From positions 1,824,001-1,888,000 of the forward strand of contig OZ241883.1 in the NCBI GenBank assembly GCA_965203445.1: a DNA stretch of 64,000 nt, read 5' to 3'. Both the position numbers and the translations under genes were made by a program. This document shows positions 1-64,000 of the stretch, in pieces. The notes beneath the pieces are model-generated. The model was not told the origin of the DNA and did not search any database. It saw only the letters and a program-made list of their open reading frames with translations. The first letter of the stretch is position 1; the number at the start of each line of letters is the position of its first letter. This DNA is from Candidatus Oxydemutator sp. Its GTDB lineage: Bacteria > Pseudomonadota > Gammaproteobacteria > Poriferisulfidales > Oxydemutatoraceae.

Positions 1-503
1 ATCAGGCGCCGGTTTAATGCAACGGCGCATTCATCGCTACAGGCGATTCTTCCCAAGCGCCAGTATTTTTCAGGGTCAGCAGAGCGTGCTCCGATCTGCG
101 ATACGACTGATGAGAAATCCACCAATTCGCTATCGGGCATGGCGTCCACCGCTTTTTGCAACTGCCGATTCCAGTCCGATGCTATGGCGTACCTGCTTTG
201 GGCGCTATAGGGGGTATCCGCCGAGGTTTCTACAGCCGCCGCCATGGGCCACAAGTCGAGCACCAGAAAGTATCCGCGTGCCCAGCTGCGGGCCTGTTCA
301 AGTAGCGTAATGTATTGTTTCAGTTTAGAGCGAGCAGCCCCGATTTGGGCTTCGCCGAAGACTGTATGCGCGTCGAAGAAATCCTCGAAACGCTCGCAAA
401 ATATCCAGTAATCAATTTTATTCCGATGTAATGGAGACTGTTCGTCGTTCAACTGAACCTGGTACTGGCCGAACGGAATCGGCATAACTTGCAATTCCAA
501 AGT
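1..503 (-). pseudogene. Out-of-frame continuation of the PseH ORF, resembling the N-terminal region of an FkbH-like (HAD-IIIC) protein; runs off the window edge
   Basis: After the poly-C run (minus strand), another frame reads TLELQVMPIPFGQYQVQLNDEQSPLHRNKIDYWIFCERFEDF. After further frameshifts it reads DFSSVVSQIGARSADPEKYWRLGRIACS. Both segments resemble FkbH-like N-terminal motifs. At least two additional frameshifts are present. Confidence 0.5.
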
Positions 504-1134
504 GGGGGGGGGGGGGGGGGGGGGGGGGGTAAGTTGCAGCATAAGATCCGAGGTTCTGCGCGGCTATATCCCAGTTGGCACTACCCAGAAACACCACCGA
601 AATTCTCTTTGGAGAAGAGGGAGTTTTTTCCTCAGGTGATGGGTGCGGATTTTTCAATTCCATCACCACCAGATCAGCTTTCTCCGTGCTTGGAGGCGTG
701 GTGGATTCGCTAAAACCGTATTTTTTGTGTAGAAAAATAACGGCCGGGTTGCTCCTTAATGTTTCACATAACAACAGACGCAACCCCAATTCCTCGAAGG
801 CATGTCGTATGGCGGTTTTCTCTACTCGATTCCACAGCGACGTATACTCAGAAGGTTTTTCTCTTGAGTAGTCGCACAGATAAAAACCCCACCAACCGGT
901 CTTGTCGGTGGCGTCAAGGCGAAAATAATCAACCACCGCCATGGGTTTATTTTGCTCTTGATAGATATAGAAACGGTAGCTTTTGTCCGTACGGATTTTT
1001 TCCCACCAGGAGCGATGCTCCGCCCGCGAGATGTGGTGCTGATTGATCATTGCCTTGCGCACCCGCGGATGGTTGCGCCACCGCAGCAGATCGTCCAGGT
1101 CGGCATCGGTTACCAGGCGCAATCTTCCGTTCAT
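418..1134 (-). CDS. pseH: PseH-type N-acetyltransferase (GNAT), truncated just after the poly-C tract
   Basis: LRLVTDADLDDLLRWRNHPRVRKAM..HHISRAEHRSWW and GWWGFY..N.AVIFLHKKYGF motifs; pse context. Confidence 0.75.
   Translation of the reverse strand: MNGRLRLVTDADLDDLLRWRNHPRVRKAMINQHHISRAEHRSWWEKIRTDKSYRFYIYQEQNKPMAVVDYFRLDATDKTGWWGFYLCDYSREKPSEYTSLWNRVEKTAIRHAFEELGLRLLLCETLRSNPAVIFLHKKYGFSESTTPPSTEKADLVVMELKNPHPSPEEKTPSSPKRISVVFLGSANWDIAAQNLGSYAATYPPPPPPPPHFGIASYADSVRPVPGSVERRTVSITSE
504..529 (+). repeat. 26-nt poly-G homopolymer inside a coding region
   Basis: Directly visible: agt-G26-taag. Confidence 0.95.
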
Positions 1135-1201
1135 TGCTTCTCCACCAGCGCCTTGGCGTCCCGGCGCCAATGCGTTCCGAACCACGCCACGTATGGCGGC
1201 A

Positions 1202-1888
1202 TCAGCACTTCTCCCAAACGGCGGCGAAGGCTTCCGCGTATTGTATGCCTACGTTGCTGCCCCTCAGTCGTGCGAGGTGTTCCACTAAGTCATACGAACG
1301 GGGGTGCGGGGAAGGGCGCATTTCGCTTTCATAGCAGTGCAGGGCTTTTACTTTTGCGGGGAAGTTTTGCGTTATATCCACGTATGACGAAGGCTGGAAT
1401 CCTTCGCTGCCTTTGCTGAACGCGAAGTCCGTGCTGGACAGGATCTCGAAGGTATAGACCCTCTGAAGAGTGGAGCCGGGCAGCGGACGGCAGGCGGTTA
1501 CCACGGCCTGATAGCAAATCCTGTGGTCGCAGTTCAAGTCGTGTTTGTGATGCGTCAGGACGATGTCCGGTTTTGTCTGCCCGACCACGTCTTCCACGGC
1601 CTGGATAACCTGCAACAGAGGGTAGGTGTCGAGGCGATGATCCCGAAAGTTCAAAAACCGCGGCGTGTTGGCGCCCAAGGCCGATGCGGCTTTGGCGGCC
1701 TGTTTTTCTCTGGCGTATATGCGGGCTTCGATCTTTTCCGGGATTCGGGATTCCTCGCCGTCCGTCAGAATCAGAACGTCCACCTCCACGCCGGCGGATG
1801 AAAGCCGATGCATCGTGCCGCCGCAGCCGAGAACCTCATCGTCGGGGTGGGCCGCCACGACGAGGGCTTTTTTGCATTTTGTAATCAT
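1202..1888 (-). CDS. PIG-L/LmbE family deacetylase
   Basis: VVAAHPDDEVLGCGGT, THH..DLNCDH, YESEMRPSPHPRS, AEAF motifs. Confidence 0.9.
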   Translation of the reverse strand: MITKCKKALVVAAHPDDEVLGCGGTMHRLSSAGVEVDVLILTDGEESRIPEKIEARIYAREKQAAKAASALGANTPRFLNFRDHRLDTYPLLQVIQAVEDVVGQTKPDIVLTHHKHDLNCDHRICYQAVVTACRPLPGSTLQRVYTFEILSSTDFAFSKGSEGFQPSSYVDITQNFPAKVKALHCYESEMRPSPHPRSYDLVEHLARLRGSNVGIQYAEAFAAVWEKC

Positions 1889-2577
1889 TTGGATTTTTTC
1901 CTGATCTCTACTTTGGCCTGGATTCGATCTTTACACCAGTCGGCTTGTGTAAAGGTGATGATTTTATCGCCAAAGTCGAGAAAAGCATGGGGATAGTCGG
2001 GCGCATCCAGCGCTCTGATGTAGTCGTATATTTCTCTCAGGCTCATAGCTTCGGTCAATTCGCTTTCCTTTGGAGTGCGCCTTTGAAAAGTGGTGGCTTT
2101 CCCTTCCTGGGGATATGGCTCCGGCTCCGTCAGCACGATTTTTTCTATCATCTCCATCATCCGCACCGCCGCGCGCCCGAAAATTTCCCGGGCGCTGCCG
2201 GCCAGAGACAAAGAGGTTTTCCCGTAGATCGGGCCTGCATCGAGTTCCTGCTCCATGCGGAAGGCCGACAGATTCGTCTCGGTCTTCTTATCCTTCAAAA
2301 TCAGGTTTTGCAGCGGGCTTCCTCCTCTCCCGTAGGGCAAATCCGTCATGTGGAAGCATACGCATTCGGTCGTTTCTATTATCTCACGGGGAACTTTTTG
2401 CGACCAGTGGGCGAAGAACATGTACCTCGGTGCATACCGGCTCAGGAAGGACGCCGACAAATCAGTCGGAGCGGGCAGGATAATCCATCTGCCTGGAAGA
2501 CGTTTTCGGGCCGCATAAAACTCATGGATAATCCAAGGCTTTGAGGCCACCAACACGTAAGAGTTTTCTGTTTCCAT
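1885..2577 (-). CDS. Sugar N-formyltransferase (Fmt-like)
   Basis: CFHMTDLPYGRGGSPLQNLI, LDAGPI, YDYIRALDAPDYPHAF. Confidence 0.85.
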   Translation of the reverse strand: METENSYVLVASKPWIIHEFYAARKRLPGRWIILPAPTDLSASFLSRYAPRYMFFAHWSQKVPREIIETTECVCFHMTDLPYGRGGSPLQNLILKDKKTETNLSAFRMEQELDAGPIYGKTSLSLAGSAREIFGRAAVRMMEMIEKIVLTEPEPYPQEGKATTFQRRTPKESELTEAMSLREIYDYIRALDAPDYPHAFLDFGDKIITFTQADWCKDRIQAKVEIRKKSK

Positions 2578-2614
2578 AAAGTAAGAAGAGAATTATAGCC
2601 GACGGATTGAGCCT

Positions 2615-3247
2615 CTACCTGCCGATCTTCCGGCAATCCGCCGCCACTCGATCTGCATATGCTTCGAGTGTCGCGACCGGAGTATCCCAGCCTTTGTTCA
2701 ACAACCACATCAGTGGTTCTTTGTCCTTGTTTTTGTGCACGGAACCTTTGCCGACCTGCTTTTGTCTCTGGCAGCGACCACCGATTATCTGATGCCAATG
2801 CCGCCTGAACAATTCCTGGATTGTGCGTTGCAGCGTCCGGTAAGTGCTTGCCAGAGTCTCATGCGCGGAGTCGAACGTCACTTCTTGTTGCACAATAATG
2901 TCTCCCGTGTCAATGCCTTCATCCATGTAATGGATAGTAACGCCTTTGGGTGTCGCTTCCACAAAGCTCCAGAAATTCGGATCTCGGCCGCGGTTCCATG
3001 GCAGATAGGAAATGTGCAGGTTTATCGCCGCGTCCGGGAATTTTTCCAAAATACGTTTTTTGAGAACATACTGATAGCCGTAACTTATCAAGAATGTAAA
3101 ACCTTCCCGATCAATAAGATCGGGGGTCAAAATGTTGTCGGACATTTGAATGACTTTTTCCCCCGACCCCCGCAGCCAGATAAGCACGGGCGAGTCTTTC
3201 GGGCCGAGAAACAGTATTTTCCGCGTCGCCACGGTCTTTCTATTCAT
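2615..3247 (-). CDS. Formyltransferase family protein
   Basis: INLHISYLPWNRGRDPNFWS, GVTIHYMDEGIDTGDII. Confidence 0.85.
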   Translation of the reverse strand: MNRKTVATRKILFLGPKDSPVLIWLRGSGEKVIQMSDNILTPDLIDREGFTFLISYGYQYVLKKRILEKFPDAAINLHISYLPWNRGRDPNFWSFVEATPKGVTIHYMDEGIDTGDIIVQQEVTFDSAHETLASTYRTLQRTIQELFRRHWHQIIGGRCQRQKQVGKGSVHKNKDKEPLMWLLNKGWDTPVATLEAYADRVAADCRKIGR

Positions 3248-3264
3248 TCAGCTTCTTATCTGAC

Positions 3265-4383
3265 TTAAGCTGCTTTATCAAGCTTTGTCAATGCTTCGGC
3301 CACCTTTTCGGCACCGTGTCCGTCCACTATGCGGCTGCCGCAGGCGACCGTTTCGTGATACCAGCGCCGGTCGTGCAGCGCTCGTCGCAACGCCGGATAA
3401 AAGTCTTCGCTTAGTTGTTCGCGGCGCAGGACGATAGCGACTTTCTCCCTTTGCAACGCATCCGCGTTGGCAAGTTGGTTTTCCGCCGTGGCGATGATAA
3501 TCGAGGGCAGTCCCAGGCAGCATCGTTCCCAGGCATTGCCACCGCCCGCGCCGATTGCCAGGTCCGCGCGGCTGATGCGTTCGGCCATGTCATTGACCGC
3601 GACCGAGACGCTGGTTTGCGCCGGCAGGCGCGCGGCTATCTCCTCGATCTCCGCGCGGTGCGGGAAAGCGGCACCGAGGACTACGTCTATTGTGCATCCG
3701 TCCGGCAGGTCGGCGGTGGCCAGCAGCCGCAGCACGGCTCCCGTCAGGTTGCCCGGATCGGCGCCGCCGCAGGCGACGAGCAGATTGCGGATTGCGGTCA
3801 TCTGTTCCCGGTGCGCCAACGCGGCCGGGCGCAGTTCGGCAAACTCGGGGCGCAGCAGGACAAAAACGGAACCCAACAGAAAATGGCACGCAGTCGGCAC
3901 CAATGGCTGATAGTCTTCTTCCCGCCGCCCGCATAGACAATCGAGCAACAAGTCGCAGTCGTGTTCGCGGTTTGCCAGATCGTCTATCACCATGATCCTT
4001 TTTGCATGGGGGCGCATCATTGATTCCCAGCACCGTCCGAGCGAATAGTGGTCCACAATCAGCCAATCGCATGGTTTGATTCGCCGAAGGATGCCCACGG
4101 TCTCCTCGGCGTCCCGACGCCAATGCGTTCCGAGCCACGCCGCGTACGGCGACGACGGTTCCCGGTCTGATTTGCAGGCTGTATCTCCGGCTTCCATGGA
4201 ATCGAGGACTGCACAGTGATGCCCGCGTCCGCGGATCCACGCAATCAGATTGCCCTGATGCGCGCGGCAGATAAATAATGTTTCCGCACCGTGCCCGCGC
4301 AGGGCATCAGCCAGCGTCAAGCAGCGCATCACGTGCCCACCGCCGATTGCCGTCGAAGCATCGGCACGAATGGCGACTTTCAT
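3265..4383 (-). CDS. pseG: UDP-2,4-diacetamido-2,4,6-trideoxy-beta-L-altropyranose hydrolase
   Basis: IRADASTAIGGGHVMRCLTLA, IVDHY, VIDDLANR, ADLAIGAGG..WERCCLGLP..AENQ. Confidence 0.9.
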   Translation of the reverse strand: MKVAIRADASTAIGGGHVMRCLTLADALRGHGAETLFICRAHQGNLIAWIRGRGHHCAVLDSMEAGDTACKSDREPSSPYAAWLGTHWRRDAEETVGILRRIKPCDWLIVDHYSLGRCWESMMRPHAKRIMVIDDLANREHDCDLLLDCLCGRREEDYQPLVPTACHFLLGSVFVLLRPEFAELRPAALAHREQMTAIRNLLVACGGADPGNLTGAVLRLLATADLPDGCTIDVVLGAAFPHRAEIEEIAARLPAQTSVSVAVNDMAERISRADLAIGAGGGNAWERCCLGLPSIIIATAENQLANADALQREKVAIVLRREQLSEDFYPALRRALHDRRWYHETVACGSRIVDGHGAEKVAEALTKLDKAA

Positions 4384-4441
4384 TTGTCGTTTCGGCGCGC
4401 TTTTGCGTCTGGCGGGTTGCGTCGCCCGTTTCCAGTTTTAT

Positions 4442-5557
4442 TCAAGCGTGGTCGCTCGCGTCACTTTTCAGAAATACGGGTGACGCTCCCCGTTTGGAAA
4501 CGCAATCTCGATACTTCTTCCGGTGACGGTCTTCATATGTGTGTTTTTTCAGGCTCCGTTCTATTTCACGATCATAGAGGTCGGAAAAAGTATCCGCGAT
4601 GGCGTTGGGTTCTATGTCGAGATAGGAGTCGGTTGTGCGGCAACCAATTTCTCCGTCTTCATCATATAGAGCGTGGAAGGCAACTTTGTCCGTCGTTTCT
4701 TTTTGCAGATCAAGCTCCTTGAGAATGCAGTAATCATGGGTCGCCAGAAATATCTGGACACCCATGCGCTGCAACTCCAGAAGAATCTTCAATAATTGAC
4801 GAAATAATCCGGGATTGAGATTGGTTTCCGGTTCGTCCCAGAACAGGACGGTTCCTCTCGAGAGAGTGCCGTTCTGAATGAGAAGCCACAGCAGCCCGAG
4901 CTTGCGCATTCCCTCCGCCAGCAGGGGAAATTCAAGATTTCCCTGTCTGCTTTTGTGAAAGAATTCCTCTTCTCTGGTTATGACTTTCCCATTCATGATT
5001 TCTTGCAGGATGGACAACAGTTTTTTTCTATCCGAATCTGGCTTGCCGCGGCGTGGCGGCAGGTATGCACGGTCGAGAATATCGTTGTATATCGCCTCGA
5101 AATGCAGCTCCCTTTGCGAATAAAGAGAGCCAAAGCCGGGTGCGTTGGCAAGCATTTCTTTTACCGGAATGAAGGCGCTTTTTATGGGTTTTGACTCCCA
5201 TCTTTTCGCACCTGTTATTTTCACCCTGCTTGTGTCGGGCGCTTTCACGTGACTGGCGAACTCCGCTCGGATGTATGCGGCATCTTTGCGCTTGACCTCC
5301 AACAAGCAACGAGAACGGCCGCTTTGTCGTTTTACCAGCCGCCCCAGGGCCAATCCGGAGGGGAGGAATACCTGGATGAGCTTCTCGGAAAATCTTTGTT
5401 TGGTCTTGGTGATGTCGCAAGCCGCGTAGGCAACCTTCATCAAGTGTGTCTTACCGGTACCGTTGGCACCGACAAAGACGTTGATGCCGGGGGAGAACCG
5501 TATTTCCAGATCCTCGAATACGGTGAACTTTTTCAGTCTTATGTTTGTCAGGTGCAT
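4442..5557 (-). CDS. ABC-type/AAA_21 (AbiEii/OLD-like) ATPase inserted in the pse operon
   Basis: Walker A GANGTGKT, signature LAEGMRK, Walker B LFWDEPETNLNP, H-loop LATHD. Confidence 0.8.
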   Translation of the reverse strand: MHLTNIRLKKFTVFEDLEIRFSPGINVFVGANGTGKTHLMKVAYAACDITKTKQRFSEKLIQVFLPSGLALGRLVKRQSGRSRCLLEVKRKDAAYIRAEFASHVKAPDTSRVKITGAKRWESKPIKSAFIPVKEMLANAPGFGSLYSQRELHFEAIYNDILDRAYLPPRRGKPDSDRKKLLSILQEIMNGKVITREEEFFHKSRQGNLEFPLLAEGMRKLGLLWLLIQNGTLSRGTVLFWDEPETNLNPGLFRQLLKILLELQRMGVQIFLATHDYCILKELDLQKETTDKVAFHALYDEDGEIGCRTTDSYLDIEPNAIADTFSDLYDREIERSLKKHTYEDRHRKKYRDCVSKRGASPVFLKSDASDHA

Positions 5558-5633
5558 GAGCGGGAGTTTTTGCGGGAAAGGGCCTTGATTATAGCAGGGT
5601 CTCGGAATTTTCGACGGGCGACGGTTGCTGCTT

Positions 5634-6365
5634 CTACTGCTCCCGTGACGCGGAAACTTGTGCGGAGTTTATCTCGACCAATTCCGGTTGCCGACGCAGC
5701 AAGTCCAGGACATCCTCCATCGTGAAACGGGGATTGTTCGGGTACAGGGCTTCATAGACTTGCTCAACGAAGGAGAAGTCGTCCGCCGTGTCCACGGTCC
5801 AGCGCAGGCCGGAATAATCCGTGGGCGAAACGAGGTGTCCGTGGCGAAAGCGTTCAGGATGGCGTTTGATGAAAGGGGTGACGTGCTCGCGCTCATCGGG
5901 TAATCGTGCTTCCCGCCAAGCCGTCGCCAGCGTCTCAAACCGCATGACTTCTACGTCCAGTCCGTTCGGCCAACCGGATTCGATATTGGCCGAAGTGTAG
6001 TCGTGTCCTTCCTTCAAATGTTTTTCTATGGTGGCGTTTATAACTCGGGGTTCGATTACCGGGCAATCGGCGGTCATCCGCACGACGTGTTGAGGATCGT
6101 ATTGCCTGGCCGCCTGATAATAGCGATCCAACACGTCTTCCAAGCTGCCTCGAAAGCAGTCGAGGCGTAAGGATGAGCACAGGCGTACAATCTCATCGTC
6201 TGAGGATTGGTCGCTGGTGGCCACCACGAGTTTGCCGATGTTCCCGGCGCGCTGCATGCGCTCCAGCTGCAATTCCAGCATTGGTCTGCCTGCCATTTTT
6301 TTCATCACTTTGCCCGGCAACCGAGACGAAGTGGTACGGGCTTGAAGAAGCGTCAGTACGTTCAT
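5634..6365 (-). CDS. SpsF/PseF-like nonulosonate cytidylyltransferase
   Basis: LLQARTTSSRLPGKV, RGSLEDVLDRY, VRMTADCP, REHVTPFI, RWTVDTADD. Confidence 0.85.
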   Translation of the reverse strand: MNVLTLLQARTTSSRLPGKVMKKMAGRPMLELQLERMQRAGNIGKLVVATSDQSSDDEIVRLCSSLRLDCFRGSLEDVLDRYYQAARQYDPQHVVRMTADCPVIEPRVINATIEKHLKEGHDYTSANIESGWPNGLDVEVMRFETLATAWREARLPDEREHVTPFIKRHPERFRHGHLVSPTDYSGLRWTVDTADDFSFVEQVYEALYPNNPRFTMEDVLDLLRRQPELVEINSAQVSASREQ

Positions 6366-7654
6366 CGCCGTACCTGAAACAGAGGCTGGAGCGGTTCGGA
6401 CAGCAACATCGCCGGCAAACGCCGTTCGACGATTGCATCGCGTATCAGCGGCAGTGTCTCGTCGTATGCCTGCAACAATACGGCTATGTCCTCTTCGTTG
6501 TGTGCGTAGCTGAGATTATGGGTGCCCAGCGTCAGAATGCCGCGGGCACAGAGTTCCTGCATCAGAAGAGTGCGGATGTCCCAGGATGTATAGTCTTCGG
6601 TGTTCGCTATGTTGAGGCTGATCTGCGCCGGGTATCCGCCGCAGCTGAAAATTTCTTCCACTTGGTGTTTGCGCAGCAGAGTCTTCAATTCTTTTTCCAA
6701 TGTTTTGCCGCGTCGCCACAGTGTATCGGGTACTTTGTCGCGGCGGATTTTTTCAAGCACGGCTTTCGCCGCCGCCAGCGACAAAGTCTCGCCGCCGAAC
6801 GTTCCGGAAAAGAAAATTTTCTCCATCCATTGCATGACGTCTGTTTTGCCAACGACGGCGGAAATCGGGAAACCGTTGCCCATGCCTTTGCCGAGCGTCG
6901 CCAGATCCGGGGTCACGCCGAAAAATTCCTGCGCCCCGCCCGCGGCCATACGAAACCCTGTGACTATTTCGTCAAAAATCAGAACGCTCCCCCGTGCGTG
7001 CGCCATCTTTTGCACTTCGTCAAGAAAGCCCGGCCGCGGAAAGGCCGAGGACATCGGCTCCAGTATCACGGCTGCGATCCGGCCGGGGCAGGCGTCGAAA
7101 ACGCGCGCAAGCGAATCCACGTCGTTGTATGCGAAAGTGTGGGTCAGCGCACGTACGTCGCGTGGCACGCCCAGGTGGCGCTCGGTGGAACCTATATACC
7201 AATCGTGCCAGCCGTGATAGCCGCATACCGCGACGTGGTCGCGTCCGGTGAAGGCTCGTGCAAGGCGCACCGCGGCCGCGGTGGCGTCGCTTCCGTTTTT
7301 TCCGAAACGCACCATCTCGGCGCAGGGAATCATTTCTACCAGCGCCTCGGCTACTTCCATTTCCAGCTTGTGCGGCAGCGTGAAAGTAACTCCGTTACGC
7401 AACTGTCCGAGTACTGCCTCCGTTACGTCCGCGTCGTTGTAGCCGAGCAATACCGACCCTAAGCCGCCGACAAAGTCAATGTATTCATTGCCGTCAACGT
7501 CCCATACCCGGCCGCCTTCGCCACGCTCGACAAACAGAGGCGAAGCGCCTTCGGGATAAAAAATTATGCTTTTGCTGAAAGTTTGCGATGCCAGCGGGAT
7601 CGAGCGCAGGGCGCGTTGCAGCAGCAGCGCAGAATTCTGGTAACGTTTCAGCAT
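6362..7654 (-). CDS. Class III PLP aminotransferase (glutamate-1-semialdehyde aminomutase-like, glycan-locus type)
   Basis: WDVDGNEYIDF, FGKNGSDAT, GYHGWHDW, LIFDEIVTGFR, TLGKGMGNG. Start set at MLKRYQ. Confidence 0.85.
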   Translation of the reverse strand: MLKRYQNSALLLQRALRSIPLASQTFSKSIIFYPEGASPLFVERGEGGRVWDVDGNEYIDFVGGLGSVLLGYNDADVTEAVLGQLRNGVTFTLPHKLEMEVAEALVEMIPCAEMVRFGKNGSDATAAAVRLARAFTGRDHVAVCGYHGWHDWYIGSTERHLGVPRDVRALTHTFAYNDVDSLARVFDACPGRIAAVILEPMSSAFPRPGFLDEVQKMAHARGSVLIFDEIVTGFRMAAGGAQEFFGVTPDLATLGKGMGNGFPISAVVGKTDVMQWMEKIFFSGTFGGETLSLAAAKAVLEKIRRDKVPDTLWRRGKTLEKELKTLLRKHQVEEIFSCGGYPAQISLNIANTEDYTSWDIRTLLMQELCARGILTLGTHNLSYAHNEEDIAVLLQAYDETLPLIRDAIVERRLPAMLLSEPLQPLFQVRR

Positions 7655-7667
7655 CCGCCTCGCGCTC

Positions 7668-8573
7668 CTAAGAACGGGGCCACAACGAGGGATCGAGTAC
7701 GCCCGCGTCGTTGATGGCCAAGTGCCCCAGATCGGCGGTATTCGTCGGAAGCACGCGACAGGCCGCGACAATCTCCCGTAGATCCTCGACGCGGGCCGCG
7801 CCCACCACGGCGTAGTCAACTTCCCGTATGCTCAGCACAAAACCCAGCGTCGCCTGCAACGGGCTCAGTTCTCTTTCGCTGAGAAAGGCGTGGTAGTCGG
7901 AGAAAAGATTTTTGAAGCCGTTCACGCGGGGCGGGAAATCGTCGGTGGTCGTCAACAACAGTCCCTGCAAAAAGACGCTGCGTGCGTGAATCTCGATGTT
8001 TTTTTCGCGCAGCGCCGCGAGATGGCCGCTGCGGAGCAGGCGTTGGTCGACAATGCTGAGGGGAAGTTGAATCAGGTCAATATCGAAAGTATTCGTAATC
8101 TTCTCGATTTCTTCCGCACTGTACACTGAAACGCCGATTTTTTGGACTTTGCCGGCAGCGCGCAAACGATTCATTTCCGAGTATATCGCGCGGGCTTTTT
8201 CGGCGGCCAGCAGGTCTTGCGCGCGATGTGCGAGCAGGGCGTAGATTTTTTTGCGACGCAGGCGTCGTAGAGATTCGGCGAAGGACGTCCGTACGTGGGC
8301 GGCCGCCTGTTTTTCCGTGACAGGCCGGGGCAATGGAGGGATCTTGGTTATGATGCCGCCGCAATCACGGGACAACCATCTGCCGAGGCGTCGTTCCGCT
8401 TCGCCGCCGCCGTAGTCATGGGCGGTGTCGAAGATCCTGATTCCGTTGGCTTGCGCGTAGCGCACAATGTTATTTGCCTCGACGGTGTTCGGCATACCGG
8501 CGGTATTGGTGATGCCGTAATGCATTCCCAGTTGTGCCGTGCCAAGTCCGAGGCGGCGGCAGGGGTTGGTCAT
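7668..8573 (-). CDS. Aldo/keto reductase
   Basis: LGLGTAQLG..YG, FDTAHDYG, KIGVSVY, HARSVFLQGLL. Confidence 0.9.
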   Translation of the reverse strand: MTNPCRRLGLGTAQLGMHYGITNTAGMPNTVEANNIVRYAQANGIRIFDTAHDYGGGEAERRLGRWLSRDCGGIITKIPPLPRPVTEKQAAAHVRTSFAESLRRLRRKKIYALLAHRAQDLLAAEKARAIYSEMNRLRAAGKVQKIGVSVYSAEEIEKITNTFDIDLIQLPLSIVDQRLLRSGHLAALREKNIEIHARSVFLQGLLLTTTDDFPPRVNGFKNLFSDYHAFLSERELSPLQATLGFVLSIREVDYAVVGAARVEDLREIVAACRVLPTNTADLGHLAINDAGVLDPSLWPRS

Positions 8574-8671
8574 TGTCCGCCGGCCTCAAGTGCATGCAAA
8601 GCACCGGACGACGTGTGCTTCTGGCAGCCCACGAATTCTTTTCGACGGTTCAGATGAAACGTTCGATGGGT

Positions 8672-9238
8672 TTAACTTCCGTGGTACAGCCCGAGGTACT
8701 CGCTTCTCGTGATACCCATCCTGACCACGTCCTTATATGCGCCATTGTGGAAGATCTGCTCCCGCAACGTGCCTTCTATCCGCAGGCCGACTTTTTCATG
8801 CAGTTTTATGGAGGCGACGTTATCCACCGAGGCGCCCGCGGTTACTTTGTTGAGGTTCAACACCATAAATGCGTAATGCAACGTCAATCGTGTTATTTCC
8901 TGGCCGTGTCCTTTTCCATGAAAGCTTTTGTCTCCTATCATCAGTCCGTACTCGGCGGTTCTGTTGACCCAATCAATAGGCCCGAGTTTCACGTTCCCGA
9001 TATATCCGCCCGATTTTTTCTCCATGACTCCGAAAAACACGTGGTTATGGCTTTCATTGATTGATCTGACGTATTCGGTCAAGCAGGTTCTGGTCTTAGG
9101 GAATTGCCCCGTTTGCAGATGGTCTATAACGGCCCGATCATTAATCCACCTGAGGTAACGGTCATCTATCTCCTCGTCGAGGGGAACGAAATAGATGTTT
9201 TCATTTTCAAGAAATGGTTGGAATTCTTCCGGTTTCAT
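8672..9238 (-). CDS. RimJ/RimL-type GNAT N-acyltransferase
   Basis: IGNVKLGPIDWVNRTAEYGLMIGDKSFHGKGHG, NVASIKLHEKVG..EGTLR. Confidence 0.85.
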   Translation of the reverse strand: MKPEEFQPFLENENIYFVPLDEEIDDRYLRWINDRAVIDHLQTGQFPKTRTCLTEYVRSINESHNHVFFGVMEKKSGGYIGNVKLGPIDWVNRTAEYGLMIGDKSFHGKGHGQEITRLTLHYAFMVLNLNKVTAGASVDNVASIKLHEKVGLRIEGTLREQIFHNGAYKDVVRMGITRSEYLGLYHGS

Positions 9239-9254
9239 CGCCGTTTCCTCTGTT

Positions 9255-11527
<2,273 letters not shown>

Positions 11528-11542
11528 CTACAATACAACGAC

Positions 11543-12229
11543 ATGGTAGAGGATATTCCCCAACACAGCGTCGTTCAGTTCGAGAAGGAAATCGAGGAGC
11601 TCAAAAACCTCGTGCTGCAAATGGGCGGCGCCGTCGAGCAGCGCCTGTCCAAGGTATTGACGGGCTTGATCGAGGGCGACGGCGCGCTGCTTCGCTGGGT
11701 CGCCGATTCCGACCGCGAGATCAACGTTCTCGAGCTGAATGTGGACGAGAAGTGCATCGGCATCCTGGCGCGTCGCCAGCCGGTGGCGCGCGATCTGCGC
11801 TTGGTCATCTCGATAGTGAAGATCATCACCGACCTCGAACGCATCGGCGACGAATGCGAGAACATCGCCAACCGCATGAAGGAATCCGATCTCGATTCGA
11901 TTCCGAGGGGCATATCGAGAACGGTAAGACACCTGGGGCAGAACGTCGTCGACATGCTGCACGTCGTGATGGACGCCTTCGCGCGTGTCGACTCCGGCCT
12001 GTCGCGCAAGGTGTTCGCGCGCGACAAGGAAGTGGACGAGGAATACACCTCGGTGCTGCGTCAGTTGATGACCTACGTGATGGAGGAGCCGCGCTACCTG
12101 CACCACGTGATGAACATCATATCGTGCGCGCGCTCGTTTGAGCGCATCGGCGATCACGTCAAAAACATCGGTGAATACACGATCTTCATGGTCGAGGCGC
12201 GCGACGTGCGCCACCGAAAGAGCCAGTAG
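11543..12229 (+). CDS. phoU: Phosphate signalling complex protein PhoU
   Basis: LARRQPVARDLR, TDLERIGD, SFERIGDHVKNIGEY, DVRH. Confidence 0.93.
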   Translation: MVEDIPQHSVVQFEKEIEELKNLVLQMGGAVEQRLSKVLTGLIEGDGALLRWVADSDREINVLELNVDEKCIGILARRQPVARDLRLVISIVKIITDLERIGDECENIANRMKESDLDSIPRGISRTVRHLGQNVVDMLHVVMDAFARVDSGLSRKVFARDKEVDEEYTSVLRQLMTYVMEEPRYLHHVMNIISCARSFERIGDHVKNIGEYTIFMVEARDVRHRKSQ

Positions 12230-12233
12230 GCCC

Positions 12234-12307
12234 ATCCTCTCCTAGGGGGAGAGGATTGCATTACAGGCCTGCGGGCGCTTTTTCCCAGAGAGGCGGGTGT
12301 GAGGGCC
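12234..12307. repeat. Degenerate copy of the CCCTCTCCC..GGGAGAGGG palindromic (REP-like) repeat
   Basis: Hairpin atcctctcc/ggagaggat followed by tgcattac, similar to the copy at 33267. Confidence 0.6.
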
Positions 12308-12330
12308 GTTCCGGCCTTGTACACCAGTAA

Positions 12331-12353
12331 GGGAACGCCCCCACGGCGTTCCC
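12331..12353. terminator. Hairpin between convergent phoU and argF
   Basis: 9-bp stem gggaacgcc/ggcgttccc; no clear U-tract. Confidence 0.4.
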
Positions 12354-12357
12354 GACT

Positions 12358-13269
12358 TCAGGCGTCGTCGCCGATCAGTGTTTCGAGCAGTGCTTTTTGT
12401 GCGTGCAGGCGGTTTTCGGCCTCCTCCCAGACGACGCTTTGCGGCCCTTCCAGAACTTCGGCGGTAACTTCCTCGCCGCGATGCGCCGGCAGGCAGTGCA
12501 TGAACAATGCGTCGTTGGCGGCGAGCTTCATCAGCGCCGCGTCCACCTGGTAACCCTGAAAGCTTTGCCGTCGCCGTTCGCGCTCTTCTTCCTGTCCCAT
12601 GCTGCTCCAGACGTCGGTTGCGACGAGGTCGGCGTTTTCGGCCGCTTCTTTCGGGGAGTCGGTCACACGCACGGCGGCACCGGCGGCGTCCAGTACGTCT
12701 TTGTCCGGCTCGAAGTCGCGTGGGCACGCGACGTTGAGCCGGAAACCGAATTGCGTCGCGGCGTTGATCCAGGAGTGGCACACGTTGTTGCCGTCGCCGA
12801 TCCAGGCCGCCAGGCGCCCGGCGACGGCGCCGCGTTTCTCGCGCCAGGTCAGCACGTCGGCCAGCAGCTGGCACGGGTGAAAGCGATCGGTCAGGCCGTT
12901 GATAACCGGCACCGCCGAGGCCGCGGCGAACGCGGTTATGCGCTCGTGGCCGAAGGTGCGGATCATGACCGCGTCCACCATCCGCGACAGCACGCGGGCG
13001 CCGTCCTCGAGCGGTTCGCCGCGCCCGATCTGGCTGTCGCGGCTCGCCAGGAAAATCGCGTGACCGCCGAGCTGGGCCATCGCCGTCTCGAACGAAACGC
13101 GCGTGCGCGTCGAGGATTTCTCGAAGATCATCGCCAGCGTCCTGTTGCGTAGCGGTTGCCCGGCGTCACCGCGTTTCATTTCTATCGCGCGTTCGATCAG
13201 CGCGCTCAGCTCCGCGCGGCTGAAGTCGTTCAGCGTCAGGAAGTGGCGGGGGGCGGGGGCTGTCGTCAT
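12358..13269 (-). CDS. argF: Ornithine carbamoyltransferase
   Basis: [48 protein letters not shown]. Confidence 0.95.
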
Positions 13270-13286
13270 CGGGCGATTTTCCGCGG

Positions 13287-14471
13287 CTAGGCCTCGAACG
13301 CCCTGACCGCCGCCGCGAGGCGCTCGCTCAGATCGTCGGCCCGTTCCGCCTCTAATATAAGCGGCGGCATCAACCGGATTACGTTTTCTGCGGCGACGTT
13401 GATCAGGAGCCCTTGTTCCAGTGCGGTCTGCGCCAGGGATTTGCATGGCCGCTCGAGTTCGACGCCGATCAGCAGGCCGCGGCCGCGGATGTCCCGCACC
13501 GCGGAAACTCCGGTCAGCGCGGTGCGCAGGCTCTCGATCAAGCGTTCGCCGACGCGCTTGGCTCGCTCGTAAAGTTTTTCCCGTTGCATGGTCTCGATGA
13601 CCGCGAGCGCCGCGGCGCACGCCAGCGGATTGCCGCCGAAGGTCGAGCCGTGGGAGCCGGGCGTCAGGTGTCGCGCCGTTTCGCGCCGCGCGAGGCAGGC
13701 GCCGATCGGCACGCCGTTGCCGAGCGCCTTGGCCGTGGTCAGCAGGTCGGGCGCGATGCGCTCGTGCTCGAAACAATACCAAGCGCCGGTGCGACACAGG
13801 CCGGTCTGCACTTCGTCGAGTATCAGCAGCAGGCCGCGCTTGTCGCACAGTTCGCGCGTGGCTCGGAGGTAGCCGTCGGCGGGGACGCGCACGCCGTTCT
13901 CGCCCTGGATGGGTTCCAGCAGAACCGCGCACAGTGCGGGTGTCTTGTCGGCGAGTTTTTCGAGCGCGGCGGCGTCGCCGAACGGCACCTGGACAAAACC
14001 GGGCGCGCGCGGCGGCGGCGTATGGGGATTCTCGCCGAGCGGGTCGGTCGCGCTCCACGCGCCCAGGGTGCGTCCGTGGAAAGCGCCTTGCGCGACCGCG
14101 ATCAGCGGGTGGTCGTTGCCGCGCGCGCGCGCGGCGAGGCGCGCGATTTTGATCGCGGCCTCGACGGCCTCGGCGCCGGAGTTGCAGAAAAACGCGGCGT
14201 CGAGGCCGCTGATGCGGGCCAGCCGCGCGCCGAGTTCCTCCTGTGCCGCGACGCGGTAAAGGTTGGAGGTGTGCGTAACGCGCCGTGCCTGTTCGCACAC
14301 GGCCTCGGTCACCAGGGGGTGTGCGTGGCCGAGACCGCAGACCGCGATGCCGGCGGTGGCGTCGAGGTAGCGTCTGCCGTTTTCGTCCCACAGCCAGACG
14401 CCTTCGCCGCGCGTGAAGGCGATTGGCAGGCGCGCGTAGTTTTGTATCAGGCTGGCACCGGGGCCGTTCAT
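13287..14471 (-). CDS. argD: Acetylornithine aminotransferase
   Basis: [45 protein letters not shown]; adjacent to argF. Confidence 0.92.
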
Positions 14472-16166
14472 TCAGACGAGGCCAAGTTCCTTGAGCTTGC
14501 CGCAGATCGAATTCACCAGTTCCTGCGGGGCCGCGGTCGCAGTGTCCACCGTGATCTCGGGATCGGTCGGTACCTCGTAGGGGTCGGTGACTCCGGTGAA
14601 GTGTTCGATCAGGCCGCGCCGCGCCATCGAATAAAAGCCTTTTACGTCGCGCGCCTCGCAGACTTCAATCGGCGTATTGACGTAGACCTCGACGTAGGCG
14701 CCGTAGCGCGAGATCAACCCGCGATTGACGCGACGGTCGGCCTCGTAGGGTGCGATCGGCGCGCAGATCGCGATGCCGCCGTTTTTTGTGATCTCGTTTG
14801 CGACGAAGCCGATGCGCCGGATGTTCAGCGAACGGTGCTCCTTCGAGAAACCCAGTTCGCTGGACAAGTTGGCGCGCACGACGTCGCCGTCCAGCAGCGT
14901 CACCCATCGCTTGCCGTGCTCCAGCTCCAGCAGCCTGGTCATCAGCAATTTGGCGAGCGTCGTTTTGCCGGCGCCGGAAAGGCCCGTGAAGAACACCGTG
15001 AAGCCGCGGTTTTTCATCGGAGGGTAGGTGCGGCGCAGGATCCTGGCGACGGCCGGCGGCGTGAACCACTCGGGCAGCTTCTCGCCCTTGTCCAGCATCT
15101 CGCGCATTTTGGTGCCGGAGATTTTCAGCACGTCCGCGCGGGTTTCGGCGTCCGTTTCGGTCGTGATGACGTATTTGCGCTTGCGGGCGTCGTACGCGAT
15201 TTCCTTGAACGGCACCGGTTGAATGCCGATCTCGTCGGCGTGGCGGGTGAACAATTCCTGCGCCTCAAACGGTTCGTAGAACGCCTCGCCGCGTTTGCCT
15301 TTGCTTGGGCCCGCGTGGTCGCGGCCGACGATGAAGTGGGTACAGCCGTAGTTTTTGCGAATCAGCCCGTGCCACAGCGCCTCGCGCGGACCGGCCATGC
15401 GCATCGCCAGCGGCAGCAGCGATATCGCGACGCGCTCCCGGGGGTATTCGCCCAACACCGCGCGGTAGCAGTGCAGGCGGGTGTGGTAGTCAACGTCGTT
15501 TGCCTGGGTGATGCCGGCCACCGGGTGGATCAACAGCCCGGCGTCGGCGTCGCGCATCGCACGCTTCGTCAACTCGACGTGCGCCCAGTGCATCGGATTG
15601 CGCGTCTGGAAAGCGACGACCCGATCCCACCCTTTTTTCTTGAACAGTCGTTTGAGCTGCGCCGGCGTGTGCCGGTATTGCGGGTAGCCCACGTGGTGTG
15701 GCTGGCCCACGTTTTGTATCGTGCCGCCGAGATACGTCGGGTGGCCGTCGTGCAGCAAATGGTGCACGCCGGGGTGCGACTCGTCGAGCGTTCCGTATAC
15801 CGCCTCCGCCTCGCGCCGCAAATCGGGTCTCCAGATATCCTCGACGGTCATGACCGCCAGCACTATGCTTTCCTCGTCGCGCAACGTGATCCTGTCGCCC
15901 GGCGTCAGCGTTTCGGCGAACTTCGGCGTTACGTCGAGCGTGATCGGTATCGGCCACAGGCCGCCGTCGGTCAGGCGCATATCGGACACGACGCTTCGGT
16001 AATCGCTCTCGCAAAGAAAACCGGTCAGCGGCGCGAACGCGCCGTTCATCAGCAATTCGACGTCGCACTGCTGGCGCAGCGTCATTTTCCACGGCGGCAG
16101 GTGCAGGACTTCGCGTAGCGTCGCGGCGTCCCGGTCGGCGACGGGCAGGGGAGTATGGTCTGGCAT
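14472..16166 (-). CDS. sat: Bifunctional sulfate adenylyltransferase/adenylylsulfate kinase (Sat-CysC)
   Basis: [28 protein letters not shown], then [11 protein letters not shown] and [16 protein letters not shown]. Confidence 0.92.
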
Positions 16167-16236
16167 CGGGTGACGAGTTGCAAGACCGATCATTTTATCA
16201 TGCCGGCTGGCGATGGCGGGAGCATGGGAAATGGTG

Positions 16237-17704
16237 TGTAAAGCCAAAGCACAAATGTCCTATTCTTTCCAAAGCACAGATGTCCTATTGCTGGCAGGGC
16301 TTAGCGCTTTCAGGATCCCCCCGCCAGCGTCTCCACGGGTGATCCGGCGCCGGCTTACGGCCTGAACCGCAGCCCCGCCTGGCTACCACCTCATCCACCA
16401 CGGAAGGCAATCGTTTTGCGTCCACTGGCGCCGCCGGTGCCTCGCCCAGACGATATACCTTGTAGGGCAGTTCGCGCCCCTTGTAGAGCAATACGATCTC
16501 CCCGTCGCGGTGTTCGCACACCGTTACCCGCGCACCGCGCAAAGAGTAACTGGGCGATTTCACTTGCAGCAGGTATTGGCAGTTCTGGTATTGGCACCTC
16601 AGGTCCTTCGACAAAATCCTTTGGGACTGCTTGGACAATACCAGTTTCATCTCCCTCTCGTCCTGGAAGCATTCCCGGTGCGCGTCGTCGGCATCGGTGG
16701 GGGTTTGGGCAAACTGCTCGTTGAACACCTCGCGGTAGCCTTCGAGAAAGGAGTTGGCCTGTTCCATCGTCGAGATGTCCTTCAGCCGCAATTCCTTGAC
16801 CAGACGATCCTGCACGGTCTTGAACAAGCGTTCTATGCGTCCCTTTGCCTGCGGCGTATTCGCGCACATCGGCTCTATGTCCAGCTGCTTCATGGCCCTT
16901 GCAAACTGGGTGTCTTCGTGCAACCGATGCTTCTCCTGGGCGTTGACCCGAAAGATACTGTGGCGGTCGGAGTAAATAAATAGCGGCCTGCCGTAGCGCT
17001 CCAGGTGGCGGTGCATGCTCTCGAAGTAATCAAAGGTCGTCTCCGACTGGCAAAAACGCCATTCGGTTACCGCCGAAGTGGCGTCGTCTATGAACGCTAT
17101 CAGAGTGCAGGCAGCGGCGCGCTTCTCGAACCATTCGTGCGCGCTGCCATCTACCTGGATCAACTCCCCAAAGCGCCGGCACCGCGGGCGCGGCGGGTGC
17201 ACACGCGGCGCGTGGCGGCGGCGCTGCTTCCACAATCCATCCTTTATCATCCAGCCCCGCAACGTCTCGCTGCTGAAGCCCCGGGAAAACTCATGACTAT
17301 GGTGCTGGCACAGCTTCTCATGCGCAAAGGTAGGCCCAAAGTCGGCATAGTGCTCGCGTATCAACTCCAGCGCGCGACGGCGCACGCTCGCGGGCACGCG
17401 ATTGTTCGGCGGCACCGCGCGGCGCCTGGATATCAACGCCCGCACACCGCACTGCCTATACCCCCGCAGCAAACGCCGCAAGTGGCGCTCGCACACTCCC
17501 ATCTCTACAGCCGCTTGAGACTGTGTGATGCGCTTCGACGCGGCCTTCTCGAGCACCGACAAACGCTCTATTTCCTTGTGCGACATAGTCCACTTCTCCT
17601 GGTTCATGGCATCTCCCGCCCGCAAGGGCTGTGAAAATGCCGCATTGTGTCCGATTAGGACATCTGTGCTTTGGAGAATAGGACATTACTGCTTTGGGCT
17701 AACA
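16237..17704 (-). mobile_element. Complete IS1202-family (ISNCY-type) insertion sequence with 15-bp target-site duplication
   Basis: Ends TGTAAAGCCAAAGCACAAATGTCCTATT and AATAGGACATTACTGCTTTGGGCTAACA, each with two copies of a ccaaagca...atgtccta motif. Flanking direct repeat gcatgggaaatggtg at 16222-16236 and 17705-17719. Confidence 0.92.
16285..17607 (-). CDS. DDE transposase (IS1202/ISNCY family)
   Basis: HTH N-terminus, YADFGPTFAHEKL, GELIQVDGSAHEWFE, IDDATS, YSDRHSIF, PQAKGRIER..TVQDRL.KELRL, KPAPDHPW. Confidence 0.93.
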   Translation of the reverse strand: MNQEKWTMSHKEIERLSVLEKAASKRITQSQAAVEMGVCERHLRRLLRGYRQCGVRALISRRRAVPPNNRVPASVRRRALELIREHYADFGPTFAHEKLCQHHSHEFSRGFSSETLRGWMIKDGLWKQRRRHAPRVHPPRPRCRRFGELIQVDGSAHEWFEKRAAACTLIAFIDDATSAVTEWRFCQSETTFDYFESMHRHLERYGRPLFIYSDRHSIFRVNAQEKHRLHEDTQFARAMKQLDIEPMCANTPQAKGRIERLFKTVQDRLVKELRLKDISTMEQANSFLEGYREVFNEQFAQTPTDADDAHRECFQDEREMKLVLSKQSQRILSKDLRCQYQNCQYLLQVKSPSYSLRGARVTVCEHRDGEIVLLYKGRELPYKVYRLGEAPAAPVDAKRLPSVVDEVVARRGCGSGRKPAPDHPWRRWRGDPESAKPCQQ

Positions 17705-17738
17705 GCATGGGAAATGGTGTGGATGCTTCGCGCTTTGT

Positions 17739-18941
17739 TCACTGCTTCTTGCCGTACAGGAATTGTGCGACTCTTGCCGTTCTCTCCCATCCCTCGATGC
17801 GAACGCCGCGGCGAAGCCGCGTTTCCCTGCCGCCGTGGACGAGCCGCCCGGTGTTTGAAATTTTGCGCTGCTCGATCCAGAAATCGAGATGCCTGAATTT
17901 GCCGGCGTCGAGCGTCAGTCCCGACGTAATCTCCATGGGGATGAGGTCGCCGCCTCTGGCGACGACAAGATCAATCTCGCGCCCCGAATGATCGCGCCAG
18001 AAATAGAAGTCCGGCGACCGGCCGCGGTTGTACGCCGCTTTTGCAAGCTCGACGATCACCCAATTCTCGAACAGGGCGCCGCGCATCTTGTGGCGCGATA
18101 CGTCGTTCGGCGAACCGATGGAAAGCAGATTTGCCGCCAGGCCGGTGTCGTAAAAATAGATTTTGGGGGCTTTGATTTCACGCTTCCCGACGTTTGTATG
18201 GTACGGTTGGAGCAGAAAGACAATATAGGAAGTTTCGAGTACGGAAATCCACGAATTGGCGGTGTTGGGAGAAATGCCGACTTTGGCCGCGAGCGACGAA
18301 AAATTGACTATTCCGCCTATGCTATGAGCACACAAACGCAAAAACGTGCGAAACGCCCTCAGGTCCCGCAGCTTGGCGATTTGGCTTACGTAACGCTGAA
18401 CGTAGGTCCTGATGTAGTTTCGATACCAGACGGAAGGGTCAACTTTGCGGTCGTGAATCGGCGGATACAGGCCCGTGTACAGCACTTCATCGAGAGACGG
18501 CGGATTGTCGCCGTACGCCTCGTCGTAACTGAAGGGAAGCAAGTCCAGAATCGCCACACGTCCGGCGAGCGATTGGGTGATTTTTGAGATCAGTTGGAAG
18601 TTCCGCGATCCGGTCAGAATGAACCTGCCCATCTTGGGAGACTGGTCCAAAACTCCCTGCAAGTAAGAGAATAATTCGGGGCAACGCTGAACCTCGTCGA
18701 AGATCGCGCCGTCCGGGCATCCGGCGAGAAAGCTGCGCGGGTCGGAAAGCGCAAATTCCCTGTCGTCGGGATTTTCCATCGAAAAGTAGCGGAGATGGCC
18801 GAAGGCCTCGCGCACGAAGGTCGTCTTTCCGCTTTGACGCGGCCCTGTGACCACAACGGCGGGATGCTTGCTCGCCACCCGTTTTGCGGCCGCGGCGATA
18901 TGCCTGTTTATTATTTGGATACCCTCTCTGGCCCGGTTCAC
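17739..18941 (-). CDS. AAA_14 + DUF4143 ATP-binding protein
   Basis: TGPRQSGKT, FDEVQR, ILTGS, KAPKIYFYDTG, GALFENWV, EIDLV. Start uncertain. Confidence 0.88.
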   Translation of the reverse strand: MNRAREGIQIINRHIAAAAKRVASKHPAVVVTGPRQSGKTTFVREAFGHLRYFSMENPDDREFALSDPRSFLAGCPDGAIFDEVQRCPELFSYLQGVLDQSPKMGRFILTGSRNFQLISKITQSLAGRVAILDLLPFSYDEAYGDNPPSLDEVLYTGLYPPIHDRKVDPSVWYRNYIRTYVQRYVSQIAKLRDLRAFRTFLRLCAHSIGGIVNFSSLAAKVGISPNTANSWISVLETSYIVFLLQPYHTNVGKREIKAPKIYFYDTGLAANLLSIGSPNDVSRHKMRGALFENWVIVELAKAAYNRGRSPDFYFWRDHSGREIDLVVARGGDLIPMEITSGLTLDAGKFRHLDFWIEQRKISNTGRLVHGGRETRLRRGVRIEGWERTARVAQFLYGKKQ

Positions 18942-19142
18942 GAAGAGTGTGATACGCCATGATAATTGTCAATAAGTTAGATGATATATCGCAGTATTAT
19001 CCATGATAACTCGCATTACACGGCGAGAGAAATAAGCATAAGTAGTTGTCTTTTCATAGTAATATATAGAATCTTACGTGTCTTCAGCAGAAGTAGAATG
19101 GTTTGAGAGGCGAGGGAAGTGTATTGGGCGGTAAAAGCCAGG

Positions 19143-20150
19143 TCAGTGACCATGCCTCTCGTCGTGGTAGAAGGGCAGGCGGCGTCTGCCGAATGCATAG
19201 GAGACGTACGCGAGAAACTCCATCAGACTTTTGACGAGTTTTGCGAAATAGTATCTTGAGAAGACGGCCGGCGGAAGATACAGGATGATCTTGGGGACAT
19301 GCGTAAGAAACTTCAGCGCGTAGGCTGCCCGTTTTTTCTTCCTCCTGGCGAAGTACAACCGGGAATATGCGCTCCTGTATCTTATTTTGGCGTAGTATCG
19401 CAAGGTCGTTCTGCTTTCGGGAATGACGTGGTGTACCACGCCGGTTTCGGTCCCATAGTAGCGGATCAGTTTCGCGCCGTTGTTCCGCGCACGAGCAAAA
19501 AAATCCGTTTCCTCGCCCCCGCTAAGATTGTACTTCGGGTCAAAGCGCAGATTCATATCCTTGTAGATCCGTTCCGATAACAAAAAGTTGTTTCCGCAAA
19601 TGCTCGTCGTTTCCACCGCCCGTCGCTCCGATGTTTTGGAGACGGCGTTGCGGACTTTTGTCCGCCATCCGAACTTAGGGGTGTTGGGATCGCCCCACGG
19701 AATTTTTCCGTGACGGCTTACGTCGTTTACGGTTTTTGCCCCGCATACGTCGGCACCGTATTCTTCCAATGCCGAGTGGATCTCAGCAAGCCAGGTCTTT
19801 CCGACCGTCTGGTCGTCGTCCAGACACGCGAGATAGCGGGCGCCGTCGGCGACGGCGGTTTCTATCAGTCGGTTGAATGCGTTGCACAGGCCGCGTTCCG
19901 GGACGACGATGTACTGCACCTTGATGGGCGACTGGCGGGCAAAATCCTGCACTGTTTTGCGGGCGCTTTCCTTGGCGTCGTTATCGGCGACCGCCAGCGA
20001 CGCTGTCCCCGGCAGTTCGAGGCACCCGATGGAATGCAGCAGATCCTTCAACATCAGCGGGCGCATGTAGGTCTTGACGCCTATCAGAAACTCGACGACG
20101 CCGATACTTTCCGGGCGATTCAAAACGGTGTCTTTCATTCTGTCATCCAT
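19143..20150 (-). CDS. Glycosyltransferase family 2
   Basis: KTYMRP, VADND, CLDDD, WLAE, FDPKYNLSGGEETDFF. Confidence 0.8.
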   Translation of the reverse strand: MDDRMKDTVLNRPESIGVVEFLIGVKTYMRPLMLKDLLHSIGCLELPGTASLAVADNDAKESARKTVQDFARQSPIKVQYIVVPERGLCNAFNRLIETAVADGARYLACLDDDQTVGKTWLAEIHSALEEYGADVCGAKTVNDVSRHGKIPWGDPNTPKFGWRTKVRNAVSKTSERRAVETTSICGNNFLLSERIYKDMNLRFDPKYNLSGGEETDFFARARNNGAKLIRYYGTETGVVHHVIPESRTTLRYYAKIRYRSAYSRLYFARRKKKRAAYALKFLTHVPKIILYLPPAVFSRYYFAKLVKSLMEFLAYVSYAFGRRRLPFYHDERHGH

Positions 20151-20223
20151 TCGCCCGTCTCATCGGATAGCAGGTCATGCGAGGCTCGGCGGTTTTCATG
20201 CTTTCGCGGCGAACGCGGGATTT

Positions 20224-21207
20224 TCAACAGCGCACCGGAGGGGTTCCCGCGGCACTTGCGGCTTCGGGATTCGCGGGCAGATTGGCGGTGGCTTCCAGGT
20301 ATCTGGTGGCGAGCAGGCATTCCTCTTCGAGCAGGCAGGCTATTTCCTGAACGGCGGGGAATAAGACCCCCATTCTTTCGCAATAATATCCGTCAGCCAC
20401 CTTCTGTAGCAGGAAGTTGCTCGACGGATAGGCAAATTGAAAGTTGCCAAAGTCCGCGTCTTTGGCGACGGCTGTTTTTTCGGCCAGGATAAGAGCGGCG
20501 GCGTTCAGAGGATTGGAATCATGACCCCACGGTTCGTTGACCAGTATGTTGAAGCCGTTTCTTTCCAAGGCCGTGGGCAAATTTTTGACGTACCCGTGAT
20601 GGAGCATTCTTTGCCGTTGCTCGTCGCAGGCGAGTTCCCAGGATGGTTCTATGAGCAAGGCATATTTTCGGGTGACTCTGTTAAGCTCCCGGCAGATAGT
20701 ATCTTCCATGCCTCCGTTGGGTTCGATGGCATGGTGGGTCATGACCAGGTCCGTGGAGTTTTCAGCCAGCGAGATTCCGGTCAAGTTGGAGGTGAACAAC
20801 CTGGGCATTCGCACTTTTTTATCCCGCAGGAACGACTTGGCATATAGCAGCCTGCTGATGGAAATATCGAAAGCGGCAAACTCTATGTCTTCCCTCGTAC
20901 AGTTTGGAACCACGTTCGCCAGGATGGTCGCCTCTCCCGTGCCCGCGTCCAAAACCGTGCCGGGCGATATTTCCTCTATAAATCGGGCAATTTTTTTCCC
21001 CGATTCACGATAGGCATGCCTGATTGACTCGGAATTGCAATAATCTTTTGTGTAGGAACCAGCCTGTATATCGTAGGACAACGCAATTCTGTCCTCCAGA
21101 CTTACATCGTGCTCTTTGTGCTTTTCGAGATATTCGATAAGGTTGGCACGTCGAGAATACAAGGCCTTGCATTGCTCGACCAAGCCTTTGATATTTTTCA
21201 TTTGCAC
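20224..21207 (-). CDS. Class I SAM-dependent methyltransferase with a Trm112-like C-terminal segment
   Basis: SYDIQAGSY, VLDAGTGEAT, FDISISR, HAIEPNGG, C-terminal FPAVQEIACL. Confidence 0.8.
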   Translation of the reverse strand: MQMKNIKGLVEQCKALYSRRANLIEYLEKHKEHDVSLEDRIALSYDIQAGSYTKDYCNSESIRHAYRESGKKIARFIEEISPGTVLDAGTGEATILANVVPNCTREDIEFAAFDISISRLLYAKSFLRDKKVRMPRLFTSNLTGISLAENSTDLVMTHHAIEPNGGMEDTICRELNRVTRKYALLIEPSWELACDEQRQRMLHHGYVKNLPTALERNGFNILVNEPWGHDSNPLNAAALILAEKTAVAKDADFGNFQFAYPSSNFLLQKVADGYYCERMGVLFPAVQEIACLLEEECLLATRYLEATANLPANPEAASAAGTPPVRC

Positions 21208-22643
21208 GTCAACCCGGCGCTCCGTGCGTCGTCTTCGGGATTATCACGGTTCGGCTGGTCGGGAGAAACATTCGGCGATCCAACTCGTGCGGCCGGAGAT
21301 CGGTCGCGCACAAGGCCCGTATGACGACCCGTGTGCACAATCGCATTGATTACATTGGCCAGAGCACGTCCATTTTCTTCCCCGGATATGTTTCTGACCA
21401 ACTCTTTGTACCTGTAGTCCACGTTGGTTATTACGTCGACTGCGTTGTGCAGCAGGTGCGCGTATGCCTGCTCAAACTCCTCATGCGAGAAGTTGATCGC
21501 CATAATGTCCTCAAGCGTCAAATCCCGGCGATAGGAGACGACGCCCGGAAAATTTTTATAGGGCGCATTGCCGAAAATCAGCACCCGCTTGCCGAAACTC
21601 AAGGCGTCCAAACCAACGCTGCCCGTTATGGTAGAGACGAATCTGCATCGTTCGATCAGATCATAAGTGTCGGTTTCTTTGCTGACGTAGTGCAGATTGG
21701 GGATCTTCGCCAGTCTGCTGTAGAACAAGCGCCCACGCGAATGAAACGTCTGATAAGGATGCTCTTTGACGACGATGGGCCAGTCGTACGGCAACAACAA
21801 TCGCAGGCATTCAAGCGCCAATGCCTGATCGACAAAGATACCGCCGAGGCTGGTAGTGCTGAGCTCGGGCTGAAGGTGCAACGCAAAATAGACGAAATTT
21901 TCCGAGGGCGGATGCTGCGCCAGGAATTGCCGGTAGTTCTTTTTGAATCTTGCATTTCTGGCCAAGGCCTGCAAGCGGTGGAGAAACAGGTTCAGGTTGT
22001 GTCTGAAAAAGGCCGCCGAGATCAGTTTGACAAACAAGTTTGTCTTGATCGGCTTGTTCAGATAGTGATATTTCTTTCGGTAGTTTCTTTCCAGCTTGAC
22101 TGGATCAATCTCCGTTTTGCCGACGTCCAGCGAACCGATGTTTTCGATATCGTCCATGACAAGCGACTTGCCGTGTACCGGTGCAGGTAGAAACACGTAG
22201 GTTTTGACGCCCAGGGCTTTGGCGACCAGATAGAGAAGATAGTCGGCATGATGAGGGACTACCTCGAAGAACACGTAGTGAATGTCGTTCGACTTCAGCA
22301 GGTCAATGTAGAAGTGGATATAGACGTGGAAGGCGTCCATCATGTCTATGTAGTCGTTGGCTCCGTAGAGAACGGGGCGGCGGCAGTACATGTTCAGGAA
22401 AGTGTCCATGTGCTTTCTGATGGCCGGATATATTTCGAGAAACTCTTCGCGGTAGCGGTAGTTGATTTTCAGCCGATTCTTTTTGAAGAGCAGCGAGCGG
22501 TAGAAGTCCTCGCGCGCCAGCGTCGTGACCTTGTTTTTCTTTCTGCCGATCCATACTTTGATGTCAATCTCGTCGTCGAGATATTTGTGAACATCACTCG
22601 TATGCCATTGGGAAAAATCGTTGAGCAGGATGTTTTTGGGCAT
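21198..22643 (-). CDS. Capsule polysaccharide biosynthesis protein (Capsule_synth/KpsS-like)
   Basis: YFALHLQPELST, VVKEHP, VSTITGSVGLDAL..GKRVLIFG.A.Y. Confidence 0.8.
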   Translation of the reverse strand: MPKNILLNDFSQWHTSDVHKYLDDEIDIKVWIGRKKNKVTTLAREDFYRSLLFKKNRLKINYRYREEFLEIYPAIRKHMDTFLNMYCRRPVLYGANDYIDMMDAFHVYIHFYIDLLKSNDIHYVFFEVVPHHADYLLYLVAKALGVKTYVFLPAPVHGKSLVMDDIENIGSLDVGKTEIDPVKLERNYRKKYHYLNKPIKTNLFVKLISAAFFRHNLNLFLHRLQALARNARFKKNYRQFLAQHPPSENFVYFALHLQPELSTTSLGGIFVDQALALECLRLLLPYDWPIVVKEHPYQTFHSRGRLFYSRLAKIPNLHYVSKETDTYDLIERCRFVSTITGSVGLDALSFGKRVLIFGNAPYKNFPGVVSYRRDLTLEDIMAINFSHEEFEQAYAHLLHNAVDVITNVDYRYKELVRNISGEENGRALANVINAIVHTGRHTGLVRDRSPAARVGSPNVSPDQPNRDNPEDDARSAGLTCK

Positions 22644-22703
22644 TTTCGCTGTTGGTGTGCCGAGATTTGTCGAGGCTCGCCAGGGTTTGCAGGAGTTCGC
22701 CGG

Positions 22704-23564
22704 CTATGGCAGCAGTCTCGAGCGCCACGGGGTGAAGCCGCCGTACTGCCAGAACGACAGTACAGTATGCCATATCGCCGCCTGCTTTCCGTCCGCGCCG
22801 GCGTCCAGAAGTTCGTGTGGGCCGAAGCGGTCAATATACAGCACGCGCAAATCGCGCAGATCGAAGAACTTCTTGATGAACGGGACGCGCACCCGGGCGC
22901 GCGCCGAGCGGTCGTAATCAATGAAGGTGAACGTCGCCCGCTCTATTGCGCGCGCCGACGGCGCGTTTGGCGTGTCCACCAGAATGTTGATCGTCTGCGG
23001 ATCGCCGTGCCGGAAGCCGGCCTCGTGCAGCCGCCGGATTTCCCCAAGCACCTTTTCCCGCACGCCTTCCAGCAGCCGCTCGGCGTCGTCGCCATGGTTT
23101 TCCCGGACGGCGCGGCACAGGTCGGCCAGCGACTGCTCGCCCGGTATTTTCTCGTAGAGAAAGAAGCTTTTTGCACCGAACAACCCGCGCCCTTTGGTAC
23201 TCCAATACGCGAGCGGCCTGGCGACGGGCAGCCCGGCTTCGCGCATCGCGTGGCAGCGCAGAAACGCATTGCGATTGTAGTCCTTGCCGAGCAGCCGGCG
23301 GATCAGCAGATCGAGCCTGCGCGAGCGTTTGTAGCGCGGGTCTATCTGAAATACCTTCATCACGACGTCGCCTTGCGCGACAGGCAGATGGAAACTGTAC
23401 AGGCGATTGCGGCGCCGGCCGTGGCGTTTGAGCAGATGTGTTTCCTCTTCGTAACGCGCGAATCCCTGCCCGCTTATCCATGCGACAAGTTCGCGCGGCA
23501 CGGCGCCGGCCACAAGATAACGCCCCGCCGCGTACTTGCCGCGCAGGATCGCTTGCCCGCTCAC
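22704..23564 (-). CDS. Kdo/WaaP/InaA-family sugar kinase
   Basis: VVMKVF, GLPVARPLAYW, LHEAGFRHGDPQTINILV, FIDYDR, DLR. GTG start (VSGQAILRG) chosen because the longer ORF reads through a REP element. Confidence 0.75.
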   Translation of the reverse strand: MSGQAILRGKYAAGRYLVAGAVPRELVAWISGQGFARYEEETHLLKRHGRRRNRLYSFHLPVAQGDVVMKVFQIDPRYKRSRRLDLLIRRLLGKDYNRNAFLRCHAMREAGLPVARPLAYWSTKGRGLFGAKSFFLYEKIPGEQSLADLCRAVRENHGDDAERLLEGVREKVLGEIRRLHEAGFRHGDPQTINILVDTPNAPSARAIERATFTFIDYDRSARARVRVPFIKKFFDLRDLRVLYIDRFGPHELLDAGADGKQAAIWHTVLSFWQYGGFTPWRSRLLP

Positions 23565-23603
23565 GTCAGGATTTTTCTCGCCCGGAGTTTCTTTCACTGT
23601 TCT

Positions 23604-23713
23604 CCCTCTCCCTCTGGGAGAGGGCCGGGGTGAGGGCCAGAGTGAGGAAATTACCTTCCCCCTTTCCCTCACCCGGCCTTCGGCCACCCTCTCCCAGAGG
23701 GAGAGGGTTTCAT
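23604..23713. repeat. REP-like palindromic doublet
   Basis: ccctctccctctgggagaggg-ccggggtgaggg...ccctcacccggccttcggccaccctctcccagagggagaggg. Confidence 0.88.
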
Positions 23714-23782
23714 TGTAAGACCTTTCCGCCATCCACGTGGATTCAGGTATCATTTCCATCATAATTCTCTATAATTGGCTTT

Positions 23783-24040
23783 ATGGCATCCACGGCACAA
23801 CATTTCGACACTCTGCGCACGGCGGAGGCCCTCCGCGAGGCCGGCCTGGAAGAGCATGCGGCCAAGGCCATCAGCTTGGCTATTGATCAAGGTCGAGAAA
23901 GCGGCGACTTGGTCACTCAACCGATGCTTAAGGCGGAACTCGCCAGCCTTGAAATCAGGCTGATCAAGTGGATTGTGGCGATAGTGCTGGGCGCGGCCGC
24001 CACCACAATCGCCGCGGTCAGACTGATAGTGGGCAGCTGA
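23783..24040 (+). CDS. DUF1640/CCDC90-like small coiled-coil membrane protein
   Basis: FDTL....L.EAG.....A.AI, DLVT, LEIRLIKW plus C-terminal TM segment. Confidence 0.8.
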   Translation: MASTAQHFDTLRTAEALREAGLEEHAAKAISLAIDQGRESGDLVTQPMLKAELASLEIRLIKWIVAIVLGAAATTIAAVRLIVGS

Positions 24041-24151
24041 CCACGGCACAGCATTTCGGTCCGGTCATCCAACAAAAAAGTTCGCGCGGCGCATCGCCGG
24101 CCACGAGGTAGCGCCCCGCAGCGTACCTGCCGCGCAGGATCGCTTGCCCGC

Positions 24152-25312
24152 TCACGTCAGGATTTCTCCGGCCCAAAGTTTGTTCAGAAAATCCGGCCAG
24201 TGGAGGCAGTGGATGCCGTCCTTCAGGCGGGCGGTTTTGTCCTCGCTGACCAGGAAAAACTTCTTGACGACGCCCTCCTCTTGCAGTGCTCGCAGTCCTT
24301 TCCAATCTTCGCGCGCCACCCTGCGCGTGGCCTTGATCTCGATGGCGGCCACGTCGTCCACCACCAGATCCACCTCGTATCCCGTCCGGGTGCGCCAATA
24401 GCACAGGGGAAGATCCAGCATTCGGTAACCGATGTAGGCCCTGATCTCGTGAACCAACCAGGTCTCGAGGCAGTTTCCGAAAATATCGGAGTTTCTTTCG
24501 ACGCTTTTGATTGCTTTGAGAGTGTTCAGAACTCCAGTGTCGAAGAAGTAGAACTTCGCGGTGCCGACGGCCTTTCTTTTTCGGGATTTGTCCCAGGGTT
24601 CGAGCAGCACGCCGATGAACGTCTCCTGCAGGATGGAGTAATACTCGCGCACCGTGCTCGGCGACATAGCGTAATCCCGTCCCAGTTTGTCGAAGTTCAA
24701 AATCCGGCCGTTGCAAAGGGCCGCGGCTTGCAGGAATTTTGCGAACTGGGGAATTTTCCTGACCAGGCCCTCGAGTTGAATTTCCTGCGCGATGTAGTTC
24801 GTCACGTAGGCCTGCAATTCCTCGTGCGGTTCATCGCTCAGATACACCGCGGGCAGGCCGCCGTAACGCAGATACTTGAGCAGATCGAAATCCGGCATCT
24901 CTTTCCAGGTCAACGGATAAAGGTCCTGGTTCCACGCCCTGCCGGCCAGGAGGTTGACTCCGTGCCGGTGCAGCTTGCGCGCCGAACTGCCGGTCAGCAG
25001 GAACCTCCATCTCCTGCCCTCGATGAGGCGGTGCACCTCGTCGAGCAGAGAGGGAAGTTTCTGTATCTCGTCAATGACGATATACACGGGGGCGTCGGGT
25101 TCGCCGATCTGCCCTTGCACCATTTCTTCCATGTCGGAAGGATTGGCCGAGAGCGACAGGAAGGTGCCCGCGTTCAGCAGATCGAAAAAGATGGCCTTCC
25201 CGCCCAGTTGCCTGCGGGCCAGCCAGGTTTTGCCGGTGCCGCGAGGCCCGAACAGAAAGAAAGACTTGCGCGCAAGCAGACCCGGCAGCCGGATTTCTCG
25301 TTGCAGTTCCAT
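24152..25312 (-). CDS. AAA_14 + DUF4143 ATP-binding protein
   Basis: FGPRGTGKT, IDEIQK, LTGSSARKL, NLLAGRA, KFYFFDTGV, EVDLV...IEIKA. Confidence 0.9.
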   Translation of the reverse strand: MELQREIRLPGLLARKSFFLFGPRGTGKTWLARRQLGGKAIFFDLLNAGTFLSLSANPSDMEEMVQGQIGEPDAPVYIVIDEIQKLPSLLDEVHRLIEGRRWRFLLTGSSARKLHRHGVNLLAGRAWNQDLYPLTWKEMPDFDLLKYLRYGGLPAVYLSDEPHEELQAYVTNYIAQEIQLEGLVRKIPQFAKFLQAAALCNGRILNFDKLGRDYAMSPSTVREYYSILQETFIGVLLEPWDKSRKRKAVGTAKFYFFDTGVLNTLKAIKSVERNSDIFGNCLETWLVHEIRAYIGYRMLDLPLCYWRTRTGYEVDLVVDDVAAIEIKATRRVAREDWKGLRALQEEGVVKKFFLVSEDKTARLKDGIHCLHWPDFLNKLWAGEILT

Positions 25313-25463
25313 AGTGGGGAATGGGATTATAGCCCGATATATAAAAATCCGCAGTAATAATACGGATATTTAATGGTAAAACGTAATATACATGAGGCAT
25401 AATAATAAATGTATTATAAATTGATTTAGGCATTAAATGTCCATACTTTCTATAACTTTTCTA

Positions 25464-25513
25464 TTGACCTAAAATGATATATGCCCTATGATGCCTTCCA
25501 CAGCATAATGCTG
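25464..25513 (+). promoter_or_regulatory. Sigma70-like promoter and palindromic operator candidate upstream of the XRE gene
   Basis: TTGACC-17 bp-TATGAT at 25464-25492; palindrome CAGCATAATGCTG at 25501-25513; RBS AGGAGG before the ATG at 25539. Confidence 0.6.
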
Positions 25514-25538
25514 GTTCACAAAAGCATAGGAGGCAATT

Positions 25539-26738
25539 ATGAATAGAATTAACCCCAAAAGATTAAAGGAAGCCCGTGCGGGCAAAGGCCGCGGCAAAGG
25601 GTGGTCGCGCCGGCAGCTTTCTGACAGAGCCAAGATTTCTGCCCGCCAGATAGCACGGATCGAGGCTTCAGAGACGGATGTGGCGGTTCGAGAAAATACT
25701 GCGGATCGTCTCGCCAGGGCGCTGCAAGTCAGCGTCCAGGCCCTCTCAGGCGATGAACCGCTTGATCCCGGTCAGCAGGACAAACTGCCTGGTGGCGGTC
25801 AGCGTTTCTCTCCGCCAGAAGTTCAAATCGGCTGCAAAATTGATCCTCACGTGTTGCTTGCATACGACCTGGTGAAGCGTCGTTACGGCCCGACCTACAC
25901 GGACGTCATCTACTTGGCACCGCTCCTTTTCGTGTTGCTTGCCGAAGGTTCTCTTGCGTGGCGTCGGCGAGGCCTTGAGAAATTTGAGGAAATAGAGAAG
26001 ACAATAGAGGAGACATGTTCTGATAGCCACCTTTTCTTCGCGCAGATGGCTGTTAACACGGATAGGGTCATGAACGCCGCTTATGCTGAGCAGGAGTCCA
26101 TCGAAAAAGCCGATCTTCGCGGCACTATGATCAGAGACAGAGACGATTCCAATGAATTATGGCTCCCCCCGTACGAAACCAATCCTTTTATGGATTATCT
26201 GGCCATACTATCGAAAGATGATCTTAAGCTCGACGACCTCGAGATTAACCATGTATCCGTTGTGGATAATTGGCTTGTTAGAGAGGATGATCCGAATACG
26301 TGGAAGGCCGACTATTCTCTCTGCGGAAAGGAGCTGAAGGAGATTGCGGGGAATTCCTGGAAGGCCAAGGGGGCCTTGAGGCAGGGCGACGTGCGCTTGT
26401 CCGATATTCCCGAGGAACTCATGACGGAAGAGAGGAAAGACGAGCGTGTCAAATGGCTCGAAAGTAAATACAAGAGAAACAAGAGAACAGGCTTTCAATG
26501 GCAGGGTACTGCGAAAAAAGAATTCCGGCTGGAGGCGATAAACGCCGTCCTCAAGCAGGACAATAACTCTGACTGCGCCGAGAAATTGTCGGCGGAAGAT
26601 TTACTACTAAAATGGGCGCACGACGACCGTGTTGTAAAGGAATACCGGCGTCTTATGAAAGAACGCGATCTTGCGCTTTCTTTAGAAGAGGTTGTCAATT
26701 TGTACAGTGACGGTGAGTCAAATGCCAAAAATCAGTGA
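25539..26738 (+). CDS. XRE-family HTH protein with a large uncharacterised C-terminal region
   Basis: RLKEAR..KGWSRRQLSDRAKISARQIARIEA..LARALQVSV..L. Confidence 0.75.
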   Translation: MNRINPKRLKEARAGKGRGKGWSRRQLSDRAKISARQIARIEASETDVAVRENTADRLARALQVSVQALSGDEPLDPGQQDKLPGGGQRFSPPEVQIGCKIDPHVLLAYDLVKRRYGPTYTDVIYLAPLLFVLLAEGSLAWRRRGLEKFEEIEKTIEETCSDSHLFFAQMAVNTDRVMNAAYAEQESIEKADLRGTMIRDRDDSNELWLPPYETNPFMDYLAILSKDDLKLDDLEINHVSVVDNWLVREDDPNTWKADYSLCGKELKEIAGNSWKAKGALRQGDVRLSDIPEELMTEERKDERVKWLESKYKRNKRTGFQWQGTAKKEFRLEAINAVLKQDNNSDCAEKLSAEDLLLKWAHDDRVVKEYRRLMKERDLALSLEEVVNLYSDGESNAKNQ

Positions 26739-26937
26739 TCATGCCGTATGCCGGTATCTGGAACGAGAGGCAGGCGTTGATATTGAAGCACACCGCCGGC
26801 AACTCGAAGAAAAAGTATCGAGCGCGTCCCTGCAACGGGTCATTGGCTTCGCGGGCAATGCTGGTTTCAAAGTGCGCATTGACGGGGTTACATACTGCTT
26901 CCGAAACGGAGTGATGACCACCTGCTATCCGGAGTAG
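26722..26937 (+). CDS. Small hypothetical protein (71 aa) overlapping the XRE gene stop
   Basis: MPKISDHAVCRYLER..GVDIE...YCFRNGVMTTC; 17-nt overlap with the upstream gene. Confidence 0.6.
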   Translation: MPKISDHAVCRYLEREAGVDIEAHRRQLEEKVSSASLQRVIGFAGNAGFKVRIDGVTYCFRNGVMTTCYPE

Positions 26938-26979
26938 CCACGTAGCTCCCGTCGCCGATGAGGCGGAGACCGTCTTATT

Positions 26980-27120
26980 CTCCCCCTGGGAGAGGGCATC
27001 TTCATCCCCCCTCTCCCTCTGGGAGAGGGTTGGGGTGAGGGCCGTTTGAGGGCCATTGCACAACCTTCCCGCCCTCACCCGGCCTGCGGCCACCCTCTCC
27101 CAGAGGGAGAGGGTTTCATT
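26980..27120. repeat. REP-like palindromic cluster
   Basis: Three ctccc-N3-gggagaggg hairpins plus gtgaggg/ccctcac arms, near-identical to 23604-23713. Confidence 0.88.
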
Positions 27121-27139
27121 ATTTCTACGGCAACTACAA

Positions 27140-28525
27140 TCACAGAAAATAATCCCGGCGTTCGTCAGCCGTTGTTAGCGATTCGAGTTTGTGGGGGTTG
27201 CGGATCAGGTCTTCTATGAACCAGTTGGCGTGGTTGTAGAGGCAGGTTACGTCCTTGCATTCGGCGGCGGCGTCGAAGGCCTCGATCAGGCGCAGCACGT
27301 TGTCGCGCGTTTCGCGGTAGGCGTCGTCGGTCGCATAGGCGTGTTTGCCGCCGATCAGCGCCTGCGGCACGTGGCGATAGACCGGGCAGTTGAACACTCC
27401 CAGCGGGCTTACGACCTGGCGGAAGAACTGCATGTGGCAGTTGTGCGGCTGCTCGGTGTAGTCTTTGTAACTGCCGTTTTCCAGCACCCTGAGGTTGGTG
27501 CTTTCGATCACCTTGAACGCGGCGTCCTCGTGCCGCTTCGCCAGCGCGATTTGCTCGCGGATCGCCTCCATCACGCCGCCGACGTGCGTATCGTCCTTCA
27601 CCAGGTCCACGATCTCGGCGTTGTTTTCCTCGGCGCGCGTCAAGAAAGGCTTTAGCGAGATATAGTCGAAGCGGTAGCGTTTCGCGCGCGCGGCCGCGGC
27701 CTCGATCTCGGCGACGTTCTCGACGATGTCGGCGTCGTTGGTGTGGCAGTCGCGCCACACGATGATGTAGCTGAAGCCGATTTGCAATCCCGGGTTGGCG
27801 TCCTTGATCGGCGGAATCTGTTCGCAGATCCAGTCGAGCGTGCACTTTTTGTTGACCGGTTTGTGCATCGCGCGGAAGGTCTCGTTGGTCGCCGAGTCGA
27901 GCGACAGCCGCACCCAGTCGCCCTTGCCGAAGGCGTCCGCCACCTGGCCGATCTTCTTCATCAGGCTGCCATTGGTGACGACGCCGATCTGGATGTCCCG
28001 TTCCTTCAGGTGGCGCACGACGTCGCCAAAACCGGGATACGCGGTCGGCTCGCCGCCGCCGATCAGAATCACCGAACGCAGCCCCTTGTCGGCCATTTGT
28101 GACAGCGCGTCCTTCAGGCGGTCGTGGTCGTAGCGGATGCCGGTGTTCAGGATGTCCATGTCCACGCAGTGGTCGCAGCGGTAGTTGCACGCCGTCGTCA
28201 GGTCGAGGTTGATCGAAAGCGGCGCATAATCCGGCGCCGTCGCCAGCGCCTCTTCGAACGCCAGGCCATTGGCGTAGCCTTCGCGCCACGCCGCCTGCCA
28301 GCGCACGTATTCGGCGAGACGCCCGACGACGCTCGGTTGCAGCAGCTTGCTCATGAAGTCGTGGATCGGCGACAGCTCGGTCTGGCGCCTGCGCGCCGCG
28401 TCGTCGCGCGCGCGCACGTGCAGCGGCGTACCTTCTGGCGCGCCGTTTGTCTTTGATTTGCGGAAGTCAATCAGCGGCGAGACGTGCAGCAACACGTCGC
28501 CGGAGTCGGAATGTATTTTTTGCAT
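27140..28525 (-). CDS. Radical SAM enzyme with a C-terminal SPASM/twitch-like domain
   Basis: CNYRCDHC, GGGEPT, VVTNG, VRLSLD, C-terminal CHMQ...VFNCP...C...C. Confidence 0.88.
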   Translation of the reverse strand: MQKIHSDSGDVLLHVSPLIDFRKSKTNGAPEGTPLHVRARDDAARRRQTELSPIHDFMSKLLQPSVVGRLAEYVRWQAAWREGYANGLAFEEALATAPDYAPLSINLDLTTACNYRCDHCVDMDILNTGIRYDHDRLKDALSQMADKGLRSVILIGGGEPTAYPGFGDVVRHLKERDIQIGVVTNGSLMKKIGQVADAFGKGDWVRLSLDSATNETFRAMHKPVNKKCTLDWICEQIPPIKDANPGLQIGFSYIIVWRDCHTNDADIVENVAEIEAAAARAKRYRFDYISLKPFLTRAEENNAEIVDLVKDDTHVGGVMEAIREQIALAKRHEDAAFKVIESTNLRVLENGSYKDYTEQPHNCHMQFFRQVVSPLGVFNCPVYRHVPQALIGGKHAYATDDAYRETRDNVLRLIEAFDAAAECKDVTCLYNHANWFIEDLIRNPHKLESLTTADERRDYFL

Positions 28526-28540
28526 GACGGGCGCGGACCT

Positions 28541-29506
28541 TCAGTCGAGGCTGACCAGCCGGTGCAGCAGACGCAGGCCGTGGACGAGGTCGGCGCCGTC
28601 GCCGGCGTCCCCTTCGATTTGCTTGACAAAGCTTCTCGCGGATTGGATCAGCGGATCCTGCATCGTGATTTGTCTGTCCCCGGCGGCCAATGATAGCACG
28701 TAATTTTTCATCGCCACGCGCCGCTCGACGGCGTTGCCGTTGATCGCGTAGCCGGCGGCGCGCGGTTGGCGCGTGCTCTGCACAAGCGACAATCGCACGC
28801 GCGTCGTGCCCGCCTGGTGCCGATAGCCGAAGGCCGCCTCGGCGCGGCTTCGGGCGCCGTCGCCCCAGCGCAATTCCGGGTTCTCGACCTCGCCCGTCCC
28901 GAGCAGCGCCTGCAACATGCTGACCAGGTGCGGCGCGCTGTCCAGGATCATGGTTTTGCCGCGGCTTGCCGGCGACAGGCGCATGTCGAACGACGTGATC
29001 CGCGCGGCGTCCTCGGGCCGCATGGGCAGCGGAGGCAACGGATGCAGTCGCCGGTAGCAGGCAAGCGTGAACGGCCACTGCAAGTTGACGCCGACGTGCA
29101 GCTTCGCCGCCGCCGCACTCTCCAGCAGGCGCGCCGCCTCGCGGGTGACGCCGGCGGCGTCTTCGGGTATTTCCGACAACGGCGGAAACCACAACGGCTT
29201 TTCACAGAAAACGTGGCAACCGGCGTCCAAACCCTGGCGCAGATACCGCAGGTGCGTATCGTGCGGGCTGGCTATGACCAGCACGTCCACGTTTTGTTCG
29301 CCCAACAATTCGGCGGGGTCGGTATAGCCCGCCGCCCGTATATGGTAGTCTTTTTGCAGCCTCCGCTGCGCCTGCGCGACGCTTGCGCGCGACGTGCCGA
29401 CGATGCCGCAAACGTCGTGCCCCAGCCGCGCGAACGCCGCCGCGAGATAAGGCCCCGTTCCCTGGCGCACGCGCCGCGCGCCGACAATGGCGATTCGGTG
29501 TACCAT
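28541..29506 (-). CDS. Gfo/Idh/MocA family oxidoreductase
   Basis: IAIVGA, DVLVIASPHDTH, HVFCEKPL, DSAPH. Confidence 0.8.
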   Translation of the reverse strand: MVHRIAIVGARRVRQGTGPYLAAAFARLGHDVCGIVGTSRASVAQAQRRLQKDYHIRAAGYTDPAELLGEQNVDVLVIASPHDTHLRYLRQGLDAGCHVFCEKPLWFPPLSEIPEDAAGVTREAARLLESAAAAKLHVGVNLQWPFTLACYRRLHPLPPLPMRPEDAARITSFDMRLSPASRGKTMILDSAPHLVSMLQALLGTGEVENPELRWGDGARSRAEAAFGYRHQAGTTRVRLSLVQSTRQPRAAGYAINGNAVERRVAMKNYVLSLAAGDRQITMQDPLIQSARSFVKQIEGDAGDGADLVHGLRLLHRLVSLD

Positions 29507-29624
29507 GTATCGCAGGTTTAATGGTGGCATATAAGCACGTGCGACAACGACCCTTCACCCGTGACGAGGCGTTCGGGTCGTGTTTTCGCACGGCTTTTCC
29601 ATCCCATGGACGTCAGGAATGCGA

Positions 29625-29831
29625 ATGAGTATAAATGTAAAGGGTCAAGTCCAGAAATTCCTCTGGAAATTCGGCTACGACGTCGTCAAAGACGAGTGGA
29701 CGTTCCATGAAATACACACGTTCATGAACGAAAAATCCTATAGCCTGGTGGCAATCGTGAACGTGTTCGACGACGAAGAGACCGGCCAGATACTGCAAGT
29801 GGACGGCATTTTTCACCGCTTCCACGCGTGA
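29625..29831 (+). pseudogene. Internally deleted FkbM-family methyltransferase remnant
   Basis: N-terminal KFLWKFGYDVVK joined directly to the C-terminal FHEIHTFM..KSYSLV...TGQILQVDGIF motif; the SAM-binding core is absent. Confidence 0.55.
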
Positions 29832-29840
29832 CGCCGCCGT

Positions 29841-30524
29841 ATGAAAATTCCCTCCGTGCCTATAGTGACGGCCTGGCGCCGGAGAAAGCGCACCGGCGAG
29901 GTTCCGCCGCCGCCGTTGCCCGATGGAGTGGAGGCTAGCGGCTACATCGCCGAGGGTTCGCGTTCGCACGTCTATGAAGGCCGCTACCGCGGCGAGCACG
30001 CGGTCATCAAGGTCTATAAGCCGTACCAGATCGCCAGATACCGCAGGCGCTACCGCGTCCATATCGCGCAATTCGAGTACGAGCGCAATCTGGCGTTTTA
30101 TTCGATTGCCGCGTTGAGGCGCCACGTCTCGATGCCACTGGCGTACGCCCCCGGCGACGGCGCCGGCGAGGCCGCTTTTCTGGTGCAGCGCTTCGCCAGC
30201 CGCCTGACGGTCTGGCAGGCGCTGCAAGACAAGCACGAGGGCATCACGCTTGCGCAGGTCGTCGCCTTCGTCGAGTTTGTCATCGGCGAGGCCGCGGCGC
30301 ACGGCCTGCATGATCTCGACTTGCACTCGAAAAACACCGTGCTGGCCAAGGACGAACGCGGCTGGAAGCCGGTGATCGTGGATTTCAACCGGATGCCGCA
30401 ATACCGGCACCCGCCCAACCCGTGGATGGCCGCCGCCTTCCGCCTCGGCCTGCGCGACAAGGCGCACCGCGACCGCCGCAACATCCGCGCCCACCGCAAC
30501 CTGCTTGCCCGCGGCGGGATATAA
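29841..30524 (+). CDS. Protein-kinase-like (RIO/Kdo-type) kinase
   Basis: IAEGSRSHVY, AVIKVY, E.E..L, LHDLDLHSKNTVL, IVDFN. Confidence 0.75.
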   Translation: MKIPSVPIVTAWRRRKRTGEVPPPPLPDGVEASGYIAEGSRSHVYEGRYRGEHAVIKVYKPYQIARYRRRYRVHIAQFEYERNLAFYSIAALRRHVSMPLAYAPGDGAGEAAFLVQRFASRLTVWQALQDKHEGITLAQVVAFVEFVIGEAAAHGLHDLDLHSKNTVLAKDERGWKPVIVDFNRMPQYRHPPNPWMAAAFRLGLRDKAHRDRRNIRAHRNLLARGGI

Positions 30525-30542
30525 TAGGCGCGGAGCCGACCT

Positions 30543-30893
30543 ATGGAACAAGAAAAAGACGAAACGGTGATCAACTGGGAAGTGTGCCACTATCAGAACG
30601 AGCAGTTGCACGAACTTTCCCTCAAATACCGCGACGACAAAAACTATCGCGACAAGGCGAAGAACGATTCCGGCGCATTGCTGAAGTCGTTGGGCGTGGT
30701 GCTGCCGGAGGGGATAGACGCGCGGTTTATCGTCAACACCAACAAGACCTGGTATTTCGTGATGCCGCGAAGGCCGAGGACGAGGACGCACGTGCACCGC
30801 CGCGGCAAAACCGCCGGCGTCGGCGACGTGGACCTGATCAACGCCGCAAGTTTTTTCGCTTCGCTGGCGTCGGTTCGCGGCCGCGCGCGGTGA
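30543..30893 (+). CDS. NHLP (nitrile hydratase-like) leader peptide protein, possible RiPP precursor
   Basis: YRDDKNYRDKAKNDSGALLKSLGVVLPEGIDARFIVNTNKTWYFVMPRRP matches the NHLP pattern D..F/YR.....P...L...G..LP.......VE/N.....Y.VLP..P. Confidence 0.65.
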   Translation: MEQEKDETVINWEVCHYQNEQLHELSLKYRDDKNYRDKAKNDSGALLKSLGVVLPEGIDARFIVNTNKTWYFVMPRRPRTRTHVHRRGKTAGVGDVDLINAASFFASLASVRGRAR

Positions 30894-30908
30894 GCAACGC
30901 CGCCGGCG

Positions 30909-31343
30909 CTACCGCCACGCCGGTCCGATCACGACCAGCAGCACGATTGCGATCAGGGCCGCGGTCGGCACCTCGTTGAACCAGCGATACCAGACGTGGC
31001 CGTGCCGGTTGGCGTCGCGCGCGAATGCCGCCACCAGCAGACCGCACCACACGTGGTAGCCCGCCAGCAGCGCGACCAGCGCGAGTTTCGCGTGCATCCA
31101 TCCGGCGTCGGCGTACGAGGCCGGGCTCAGCGCGTAGGCACCGGCGCCAAAGACGACGGTCAGCACGCCGCCCGGCGTCATGATGCCCCAGAACAGCTTG
31201 CGCTCCATGATCTTGAAACGTTCGATGCCGGCGGCGTCCGCGGCCGTCGCGTGATAGACGAACAGCCGCGGCAGGTAGAACAGCCCGGCGAACCAGGTGA
31301 CCATGAAGATCAGATGCAGTGCCTTGAACCAGTAGAATGCCAT
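30909..31343 (-). CDS. hemJ: Protoporphyrinogen oxidase HemJ
   Basis: WFKALHLIFMVTWFAGLFYLPRLFVYH, MERKL, WMHAKL, RWFNEVP. Confidence 0.93.
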   Translation of the reverse strand: MAFYWFKALHLIFMVTWFAGLFYLPRLFVYHATAADAAGIERFKIMERKLFWGIMTPGGVLTVVFGAGAYALSPASYADAGWMHAKLALVALLAGYHVWCGLLVAAFARDANRHGHVWYRWFNEVPTAALIAIVLLVVIGPAWR

Positions 31344-31471
31344 GTTCGCAAAACGTCGGAAACGGGGAAATCATACCAGAACCGGGTACAATCGGCGGTT
31401 GCAATCCATCGCAGATTGCGTTGTCGGGGCGCGCTTCCGCGTCACGCCAAGTCGCCGACTTGAACGCTGAC

Positions 31472-32506
31472 ATGATACGCGCGGCAGTTATCGGGGGCGC
31501 CGGTTACACCGGCCTGGAGTTGGTGCGCCTGCTGCTGGGTCATCCGCAGGTCGCGCTGGCGTGCGTCGTCTCGCGCAGTCGCGCGGGGGAGGCGCTCGCG
31601 TCGGAGTTTCCGGCGTCGCGCCGTCGCCTCGCGCTGCGCTACAGCGCGAGTCTCGAGGCCGCGACCAAGTCCGAACTCGACGTCGTCTTTTTTGCGACGC
31701 CCAACGGCGTGGCGATGAAGCAGGTGCCGGAGTTGCTGTCGGCGGGCGTGCGCGTGATTGACTTGGCCGCCGATTTTCGCTTGTCCGACGCCGCCGAATG
31801 GCGACGCTGGTACGGCTGCGAGCACGCCTGTCCCGGCTTGCTGGCGGACGCGGTCTATGGGTTGCCGGAGTTGCACAGAGACGCGATCCGGGGCGCCCGT
31901 CTGGTGGCCAATCCGGGCTGCTACCCGACCTCGGTAATCCTCGGTTTCAAGCCGGTGCTGGAGGCGCAAGGCGCCGACGTCTCGTGCCTGATAGCCGATT
32001 CGAAGTCCGGCATAAGCGGCGCCGGGCGGCGCCCCCAGAGCGGCCTGCTGTTCGGCGAATGCAGCGAGAACTTCAAGGCCTACAAGGCGTCCGCACATCG
32101 CCACTGGCCCGAGATCAAACGGCATCTCGACGCGCTCGCGGGCATTCCGACCGGTCTCAGCTTCACGCCGCACCTGCTGCCGATCGTGCGCGGCATTCAT
32201 TCGACGCTGTATTTTCGCACCTCGTCGCCGCCGGCGGAGTTGCAGGAACGTTTCGAGCGGGCGTACGCAAACGAACCTTTTGTCGAGGTGCTGCCCGCCG
32301 CCAGCCACCCGCAGACGCGCTGGGTGCGCGGCAGCAACACGTGCCTGATGGCGGTGCACAAGCCGCCGACGGCGGACGTGGCCAAAGTCCTGGTCGTCAT
32401 TGACAACCTGGTCAAGGGCGCCGCCGGTCAGGCGGTGCAGAACATGAACCTGATGTTCGGTCTCGACGAGGGGCTTGGTTTGCGCGGCTGGTTCCCGGTG
32501 TTTTGA
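31472..32506 (+). CDS. argC: N-acetyl-gamma-glutamyl-phosphate reductase
   Basis: IGGAGYTGLEL, ANPGCYPT, SGISGAGR, IDNLVKGAAGQAVQNMN. Confidence 0.95.
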   Translation: MIRAAVIGGAGYTGLELVRLLLGHPQVALACVVSRSRAGEALASEFPASRRRLALRYSASLEAATKSELDVVFFATPNGVAMKQVPELLSAGVRVIDLAADFRLSDAAEWRRWYGCEHACPGLLADAVYGLPELHRDAIRGARLVANPGCYPTSVILGFKPVLEAQGADVSCLIADSKSGISGAGRRPQSGLLFGECSENFKAYKASAHRHWPEIKRHLDALAGIPTGLSFTPHLLPIVRGIHSTLYFRTSSPPAELQERFERAYANEPFVEVLPAASHPQTRWVRGSNTCLMAVHKPPTADVAKVLVVIDNLVKGAAGQAVQNMNLMFGLDEGLGLRGWFPVF

Positions 32507-32509
32507 GCG

Positions 32510-33247
32510 ATGCCGTTGCGACGTTTTTTCCCGTGGCTCACGTTTCGCTTTCAGCTGTTGCTGATCAATCTGGGCGGGCGCTCCTACGGCAAGACGCTGC
32601 TCGCGGCCCTGGTCGTACTGTTCTGGTCGGCCGCGTTTTACTACCTGGGCCACGTCGTCGAGCACAATCGCTTCGACGAGGCGTTCGCGGAGTTGGCGCT
32701 GGTGGAGGGTTTCGAGGACGTGCTCGAGGGGGAGGGCACGGCGCTGAAGCTGCATGCGATCAAAACCCAGGCAAACCTGCTGCGTGAGACCGCTCGCCAG
32801 ATGCGCGGCGAGCTGGTCCGGAAGGAGCGCGACTTGGCCGAGGCCAGGGAGCAGCTCTATTTTTACCGCAGGGTCATCGCCCCCGAGGAGCTGCCGAAAG
32901 GCGTCTCGATTCTATCGGCGCAACTGGAGCAATCGGCGGACGACGGGCATTTTCCGTTTGAGCTGGTTCTGCGCGCGAGCGGCGCCAACGGTGAGACGAG
33001 CAAAGGCAGCGTCCGGCTGCGCATGACCGGCACCATGGGCGGCGTCGAGCAACGGCTGCCGATGGACACTTTTTATCAGGGCGATGACCGCTTCGCGTTC
33101 AAGTATTTTCAGCGCCTGAAGGGACGGATTGCCGTGCCTGGCGGCTTTGCGCCGGCCAGCGTCGAGGTCAGCGTGCGGGCGGCGCGGTTCGATCCGGTGT
33201 CGCGCTCGTTCGCGTGGCACAGCCTGCTGAGTTCGCCAGACGGGTAA
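32510..33247 (+). CDS. DUF6776-like membrane-anchored coiled-coil protein
   Basis: TM segment, coiled coil ending [27 protein letters not shown]; located between argC and erpA. Confidence 0.7.
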
Positions 33248-33266
33248 GAACGGCACATATGCTATC

Positions 33267-33356
33267 GGCCCTCACCCCAACCCTTTCCTAAGGGGGAGAG
33301 GGTTACATTACGGGTTTGCGGACAACTTCTCCCTCTGGGAGAAAGGGTGTACGGCC
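33267..33356. repeat. REP-like palindromic doublet (diverged)
   Basis: ccctcaccccaaccctttcc-taagg-ggagaggg ... ttctccctctgggagaa. Confidence 0.75.
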
Positions 33357-33386
33357 TATGTTATACTAAGTGGAAGGAGCGATGCC

Positions 33387-33728
33387 ATGAGTGAAATGCA
33401 AGCCCTGATTTTTACCGAGGCCGCGGCGGCCAAGGTCAAGTCGCTGATCGAGGAGGAGGACAACGCCAACCTCAAGTTGCGGGTTTTCGTCTCCGGCGGC
33501 GGCTGCGCCGGCTTCCAGTACGGTTTCACCTTCGACGAGAACGCCCAGGAGGGCGACGCCCGGGTGGAGAAAGGCGGCGTCACGCTGCTGGTGGATCCGA
33601 TGAGCCACCAGTACCTGATGGGCGCCGAGATAGACTACACCGAGGGTCTCGAAGGCGCGCAGTTTGTGATTCGCAACCCGAACGCGACCACCACCTGCGG
33701 CTGCGGCTCTTCTTTTTCCCCCGCCTGA
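33387..33728 (+). CDS. erpA: Fe-S cluster insertion protein ErpA
   Basis: [35 protein letters not shown]. Confidence 0.95.
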
Positions 33729-33756
33729 GGACTCGCGCGGGGCGCGACATATCCGC

Positions 33757-34845
33757 CTACGCCGGCGGCAGATAGACGGCGCCCAACACCGCCGCGCGTC
33801 CGGCGCCGGTCGCCTCGGGGACGACGCCGCTGGCGCCGGCCACGCGCATGCTCGCAAGCCACGCGAACGCGAGCGCCTCGACGTAGTCGGGATCAAACCC
33901 CTCGGTCTGCGTGTCGCGCACGTCCAGATCGCCGAGCGCGGCGAGCCTTTGCATCAGGTGGCGGTTGTGCGCGCCGCCGCCGCATACCAGCAGCGTGCGC
34001 GCGCTGGCGGCGTGGCGCTGTAGCGCGCCGACAATTGCCGCCGCGCTCCATTCGGCCAGCGTCGCCTGCACCGCGGCCGCCTCGATACCGCGCGGCAGAC
34101 GCTCCTCGAGCCAGCCGATGGAAAGCTGGCTGGTGCACAGACTCTTCGGCGGCGCCAACGCCAGGAACGGATGCTCGAGCAACGTCTTAAGCAGCCCGCG
34201 GTCGACCTCGGCGCTGGCCGCCCAGCGGCCCTCGTCGTCGAACGCCCGCCCGTTGTGCCGCAGAATCCATGCGTCCATCAGGCAGTTGCCGGGGCCGGTG
34301 TCGAAGCCCAGCACGCCGTCGCCGTCGAACACCGTCAGGTTGGCGATGCCGCCGACGTTGACGACCGCCGCGTGTTCCATCCGCCCGAACAGCTTTTTGT
34401 GGAAGGCCGGCGTCAGCGGTGCCCCCTGGCCGCCGAGGGCCACGTCGGCGCGCCGGAAATCGGCGACGGTCGCGAGGCCGCTTCTGGCGGCGACGACGTT
34501 GGGGTCGCCGAGCTGCATCGTGAAGGGGCGGTCGCCGTGCGGTCGGTGCAACAGTGTCTGCCCGTGCAGGCCGACGGCGGCGACGTCTTTGGCGGCCAGG
34601 TGTTCGCGCGCCAGCAGATCGAGCACCGCGTCGGCGAACAGGTGCCCGAGTTCGCAGTCGAGCCGCGCCAGTTCCGCAACCGGCGCGGGCGCGATTTGCA
34701 GGCGCGCGACGCGCCGCGCGATTTCCCGGTCTATCGGATAATTTGCACGGGCGACCTGCGCGACGCCGTTGCCGAAGTCCGCGGCCGCCACGTCCACCGC
34801 ATCCAGGCTGGTGCCGGACGACACCCCCAGATAGATGGCCGCCAT
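33757..34845 (-). CDS. anmK: Anhydro-N-acetylmuramic acid kinase
   Basis: SSGTSLDAVD, HGQTLLH, ADFRRAD..GGQGAPL, NVGGIAN, FDTGPGN, EALAFAWLA. Confidence 0.95.
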   Translation of the reverse strand: MAAIYLGVSSGTSLDAVDVAAADFGNGVAQVARANYPIDREIARRVARLQIAPAPVAELARLDCELGHLFADAVLDLLAREHLAAKDVAAVGLHGQTLLHRPHGDRPFTMQLGDPNVVAARSGLATVADFRRADVALGGQGAPLTPAFHKKLFGRMEHAAVVNVGGIANLTVFDGDGVLGFDTGPGNCLMDAWILRHNGRAFDDEGRWAASAEVDRGLLKTLLEHPFLALAPPKSLCTSQLSIGWLEERLPRGIEAAAVQATLAEWSAAAIVGALQRHAASARTLLVCGGGAHNRHLMQRLAALGDLDVRDTQTEGFDPDYVEALAFAWLASMRVAGASGVVPEATGAGRAAVLGAVYLPPA

Positions 34846-34848
34846 CGG

Positions 34849-36291
34849 TCAGCGCGCGCCCGGCTGGTCCAGCGATGCGACGTAGGCGTTGTTGATGCGT
34901 TCGAGCCTGGCAAGCACCGCGCGCGTGGCCTTGCGGAAATGAGCCATCTTCGCTTTCGGCAGCGGGCGCGAATCGGGAAGCTTGACCGTGATCGGGTTCT
35001 TGTGGACGCCGCCGACGCGGAACTCGTAATGCAGATGCGGGCCGGTCGAAAGCCCGGTCGACCCGACGTATCCGATGACCTGCTTCTGCCTCACGTAAGA
35101 GCCGGTTTTCTGGCCGCGCGCGTAGCGCGAGAGGTGCGCGTAGAGCGTGCTGTAGTTGCGGTGATGGCGAATGACGACGGTCTTGCCGTAGCCGCCCTTG
35201 CGCGCGCGATGGATAATCCTGCCGTCGCCGGTGGCGTGCACCGGCGTGCCGCGCTTGGCCGCGTAGTCCACGCCTTTGTGCGCGCGGATCGTATGCAGCA
35301 CCGGATGCCTGCGCCGCGGGTTGAAGTGCGAGCTGATGCGTGAGAACGCAAGCGGACTGCGCAGAAACGGTTTTTTCATTTTGCGCCCGCTGGCCGAGTA
35401 GTAGTCGGTAGCGCCGGCGTCGTCGGTGTAGCGCACGACGCGGTACGTCTTATTGCGGTTCAAAAACTCGATCGCGACGACGTGGTTGTCCTTCCATTTT
35501 TCGCCGTTGACGTGGCTCTCCTCGTAGAGCACGGTGAAGCGGTCGTCCTTGCGTATGCCATAGACAAAGTCAACGTCCCAGCCGAGGATGTTAGCCATCT
35601 CGACGATGATCTTGTCCGACAGGCCGCTTTTTTTGCCGGCAAGGTAGAGCGAATCGTTGATTGCGGCGGACGCGAAAGCCTCGCGCTTCTCCACTTCGGT
35701 CACGTGCCTGGCGAGGCGGTAGCCGCCGTCTTCGCGCCGCGATACAGTGACGCGCTCGACCGTCGTCGGGCGATACGTCAGCCGCACCAGCGTATCGTCG
35801 CGCACCTCCAGTTCCAGCGGGCGCCCCGGCAATAGACGCGCCAGGACTTTTCTTTCCTTCTCGTCGAGTGCCAGCAGATGGCGCATCACCGACGGCAGTT
35901 TGTAGCGGCCGAGTATGCCGGAGAGCGTGTCGCCGCGCTGAATCTCGTAGCGGTGTACGATTGTTTCGTTGTCGCGCGCCTCGGCGGGCGGCGGATTCGC
36001 CAGCGCCAGCGCGTGTGGCGGGAACAGCGGTTGCGGCCGCGCCGGCGGCGCGCCGCCGGCGTTTCCGGCGGCCGCGGTTGCGGCGACGGGAGCCGCGACC
36101 GCTGGTTCGGCGGCCCTGGCTTGGCCTTCGCTTGGCGGCAGTTGCGTCGCGTGCGTCGAGATCAGAAAGGCGACGACGCCGGCCAGCAGCACCGCGCTGG
36201 AGGCAAAACGCAGGCGCCCGCCACGCCTGCCGTGCGCCTCGAAACGGCGCTTATAAACGCTTTGGCGCGGCCCCGGCTTGTTTTCGATCAT
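34849..36291 (-). CDS. M23 peptidoglycan DD-endopeptidase (OapA/MepM-like)
   Basis: LysM-like RGDTLS, HKGVDYAA, YAHLS, STGPHLHYEF. Confidence 0.92.
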   Translation of the reverse strand: MIENKPGPRQSVYKRRFEAHGRRGGRLRFASSAVLLAGVVAFLISTHATQLPPSEGQARAAEPAVAAPVAATAAAGNAGGAPPARPQPLFPPHALALANPPPAEARDNETIVHRYEIQRGDTLSGILGRYKLPSVMRHLLALDEKERKVLARLLPGRPLELEVRDDTLVRLTYRPTTVERVTVSRREDGGYRLARHVTEVEKREAFASAAINDSLYLAGKKSGLSDKIIVEMANILGWDVDFVYGIRKDDRFTVLYEESHVNGEKWKDNHVVAIEFLNRNKTYRVVRYTDDAGATDYYSASGRKMKKPFLRSPLAFSRISSHFNPRRRHPVLHTIRAHKGVDYAAKRGTPVHATGDGRIIHRARKGGYGKTVVIRHHRNYSTLYAHLSRYARGQKTGSYVRQKQVIGYVGSTGLSTGPHLHYEFRVGGVHKNPITVKLPDSRPLPKAKMAHFRKATRAVLARLERINNAYVASLDQPGAR

Positions 36292-36386
36292 GGACGGACA
36301 AGAGAATTGTTTGAATTAACAAGCGGCTAAAGATACCCTTAATCATTGGTTTGTCAATCTGTGGCGGCAAACCCCGAACAAAGCGG

Positions 36387-37583
36387 ATGAAAAACAACCT
36401 GGAAGAATTGTTGCGCGGCACCGCCGAAGTGCTGCTGCCGGAGGAACTTGAAAAGCGCTTGGCCGCGGGCAGACCGCTGGTGGTCAAGGCCGGTTTCGAT
36501 CCGACGGCGCCCGACCTGCACCTGGGACATACGGTGTTGATCAACAAGTTGCGGCAGTTTCAGCGGCAGGGGCACGCGGTCAAGTTCGTGATCGGCGATT
36601 TTACCGGCATGATCGGCGACCCGAGCGGGCGCGACAAAATGCGCCCGCCGCTGACCAGGGAGCAGGTCGAGGAAAACGCCGCGACCTACGCCGGGCAGAT
36701 CTACCGGATACTCGACGAGGACGCGACCGACGTCTGCTTCAACTCGAAATGGCTGGCGGCGCTGTCGGCGGAAGACATCGTGGCGCTGGCCGCGCGCCAC
36801 ACCGTCGCGCGCATGTTGGAACGCGACGATTTCCAGAAACGCTACAGCGGCGGACGGGCGATCGGCATCCACGAGTTTCTGTACCCGTTGCTACAGGGCT
36901 ACGACTCGGTCGCTTTGCGCGCCGACGTCGAGTTGGGCGGCGTCGATCAGAAGTTCAACCTGCTGGTCGGCAGGGAATTGCAGAAAGACTACGGCCAGCC
37001 GCCGCAGGTTGTGATGACGATGCCGTTGCTCGAGGGGCTGGACGGCGTGCGCAAGATGTCGAAGTCGCTGGACAACCACGTCGCGGTCGCGGCGTCGCCG
37101 GCGGAGACGTTCGGTCGGCTGATGTCGGTGTCGGACGAGTTGATGTGGCGCTATTTCGAGTTGCTGAGCCTGCGCCCGGGCGCGGACGTCGCGCTGCTCA
37201 GGCAGGCGGTCGCGGACGGACGCAACCCGCGCGACGTCAAGTTCGAGTTGGCCGGGGAGATCGTCGCGCGTTTTCACGACGCGCGCGCCGCGGCCGCCGC
37301 GCGCGACGATTTCATCGCGCGTTTTCAGGAGCGCGCGACGCCGGACGACCTCGAGACGCGCGAGGTGACGATTGCCGAAGCGCGGGTGCCGTTGGCGGTG
37401 TTGCTGCGCATGTCGTCGCTGACCGCGTCGTCATCCGAGGCGCGGCGCATGATTCGGCAGGGCGCGGTGCGCGTGGACGGCGAGAAGATCGAGGACGCCG
37501 ATCTTGAGGTCGAGGCCGGCAGCGAGCGCGTGTACCAGGTGGGGCGCCGCCGCTTTCAGCGTATCCGCGTAATCAGGTCCTGA
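36387..37583 (+). CDS. tyrS: Tyrosine-tRNA ligase
   Basis: [28 protein letters not shown]-terminal S4 domain. Confidence 0.97.
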
Positions 37584-38188
37584 CCGCGCAGCTCGCGGTG
37601 GATCGTGAGATCGCGGTGCAGCCGCTCGATCCGGCGCCGCAATTCTTCCAGGTCGCCGTTGTTGTCCAGCACCACGTGCGCGGCTTGCAGCCTCTCGTCG
37701 CGTCCGGCCTGGGTCGCAAAGATTTTGCGCACCGCGGCCTCGTCGCAGCCGTCGCGCTCGATGATGCGCGTCGTCCGCGTGCGCTCGTCGCAATCCATGA
37801 CGACGACGACGTCCACCAGGTCGTCCATGCCGGCCTCCAACAGCAGCGGCGCACTGATGACGCAGTATGCGTGGTCGGCGTCGAGCGCCGCGGTGCGCCG
37901 CTCGATCTCGCGCCGCACCGCGGGATGCAAAATCGCGTTCAGCCGCCGTCGCGCGTCGGTGTCGTCGAAGATCAGGCGGCGCAATCGCGCGCGCTCCAGG
38001 CGCCCGTCCTGGTCGAGCATTTCGTCGCCGAACGCGGCGCTGATCTTCTCGAGGTGCGGGGCGCCCGGGCGCGTCAATTCGCGCGCGATTTCGTCGGCGT
38101 CGAGCAGCGGCGCGCCGTGTGCGCGAAACATCGCGCCGGCCTCGCTCTTGCCGCAGCCGACGCCGCCGCTCAGGCCGACGCGGATCAC
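37556..38188 (-). CDS. coaE: Dephospho-CoA kinase
   Basis: [33 protein letters not shown]; GTG start overlaps the pilD stop. Confidence 0.92.
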
Positions 38189-39030
38189 TGTAGGCTCCCG
38201 TTTGCGAGCAGCAGCCGCAGCGGGTTTTTGAAGGCGTCGGCGGACAGCAGGCACAGCCAGCCGGCGAGCGCCAGATGTGGGCCGAACGGAATCCGGGTTG
38301 CGCGCCGCCACTTGCCGGCGGCGATCATCGAAAGGCTTGCCGCGAGACCGCTGAGCGAAGCCAGCAGCACGATGCCGGGCAGCACCTGCCAGCCGAACCA
38401 GGCGCCGAGCGCGGCCAACAACTTGACGTCGCCTCCGCCCAGTCCCTGCCGTTTTCTGAGTGCCGCGTACGAGCGCTCGAGAACGAAGAAGGAGAGGTAG
38501 CCGGCGATCGCACCCATGATCGCCGACTGCGCGTCGGCAAACGTCGCCAGGCCGTTGACGGCGAGACCGAACCACAGCAGCGGCAGCGTGATTGCGTCGG
38601 GTAGCAGGCCGTCGCGCAGGTCTATCGCCGCCAGCGTCGTCAGACACGCGGCGAGTACGACGCCGGCTGAAAACTGCGGCCACGCGTCGTGGGCGAGCGC
38701 GACGCCGACGCAAGCCAGCGCCGTCGTCAGTTCGACTATCGGGTAACGCGGGCTGATCGGCGTCCGGCAGTGTGCGCACCGACCCTTCAAAAGCAGATAG
38801 CCCAGCAACGGCACGTTGTGGCGCCATGCGATCGGTTGCCGGCAGGCGGGGCAGTGCGACGCCGGCGTCGCCAGCGACAGATGGTCGTAGCCGTCGTCGC
38901 CCGGTTCGTCGTCCGGCTCGCGCTGCGACGGCATCAGCGGCAGACGGTAGATGACGACGTTCAAGAAACTGCCGAGTATCAGCCCGCCGCCAAAAACGGC
39001 GGCCAGCCATGGCCAGGAGGAGTCGAGCAT
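38185..39030 (-). CDS. pilD: Prepilin peptidase/N-methyltransferase
   Basis: GSFLNVVIYRLP, SHCPAC, KGRCAHC, RYPIVE, GGGDVKL, IPFGP. Confidence 0.95.
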   Translation of the reverse strand: MLDSSWPWLAAVFGGGLILGSFLNVVIYRLPLMPSQREPDDEPGDDGYDHLSLATPASHCPACRQPIAWRHNVPLLGYLLLKGRCAHCRTPISPRYPIVELTTALACVGVALAHDAWPQFSAGVVLAACLTTLAAIDLRDGLLPDAITLPLLWFGLAVNGLATFADAQSAIMGAIAGYLSFFVLERSYAALRKRQGLGGGDVKLLAALGAWFGWQVLPGIVLLASLSGLAASLSMIAAGKWRRATRIPFGPHLALAGWLCLLSADAFKNPLRLLLANGSLQ

Positions 39031-39293
39031 ACCGGATTATAGGGCAACCGCTGTTCGTGTTCACCGATGCACCGGCAAAAGGTCGTCGGTTTGTCAGGCG
39101 TTTCTTTCTCGAGCGCCCGCTGCGCCCGGAACGTCGCAGTAAATCAGATGAGTGTTATCCCTCGTGGTATGCCTCCAAAATACAGGTTTCAGGGAAACCC
39201 CGTTCCGGCGGCGCATCAGTGAACCTTTACGGGAATGACGGACTCAAGGGGGCGGCGGGGCAGGTGGGGGGTCGCATTGATTAAAGTTCGGCT

Positions 39294-39983
39294 ATGCCAT
39301 ATGCTAATCGGATGAGATTGTCTTCCTTTCCGGCGGTTCGGGCGGTGTTCGCGGCCGTTTGTCTGGTCGGGCTTTGTCGGGGTTCGGCGGCACTGGCCGA
39401 AGCGGAGGACACCAGCGCCTCGAGCTACGACGACTGCACCCGAATCGAGCTGGATTTGGAGGCGGCAGCCGGGGCGCTCACCGACGAGGAGAAAATTGCG
39501 CTGATGGATAGGGAGTTTTATGAATCTTTGGCGCGCTTTGACCGTTGCCAGGCTTCGTTCTCGTCCGATGACGGCGGCGGTAGCGATGGCGGCGGTAGCG
39601 ATGGCGGTGGTAGCGATGGCGGCGGTAGCGACGGTGGTCAGGGCGGCGGAGTACAATCGGTGCCGTCCGCGTCCGTTTCCGGAACCGACCCGGAAAAAGC
39701 CTCGGAAGAGGAACCGAAAGAGGGCCGCGAACCGGGGACGCCCGCAGTGCAGCCGGCGACCGCGGAGCACTCGTCCACGCCGCGGGACAACGGCAAGACA
39801 CCCGACGACATTCCTCCCGCCAACAACGACGACATAATCGCGCGGGGGCTGCGCGAGGTCGCGGAAAATGAAAAGAATCCCGAGGAAAGAGAGAAGCTAT
39901 GGAACGAGTACCGCAAATACAAAAACCTGCCCGTCAAGGAGGCGCCCTCGGAAGAGCGGCCCGCACCAAAGCAGTCCCGATGA
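39294..39983 (+). CDS. Exported acidic low-complexity protein, first gene of the motor/vWA operon
   Basis: Signal-peptide-like N-terminus, two Cys, DGGGS repeats, C-terminal NGKTPDDIPPANND..A..LRE.A..E.....REKLWNEYRKYK. Start uncertain. Confidence 0.7.
   Translation: MPYANRMRLSSFPAVRAVFAAVCLVGLCRGSAALAEAEDTSASSYDDCTRIELDLEAAAGALTDEEKIALMDREFYESLARFDRCQASFSSDDGGGSDGGGSDGGGSDGGGSDGGQGGGVQSVPSASVSGTDPEKASEEEPKEGREPGTPAVQPATAEHSSTPRDNGKTPDDIPPANNDDIIARGLREVAENEKNPEEREKLWNEYRKYKNLPVKEAPSEERPAPKQSR
39570..39638 (+). repeat. 15-bp coding tandem repeat (DGGGS, about 4.6 copies)
   Basis: gayggcggyggtagc units. Confidence 0.9.
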
Positions 39984-41209
39984 GATACCGGTTGTCGCGG
40001 GCGGCGTTGGTGCCGTTGACGTTGCTGCTTTCGGCGTGCGTCACCACCGGAAGTTTCCCTGGTTTCGGCGCGGGCCAAGGCGCCGCGGTCGGCCCCGGCA
40101 GCATCGAAGACGATGCCGTCTCCGCCACCGCCGGCTTGCCGGCGAACACTCCTAGACTGGACGTCGTCATTCCGGTTTTCGACCCCGGTTTGCCGCAAGA
40201 TCCCGACGATTACGCGGACAGCGGCGTGTGGCCGGAGCTGCGCCGTGCCGAGGCCAACCGCTTCGCGTTGAAGATGAAGGAGGCGCTCGAGAAAACCGAG
40301 GCCTTCGGCGCGGTGCGTGTGACCCCCGACAAGACCGCGGTCGGAGACCTGTACATATTAGGCGCCATCGAGGAATCCAACGGCGAGGACGTTGAGATCC
40401 GTATCGAAGCGGTGGCCATGTCCGGCAGGCGCTGGCACGCCGAGACTTATGAGCATCGCGTCAAGGAGGCGTTCTACCAGGACCCGCGCAGCAAGGGCGA
40501 AGACCCGTACGCGCCGGTGTTCGCCGAGGCCGCCGCCGACGTCGTGTCGAAGTTGCGCAAGAAGTCCGGCGACGAGCTGGCGCGGTTGCAGGCCGTAACC
40601 GAGATGCGTTTTGCCGCGTCTCTGTCGCCGGGCGCGTTCGGCGAGCATCTCAAGCAAAGAGGCGACACGTTCACGCTGGCCAGCCTGCCGGCGGAGGCGG
40701 ATCCGATGCTTGCCAGGACGCGCGCCTTGCGCGTGCGCGACCAGTTGTTCGTCGACCGTTTGCAGAAACATTACGAGGACTTCGACACGCGCATGGACGA
40801 GAGCTATTCGGTTTGGCAGAAGGAAAGTTTTCAGGAGGTGAAGGCGGCGCGCGCGGCTTCCAGAAAGGCGTGGTTGGAGGGGCTGGCAGGCGCGGTGATC
40901 GTCGGTCTTAGCGTGGCGGCCGCGGTCAGCAGCGACAACCCCAATACCGGGGACGTGGCCCAAGTCGGCGCCGTCGCCGGTGGGCTCCTGATAGCAAAGA
41001 GTTTCCAGACGCGGGAGGAGATGAAGATCCACCGCGAGGCCCTGGCCGAGCTGGGCGAGTCCATCCATACCGAGCTTGCGCCGGCGGTGTTGGAGTTCGA
41101 GAACAAGACGGTTACGCTTACCGGCAACGTCGAGGAACAGTTCGCCCAATGGCGGACTTATCTGAGGCGCATATACGAGCAGGAGGCGACGCCGGAAGTT
41201 CGTATGTAA
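39980..41209 (+). CDS. Putative outer-membrane lipoprotein
   Basis: Lipobox LLLSA-C with Val at +2; ATGA overlap with the upstream stop; glycine-zipper-like hydrophobic pair near the C-terminus. Confidence 0.75.
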   Translation: MRYRLSRAALVPLTLLLSACVTTGSFPGFGAGQGAAVGPGSIEDDAVSATAGLPANTPRLDVVIPVFDPGLPQDPDDYADSGVWPELRRAEANRFALKMKEALEKTEAFGAVRVTPDKTAVGDLYILGAIEESNGEDVEIRIEAVAMSGRRWHAETYEHRVKEAFYQDPRSKGEDPYAPVFAEAAADVVSKLRKKSGDELARLQAVTEMRFAASLSPGAFGEHLKQRGDTFTLASLPAEADPMLARTRALRVRDQLFVDRLQKHYEDFDTRMDESYSVWQKESFQEVKAARAASRKAWLEGLAGAVIVGLSVAAAVSSDNPNTGDVAQVGAVAGGLLIAKSFQTREEMKIHREALAELGESIHTELAPAVLEFENKTVTLTGNVEEQFAQWRTYLRRIYEQEATPEVRM

Positions 41210-41217
41210 GGCCGGCG

Positions 41218-42741
41218 ATGGGAAGCCCCGTTGCAGAAAAAGTCGCGGCCGCGGCGGCCGCGAGCGCCACTAGAAAAAAGATCGTCGGGTTCCTGGCGGC
41301 CGTTGTTTTTGTCGTCGTCGCGGTCGTCGCCGCGGCCTACTTTATCTGGTCGCCGCCCGAGACCCGCGTTGCGACGCCCGCGCACGTCGTCGGCGGCGCG
41401 GACACGGGCGCCGGCGAGGGTGCGGGCGCCGGCGGGGGTGTGGGCGCCGGCGGGGGTGCGGGCGCCGACGGGGGTGCGAGCGCCGGCGGAGTCGGCGCCG
41501 ACGAAGATGCCGACGCGCTGAGGCGGGAGTTCAAAAGGCTGCTCAAATCGTTTCAGTCGGAGCTGGAGCCGGCCTTGCGGCGGGTATCCGTCGCCGCGTG
41601 GGACGCCGCCGCCCACGACGATATATTTTCGCGCAAAGAAAAAGCGTTGCGCGCCTTTGGCGCGGGCAATTATTCGTCCGCCGTCCACCTGCTGCAAGGC
41701 GCCTCGGAGGTCGCCGCCGAGATCCTGCGCTTGGCCGAGCGGAGTTTTCGTTCGAGCATCGAGGCCGCGGCACGCGCCCTGCATGCGAACGACGTCGCCG
41801 TCGCGCGCGCGAGCATAGCGCGGGCGTTGTTGATAAAGCCGGACGCGGCGGAGGCTTTGGCCCTGCGGGCGCGCATAGCGGTTCTGCCCGAAGTATTGCG
41901 GCTGCTGGAAGCGGCCGATGCGGCGCGTATCGAGAACGATGACGCGCTGCATCGGGCGCGGCTTCAGGAAATCGTGCGCCTGGACGCGGCGCGCGAGGAC
42001 CTCAAGGAGCGGCTGCGCGTATTGTCCGAGAGGATGATCGAGCGCGAGTTCACGGGCTACGTCGCCGCCGGCGTGGACGCCGTCGCCAAACGCGACCTGG
42101 CGGCCGCGACGCGGTCTTTGCGGCGCGCGCAGGAGATCCATCCGGCGCGCGAGGAAGTCGCGTTGTTGGAGCGCGACGTGCGGCGACTTGCGCGCCGGGT
42201 CGCGCTCCAAGAGCATCTGCGCGCGGCCGCCGCGGCCGTGGCCGACGACGACTGGGCGCGGGCGCATCGGCGTTTCCGCGAAGCGGTCGCGGTCGACGCC
42301 ACCGCGGACGCGGTCGACGGCGAGAAACTTGCCGCGCGCGTCATCGCCGCGCACGAGGAGATCGCCTCCTATCTGGCGCGCCCGCGCCGGCTGTCCTCGC
42401 CAAACGTCGCGGCCGTGGCCGAGACCGCGCTGCGCGCGACCCGCGATCTGCATCGGGCAAGCCCGTCGCTGGCGCGCCAAGCCGGTATGCTTGAACGGTT
42501 GGTCGCCGATTACGCCACGCCGGTGCCGGTGCTCGTGCGCTCCGACAACCGCACCGAAATCCTCGTGCGCGGCGTCGGCAGAATCGGCAAGATCGGCGAG
42601 AAAGTCGTCGACCTGAGGCCGGGCGCCTACACTTTCGAGGGCAAGCGCCAGGGCTACAGGTCGAAGCTGATCCGCATCGAGGTGGCGCCTCGCCAGCGGC
42701 CGCCGGAAGTGACGCTGATTTGCGATGAGCGCCTGCGATGA
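41218..42741 (+). CDS. Single-pass membrane protein with a TPR-like helical body and a PEGA-like C-terminal domain
   Basis: N-terminal TM, GAGGGA linker, helical repeats, VRSDNRT...LRPGAYTFEGKRQGYR. Confidence 0.7.
   Translation: MGSPVAEKVAAAAAASATRKKIVGFLAAVVFVVVAVVAAAYFIWSPPETRVATPAHVVGGADTGAGEGAGAGGGVGAGGGAGADGGASAGGVGADEDADALRREFKRLLKSFQSELEPALRRVSVAAWDAAAHDDIFSRKEKALRAFGAGNYSSAVHLLQGASEVAAEILRLAERSFRSSIEAAARALHANDVAVARASIARALLIKPDAAEALALRARIAVLPEVLRLLEAADAARIENDDALHRARLQEIVRLDAAREDLKERLRVLSERMIEREFTGYVAAGVDAVAKRDLAAATRSLRRAQEIHPAREEVALLERDVRRLARRVALQEHLRAAAAAVADDDWARAHRRFREAVAVDATADAVDGEKLAARVIAAHEEIASYLARPRRLSSPNVAAVAETALRATRDLHRASPSLARQAGMLERLVADYATPVPVLVRSDNRTEILVRGVGRIGKIGEKVVDLRPGAYTFEGKRQGYRSKLIRIEVAPRQRPPEVTLICDERLR
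41407..41490 (+). repeat. 18-bp coding tandem repeat (GAGGGA-type, about 4.7 copies)
   Basis: ggcgccggcgggggtgcg units. Confidence 0.9.
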
Positions 42742-44762
42742 ACACATTTGACGCGCGCTTGCGCTCGGCGCGCGCGCGCCAGCGTCGCGTGTTTGCGTTC
42801 GTCGTTCTCGGCGCGGTCGCGGCCGTGGTTCTGGTGGTGGCGTTCTGGGCTTCGACCCAGGGCGTATCGCTGATCGTAACACCGCGCGCGGCCGCCGATA
42901 CACTCGAGTTGCGAACCCTGCAGGGGTTCGGGTTCACCGCCGCGACCAGCGTCTACGCCTTCGGCGACGTGGTTGTCGAGGCGCGGGCACCGGGCTTTGT
43001 CACCGAGCGGATCGCGGTCGCATCGGGCAAGCAGAGCACGTTTCTTGAGGTCGCGATGCGCGAGGCGCCGGCATCGTTGCAGGTAACGACCGTGCCTGAG
43101 GCCGACGACACCGGTTGGTTTTTGAACGGCGCGCCGGTCGCGACGTCGCGCAGCCTGTCGTTGGAGACCGCGGCCGGCACGCATACCATAGTCATTAACC
43201 ATCTTTATTATCAGAAAGCCGCGCTTGAGGTTTTCGTCGGTCGCGGCCAACGCTTTCGCCGGGAAGTGCGGTTGGCGCCGTTGCGCGGCGAGATCCGAAT
43301 CCGCACGACGCCGCCGGGTGCAATGGTCTCGATGGACGGTGCGATCCGCGGCGCCGCTCCCGGCGTCTATCCGACGGCCGGCGGGCGCCGCACCGTTCGC
43401 GTCACCCATCCGGGTTATGAGGAGGTGCGCGACACCATAAATATCACCAACGCGGCCGCCGTCGTCGTAAGAAACTACCGGTTGCGGCCGCAGGGCGCGT
43501 TCGTGCGTTTTCGGTTGCACCCGCCGGGCGGGCGGCTGACGTTGGACGGCAAGCGCGTGGACGCCGCCGGGCGCGTGCGGGTGGACTCGATGCGCGAACA
43601 CGTGGCGTCTTATTTCAAGCCGGGCTGGCTGGCGCAAACCGAGACCTTCACGCTGCCGCCGTCGGGCGAGCGCGAAGTGCATCTTTCGCTGCGCGAGGAA
43701 ATCGGCGTCGTCGAGGTCGTGTCGAGACCGCCGGCCACGGTGTCGGTCAACGGCGAGAGCGCCGGCGTCACGCCGCTGACCCTGCGCTTGCGCGCCGTCA
43801 TGCACGAGATCACCGTCGCCAGAGAGGGCTACCGCAGTGTTACGCGCAAGTTGACCCCCGCCTCCGGCGCCGCCAGGAAGGTGGACGTGACGCTCGTCGA
43901 GGAGGCGTCGGCGAGATTGGCGGAAAGTCCCGCCGTGTACAAGAACAGCATCGGCATGACGCTGCGTTTATTCCGGCGCCCGGGAGTCTTCGAGATGGGG
44001 GCGCCGCGTCATGAACGAGGCCAGCGCGCCAACGAGTTCCGAAGAAAGGTGCGGCTTGAAAAGGCGTTTTACGCGGCGACGCACGAGACGACCGCGGCGC
44101 AATACGCACGATACAAGGGCGGCGGCGGCGCGCCGTCGGGGTCGCCGGGCGTGCCCGCGACCGGCGTCACGTGGCTTCAGGCGGCGGCTTTTTGCAACTG
44201 GTTGAGCGCCCGGGAGGGACTGCGGCCTTTTTATCGGTTGCAGCACGGCCGTTATCTCGGCGCCGACGTGCGCGCCGACGGCTACCGTCTGCTCACCGAG
44301 GCCGAGTGGGAATGGCTCGCGCGCAAGGCCGGGCGCGCACGCCAGACCCGCTTTACCTGGGGCGACGCCGACGCGGTGCCGGCGGCGGCGGGCAATCTGG
44401 CGGATCGCTCGGCCAAGGGGAAGCTCCAGTCCTACATTCCAAACTATAGCGACGGCTACGACGGCCTCGCGCCGGTGGCGAGCTTCGCCGCCGATCGGTC
44501 GGGACTGTACGACCTGTCGGGGAACGTCAGCGAGTGGGTACACGACGTATATTCGTTGGCACCGCCCGCGCCCGGCGTCGAAGTGGATCCGGTCGGCCGC
44601 GCCGTCGGCCAGGCCCACGTGTTCAAGGGCTCCAACTGGCGTTCCGCCACGATTACCGAGTTGCGGGCGTCTTTTCGGGAGACCGCCGCCGCCGGACGCG
44701 ACGATTTGGGTTTTCGTGTGGCAAGATATTTGTACGGAGGAGAAAACACCGATGATCAATAA
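42738..44762 (+). CDS. Membrane-anchored multi-PEGA + FGE-sulfatase (SUMF1/PvdO) domain protein
   Basis: TM, several TxPxGA.V..DG PEGA repeats, then FEMG, HETT, VTWLQAAAFCNWLS, YRLLTEAEWEW, GLYDLSGNVSEW, LGFRVAR. Confidence 0.88.
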   Translation: MNTFDARLRSARARQRRVFAFVVLGAVAAVVLVVAFWASTQGVSLIVTPRAAADTLELRTLQGFGFTAATSVYAFGDVVVEARAPGFVTERIAVASGKQSTFLEVAMREAPASLQVTTVPEADDTGWFLNGAPVATSRSLSLETAAGTHTIVINHLYYQKAALEVFVGRGQRFRREVRLAPLRGEIRIRTTPPGAMVSMDGAIRGAAPGVYPTAGGRRTVRVTHPGYEEVRDTINITNAAAVVVRNYRLRPQGAFVRFRLHPPGGRLTLDGKRVDAAGRVRVDSMREHVASYFKPGWLAQTETFTLPPSGEREVHLSLREEIGVVEVVSRPPATVSVNGESAGVTPLTLRLRAVMHEITVAREGYRSVTRKLTPASGAARKVDVTLVEEASARLAESPAVYKNSIGMTLRLFRRPGVFEMGAPRHERGQRANEFRRKVRLEKAFYAATHETTAAQYARYKGGGGAPSGSPGVPATGVTWLQAAAFCNWLSAREGLRPFYRLQHGRYLGADVRADGYRLLTEAEWEWLARKAGRARQTRFTWGDADAVPAAAGNLADRSAKGKLQSYIPNYSDGYDGLAPVASFAADRSGLYDLSGNVSEWVHDVYSLAPPAPGVEVDPVGRAVGQAHVFKGSNWRSATITELRASFRETAAAGRDDLGFRVARYLYGGENTDDQ

Positions 44763-44892
44763 CGGGATTTTTTACGCGGCGTTGGCGCTCATCGTGATCG
44801 TCGCGCTGGCTTATCTGGCGGGGGACATTGCCGCCCGCGGCGCGCCGACGGTGGGCTTGAACTCGCCGACCACGTTTCCGGTGGACATCTGA
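44752..44892 (+). CDS. 46-aa single-pass membrane peptide (absent from the ORF track)
   Basis: MINNGIFYAALALIVIVALAYLAGDIAARGAPTVGLNSPTTFPVDI. RBS GGAGGAG upstream; fills the gap exactly, overlapping the upstream stop and ending 1 nt before the MotA-like start. Confidence 0.7.
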   Translation: MINNGIFYAALALIVIVALAYLAGDIAARGAPTVGLNSPTTFPVDI

Positions 44893-44893
44893 C

Positions 44894-45661
44894 GTGCGCC
44901 TGGATCACCGCGGCATCTGGGTCAACGTGCTGATCCTGATCGCCGTGTTCGTCGTCGTGCATCTTGTGTACCTCGGGCTGATTCGCCCGCAGGCCGAGTT
45001 GGCGCTGGAAGCCGCGCGCCAGGCCGGACAGTCGGCGCCCCGGGATCTGTTCGTGATTTTGAAGGACCTGGAGCAGGAGATCTGCATCGTGCTGATGATT
45101 TACGGTCTCTATCTGATGTCGGTCAAGTACGCGAGCCTGGTGTCGCGGCGTTATCTGTTCACGGTGGATCTGCTGCAAGACGCCGGCGCCGACGAAGGTA
45201 GCCTGGGCAACGTGCTCGAGGAACTGGAGAAGCTGCCGCGACACGTCGGCGAGACGCCGCTGGTCGAGACCCTGAAGGCCAGCTTGCGGCGCTACCTGAT
45301 AACCCGCGACGTGCAGAATACCTCGGACGCGATCAGCGCCAGCGTCGAGGCGCAGGGGGTGCGTCTCGAGGCCGAAAATTCGACCATCCGCTACCTGATC
45401 TGGGCGATCCCCTCGATTGGTTTCATCGGCACCGTGCGCGGCATCGGACAGGCGTTGTCGCAGGCCGAGAAGGCCCTGGCCGGGGACATTGCGACGATGA
45501 CCGACAGCCTGGGCGTGGCCTTCAATTCGACCCTCGTGGCGCTGCTGATCAGCATTTTCCTGATGTTCTTCCTGCACCAGTTGCAACGCGCCCAGGACGG
45601 CTTGCTGGTCGAGACCCAGGCCTACTGCGAGAAGTTTCTGCTCAATCGCATCAGCAGCTAG
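44894..45661 (+). CDS. MotA/TolQ/ExbB proton channel protein
   Basis: WAIPSIGFIGTVRGIGQAL...LGVAFNSTLVALLIS. Confidence 0.9.
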   Translation: MRLDHRGIWVNVLILIAVFVVVHLVYLGLIRPQAELALEAARQAGQSAPRDLFVILKDLEQEICIVLMIYGLYLMSVKYASLVSRRYLFTVDLLQDAGADEGSLGNVLEELEKLPRHVGETPLVETLKASLRRYLITRDVQNTSDAISASVEAQGVRLEAENSTIRYLIWAIPSIGFIGTVRGIGQALSQAEKALAGDIATMTDSLGVAFNSTLVALLISIFLMFFLHQLQRAQDGLLVETQAYCEKFLLNRISS

Positions 45662-45669
45662 GTGCGGTC

Positions 45670-46731
45670 GTGCGCAGACGCCGAAAAACCGAGGGCTTCA
45701 ACCTCGCCTTTTTGGACATCATGTCCTGCGGCCTGGGTGCGGTCATACTTATTTTTCTGATAGTCAAGCACAACGTGGACAAGGGTTCGGTCGAGGCCGA
45801 CGTCACGTTGTCGGAACTGGCAGCGATGGAGCAACGGGAGCGGCAACTGCAAAAGGAGGTCGAGACCGCGAGGCGGGACAACGCCGAGGAGCGTAGGCGC
45901 GGCGCCGAACTGGCGAAAAAACTGCATGCGATACGCGCCGCGACGGCCGCGCTCGAGCGCCAGGCGGCGGCGCAGCAGCGCAGCAACGAGCACCTGCAAG
46001 ACGCGGTCGACGAGGCCGCGGCGCGGCGCGCCGCCGACGTGGTGGCGGATGAGGACGCGGGCGAAGAGGAGTATCTGATAGGGCTTGCGGTCGAGGGCGA
46101 GCGCGTCGCAATTTTGCTCGACCGCAGCGCCTCGATGACCGACGAGAAACTGGTGGACGTCATCGTGCGCAAGACGCGCGACGCCGCGCGCAAGCGCGCC
46201 GGCCCGAAGTGGCGCCGCGCCCAAAAGACCGTGCGTTGGTTGCTGAACCGCCTGCCGCGCCAAAGCCGCGTGTCGCTGATCGCGTTCAACGACAAGGCCG
46301 AGGTTTTCGGCGACGCCACGTGGAACGACGCCCGTGACGCGACCGCCGTCGGCTCGCTGTTCGCCGACGTCGCCAAACTGACGCCCACCGGCGCGACCAA
46401 CCTGCAAGCCGGGCTCGAGCGCTTGCGCAAGCTGCGCCCGCGCGCGACCGACGTTTATCTGATAACCGACGGCTTGCCGACCGAGGCCGTATCCAAACCC
46501 TCGCGCCTCGGCAAGTGCGGTTCCTTGTTCGGCAAGAGCAACAACGTCTCCGGCGCCTGCCGCGAGCTGCTGTTCCAGGAAACCCTGCGCGAGTCGGCGC
46601 CGAACGGCGGCGAGGAAGTCAACGTGATCTTGTTTCCATTGGAGGGGGATCCGGCGGCGGCCACCCATTTCTGGAAATGGGCCGCCGCCACTGGCGGTAT
46701 GGTGATGACGCCCGCGGCGGGGTGGCCGTGA
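45670..46731 (+). CDS. ExbD/MotB-like TM + coiled coil + vWA domain protein (1)
   Basis: RRRRK..FNLAFLDIMSCGLGAVILIFLI, coiled coil, MIDAS LLDRSASM...GATN...YLITDGLP. Confidence 0.85.
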   Translation: MRRRRKTEGFNLAFLDIMSCGLGAVILIFLIVKHNVDKGSVEADVTLSELAAMEQRERQLQKEVETARRDNAEERRRGAELAKKLHAIRAATAALERQAAAQQRSNEHLQDAVDEAAARRAADVVADEDAGEEEYLIGLAVEGERVAILLDRSASMTDEKLVDVIVRKTRDAARKRAGPKWRRAQKTVRWLLNRLPRQSRVSLIAFNDKAEVFGDATWNDARDATAVGSLFADVAKLTPTGATNLQAGLERLRKLRPRATDVYLITDGLPTEAVSKPSRLGKCGSLFGKSNNVSGACRELLFQETLRESAPNGGEEVNVILFPLEGDPAAATHFWKWAAATGGMVMTPAAGWP

Positions 46732-46741
46732 GGGGGCGGTC

Positions 46742-47683
46742 GTGAAGCGGCGCGAAAGGAGCGGCGATATTTTCAGCATGTCGCTGTTGGACGTCGTCTC
46801 GTGCGGTTTCGGCGCGATGATCCTGTTGTTGCTGATAACCAAATCGGGTTTCACCGAAGCCGACGTCAACGTTGACCTGAGCGCGTTGCTTGACCGCACT
46901 TTTCAAACCGAGGACAGTATTCGAAGGTTGTCCGAGGAACTCGACGGGTTGCGACGCGAACTTGCCGAGAACCGGCGCGCCAACCAGGACGCGCTCGCTA
47001 GGCAAGACGCGCGACGACGCGAACTCGAACGCAAACGAGCCGCGGGCGCAAGCCTCAGGCGCGAAGGCCAGGGTCTGGAGAACGTGCGGCGCACTTTGCA
47101 GCGCGCCTCGATCTCGCGCGCCACCACCGACGAACGCGATACCGAGGTCGGCGGCATACCGGTGGACAGCGACCACGTCATTTTCATCATAGATACCTCG
47201 GGCAGCATGCAAAGCATCTGGGACAAGGTCACGCGGACGATAGAGAATATCCTGGACGTCCATCCCCAGGTGCGCGGCTTTCAGATACTCAACGACAACG
47301 GTTTCTATCTGGTCGGCGGCTACCGCGGAAAATGGATAGCGGACACGCCGAAAAGAAGGAAAAGCATACTGAACGCGGTGCGTTCCTGGGGCGCGCTCTC
47401 GAACAGCAGCCCGGTCGAGGGCCTCGAGGTCGCACTCAAGACGTATGCCGGCAAGCGCGACAAAATATCCATCTACATATTCGGCGACGACTTCGCCGGT
47501 TCGTCCTACGATACGGTCATTCGCACCATAGAGAAGCTGAACACCGACAAGATCAGCGGTGCGCCGATTGTCCGGGTTCACGCGGTCGGCTTTTCCTCGG
47601 GCGGCGTCCCCGAGCGCTTCGGCATCCTGATGCGCGAGGTAACCGGAAAAAACAACGGCGTGTTCCTGGCGTTGCCGCCGTGA
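46742..47683 (+). CDS. ExbD/MotB-like TM + coiled coil + vWA domain protein (2)
   Basis: KRRER..FSMSLLDVVSCGFGAMILLLLI, coiled coil, MIDAS FIIDTSGSM...SNSSP..G...YIFGDDF...VHAVGF. Confidence 0.85.
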   Translation: MKRRERSGDIFSMSLLDVVSCGFGAMILLLLITKSGFTEADVNVDLSALLDRTFQTEDSIRRLSEELDGLRRELAENRRANQDALARQDARRRELERKRAAGASLRREGQGLENVRRTLQRASISRATTDERDTEVGGIPVDSDHVIFIIDTSGSMQSIWDKVTRTIENILDVHPQVRGFQILNDNGFYLVGGYRGKWIADTPKRRKSILNAVRSWGALSNSSPVEGLEVALKTYAGKRDKISIYIFGDDFAGSSYDTVIRTIEKLNTDKISGAPIVRVHAVGFSSGGVPERFGILMREVTGKNNGVFLALPP

Positions 47684-47711
47684 GCGGCGCCTCGCGTTCG
47701 CCGGTCGCGTT

Positions 47712-48905
47712 TTACAGCGCGAAGCCGAGATTGAATATCGGCAGGTACATCGTCGCCACGATCCAGCCGACGGTGCCGGCTATCAGCAGAATCAGCAGGG
47801 GTTCGGTCAGCTGGATCACGCGCTCGGATGTAGCGGCGATGCGCTCGTCGTAGAACTCGGCGATCTGGCGCAGCGCCTCGTCGAGGCGTCCGCTGTTTTC
47901 GCCGATGCGTATCACGCGCCGAAAGAAACGGTCGAAAAAGCCGGCGCTGCGTACCGCCTCGGAGAATCCCGCGCCTTCCTCCAGGCGTGCCGAGACGCGC
48001 TCCAGCGCCTTGCTGAAAACCGGATCGGAGGTCGCGTCGCCCAGCCACTCGACGGCGGTGGCGAGGGGCACGCCGGCGTCGTAGGCCGGCGCGACGACGG
48101 TTGCGAAGAGGCGGCACAGATACGCTTTTTTCAAGGTTCCCGCGAACGGCAGCCACAACGTCGCGTACGCCAGCGCGTAGCGAAACCAGCGCGCGTTGCG
48201 ACGTAGCAACGCGAGACCCGCGCACAGCAGGGCGAGCAGCGCGCCGGCGTCGGCGCCGTGTTCGGAAAGAAGCGAGAACAAGCGCAGGGTCAGCTTCGTC
48301 GAGGCCGGCAGCTCGCCGCCGAAATCGGCGTAGAACGATTCGAATTGCGGCATCATTGTAAGCAGCAGCAGCGCCACGACGGCGCCCGACGCGACCAGCA
48401 CCGTGACCGGGTAGGTCGCGGCCCGTTTCAGCTTCTTATGGATCTTTTCATGTTTTTCCCGTTGCGACGCCAGTTCGAGTGCCAGTTCCGCGAGGCGCCC
48501 GCTGTCCTCGCCGGCTTGCAGGATGCGGAAGACGTAGCGGTGGCGCGGGTGCAGGTACGGTGCGATACTCCGCGCAAGGCCGCCGCCGGCCTCGACGTCC
48601 TGCCAGATCAGCGTCAGCGTCCGTTGCAGGCGCGGTTGCGCCTGGCGGCGCAGCAGGTCGAAGACGTCGCCCACGGGCAGCGTCGCGCGCAACAACGTCG
48701 CAAGTTGCCGCAACAGCGCCGTGACGTCGCGCCCGCCGAGGCGCCGCACGCGCCCGCCGGCTGAGATTTTTATCGGGATAACGTCTTGCGTTGCAAGGAA
48801 TTGCCTGAGTTCGTCCTTGTCGCGCGCGGCGCGCACTCCGCTTATGATCTCGCCCGAGGGCACGAGACCGCGCCACCGGAAGCATTTTTTGGCGTCCTCG
48901 GCCAA
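47712..48905 (-). CDS. pilC: Type IV pilus platform protein (T2SS-F family)
   Basis: RQLATLL, GEDSGRL, YPVTVL, GGELPAST, IGENSGRLD, EPLLI, MYLPIF. Confidence 0.88.
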   Translation of the reverse strand: MAEDAKKCFRWRGLVPSGEIISGVRAARDKDELRQFLATQDVIPIKISAGGRVRRLGGRDVTALLRQLATLLRATLPVGDVFDLLRRQAQPRLQRTLTLIWQDVEAGGGLARSIAPYLHPRHRYVFRILQAGEDSGRLAELALELASQREKHEKIHKKLKRAATYPVTVLVASGAVVALLLLTMMPQFESFYADFGGELPASTKLTLRLFSLLSEHGADAGALLALLCAGLALLRRNARWFRYALAYATLWLPFAGTLKKAYLCRLFATVVAPAYDAGVPLATAVEWLGDATSDPVFSKALERVSARLEEGAGFSEAVRSAGFFDRFFRRVIRIGENSGRLDEALRQIAEFYDERIAATSERVIQLTEPLLILLIAGTVGWIVATMYLPIFNLGFAL

Positions 48906-48908
48906 GGT

Positions 48909-49382
48909 TCAACGGCATTGCGCCGGCAGGTATTTCGAGTCGAGACGCTTGTCCTTGTCGTCGTCCGTGCCGCACTCCCATTTGAGAACGTCGGTGGCCG
49001 GGGCCGCTTTCAGCAGCAGCACCTTGCCGCCGGCCTCGCCGCCGATGGCCTGGTCGAGGGTGATCTTGAGGTTGCCGGCCGCGGCCGTTTTCTTTTGTTT
49101 GTTCGCCGCGATCCTTTCGTATTCGATGCCGGACACGTAGTCGCTGGTCACACTCGTGTCTATGCCGGCCTTGTCGGCGGTCTCCGGCAGCTGCCCCTCG
49201 CTGACGTAATATTCGCCGATCATGATTTTTATCGAGCTCGCCAGGTTCAGGGCCTCGGCGATTTTGGCGCGCACGGTATAATCCTGGTACGCCGGCAGCG
49301 CCAGCGACAGCAGGATGCCGACGATGGCGATGGCGATCATCAGCTCGATCAACGTGAAGCCCTTGAGACCGTTGTTTTTCAT
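48909..49382 (-). CDS. pilA: Type IVa major pilin
   Basis: KG|FTLIELMIAIAIVGIL..LALPAYQDYTVRAK, C-terminal WEC...KYLPAQCR disulfide loop. Confidence 0.93.
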   Translation of the reverse strand: MKNNGLKGFTLIELMIAIAIVGILLSLALPAYQDYTVRAKIAEALNLASSIKIMIGEYYVSEGQLPETADKAGIDTSVTSDYVSGIEYERIAANKQKKTAAAGNLKITLDQAIGGEAGGKVLLLKAAPATDVLKWECGTDDDKDKRLDSKYLPAQCR

Positions 49383-49478
49383 AATCGTTCCTCCCGCGTG
49401 GATAGTCGCCGGCAGGGTAGGCGCGCCCGCGCCCGCGTCGCGCCCGCGCGCCGACGAACGGCGTCAATTCGCCGATGA

Positions 49479-51134
49479 ATGACCATGGAGGCCCCGTTGC
49501 GTATCGCGCTGGCGCAGCAGAATTTCGTCGTCGGCGACCTGCGCGGCAACGCCGCCAGGATTACGCGCCTGACGCGCGCGGCGCGTGGGCGCGGCGCGCG
49601 CCTCGTTGTTTTTCCCGAACTGTCGCTGACCGGGTATTCGCCCGAGGATCTGCTGCTGCGCGACGACTTCCTGGCCGCGGTCGAGGACGCGCTCGGGCAA
49701 GTCGCGCGCGAGGCCGCCGGCATAGACGTGATCGTCGGCGCGCCGGTGCGCGATCGCGGCGCCTTGTTCAACGCCGCGCTGCACTTGTCGCACGGGAGTA
49801 TCGCGCATCGCTGTTACAAGCGCAGCCTGCCGAACTACGAGGTGTTCGACGAGAAGCGCTATTTCAGCGACGGCCCCGACGCGGCCTGCGTGTTCGCCGT
49901 CGAGGGCGTGTCGTTCGGGCTTACCGTGTGCGAGGACATTTGGCGGCCGCAGGCGGCGGCGGCCGCGGCGCGCGCCGCGGCCGACTGTCTGATCAACGTC
50001 AGCGCGTCGCCGTTCGACGTCGCCAAACAGCGGCGGCGCGACCGCGCGTTGCAGGCGCGGGTGCGCGAGACCGGCCTGGGTTTGTTGTACGTCAACCAGG
50101 TCGGCGGCCAGGACGATCTGGTATTCGACGGCGATTCGAGGGCCTATGATCGTTCCGGCGCCTGCGTGCTGCGCGCGCCGTCGTTCGAGGAAGGCGTCTA
50201 TTACTGCGAAGCGACCCGCGCCTCGCTGGTTTGCGACCAGGCGCCGTCGCCGCCGCCGGCGCCGCTCGAGATCGTCCGCCGCGCACTGGTCACGGGTCTG
50301 CGCGACTACGTCGTCCACAATGGTTTTGGCGGCGTCGTCGTCGCGTTGTCCGGCGGCATAGACTCGGCGCTGACGTTGACGCTCGCGGTCGACGCGCTCG
50401 GCGGCGCGCGCGTCAAGGCGGTGATGATGCCTTCCCCCTACACGTCGCGGCAAAGCTTGGCGGACGCGCACCGGCTCGCGCGCGCCGAGCGCGTCGAGTT
50501 GTTCGAGATTCCGATCACGCGCGTTTTCGAGACGATGCTGGGAGAACTGGCGCCGATCTTCGACGGCCGTGCGCGCGACGTCACCGAAGAAAACGTGCAG
50601 GCGCGCATACGCGGCGGTCTGTTGATGGCGTTGTCGAACAAGCTGCGTCTGATGCCGCTGGCGACGTCGAACAAAAGCGAACTCGCGGTCGGTTACTCGA
50701 CCTTGTACGGCGACATGGTGGGCGGCTACGCGCCGCTCAAGGATCTGTTCAAGAAACGCGTCTATGAATTGGCCGCACACGTCAACCGCGCACGCGAACG
50801 GATTCCGCGCGGCGTGATCGAGCGCGCACCGTCGGCGGAACTGGCGCCGGGACAGCTCGATACCGACCGCCTGCCGCCGTATCCGGTGTTGGATGCGATA
50901 CTGGAGCAACTGGTGGAGAACGACGCCTCCGCCGCCGACCTCGCGCGGCGAGGTTTCGACGCCGCCTTGCTGCGGCGCGTGCGCAACATGCTCATGAAAA
51001 GCGAATACAAAAGACGCCAGGCGCCGCCGGGCCCGAAGATCACGCGGCGCGCGTTCGGCCGGGAGCGCCGCTATCCGATCACCAGCCTGTACGACGCCGT
51101 CGCGCCAAGCGCCGCGGACGCGGCCGATCAATAG
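49479..51134 (+). CDS. nadE: Glutamine-dependent NAD+ synthetase
   Basis: Nitrilase domain FPELSLTGY..EDL, LPNYEVFDEKRYF, CEDIW; SGGIDS, ENVQARIRG, SEYKRRQAPPG. Confidence 0.95.
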   Translation: MTMEAPLRIALAQQNFVVGDLRGNAARITRLTRAARGRGARLVVFPELSLTGYSPEDLLLRDDFLAAVEDALGQVAREAAGIDVIVGAPVRDRGALFNAALHLSHGSIAHRCYKRSLPNYEVFDEKRYFSDGPDAACVFAVEGVSFGLTVCEDIWRPQAAAAAARAAADCLINVSASPFDVAKQRRRDRALQARVRETGLGLLYVNQVGGQDDLVFDGDSRAYDRSGACVLRAPSFEEGVYYCEATRASLVCDQAPSPPPAPLEIVRRALVTGLRDYVVHNGFGGVVVALSGGIDSALTLTLAVDALGGARVKAVMMPSPYTSRQSLADAHRLARAERVELFEIPITRVFETMLGELAPIFDGRARDVTEENVQARIRGGLLMALSNKLRLMPLATSNKSELAVGYSTLYGDMVGGYAPLKDLFKKRVYELAAHVNRARERIPRGVIERAPSAELAPGQLDTDRLPPYPVLDAILEQLVENDASAADLARRGFDAALLRRVRNMLMKSEYKRRQAPPGPKITRRAFGRERRYPITSLYDAVAPSAADAADQ

Positions 51135-51979
51135 CGCAGTTTGTCCAGCAGGTTGTCCGCCAAGTCGCCGAGTCTGGTCAGCCAGCCGCGCTTCGCCAAG
51201 TGCGGCGCGCCGGCTTTTTTCAGGTCGTCGTCCAGGTAGTCGGGGTAGTTGTGCTTCAGTACCCTGAGCGTGTCCCGTGCCAGGTCGTCGGCGCCGAGCC
51301 GCCGGTAGGCCTCGGCCATCAGATAGAGCGCGTCGGGGGTGTTCTGGGCGCCGTCGTATTTCTCGAGCATGTAGCGGATGCGGTTGACGGCCGCTATGTA
51401 GCTGCCCTGGCGCAGATAGAAGTCGGCGACCCGTATCTCGTACACCGCCAGCAGGTTGCGCAGCACGACCAGGTGTTCGCGCGCGCTTTCGCGGTAGCGG
51501 CTGCCGGGAAAGTTGCCGTGCAGGTGCTGGAAGGCCGTGAACGACTTTGCCAACGGGCGCGGATCCTTGGTCGTACGGTCTCTCGGCACCACCTTGTTGA
51601 GCAGGCTTTTGCCGTAGTGGAAGTAGGCCAGCCCCTTCAGGTAGTAGGCGTAGTCGAGATGGGAATGGTTCGGGTTGTTCTTGATAAAGCGCTCGACCAT
51701 GATCGTCGCGCTCTCGTTGTCGTCTATTTTGTAATGCGCGTAGGCCGACTCGAGCAGCGCCGCCTGCGCGTAGCGGCTGAACGGGTAGCTGCTCTCCAGT
51801 TTCTGGTAGTTCTCTATCGCGGTCGCGTAATAGCCGTTCTGCAGGCTGGTCTTGGCGGTGGTGTAAAGGTAGTCCGCCTGGCGCGCCTCTTTGTCCTGGT
51901 CGTCGCCGAACGTCGCGCAGCCGGAGGCGCCCGCGAGCAAAGCCGCCGCCAAAATCGCCGATACGTGGCGCCTGAACAT
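51128..51979 (-). CDS. bamD: Outer-membrane protein assembly factor BamD
   Basis: Lipobox ASGC, YPFSRYA, NPNHSHLDYAYYLKGL, FYLRQGSYIAAVNR; divergent from rluD. Confidence 0.92.
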   Translation of the reverse strand: MFRRHVSAILAAALLAGASGCATFGDDQDKEARQADYLYTTAKTSLQNGYYATAIENYQKLESSYPFSRYAQAALLESAYAHYKIDDNESATIMVERFIKNNPNHSHLDYAYYLKGLAYFHYGKSLLNKVVPRDRTTKDPRPLAKSFTAFQHLHGNFPGSRYRESAREHLVVLRNLLAVYEIRVADFYLRQGSYIAAVNRIRYMLEKYDGAQNTPDALYLMAEAYRRLGADDLARDTLRVLKHNYPDYLDDDLKKAGAPHLAKRGWLTRLGDLADNLLDKLRY

Positions 51980-52062
51980 CCGGCTATTATACTTCGGCGC
52001 ACGAACCGGCACACAAGCGGCGCGTGTGCCGCCGGCCCCGTAAGGCGTTACAATTTCCGCCG

Positions 52063-53025
52063 ATGGGTGATCTTTTGCGAGCCGTAATCGGCGAGGCGCA
52101 ATCCGGCGCGCGCCTCGACAAGGCGATGGCCGAGCTGTTCTCCGGCTATTCGCGCAGCTTTCTGCAAGACTGCATACGGCGGGGGTGCGTGCTGGTGAAC
52201 GGCGGCGTGCCGAAAGTTCGCGACCTGGTGTCGGCCGGCCAGCACGTCGCCTTTCGCCCGCCGGCGGCGCCGGCGAACGCCGCCGTCGCCGAACCGCTGC
52301 CGCTGACGATAGTCCACGAGGACGACGAGCTGTTGGTGATAGACAAGCCGCCCGGCATGGTCGTGCATCCGGCCGCCGGACACGCGCGCGGCACCGTTGT
52401 GAACGCGGTGCTGCACCACTGCCCTCAGGCCGGCGCGCTGCCGCGCGCCGGTCTCGTGCATCGCCTGGACAAGGACACCAGCGGTCTGATGGTCGTGGCC
52501 AAGACGCGCGGCGCACATCAATCGCTGAGCGCGCAGTTGCGCGCGCGCTCGGTCAAGCGTAGTTACCTGGCGCTGGTGCGCGGGCGCGTCATCGCCGGCG
52601 ACACCATAGAGGCGCCCATCGGACGTCATCCGCGCGACCGCAAACGCATGGCGGTGCGCGACGGCGGGCGCGCCGCGGTGACCCGCTATCGCGTCGCCCG
52701 TCGTTTCGCCGCGCATACGTTGCTCGAGGTCGAGCTTGCGACCGGGCGCACGCACCAGATTCGCGTGCACATGGCGCATATCGGCCACGCGGTTTTCGGC
52801 GATCCGGTGTACGGCGGGCGTCAGCGACCGCTCGTGGGCGCGCCGCCGCGCGTCCGGCGGATGGTGCGCGCGTTCGGACGCCAGGCGCTGCACGCCGCCG
52901 AGTTGTCGTTGTTGCACCCCGGCAGCGGAGCGCCCTCGGCTTGGCGCGTCGAACCGCCCGACGATATGCGCCGGTTGCTCGACTCGCTTGTGCAAATGGA
53001 AGCGATGGGTGGCGGCGACGGATAG
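52063..53025 (+). CDS. rluD: 23S rRNA pseudouridine synthase D
   Basis: RLDKA..YSRS, KPPGMVVHP, VHRLDKDTSG, TGRTHQIRVH, RQALHA. Confidence 0.95.
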   Translation: MGDLLRAVIGEAQSGARLDKAMAELFSGYSRSFLQDCIRRGCVLVNGGVPKVRDLVSAGQHVAFRPPAAPANAAVAEPLPLTIVHEDDELLVIDKPPGMVVHPAAGHARGTVVNAVLHHCPQAGALPRAGLVHRLDKDTSGLMVVAKTRGAHQSLSAQLRARSVKRSYLALVRGRVIAGDTIEAPIGRHPRDRKRMAVRDGGRAAVTRYRVARRFAAHTLLEVELATGRTHQIRVHMAHIGHAVFGDPVYGGRQRPLVGAPPRVRRMVRAFGRQALHAAELSLLHPGSGAPSAWRVEPPDDMRRLLDSLVQMEAMGGGDG

Positions 53026-53776
53026 AATTCGCGGCGGTATAGTGCATCCGTGCTGGCGCGCACCGGTGCGCGTTCACGCGGCGGTATCCACGCGCAACGG
53101 CGGTTGCAGCGCGCCGCCTTTCGACAGCTGCAACGTTTCCGAAGGCGTCGGCGACGATACCCGTGCCGTCGCCGAGAACCGCCGCCGCCTGCGCGAGCGC
53201 CTGGGTCTGCCGAGCGAACCCGTCTGGCTCGACCAGGAGCACGGCTGCGGCGTCGTCGCCGCCGAGAACGCACCGGCGCGGCGCCGTGCCGATGCGTCGG
53301 TGTCGTTCGCGTCGGGGACGGTATGCACCGTTACCGTAGCGGATTGCCTGCCCGTGTTGTTTTGCGACCGCGACGCCACCCGCGTCGCCGCGGCCCATGC
53401 CGGTTGGCGCGGCTTGGCCGGCGGCGTGCTCGAGGCGACCGTCGCCGCGCTCGATTGCGAGCCGCGGAAATTGATCGCGTGGCTGGGGCCTGCGATAGGG
53501 CCGCATGCTTTTCACGTCGGCGACGACGTGCGCGAACGCTTTGTCGGGCAGGATGAGGAGTGTGCCCTGGCTTTTTTGCCCGACAATACCGGCGCGTGGT
53601 TGGCCGACTTGTACCAACTGGCGAGGCTGCGTCTGGCGCGCCTGAACGTGGGCGAGGTGAGCGGCGGCTTCCATTGCACGTTCACGAACGAGCGGCACTT
53701 CTTCTCCCATCGGCGCGATGGCCGCACCGGACGCATGGCCGCCTGCGTCTGGCTTGCGCGCACGGCCGCCGCGTGA
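53009..53776 (+). CDS. pgeF: PgeF/YfiH family protein
   Basis: STRNGG, WLDQEHG, ADCLPV, AHAGWRGL, GPAIG, FFSHRRDGRTGRM. Confidence 0.92.
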   Translation: MAATDRIRGGIVHPCWRAPVRVHAAVSTRNGGCSAPPFDSCNVSEGVGDDTRAVAENRRRLRERLGLPSEPVWLDQEHGCGVVAAENAPARRRADASVSFASGTVCTVTVADCLPVLFCDRDATRVAAAHAGWRGLAGGVLEATVAALDCEPRKLIAWLGPAIGPHAFHVGDDVRERFVGQDEECALAFLPDNTGAWLADLYQLARLRLARLNVGEVSGGFHCTFTNERHFFSHRRDGRTGRMAACVWLARTAAA

Positions 53777-53820
53777 GAAGCCCCGGATGCCGGCGCGGTA
53801 ACGCCGCCACGCCCGGGCGC

Positions 53821-53998
53821 CACCGGCGGCGCCCGTGGACGCAAAACGATTGCCGTCCGTGGTGGCTAAGGCGATAACCAGGCGGCGGCGCGGTTCAAGC
53901 CACGGAGCGGTGCCGGATCACCTGTGGAGACGCTGGCGGGGAGACCCTGAAAACGCCAAGCGCTGCCGGCAATAGGACATCTGTGCTTTGGTTTGACA
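53821..53998 (+). mobile_element. Degenerate 3'-end fragment of the same IS1202-family element
   Basis: Matches the reverse complement of about 16237-16440 (gtggacgcaaaacgattgcc..ccggatcacc.gtggagacgctggcgggg..aataggacatctgtgctttgg..aca). Confidence 0.88.
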
Positions 53999-54000
53999 CA

Positions 54001-54029
54001 TTGACAATCCTGTATTATTCAGCCATAAT
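54001..54029 (+). promoter_or_regulatory. Sigma70 promoter of the tRNA-tuf operon
   Basis: TTGACA-17 bp-CATAAT, 12 nt upstream of tRNA-Tyr. Confidence 0.8.
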
Positions 54030-54041
54030 ACGCTGTTTCCC

Positions 54042-54126
54042 GGAGGGGTACCCAAGCGGTCAACGGGGGCAGACTGTAAATCTGCTGGCTATGCCTTCGT
54101 AGGTTCGAATCCTACCCCCTCCACCA
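54042..54126 (+). tRNA. tRNA-Tyr(GTA)
   Basis: ggagggg...gcagactGTAaatctgc, long variable arm, gttcgaat, ccacca end. Confidence 0.95.
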
Positions 54127-54223
54127 TGAAAATGCAGGAGGGGGTAGCCGGGAATAACCGGGGTGGCCATGAGCGCGGAAATGGCAGTCGCAACCGGATT
54201 GCAGGAGGCCGGAACGATTCCGT

Positions 54224-54297
<74 letters not shown>

Positions 54298-54324
54298 GCG
54301 AAGCGCAGGGACGCCCTGAGCCGC

Positions 54325-54399
54325 GCCCATATAGCTCAGTGGTAGAGCACTTTCTTGGTAAGGAAGAGGTCACCGGTTCAATCCCGGTTATGGGCTCCA
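54325..54399 (+). tRNA. tRNA-Thr(GGT)
   Basis: gcccata...ttGGTaa...ggttcaat...tgggctcca. Confidence 0.95.
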
Positions 54400-54427
54400 A
54401 TTCACCAACCGTTCGCAGGAAAACACG

Positions 54428-55618
54428 ATGTCGAAAGAGAAATTTGAGAGGACGAAGCCGCACGTAAACGTAGGCACGATAGGCCACGTGGATCACGGCA
54501 AGACGACGCTGACGGCGGCGCTGACGAAGGTGTTGTCGGAGAGTCAGGGCGGGGAGTATCGTTCGTATGATCAGATAGACAACGCGCCGGAGGAGCGCGA
54601 GCGAGGGATCACGATAGCGACGGCGCACGTGGAGTATGAGTCTGCGGGTCGTCATTACGCGCACGTGGACTGTCCGGGGCACGCGGACTACATCAAGAAC
54701 ATGATAACGGGCGCGGCGCAGATGGACGGGGCGATATTGGTGGTGAGCGCGTCGGACGGACCGATGCCGCAGACGCGGGAGCACATATTGCTGGCGCGTC
54801 AGGTGGGGGTGCCGCACGTGGTGGTGTATTTGAACAAGGCGGACATGGTGGACGACAAGGAGTTGATGGAGTTGGTGGAGATGGAGGTGCGGGAGTTGCT
54901 GACGAGTTACGAGTTTCCGGGGGAGGAGGTACCGATAGTGTCGGGTTCGGCGCTGAAGGCGTTGGAGGGAGACGAGGGTGAGCACGGATCGGGTTCGATC
55001 ATGAAGTTGGTGGGGGCGATGGATGAGTATATTCCGGAGCCGGAGCGGGCGGTGGACGGTGATTTTCTGATGCCGGTGGAGGACGTATTTTCGATTTCGG
55101 GCCGGGGCACGGTGGTGACGGGTCGTATAGAGCGTGGAGTGGTGAAGGTGGGAGACGAGGTGGGTATAGTGGGCGTGCGCGAGACGACGTCGACGACGTG
55201 CACGGGAGTGGAGATGTTCAGGAAGTTGTTGGACGAGGGACGCGCGGGGGACAACGTGGGGGTGTTGCTGCGCGGGACGAAGCGCGAGGAGGTGGAGCGG
55301 GGTCAGGTATTGTGCAAGCCGGGGTCGATCACGCCGCACGTGGAGTTTGAGTCGGAGGTGTACGTGTTGTCGAAGGAGGAGGGTGGTCGTCACACGCCGT
55401 TTTTCAAGGGTTATCGTCCGCAGTTTTATTTTCGGACGACGGACGTGACGGGCGAGGTGGAGTTGGAGTCGGGAGTGGAGATGGTGATGCCGGGGGACAA
55501 CGTGAAGTTCAAGGTGAGGTTGATAGCGCCGATAGCGATGGACGAGGGACTGCGATTTGCGATTCGCGAGGGCGGGCGCACGGTCGGCGCCGGCGTCGTC
55601 ACCAAGGTGTTGAAGTAA
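54428..55618 (+). CDS. tuf: Elongation factor Tu
   Basis: [31 protein letters not shown]. Confidence 0.99.
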
Positions 55619-55692
55619 TGCCGCGCGGTGTCATCGGCGGTGTCGTGGCGGATGCCGTCGCACCGAAGACTTCGCCCAGGGGTTTGCACGAC

Positions 55693-55768
<76 letters not shown>

Positions 55769-55796
55769 TTTTCTGACGGAGCAGGGCGCAAATACC

Positions 55797-56168
55797 ATGG
55801 CGGGCAAGACGGCCGAGCGCGGGTTCACGTTTCAGGATCAGGCAAAGCTGGCGGTGGCGGCGATCGCGCTGGTCGTCGGCATCGGCTTGTTCTACTACCT
55901 CGAGGAGCAGGGATTGTTCATTCAGGTGCTGGCGCTTCTAGCGATGACCACGCTTGCGATCGTGCTTTTTTTCATGACCGCACCCGGCGGCGAGGCCGCG
56001 GAGTTTATGAAAGGTTCGCGCATCGAGCTGCAAAAAATGGTGTGGCCGGGGCGCAGCGAGATTCTGCACTCGACGCTGCTGGTGTTCGCCGTCATCTTCA
56101 TCGTCGCGTTGTTTTTGTGGCTGTTGGACATGTTCCTGGCGTGGTTCATGCAGTTGTTGATCAAGTGA
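55797..56168 (+). CDS. secE: Preprotein translocase SecE
   Basis: Three TM segments, ELQKMVWP; position between tRNA-Trp and nusG. Confidence 0.93.
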   Translation: MAGKTAERGFTFQDQAKLAVAAIALVVGIGLFYYLEEQGLFIQVLALLAMTTLAIVLFFMTAPGGEAAEFMKGSRIELQKMVWPGRSEILHSTLLVFAVIFIVALFLWLLDMFLAWFMQLLIK

Positions 56169-56174
56169 ATCGCC

Positions 56175-56753
56175 GTGAACGAGGTCGCGTCCGCTGATGA
56201 ACGAAGCGCCGGCACCGTGTCCGGCCTGGAGTGGTACGTGGTGCACGTTTATTCAGGCTACGAGGCGCGCGTCATGCAGTCTCTCGAAGAGCGCATCGGA
56301 CGTTACGGGATGCAGCAGAGGTTCGGGCGTATCATGATGCCGAAAGAGGAGATCGTCGAGATGCGCTCGGGCCAGAAGCGCAAGGTCACGCGCAAGTTTT
56401 TCCCGGGCTATCTGCTGGTCGAGATGAAAATGGACGAGGACACGTGGCACCTGGTCAACAACGTGCCGCGCGTGATGGGTTTCATCGGCGGTTCGCGCGA
56501 GAAGCCGTCGCCGGTGCCGCAGGATGAGGTGGATGCGGTGCTCAATCGCCTGAAGGAGGGCACCGGCAAGCTGCGCCCGCGCGTGTTATTCGAGGTCGGC
56601 GAGGTGGTGCGCGTGATAGACGGCCCGTTCAACGACTTCGAAGGCAGCGTCGAGGAGGTCAATTACGAGAAAAGCCGGCTATTGGTACGGGTGCAGATTT
56701 TCGGGCGTCCGACGCCGGTCGAGCTGTCTTTCGACCAGGTCGAGAAGACCTGA
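56175..56753 (+). CDS. nusG: Transcription factor NusG
   Basis: [33 protein letters not shown]. Confidence 0.97.
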
Positions 56754-56766
56754 CGGCGGCCGTTTC

Positions 56767-57198
56767 ATGGCTAAGAAAATCGAGACGTACATCAAGATGC
56801 AGGTTCCGGCGGGCGACGCCAATCCAAGCCCGCCGGTCGGCCCGGCGCTCGGCCAGCATGGTCTGAACATCATGGACTTCTGCAAGGCGTTCAACGCGCG
56901 CAGCAAGGAGCTTGAAAAGGGTTTGCCGGTGCCGGTAGTCATCGCCGTGTACAGCGACAAGAGTTTCACTTTCGTCATCAAGTCGCCGCCGGCCTCGGTG
57001 CTGCTGAAAAAAGCCGCGGGCGTGGACAAGGGCAGCGGCACGCCGAACCTCGAGAAGGTCGGCAAGGTCACCCGCCGGCAGCTGGAGGAAATCGTCGCCC
57101 AGAAGGAGCCCGACCTGACCGCGGGCGGTATGGACGCGGCGGTGCGCACGATCGCCGGCAGCGCGCGTAGCATGGGCCTCGAGGTGGAGGACGCATAG
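56767..57198 (+). CDS. rplK: 50S ribosomal protein L11
   Basis: [22 protein letters not shown]. Confidence 0.98.
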
Positions 57199-57897
57199 AT
57201 GGCGCGGCGCTTGTCGAAGAGGGGCCGACGCATCGCCGAGCAGTGCGATCGCTCCTGCTCCTATGCTCCGGCTGAGGCGTTCAAGTTGTTGAAGCAGTGC
57301 CCGCCCGCGAACTTCGGCGAGTCGGTTGACGCCAGCGTCAGGCTTGGCGTGGACGCGCGCAAGGGCGACCAGATGGTGCGCGGTGCCGCGAGTCTGCCGC
57401 ACGGTCTCGGCAAGCCGGTGCGCGTCGCGGTCTTTGCCGAAGGCGACCAGGCCGCCGCGGCCGAGCAGGCCGGTGCCGACGCGGTCGGCCTCGACGATCT
57501 GATCGCGCGCGCGCGCGACGGCGATTTCGACTATGACGCGGTGGTCGCGGCGCCCGCGGCGATGCCCGCGCTCGGCAAGATCGGGGCGCTGCTGGGGCCG
57601 CGCGGGCTGATGCCGAATCCCAAGGACGGCACCGTGACCGACGACGTCGCCGCGGCGGTGCGCGGCATCAAGCAGGGCCGCGCGCGCTACCGCATAGACA
57701 AGGCCGGCGTCGTTCATTGCAGCATCGGGCGGCTCGACTTCGACGTCGCTCAGCTGGAAGAAAACTTGAACGCGCTGGTCGCCGCACTCGTGCGCGCCAG
57801 GCCGGCGGCGGCCAAGGGCGTTTATCTCAGGAAAGTGTCGGTTTCCTCGACCATGGGGCCGGGGCTGGTGATCGATCAGGGCGCGTTGAGCTACTGA
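57199..57897 (+). CDS. rplA: 50S ribosomal protein L1
   Basis: DQMVRG..LPHG.GK, LGPRGLMPNPK.GT, SSTMGPG. Confidence 0.97.
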   Translation: MARRLSKRGRRIAEQCDRSCSYAPAEAFKLLKQCPPANFGESVDASVRLGVDARKGDQMVRGAASLPHGLGKPVRVAVFAEGDQAAAAEQAGADAVGLDDLIARARDGDFDYDAVVAAPAAMPALGKIGALLGPRGLMPNPKDGTVTDDVAAAVRGIKQGRARYRIDKAGVVHCSIGRLDFDVAQLEENLNALVAALVRARPAAAKGVYLRKVSVSSTMGPGLVIDQGALSY

Positions 57898-57912
57898 CGG
57901 GAAGAGTATGAG

Positions 57913-58443
57913 ATGGCGCTGAATCCGGAAGGCAAGAGACGGGTCGTGGCCGAGGTCGCCGCGGCCGCGGCCCAGGCGACGTCGGCGATCGCCGCCGACT
58001 ACCGCGGTCTGAGCGTGGTCGAGATGACCCGCCTGCGCAGGCAGGCGCGGGAGCAGGGAGTGTATCTGCGCGTCGTCAAGAACACGCTGGCGCGTCGCGC
58101 ACTGGCGGACACGCCCTTCGCGTGCATGGAGGCGGCGCTCGGCGGGCCGCTGCTGCTTGCGTTTTCCTACGAAAACATAGGGGCTGCGGCCGGACTGATC
58201 CGGGATTTTTACAAGGACGGCGGCCTGCCCGAGGTCAAAATTATCGCTTTCGACGGCGAATTGCAGGATTTGTCGCAGGTGGAGCGCCTGGCCACGCTGC
58301 CGACGCACGAACGGGCGCTCGGCGCGTTGATGGCCGTGCTCAAGGCGCCGCTCGAGAAACTGGCGCGCGCACTGGCGGCGCCCGCGTCGAAGTTGGCGCG
58401 CACGCTGGCCGCGCTGCGCGACGACAAGCAGAAGTCGGTGTGA
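57913..58443 (+). CDS. rplJ: 50S ribosomal protein L10
   Basis: ADYRGL.V..MT.LR, VVKNTLARRA, LATLP. Confidence 0.96.
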   Translation: MALNPEGKRRVVAEVAAAAAQATSAIAADYRGLSVVEMTRLRRQAREQGVYLRVVKNTLARRALADTPFACMEAALGGPLLLAFSYENIGAAAGLIRDFYKDGGLPEVKIIAFDGELQDLSQVERLATLPTHERALGALMAVLKAPLEKLARALAAPASKLARTLAALRDDKQKSV

Positions 58444-58499
58444 GCGCCGGACGCGCGTCATAGAATTACCCAAGCCCACTCAAGCAAGGAGAAAACACG

Positions 58500-58877
58500 A
58501 TGGCCCTATCCAAAGAAGAAATACTGGACGCAATTTCCGCGATGTCCGTGATGGACGTGGTCGACCTGGTTTCGGCGATGGAGGAGAAGTTCGGCGTCTC
58601 GGCGGCGGCCGTCGCGGCCGCTCCGGTGGCGGCGGCTGCCGGCGAAACGGCGGAGGAGACCGAAAAGGACGAGTTCACCGTCGTTCTGGCCGGTATCGGC
58701 GACAACAAGGTGGCCGTTATCAAGGCAGTGCGCACGGTCACCGACCTCGGCCTCAAGGAAGCCAAGGAGTTGGTCGAAGGCGCGCCGGGCACGCTGCGCG
58801 AGGGCGTGGCCAAGAAAGAAGCAGAGGAGATCAAGAGCAAGCTCGAAGAAGCGGGCGCTTCGGTTGAGCTTACATGA
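58500..58877 (+). CDS. rplL: 50S ribosomal protein L7/L12
   Basis: [27 protein letters not shown]. Confidence 0.98.
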
Positions 58878-59023
58878 GCCGCGAACGGCGGCGCGGCGCC
58901 GCGTCCTGGTCACGCCTCTGGCACGAAGAGGCACGGGAAAAGTCCGCCTGCATTCCTGCCGCGTTCTCTCTCCGGCACGGCCCGGGGACGAGGACGCGCC
59001 GTAACTGAGCCTGGAGGGAACGC

Positions 59024-63121
<4,098 letters not shown>

Positions 63122-63152
63122 CGCGCGTCGCGAACACCAAGCCGGAGAAAAC

Positions 63153-64000
63153 ATGAAAAAGCTTTTCAATCTGATGAGACAGGGCGAGGGAGACGAGAAC
63201 TTCGACTTCCTGCGCATAGGCGCGGCCTCCGCCGACGAGATCAAATCGTGGTCCTACGGCGAGGTCAGAAAACCGGAGACGATCAACTACCGCACGTTCA
63301 AGCCCGAGCGCGAGGGTCTGTTTTGCGCCAAGATCTTCGGGCCGGTCAAGGATTACGAGTGCCTGTGCGGCAAATACAAGCGCCTGAAGCACCGCGGCGT
63401 GGTGTGCGAGAAATGCGGCGTCGAGGTCACGCTGACGCGCGTGCGCCGCGAGCGCATGGGGCACATCGAGCTGGCGAGCCCGGTCGCGCACATCTGGTTT
63501 TTGAAGTCGCTGCCGTCGCGCATCGGCCTGCTGCTCGACATGAGCCTGCGCGACATCGAGAGCGTGCTCTACTTCGAGAGTTTCATCGTAATCGAGCCCG
63601 GCATGACCGACCTGAAGGAAGGCGATCTGCTGAACGACGACGAGTATTTCGAGAAGATCGAGGAGTACGGCGACCAGTTCGTCGCGCGCATGGGCGCCGA
63701 GGCCATCTTGCAGTTCTTGAGGAAGCTGGACCTGGAGAAGAGCGCGCTCGAGTTGCAGGAGGAAATCGCCAAGACCACGTCGGACGCCAAGCTCAAGCGG
63801 TTGTCGAAGCGCCTGAAGCTGATCAAGTACTTCATCCAATCCGGCAGCAAACCCGAATGGATGATCATGACGGTGCTGCCGGTGCTGCCGCCGGATCTGC
63901 GCCCGCTGGTGCCGCTTGCCGACGGACGTTTCGCGGCCTCCGATCTGAACGATCTGTACCGCCGCGTAATCAACCGCAACAACCGCCTGAAGCGGCTACT
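63153..64000 (+). CDS. rpoC: RNA polymerase beta' subunit (partial, runs off the window)
   Basis: [62 protein letters not shown]. Confidence 0.98.

Follow-up and report, generated by a model that had tools for sequence, protein, structure and literature searches.

An eight-gene cassette pairing a MotA-like channel with two vWA-headed subunits, a candidate ion-driven envelope machine

Within the window, the 64,000 nucleotides of the Candidatus Oxydemutator sp. contig analyzed here, a run of genes at positions 39294–47683 raises the question of what a MotA-like channel does beside two vWA proteins and five further gene products. According to the original prediction, this stretch is an eight-gene operon for an ion-driven envelope machine. 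Our analysis bears out the operon at the same coordinates and with the listed products, apart from corrections for the third, fifth, seventh and eighth genes, and partly supports the interpretation. Eight closely spaced open reading frames (g1 to g8) lie co-oriented on the + strand. The g1/g2 and g3/g4 pairs each overlap by 4 nt and g4/g5 by 11 nt, while g5 and g6 are separated by 1 nt, g6 and g7 by 8 nt, and g7 and g8 by 10 nt. The products reach from the inner membrane through the periplasm to an outer-membrane-type lipoprotein, and 7 of the 8 proteins face the envelope. A simple hydropathy scan finds a single N-terminal hydrophobic segment in each of g3, g4, g7, and g8. As had been claimed, none of the eight proteins matches a TonB, TolA, OmpA-like or TonB-dependent-receptor family (Pfam, E <= 0.1).

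The claim of a MotA-like channel is confirmed by g6 (44894–45661, + strand, 255 aa), a protein of the MotA/TolQ/ExbB family with three TM segments, presumed to be the pentameric ion-conducting part. It scores 52.3 bits against Pfam MotA_ExbB (cut-off 22.9), and at least 7994 database proteins match it at E <= 0.001. The scan for its three hydrophobic segments missed TM2, which was placed from an invariant block at residues 166–186. In all 26 aligned sequences, P173, S174, G176, F177, G179, T180 and V181–G185 of TM2 are invariant, as are L206, G207, A209, F210, N211, S212, T213, L217 and S220 of TM3; these include the polar pore residues T180, N211, S212, T213 and S220.

No ExbD-family gene was found beside g6, nor does TolR or MotB accompany it. 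In the 2.38-Mb genome, the ExbD model matches at only two places, each adjoining another MotA_ExbB gene, and neither is g7/g8. Instead, g6 is followed by g7 (45670–46731, + strand, 353 aa) and g8 (46742–47683, + strand, 313 aa), which we describe as vWA axle subunits 1 and 2. In each, a TM helix with an aspartate (Asp16 in g7, Asp17 in g8) leads through a coiled coil to a vWA-type head; the coiled coil of g7 spans about 100 residues and matches coiled-coil chains of the PDB. The g7 head carries a complete MIDAS (D151, S153, S155, T243, D267) and scores 43.7 bits against Pfam VWA_2 (cut-off 27), and 204 clusters at 50% identity match g7 at E <= 1e-30. Over the 46 sequences of the g7 alignment (A1), D16, D151, S153, S155, D267, R298, G326 and D327 are invariant, while T243, T271 and E325 are kept at 90% or more. 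The g8 head retains D151, S153, S155 and D249, has a conserved SNSSPVEG loop in place of the usual Thr loop, and stays under the VWA_2 cut-off with 17.2 bits. It is nevertheless paralogous to g7 over its full length (A1 versus A5 in hhalign: probability 99.8%, E 3.8e-29, 244 columns), and lies directly beside g7 in each g7-bearing relative as a second, weaker match, the pair following g6. The predicted vWA heads are supported: the DxSxS...D metal-site motif is conserved in both (alignments of 46 and 31 sequences), and the TM aspartate, which sits near small residues in both paralogues (D-x-x-x-C-G-x-G), is present in 46/46 g7 and 31/31 g8 sequences. The label "ExbD/MotB-like" is justified only by the Asp-bearing helix, the one element that these proteins have in common with ExbD, TolR and MotB; the ExbD model matches neither.

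This three-gene core is known from computational prediction. The relevant parts of PMC12204202 (Mol Biol Evol 2025) describe a TolQ-like gene alongside two heterologous vWA proteins of "trans-pore-helix" type that have a conserved Asp, with no tolR/exbD; section 8 and Fig. 4c–d of that paper give an AF3 prediction of the same core, in which the pentamer's Thr ring encloses the two Asp residues. Its function is stated as unknown in those parts, where tensile force exerted at the outer membrane is suggested. Since the core is already published in this form, the gene set is not wholly undescribed. The earlier statement that no assigned function is known agrees with literature searches, which found no experimentally determined function in print. 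No paper on the five accessory genes came up in these searches.

The original prediction had been made to depend on co-occurrence of the genes across genomes. Profile searches and a synteny survey of all eight genes recovered a conserved cassette. Searching a collection of one genome per species with the g7 alignment gave at least 600 pattern matches and at least 591 confirmed loci. We examined 92 loci, comprising 12 fetched from relatives and the best 80 of the at least 591 confirmed; the full order g1–g8 is kept in 69 of them, and contig ends cut 13. By jackhmmer, g6, g7 and g8 were detected in 92/92 loci, g4 in 90, g3 in 82, g2 in 80, g1 in 75 and g5 in 70. With homologues down to E 1e-150 and gene order kept across several bacterial classes, the operon finding is far beyond chance. 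Flanking genes differ among genomes, no gene cluster there being common to more than 7 of the 92 loci: all eight genes move as a block, in fixed order and without another conserved neighbour. Here the cassette is inserted between pilC and pilD, a position newly reported in this work; the two genes are adjacent in 4/4 relatives examined. Within the phylum, the cassette is patchy (19 of 401 genomes sampled, 11 of 329 high-quality ones, about 3–5%), so its function is accessory and not universal.

Among the accessory proteins, g1 (39294–39983, + strand, 229 aa) is an acidic exported protein (pI 4.5) with a signal-like N-terminus (hydrophobic residues 9–36) and a small N-domain in which a pair of Cys residues is conserved. 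A disordered Gly/Ser/acidic linker, encoded in part by 15-nt tandem repeats at 39570–39644, leads to a conserved C-terminal block, NGKxPxDIPPxDNDS...LWNEYRKYKGLP (alignment A4, 26 sequences). No Pfam or NCBIfam family matched g1. The next protein, g2 (39980–41209, + strand, 409 aa), is an outer-membrane-type lipoprotein whose lipobox Cys20 is invariant in 33/33 aligned homologues. Its AlphaFold2 model (pLDDT 81.6, pTM 0.78) suggests an alpha/beta domain at residues 51–197 that resembles those of PelC, CsgG, FlgT, LptE and the TolB N-terminus, followed by a long helical hairpin with a hydrophobic Gly/Ala-rich tip (242–361) and a small C-terminal beta-hairpin and helix. No sequence relative of g2 was found in the PDB. 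VIA-align Z scores of 10.0–10.5 link it to 8z5n (LPHT ring), 5t10/5t0z (PelC), 6uxc, 2iqi and 6lqh (CsgG), and Foldseek gives E 2.7e-4 to 1e-2 for the same structures, a likeness that reflects a common lipoprotein fold, Z near 10 being no proof of ring formation. The PelC/CsgG/FlgT/LptE-like character of the N-domain, as modelled, is newly reported here.

Two scaffold-like proteins follow. The longest open reading frame of g3 (41149–42741, + strand, 530 aa) probably starts too early, the true start being placed at 41218, which leaves an 8-nt gap after g2. In this inner-membrane-anchored protein, a TM helix and a disordered Gly/Ala-rich linker (18-nt tandem repeats at 41386–41495) are followed by a helical solenoid of TPR type, about 340 residues long, and by a beta-sandwich at the C-terminus; the model has pLDDT 90.1. 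At the family level, the profile hits consensus TPR proteins (E 4e-23), and Pfam TPR_2 is found in 12/29 members. The TM and TPR parts that had been proposed stand, but the PEGA part is at most PEGA-like: Pfam PEGA matches 0/29 members, and the sandwich resembles a carboxypeptidase regulatory-like fold (E 4e-3). True PEGA repeats are found in g4 (42738–44762, + strand, 674 aa; 88.8 bits, cut-off 20.8, E 2.2e-25, 2 stretches), where they form a stalk behind one hydrophobic segment (15–48) that anchors it in the inner membrane. The stalk ends in a non-catalytic FGE-sulfatase fold at residues 414–663 (114.9 bits, cut-off 23.3, E 6.3e-33), and the protein lacks a Cys pair because C486 is its single cysteine.

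We favour, with moderate confidence, a reading in which the products of all eight genes make up a single self-contained machine of the envelope, centred on an ion-driven motor of the 5:2 type, with g5 as a built-in ligand. A g7/g8 heterodimer would sit with its two Asp-bearing helices inside a ring of five g6 subunits, much as ExbD sits within ExbB, and ion flow would turn the g6 ring relative to this pair, whose coiled coil would project both vWA heads across the periplasm. The inner-membrane-anchored g3 (with its TPR solenoid and sandwich) and g4 (PEGA stalk and FGE-fold tip) may serve as scaffolds, g2 may form a ring or plug at the far end of the machine, and g1 could be an exported partner or cargo. 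In this reading the motor would act mechanically on the g2 complex, whether in gating, in exporting g1 or in tethering the envelope. We infer the 5:2 stoichiometry, the ion drive and force transmission via the heads, and the same applies to whatever part the machine plays in secretion, motility or remodelling; the parallel with AglRQS/CglB is an analogy.

A rival proposal, which we consider unlikely, is that the machine serves secretion or export by a proteobacterial counterpart of T9SS/PelBC logic: the motor would energise an outer-membrane ring of g2, through which g1 or g5 would be exported or displayed, and the FGE-fold domain of g4 would take the place of PorK/GldK under the outer membrane. 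The N-domain of g2 does resemble the export-ring lipoproteins PelC and CsgG, its hydrophobic hairpin could enter the membrane, and g1 is exported and disordered with a C-terminal block that might act as a recognition signal. GldK is also the top NCBIfam match of the g4 fold (E 5.4e-20), but 72 bits is far under the cut-off of 350, so that the GldJ/GldK parallel is an analogy, and g4 is TM-anchored, not a lipoprotein. Moreover, Pfam finds no outer-membrane beta-barrel, ATPase or glycosyltransferase in the cassette, and g1 is its least constant member, relocated or undetected in some loci, including some that retain all other genes.

Tol-Pal-like tethering or stabilisation of the envelope, in which the vWA heads reversibly grip g2 and hold or pull the outer membrane without transport, is likewise doubtful. 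With a motor in the inner membrane, a rod across the periplasm and a lipoprotein of the outer membrane, the design recalls TolQR-TolA-Pal, the cassette is retained in small genomes (1.4–2.4 Mb) of planktonic or symbiotic relatives, and the tensile force suggested in PMC12204202 would fit. However, the genome already holds two canonical MotA_ExbB plus ExbD sets, Pfam detects no peptidoglycan-binding domain in the cassette, and so small a share of the phylum carries it.

We regard as very improbable a Zorya-type anti-phage system or envelope-stress sensor, in which disturbance of the envelope would be sensed by the MotAB-like unit and relayed inward. Patchiness, differing flanks and block movement, as at pilC/pilD, are in keeping with it, and g6 weakly matches ZorA (PADLOC PDLC00635, E 4.3e-4; NCBIfam ZorA_4, E 0.029), but that match is restricted to the common MotA-like segment. 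The other seven proteins have no convincing defence-model match, the cassette lacks ZorB, ZorC and ZorD as well as any nuclease or other effector of the cytoplasm, nearly all products face the envelope, and the genes flanking the cassette here are housekeeping genes, not defence islands. It is just as hard to credit that there is no rotary motor and that g6 only conducts ions or has a regulatory role, with g7/g8 simply sharing its operon as metal-dependent adhesins held in the membrane or as vWA proteins of a chaperone-like, Bat-like type. Operons without a motor, such as the Bat aerotolerance operon, do encode TM-anchored vWA proteins together with TPR partners, but a passive anchor would not need the invariant TM aspartate near small residues, the g7/g8 pair strictly adjoins g6 in 92/92 loci, and Pfam finds no MoxR-type ATPase in the cassette.

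For the ion-driven machine that we favour, g5 (44752–44892, + strand, 46 aa) offers a candidate ligand. It had been called a TM peptide; with its hydrophobic, signal- or anchor-like N-terminus and its conserved C-terminal tail (...GLNSPTTFPVDI-COOH), g5 more closely resembles a small protein that is exported or anchored by its signal than a plain TM peptide. Separately from jackhmmer detection, the tail motif ...SL(N/D)SPxxFPVDI proved near-universal: in 90/92 loci, the MotA-like gene is immediately preceded by an ORF that ends in [FLMV]P.[DN]I; of the other two, one carries the motif with further residues after it and one is truncated at the end of its contig. P43, D45 and I46 are invariant in 24/24 aligned sequences.

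Complex prediction places this tail on g7. The g5–g7 pair scored 0.80 against 0.01 for the best of 3 controls, a mark attained by 116/157 solved complexes and 2/215 mismatched pairs in a calibration that differed from our inputs (custom alignments and two riding Mg ions), and the score may partly reflect memory of MIDAS–ligand complexes already solved. Between runs, at least 89% of contacts are shared, partner pLDDT is at least 66, and a control with g7 replaced and g8 kept scored 0.00. Residues 34–46 of g5 contribute to the interface, and the g7 side comprises S153, S155, T243, T271, R298, E325, G326 and D327, eight invariant or near-invariant head residues of A1, among which R298 and E325–D327 lie outside the MIDAS motif. 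In the predicted pose, the tail (...NSPxxFPVDI-COOH) would dock on the MIDAS face of g7, placing Asp45 and the C-terminal Ile46 beside Ser153–Ser155 and Thr243. This modelling supports binding of the g5 tail to that face of the head; the tail motif and its controlled prediction are newly reported here. We prefer to see g5 as a latch or cap that might hold or regulate the g7 head until the outer-membrane partner is engaged. What counts against docking is distance: the tail of an anchored g5 would lie no more than about 15 residues from the inner membrane in most lineages, and the g7 head lies beyond the long coiled coil.

The two proteins also covary. Where g5 ends in N-I (10/10 loci), position 168 of g7, which sits within the predicted interface, is Leu or Met; where it ends in D-I (80/80 listed loci), this position is Lys or Arg. 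The K/R168–D45 covariation counts as a single evolutionary event because it is confined to one clade (Alteromonadales-type loci). Were g5 cleaved, at AxA-like sites judged by eye only, it would yield a free peptide of about 13–25 residues.

The original prediction described eight co-oriented, tightly coupled genes, and we indeed found eight head-to-tail ORFs on the + strand at 39294–47683. The first, g1 (39294–39983, 229 aa), is followed by g2 (39980–41209, 409 aa), g3 (41149–42741, 530 aa as the longest ORF, with a start probably at 41218), g4 (42738–44762, 674 aa), and the gene of the mini-protein g5 (44752–44892, 46 aa). Downstream lie g6 (44894–45661, 255 aa), encoding the MotA-like channel, and the two vWA genes g7 (45670–46731, 353 aa) and g8 (46742–47683, 313 aa), in this order and with gaps of 8 and 10 nt. 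Junctions throughout the cassette are either overlaps of 4–11 nt or gaps of 1–10 nt, a spacing consistent with a single translationally coupled operon. A sigma-70 scan detected no + strand site upstream of g1, and no RNA family was found within the cassette using Rfam. Terminator-like sites numbered 18, compared to 8.5 ± 3.4 in shuffled sequences, and none was convincing.

Co-occurrence of the eight genes had been chosen beforehand as one of the tests on which the prediction could fail. A pattern search of species-representative genomes with the g7 family alignment (46 sequences) gave at least 600 stretches; tblastn confirmed at least 591 of them, from which the best 80 were retrieved. Together with 12 loci from relatives they make up the 92 loci analyzed, two of which may be one stretch taken twice. 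Using iterative searches, g6, g7, and g8 were matched in 92/92 loci, g4 in 90, g3 in 82, g2 in 80, g1 in 75, and g5 in 70. The cassette is fully collinear in 69 of the 92 loci and 13 others touch the end of the available DNA, while the remaining 10 differ mostly in g1, which is relocated or undetected. Going by record titles, the best 80 of the at least 591 matches belong to Alpha-, Gamma-, and Zetaproteobacteria, Nitrosomonadaceae, Binatia, and Desulfobacterota-type MAGs, and their cultured carriers include Magnetovibrio, Sneathiella, Aestuariispira, Denitrobaculum, Glaciecola, Pseudoalteromonas, Alishewanella, Salinimonas, Agaribacter, and Opacimonas. Among 1.84 billion representative proteins, those matching g7 at E ≤ 1e-30 fall into 204 clusters. 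When the phylum was sampled evenly, g7 was present in 19/401 genomes (11/329 of high quality; 8/212 genera). With g7 as query, the tandem g7/g8 pair was detected in 25 of 41 genomes of the same order, the source genome included (24/36 among high-quality genomes), and a second vWA match adjoins the first in tandem in every g7-bearing relative.

The cassette splits a string of genes lying on the opposite strand. The pilC/pilD/coaE string occupies 37556–39064 (−) and 47712–48905 (−); pilD, assigned by homology as prepilin peptidase-like, is at 38185–39030 (−) with coaE next to it, and the T2SS-F/PilC gene forms the other flank at 47712–48905 (−). In 4/4 relatives examined (two from the same genus, two from the same family), pilC and pilD lie side by side with about 10 nt between them, and coaE comes next; in one of the two same-genus genomes the cassette sits on a different contig. 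This indicates that the eight genes moved or were inserted as a block. No terminal direct or inverted repeats were found around the cassette, and there is no composition break, the GC content being 0.64–0.69 within and around it. A sigma-70-like site (TGAACA-16-TATAAT, 10/12 matches) is present at 39063–39036 on the − strand, just upstream of the displaced pilD. The pilC/pilD/coaE string was rejected as a conserved context, since the other carriers gave one pilC match and no pilD or coaE. Clustering of 1164 flanking ORFs yielded no cluster present in more than 7/92 loci. The patchy spread, the conserved order, and the lack of shared neighbours point to a self-contained accessory module.

At the core of this module, g6 is a MotA/TolQ/ExbB protein as had been proposed (MotA_ExbB PF01618, residues 124–238, 52.3 bits for a cut-off of 22.9, E = 6e-14), and it was also recovered above the cut-off in a whole-genome MotA_ExbB scan. 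We assigned three TM segments to it: hydropathy scores TM1, TM3, and a weaker stretch at 63–83, and TM2 was placed from the invariant 166–186 block rather than from the hydropathy scan. P173–G185 (TM2) and L206–S220 (TM3) are almost wholly invariant in 26/26 homologues. The polar residues T180 (in the GTVRGIG block), N211, S212, T213, and S220 are invariant in the 26 sequences and would correspond to the pore threonines of ExbB/TolQ. Two weaker MotA_ExbB matches lie elsewhere in the source genome, at 1552956–1553168 and 2171109–2171351 of its contig C1 (E = 8e-8 and 4.6e-4). They lack an adjoining ExbD match and may be other atypical stator-like units.

In g7, a variable, heptad-rich stretch of about 100 residues connects the N-terminal TM helix to a vWA domain (VWA_2, 43.7 bits for a cut-off of 27). 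Its MIDAS residues D151, S153, S155, and D267 are invariant among 46 diverse homologues, at least 90% of which also keep T243. g8 is a diverged full-length paralogue of g7, the alignment running through the head (hhalign 99.8%, E = 3.8e-29), although its own VWA_2 score of 17.2 bits falls under the cut-off of 27. In g8, D151, S153, S155, and D249 are invariant (31 sequences) and a conserved SNSSPVEG loop takes the place of the Thr loop. The two subunits had been called ExbD/MotB-like. The TM aspartate expected of such partners is present in both helices (g7 D16, invariant in 46/46; g8 D17, invariant in 31/31), whereas the domain part of the name does not hold: neither protein matches ExbD (PF02472) or an OmpA-family domain at E ≤ 0.1. 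A six-frame scan of the genome gave only two ExbD matches, both outside the cassette and each beside another MotA_ExbB gene. No TonB, TolA, OmpA-like domain, or TonB-dependent receptor was matched in the eight proteins at E ≤ 0.1, in line with what had been noted. Reading of the translations revealed no His and no SHLS motif in the g7 and g8 helices.

Our literature searches returned one relevant paper and no experiment. Its section 8 and Fig. 4c–d describe a “second family” of TM-tethered vWA genes (PMC12204202; Mol Biol Evol 2025;42:msaf138) that co-occur tightly with tolQ homologues in the absence of tolR/exbD, mostly as heterologous pairs with a tolQ/motA-like gene directly before them. 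According to the same passages, the trans-pore helix bears a conserved Asp and no SHLS/His motif, AF3 places this helix inside the Thr ring of a TolQ-like pentamer, and the family, given as of unknown function, occurs chiefly in Proteobacteria and Verrucomicrobia (PMC12204202). Compared by description, g6-g7-g8 match every feature stated in these passages; an Aliidiomarina locus (L089), among the best 80 of the at least 591 matches, carries the full cassette. The claim that the gene set had no assigned function thus stands as regards function in the passages of this paper, but the g6-g7-g8 core had already been described computationally. Those passages mention neither the five upstream genes nor a mini-protein or head ligand. 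The text of the paper contains none of the words sulfatase, formylglycine, and PEGA; its Fig. 4c may show neighbouring genes. Our searches gave no paper on the accessory genes. What is new here is the g5 tail motif, together with its predicted partner on g7.

An ORF ending in [FLMV]P.[DN]I lies immediately upstream of the MotA-like gene in 90/92 loci. Of the other two, one is cut by a contig end and one has the motif followed by an extension; in the latter (L041, upstream of 9061), the tail motif …SFPVDI continues for 17 residues with no stop, which may reflect a mutated stop codon or an assembly error. The consensus tail reads I-S-L-(N/D)-S-P-x-x-F-P-V-D-I-COOH, with P43, D45, and I46 invariant in 24/24 aligned copies. 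The hydrophobic N-terminus is variable and, by eye, is usually followed by an AxA-like site, so that g5 may be cleaved to a peptide of about 13–25 residues. Some lineages have a longer g5 with an acidic linker. The tail motif was not found at the end of any of the other seven gene families in the 92 loci, that is, there are no fusions.

Because a MIDAS site kept invariant should have an acidic ligand that is likewise conserved, g5 was chosen for complex prediction. We modelled g7 100–353 and g8 100–313 with two Mg ions, g5 being the scored partner, and obtained a score of 0.80, compared to 0.01 for the best of 3 controls. In the calibration of the tool this mark was reached by 116/157 solved complexes and 2/215 mismatched pairs, counts that hold roughly given that our own alignments and a riding metal were used. 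When g7 was replaced and g8 kept, the score dropped to 0.00. At least 89% of contacts are shared between the runs, and the partner pLDDT is at least 66. In the predicted interface, g5 residues 34–37 and 39–46 contact g7 153–155, 241–243, 271–272, 290–296, 298, and 325–329, and D45 and I46 adjoin g7 154–155 and 241–242. The model thereby supports binding of the g5 tail to the MIDAS face of the g7 head.

Two observations made outside the model agree with this docking. Eight invariant or near-invariant residues of the g7 head fall within the interface (S153, S155, T243, T271, R298, E325, G326, and D327), of which R298 and E325–D327 are outside the MIDAS motif. Furthermore, a g5 ending in N-I goes with Leu or Met at g7 position 168 (10/10 loci) and a D-I ending with Lys or Arg (80/80 listed); the ten N-I loci form one clade, so this K/R168–D45 covariation counts as a single event. 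In the integrin I-domain and complement factor B, a ligand carboxylate, from an Asp/Glu side chain or a chain terminus, binds at the DxSxS…T…D metal site. The predicted g5 tail would likewise place D45 and the C-terminal I46 at the metal site. Unlike in those proteins, the ligand in the cassette would be a genetically linked peptide of about 13–25 residues, with the head carried by a subunit of the motor.

Starting from the family memberships, invariant residues, paralogy, strict co-occurrence and order, and predicted folds computed here, the following mechanism appears most likely. A g6 pentamer would surround a g7/g8 heterodimer, ion flow would drive their relative rotation, and the coiled-coil stalk would carry the vWA heads across the periplasm. 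With its tail on the g7 MIDAS, as predicted, g5 could act as a built-in ligand, latch, or cap regulating head engagement, which is the reading we prefer. The geometry to reconcile is that the g5 tail would be membrane-proximal and the g7 head distal.

In this mechanism, g3 and g4 would serve as scaffolds anchored in the inner membrane. As anticipated, g4 combines one TM segment, PEGA repeats (PF08308, 88.8 bits for a cut-off of 20.8, in 2 stretches), and a complete FGE-sulfatase fold (PF03781, 114.9 bits for a cut-off of 23.3, positions 9–255 of the 255 in the model). True formylglycine-generating enzymes need a catalytic Cys pair, and the only cysteine of g4 is C486, making such a pair impossible. 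For g3, a TM, TPR-like, and PEGA protein had been expected: the TM helix and the TPR (family profile against consensus TPR chains, E = 4e-23) were retrieved, while PEGA was matched in 0/29 family members. Pfam TPR_2 was matched in 12/29 members, and the copy in the window has no Pfam TPR match at E ≤ 0.01. In the g3 model (pLDDT 90.1), a disordered Gly-rich linker joins the TM helix to a helical solenoid of about 340 residues (93–433), after which comes a C-terminal beta-sandwich resembling, at the level of fold only, the PEGA-related carboxypeptidase regulatory-like sandwich. Foldseek gave no match for g3 at E ≤ 0.001.

The outer-membrane end of the apparatus would be g2, with g1 as a partner or cargo. 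g2 bears the expected features of an outer-membrane-type lipoprotein, with an LSAC lipobox whose Cys20 is invariant in 33/33 homologues; its sorting to the outer membrane is predicted from the E. coli +2 residue rule. In the g2 model (pLDDT 81.6, pTM 0.78), the N-domain (residues 51–197) has as best structural neighbours 8z5n (Vibrio LPHT ring), PelC, CT253, XCC0632/DUF330, and CsgG (Z 10.0–10.5), and Foldseek ranked the FlgT structure 3w1e alongside them. These neighbours are lipoproteins that occupy the outer membrane or lie beneath it, several of them forming rings. The N-domain is followed by a long helical hairpin with a hydrophobic, Gly/Ala-rich tip. The g2 profile found no sequence relative in the PDB (best E 0.42), and the ESM Atlas gave unnamed lipoprotein clusters only. 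g1 is acidic (pI 4.5) and, judged from its sequence, exported as foreseen: its signal-like N-terminus leads into a small domain with a Cys pair, and a Gly/Ser/acidic linker of low complexity connects this domain to a conserved block at the C-terminus. The disordered linkers of g1 and g3 are encoded by in-frame tandem repeats, of 15 nt at 39570–39644 (GGGSD units of g1) and of 18 nt at 41386–41495 (Gly/Ala-rich linker of g3), which could allow strain-to-strain length variation.

These proteins leave room for different outputs. The motor might drive export of g1 through a g2 ring, a rival to which the signal-like g1 and the ring-forming neighbours of g2 lend themselves; the fold matches of g2 are to a common lipoprotein fold. 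It might also serve outer-membrane tethering of the Tol type. As in ExbB-ExbD-TonB and TolQ-TolR-TolA, the channel is a MotA_ExbB-family protein with three TM segments, its partners have a single TM helix bearing an essential-type Asp, and an outer-membrane lipoprotein stands at the far end, like Pal in Tol-Pal. However, the cassette lacks the ExbD/TolR periplasmic domain and a third subunit of the TonB/TolA type, its two central subunits differ from each other and themselves end in coiled coil and vWA heads, and nothing in ExbBD/TolQR corresponds to its PEGA/FGE and TPR scaffolds or to its mini-protein with the conserved tail. A Zorya-like sensor, or a non-motor vWA system, is less likely: ZorAB also pairs a MotA-like channel with an atypical partner in a mobile accessory cassette, but PADLOC gave a single weak, partial ZorA match (E = 4.3e-4, 79 residues) with no ZorB, ZorC, ZorD, ZorE, or effector, and its other defence annotation was sub-threshold noise.

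The reading of g5 as a built-in ligand or latch can be extended to a full scheme, which we consider rather improbable as a whole. The cassette would then be a complete, previously undescribed trans-envelope nanomachine, in which the axle of a rotary ion motor bears integrin-like heads loaded with an encoded mini-peptide. The g5 tail would act as a tethered or diffusible clutch or latch, ion flow would perform work on the g2 ring only upon displacement or pull of the peptide, and g1 would be exported or displayed. If true, this would represent a new principle of 5:2 motor regulation and a proteobacterial counterpart of the T9SS/gliding architecture. In T9SS, GldLM (PorLM) is a 5:2-type motor whose central subunits form a long periplasmic dimer towards an outer-membrane-associated assembly, to which the cassette can be likened, and the PorK/GldK-PorN assembly includes, like the cassette with g4, a non-catalytic FGE-fold protein. 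In contrast to PorK/GldK, g4 is TM-anchored and not a lipoprotein, its N-terminus being a TM segment without a lipobox Cys, and it scores 72.1 bits on the GldK equivalog TIGR03525, under the cut-off of 350. The cassette also lacks the GldM/PorM-type periplasmic domain, the Sov translocon, and CTD cargo, and its carriers are Proteobacteria and allies rather than Bacteroidota. In the Myxococcus Agl-Glt gliding machinery (PMC9946355), as here, a motor of the TolQR type works with a vWA/MIDAS protein coupled to it, and with TPR and lipoprotein envelope parts. There, the vWA protein is the adhesin CglB, an outer-membrane lipoprotein apart from the motor, which retains ExbD/TolR-like subunits, while in the cassette the vWA heads form part of the central motor subunits themselves. 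Glt homologues were not seen.

5:2 ion-driven motors (MotAB, ExbBD, TolQR, GldLM, and ZorAB) power flagella, nutrient import, outer-membrane integrity, gliding/secretion, and phage defence. The cassette would extend this group by one more branch, with a central pair that serves as the arm delivering the force and bears metal-dependent binding heads at its end. At least 591 species-representative genomes carry it; carriers range from cultured marine genera (Pseudoalteromonas, Glaciecola, Sneathiella, Magnetovibrio, and Alishewanella) to very small planktonic or symbiont genomes. The parts list and the proposed contact between the g5 tail and the g7 MIDAS, with its K/R168–D45 covariation, make the system directly testable.

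Elsewhere in the window, the stretches 1–9000 and 18000–27000 have a GC content of 0.53–0.58, compared to 0.64–0.70 in the rest, and on composition may be acquired DNA. Four otherwise ordinary-looking tRNA genes are located at 54042–55765, in a stretch of unusually high GC skew (0.26). Among the cassette loci, in some lineages an extra gene of about 300–330 aa separates the MotA-like gene from the first of the vWA genes (L016:6062–6973, −; L017:9136–10062, +; L018:5586–6584, −), with similar gaps in L019–L021, L098, L100, and L102. No Pfam match was obtained in the 3/3 examples scanned. The lineages with this extra gene also have the longer, acidic g5.
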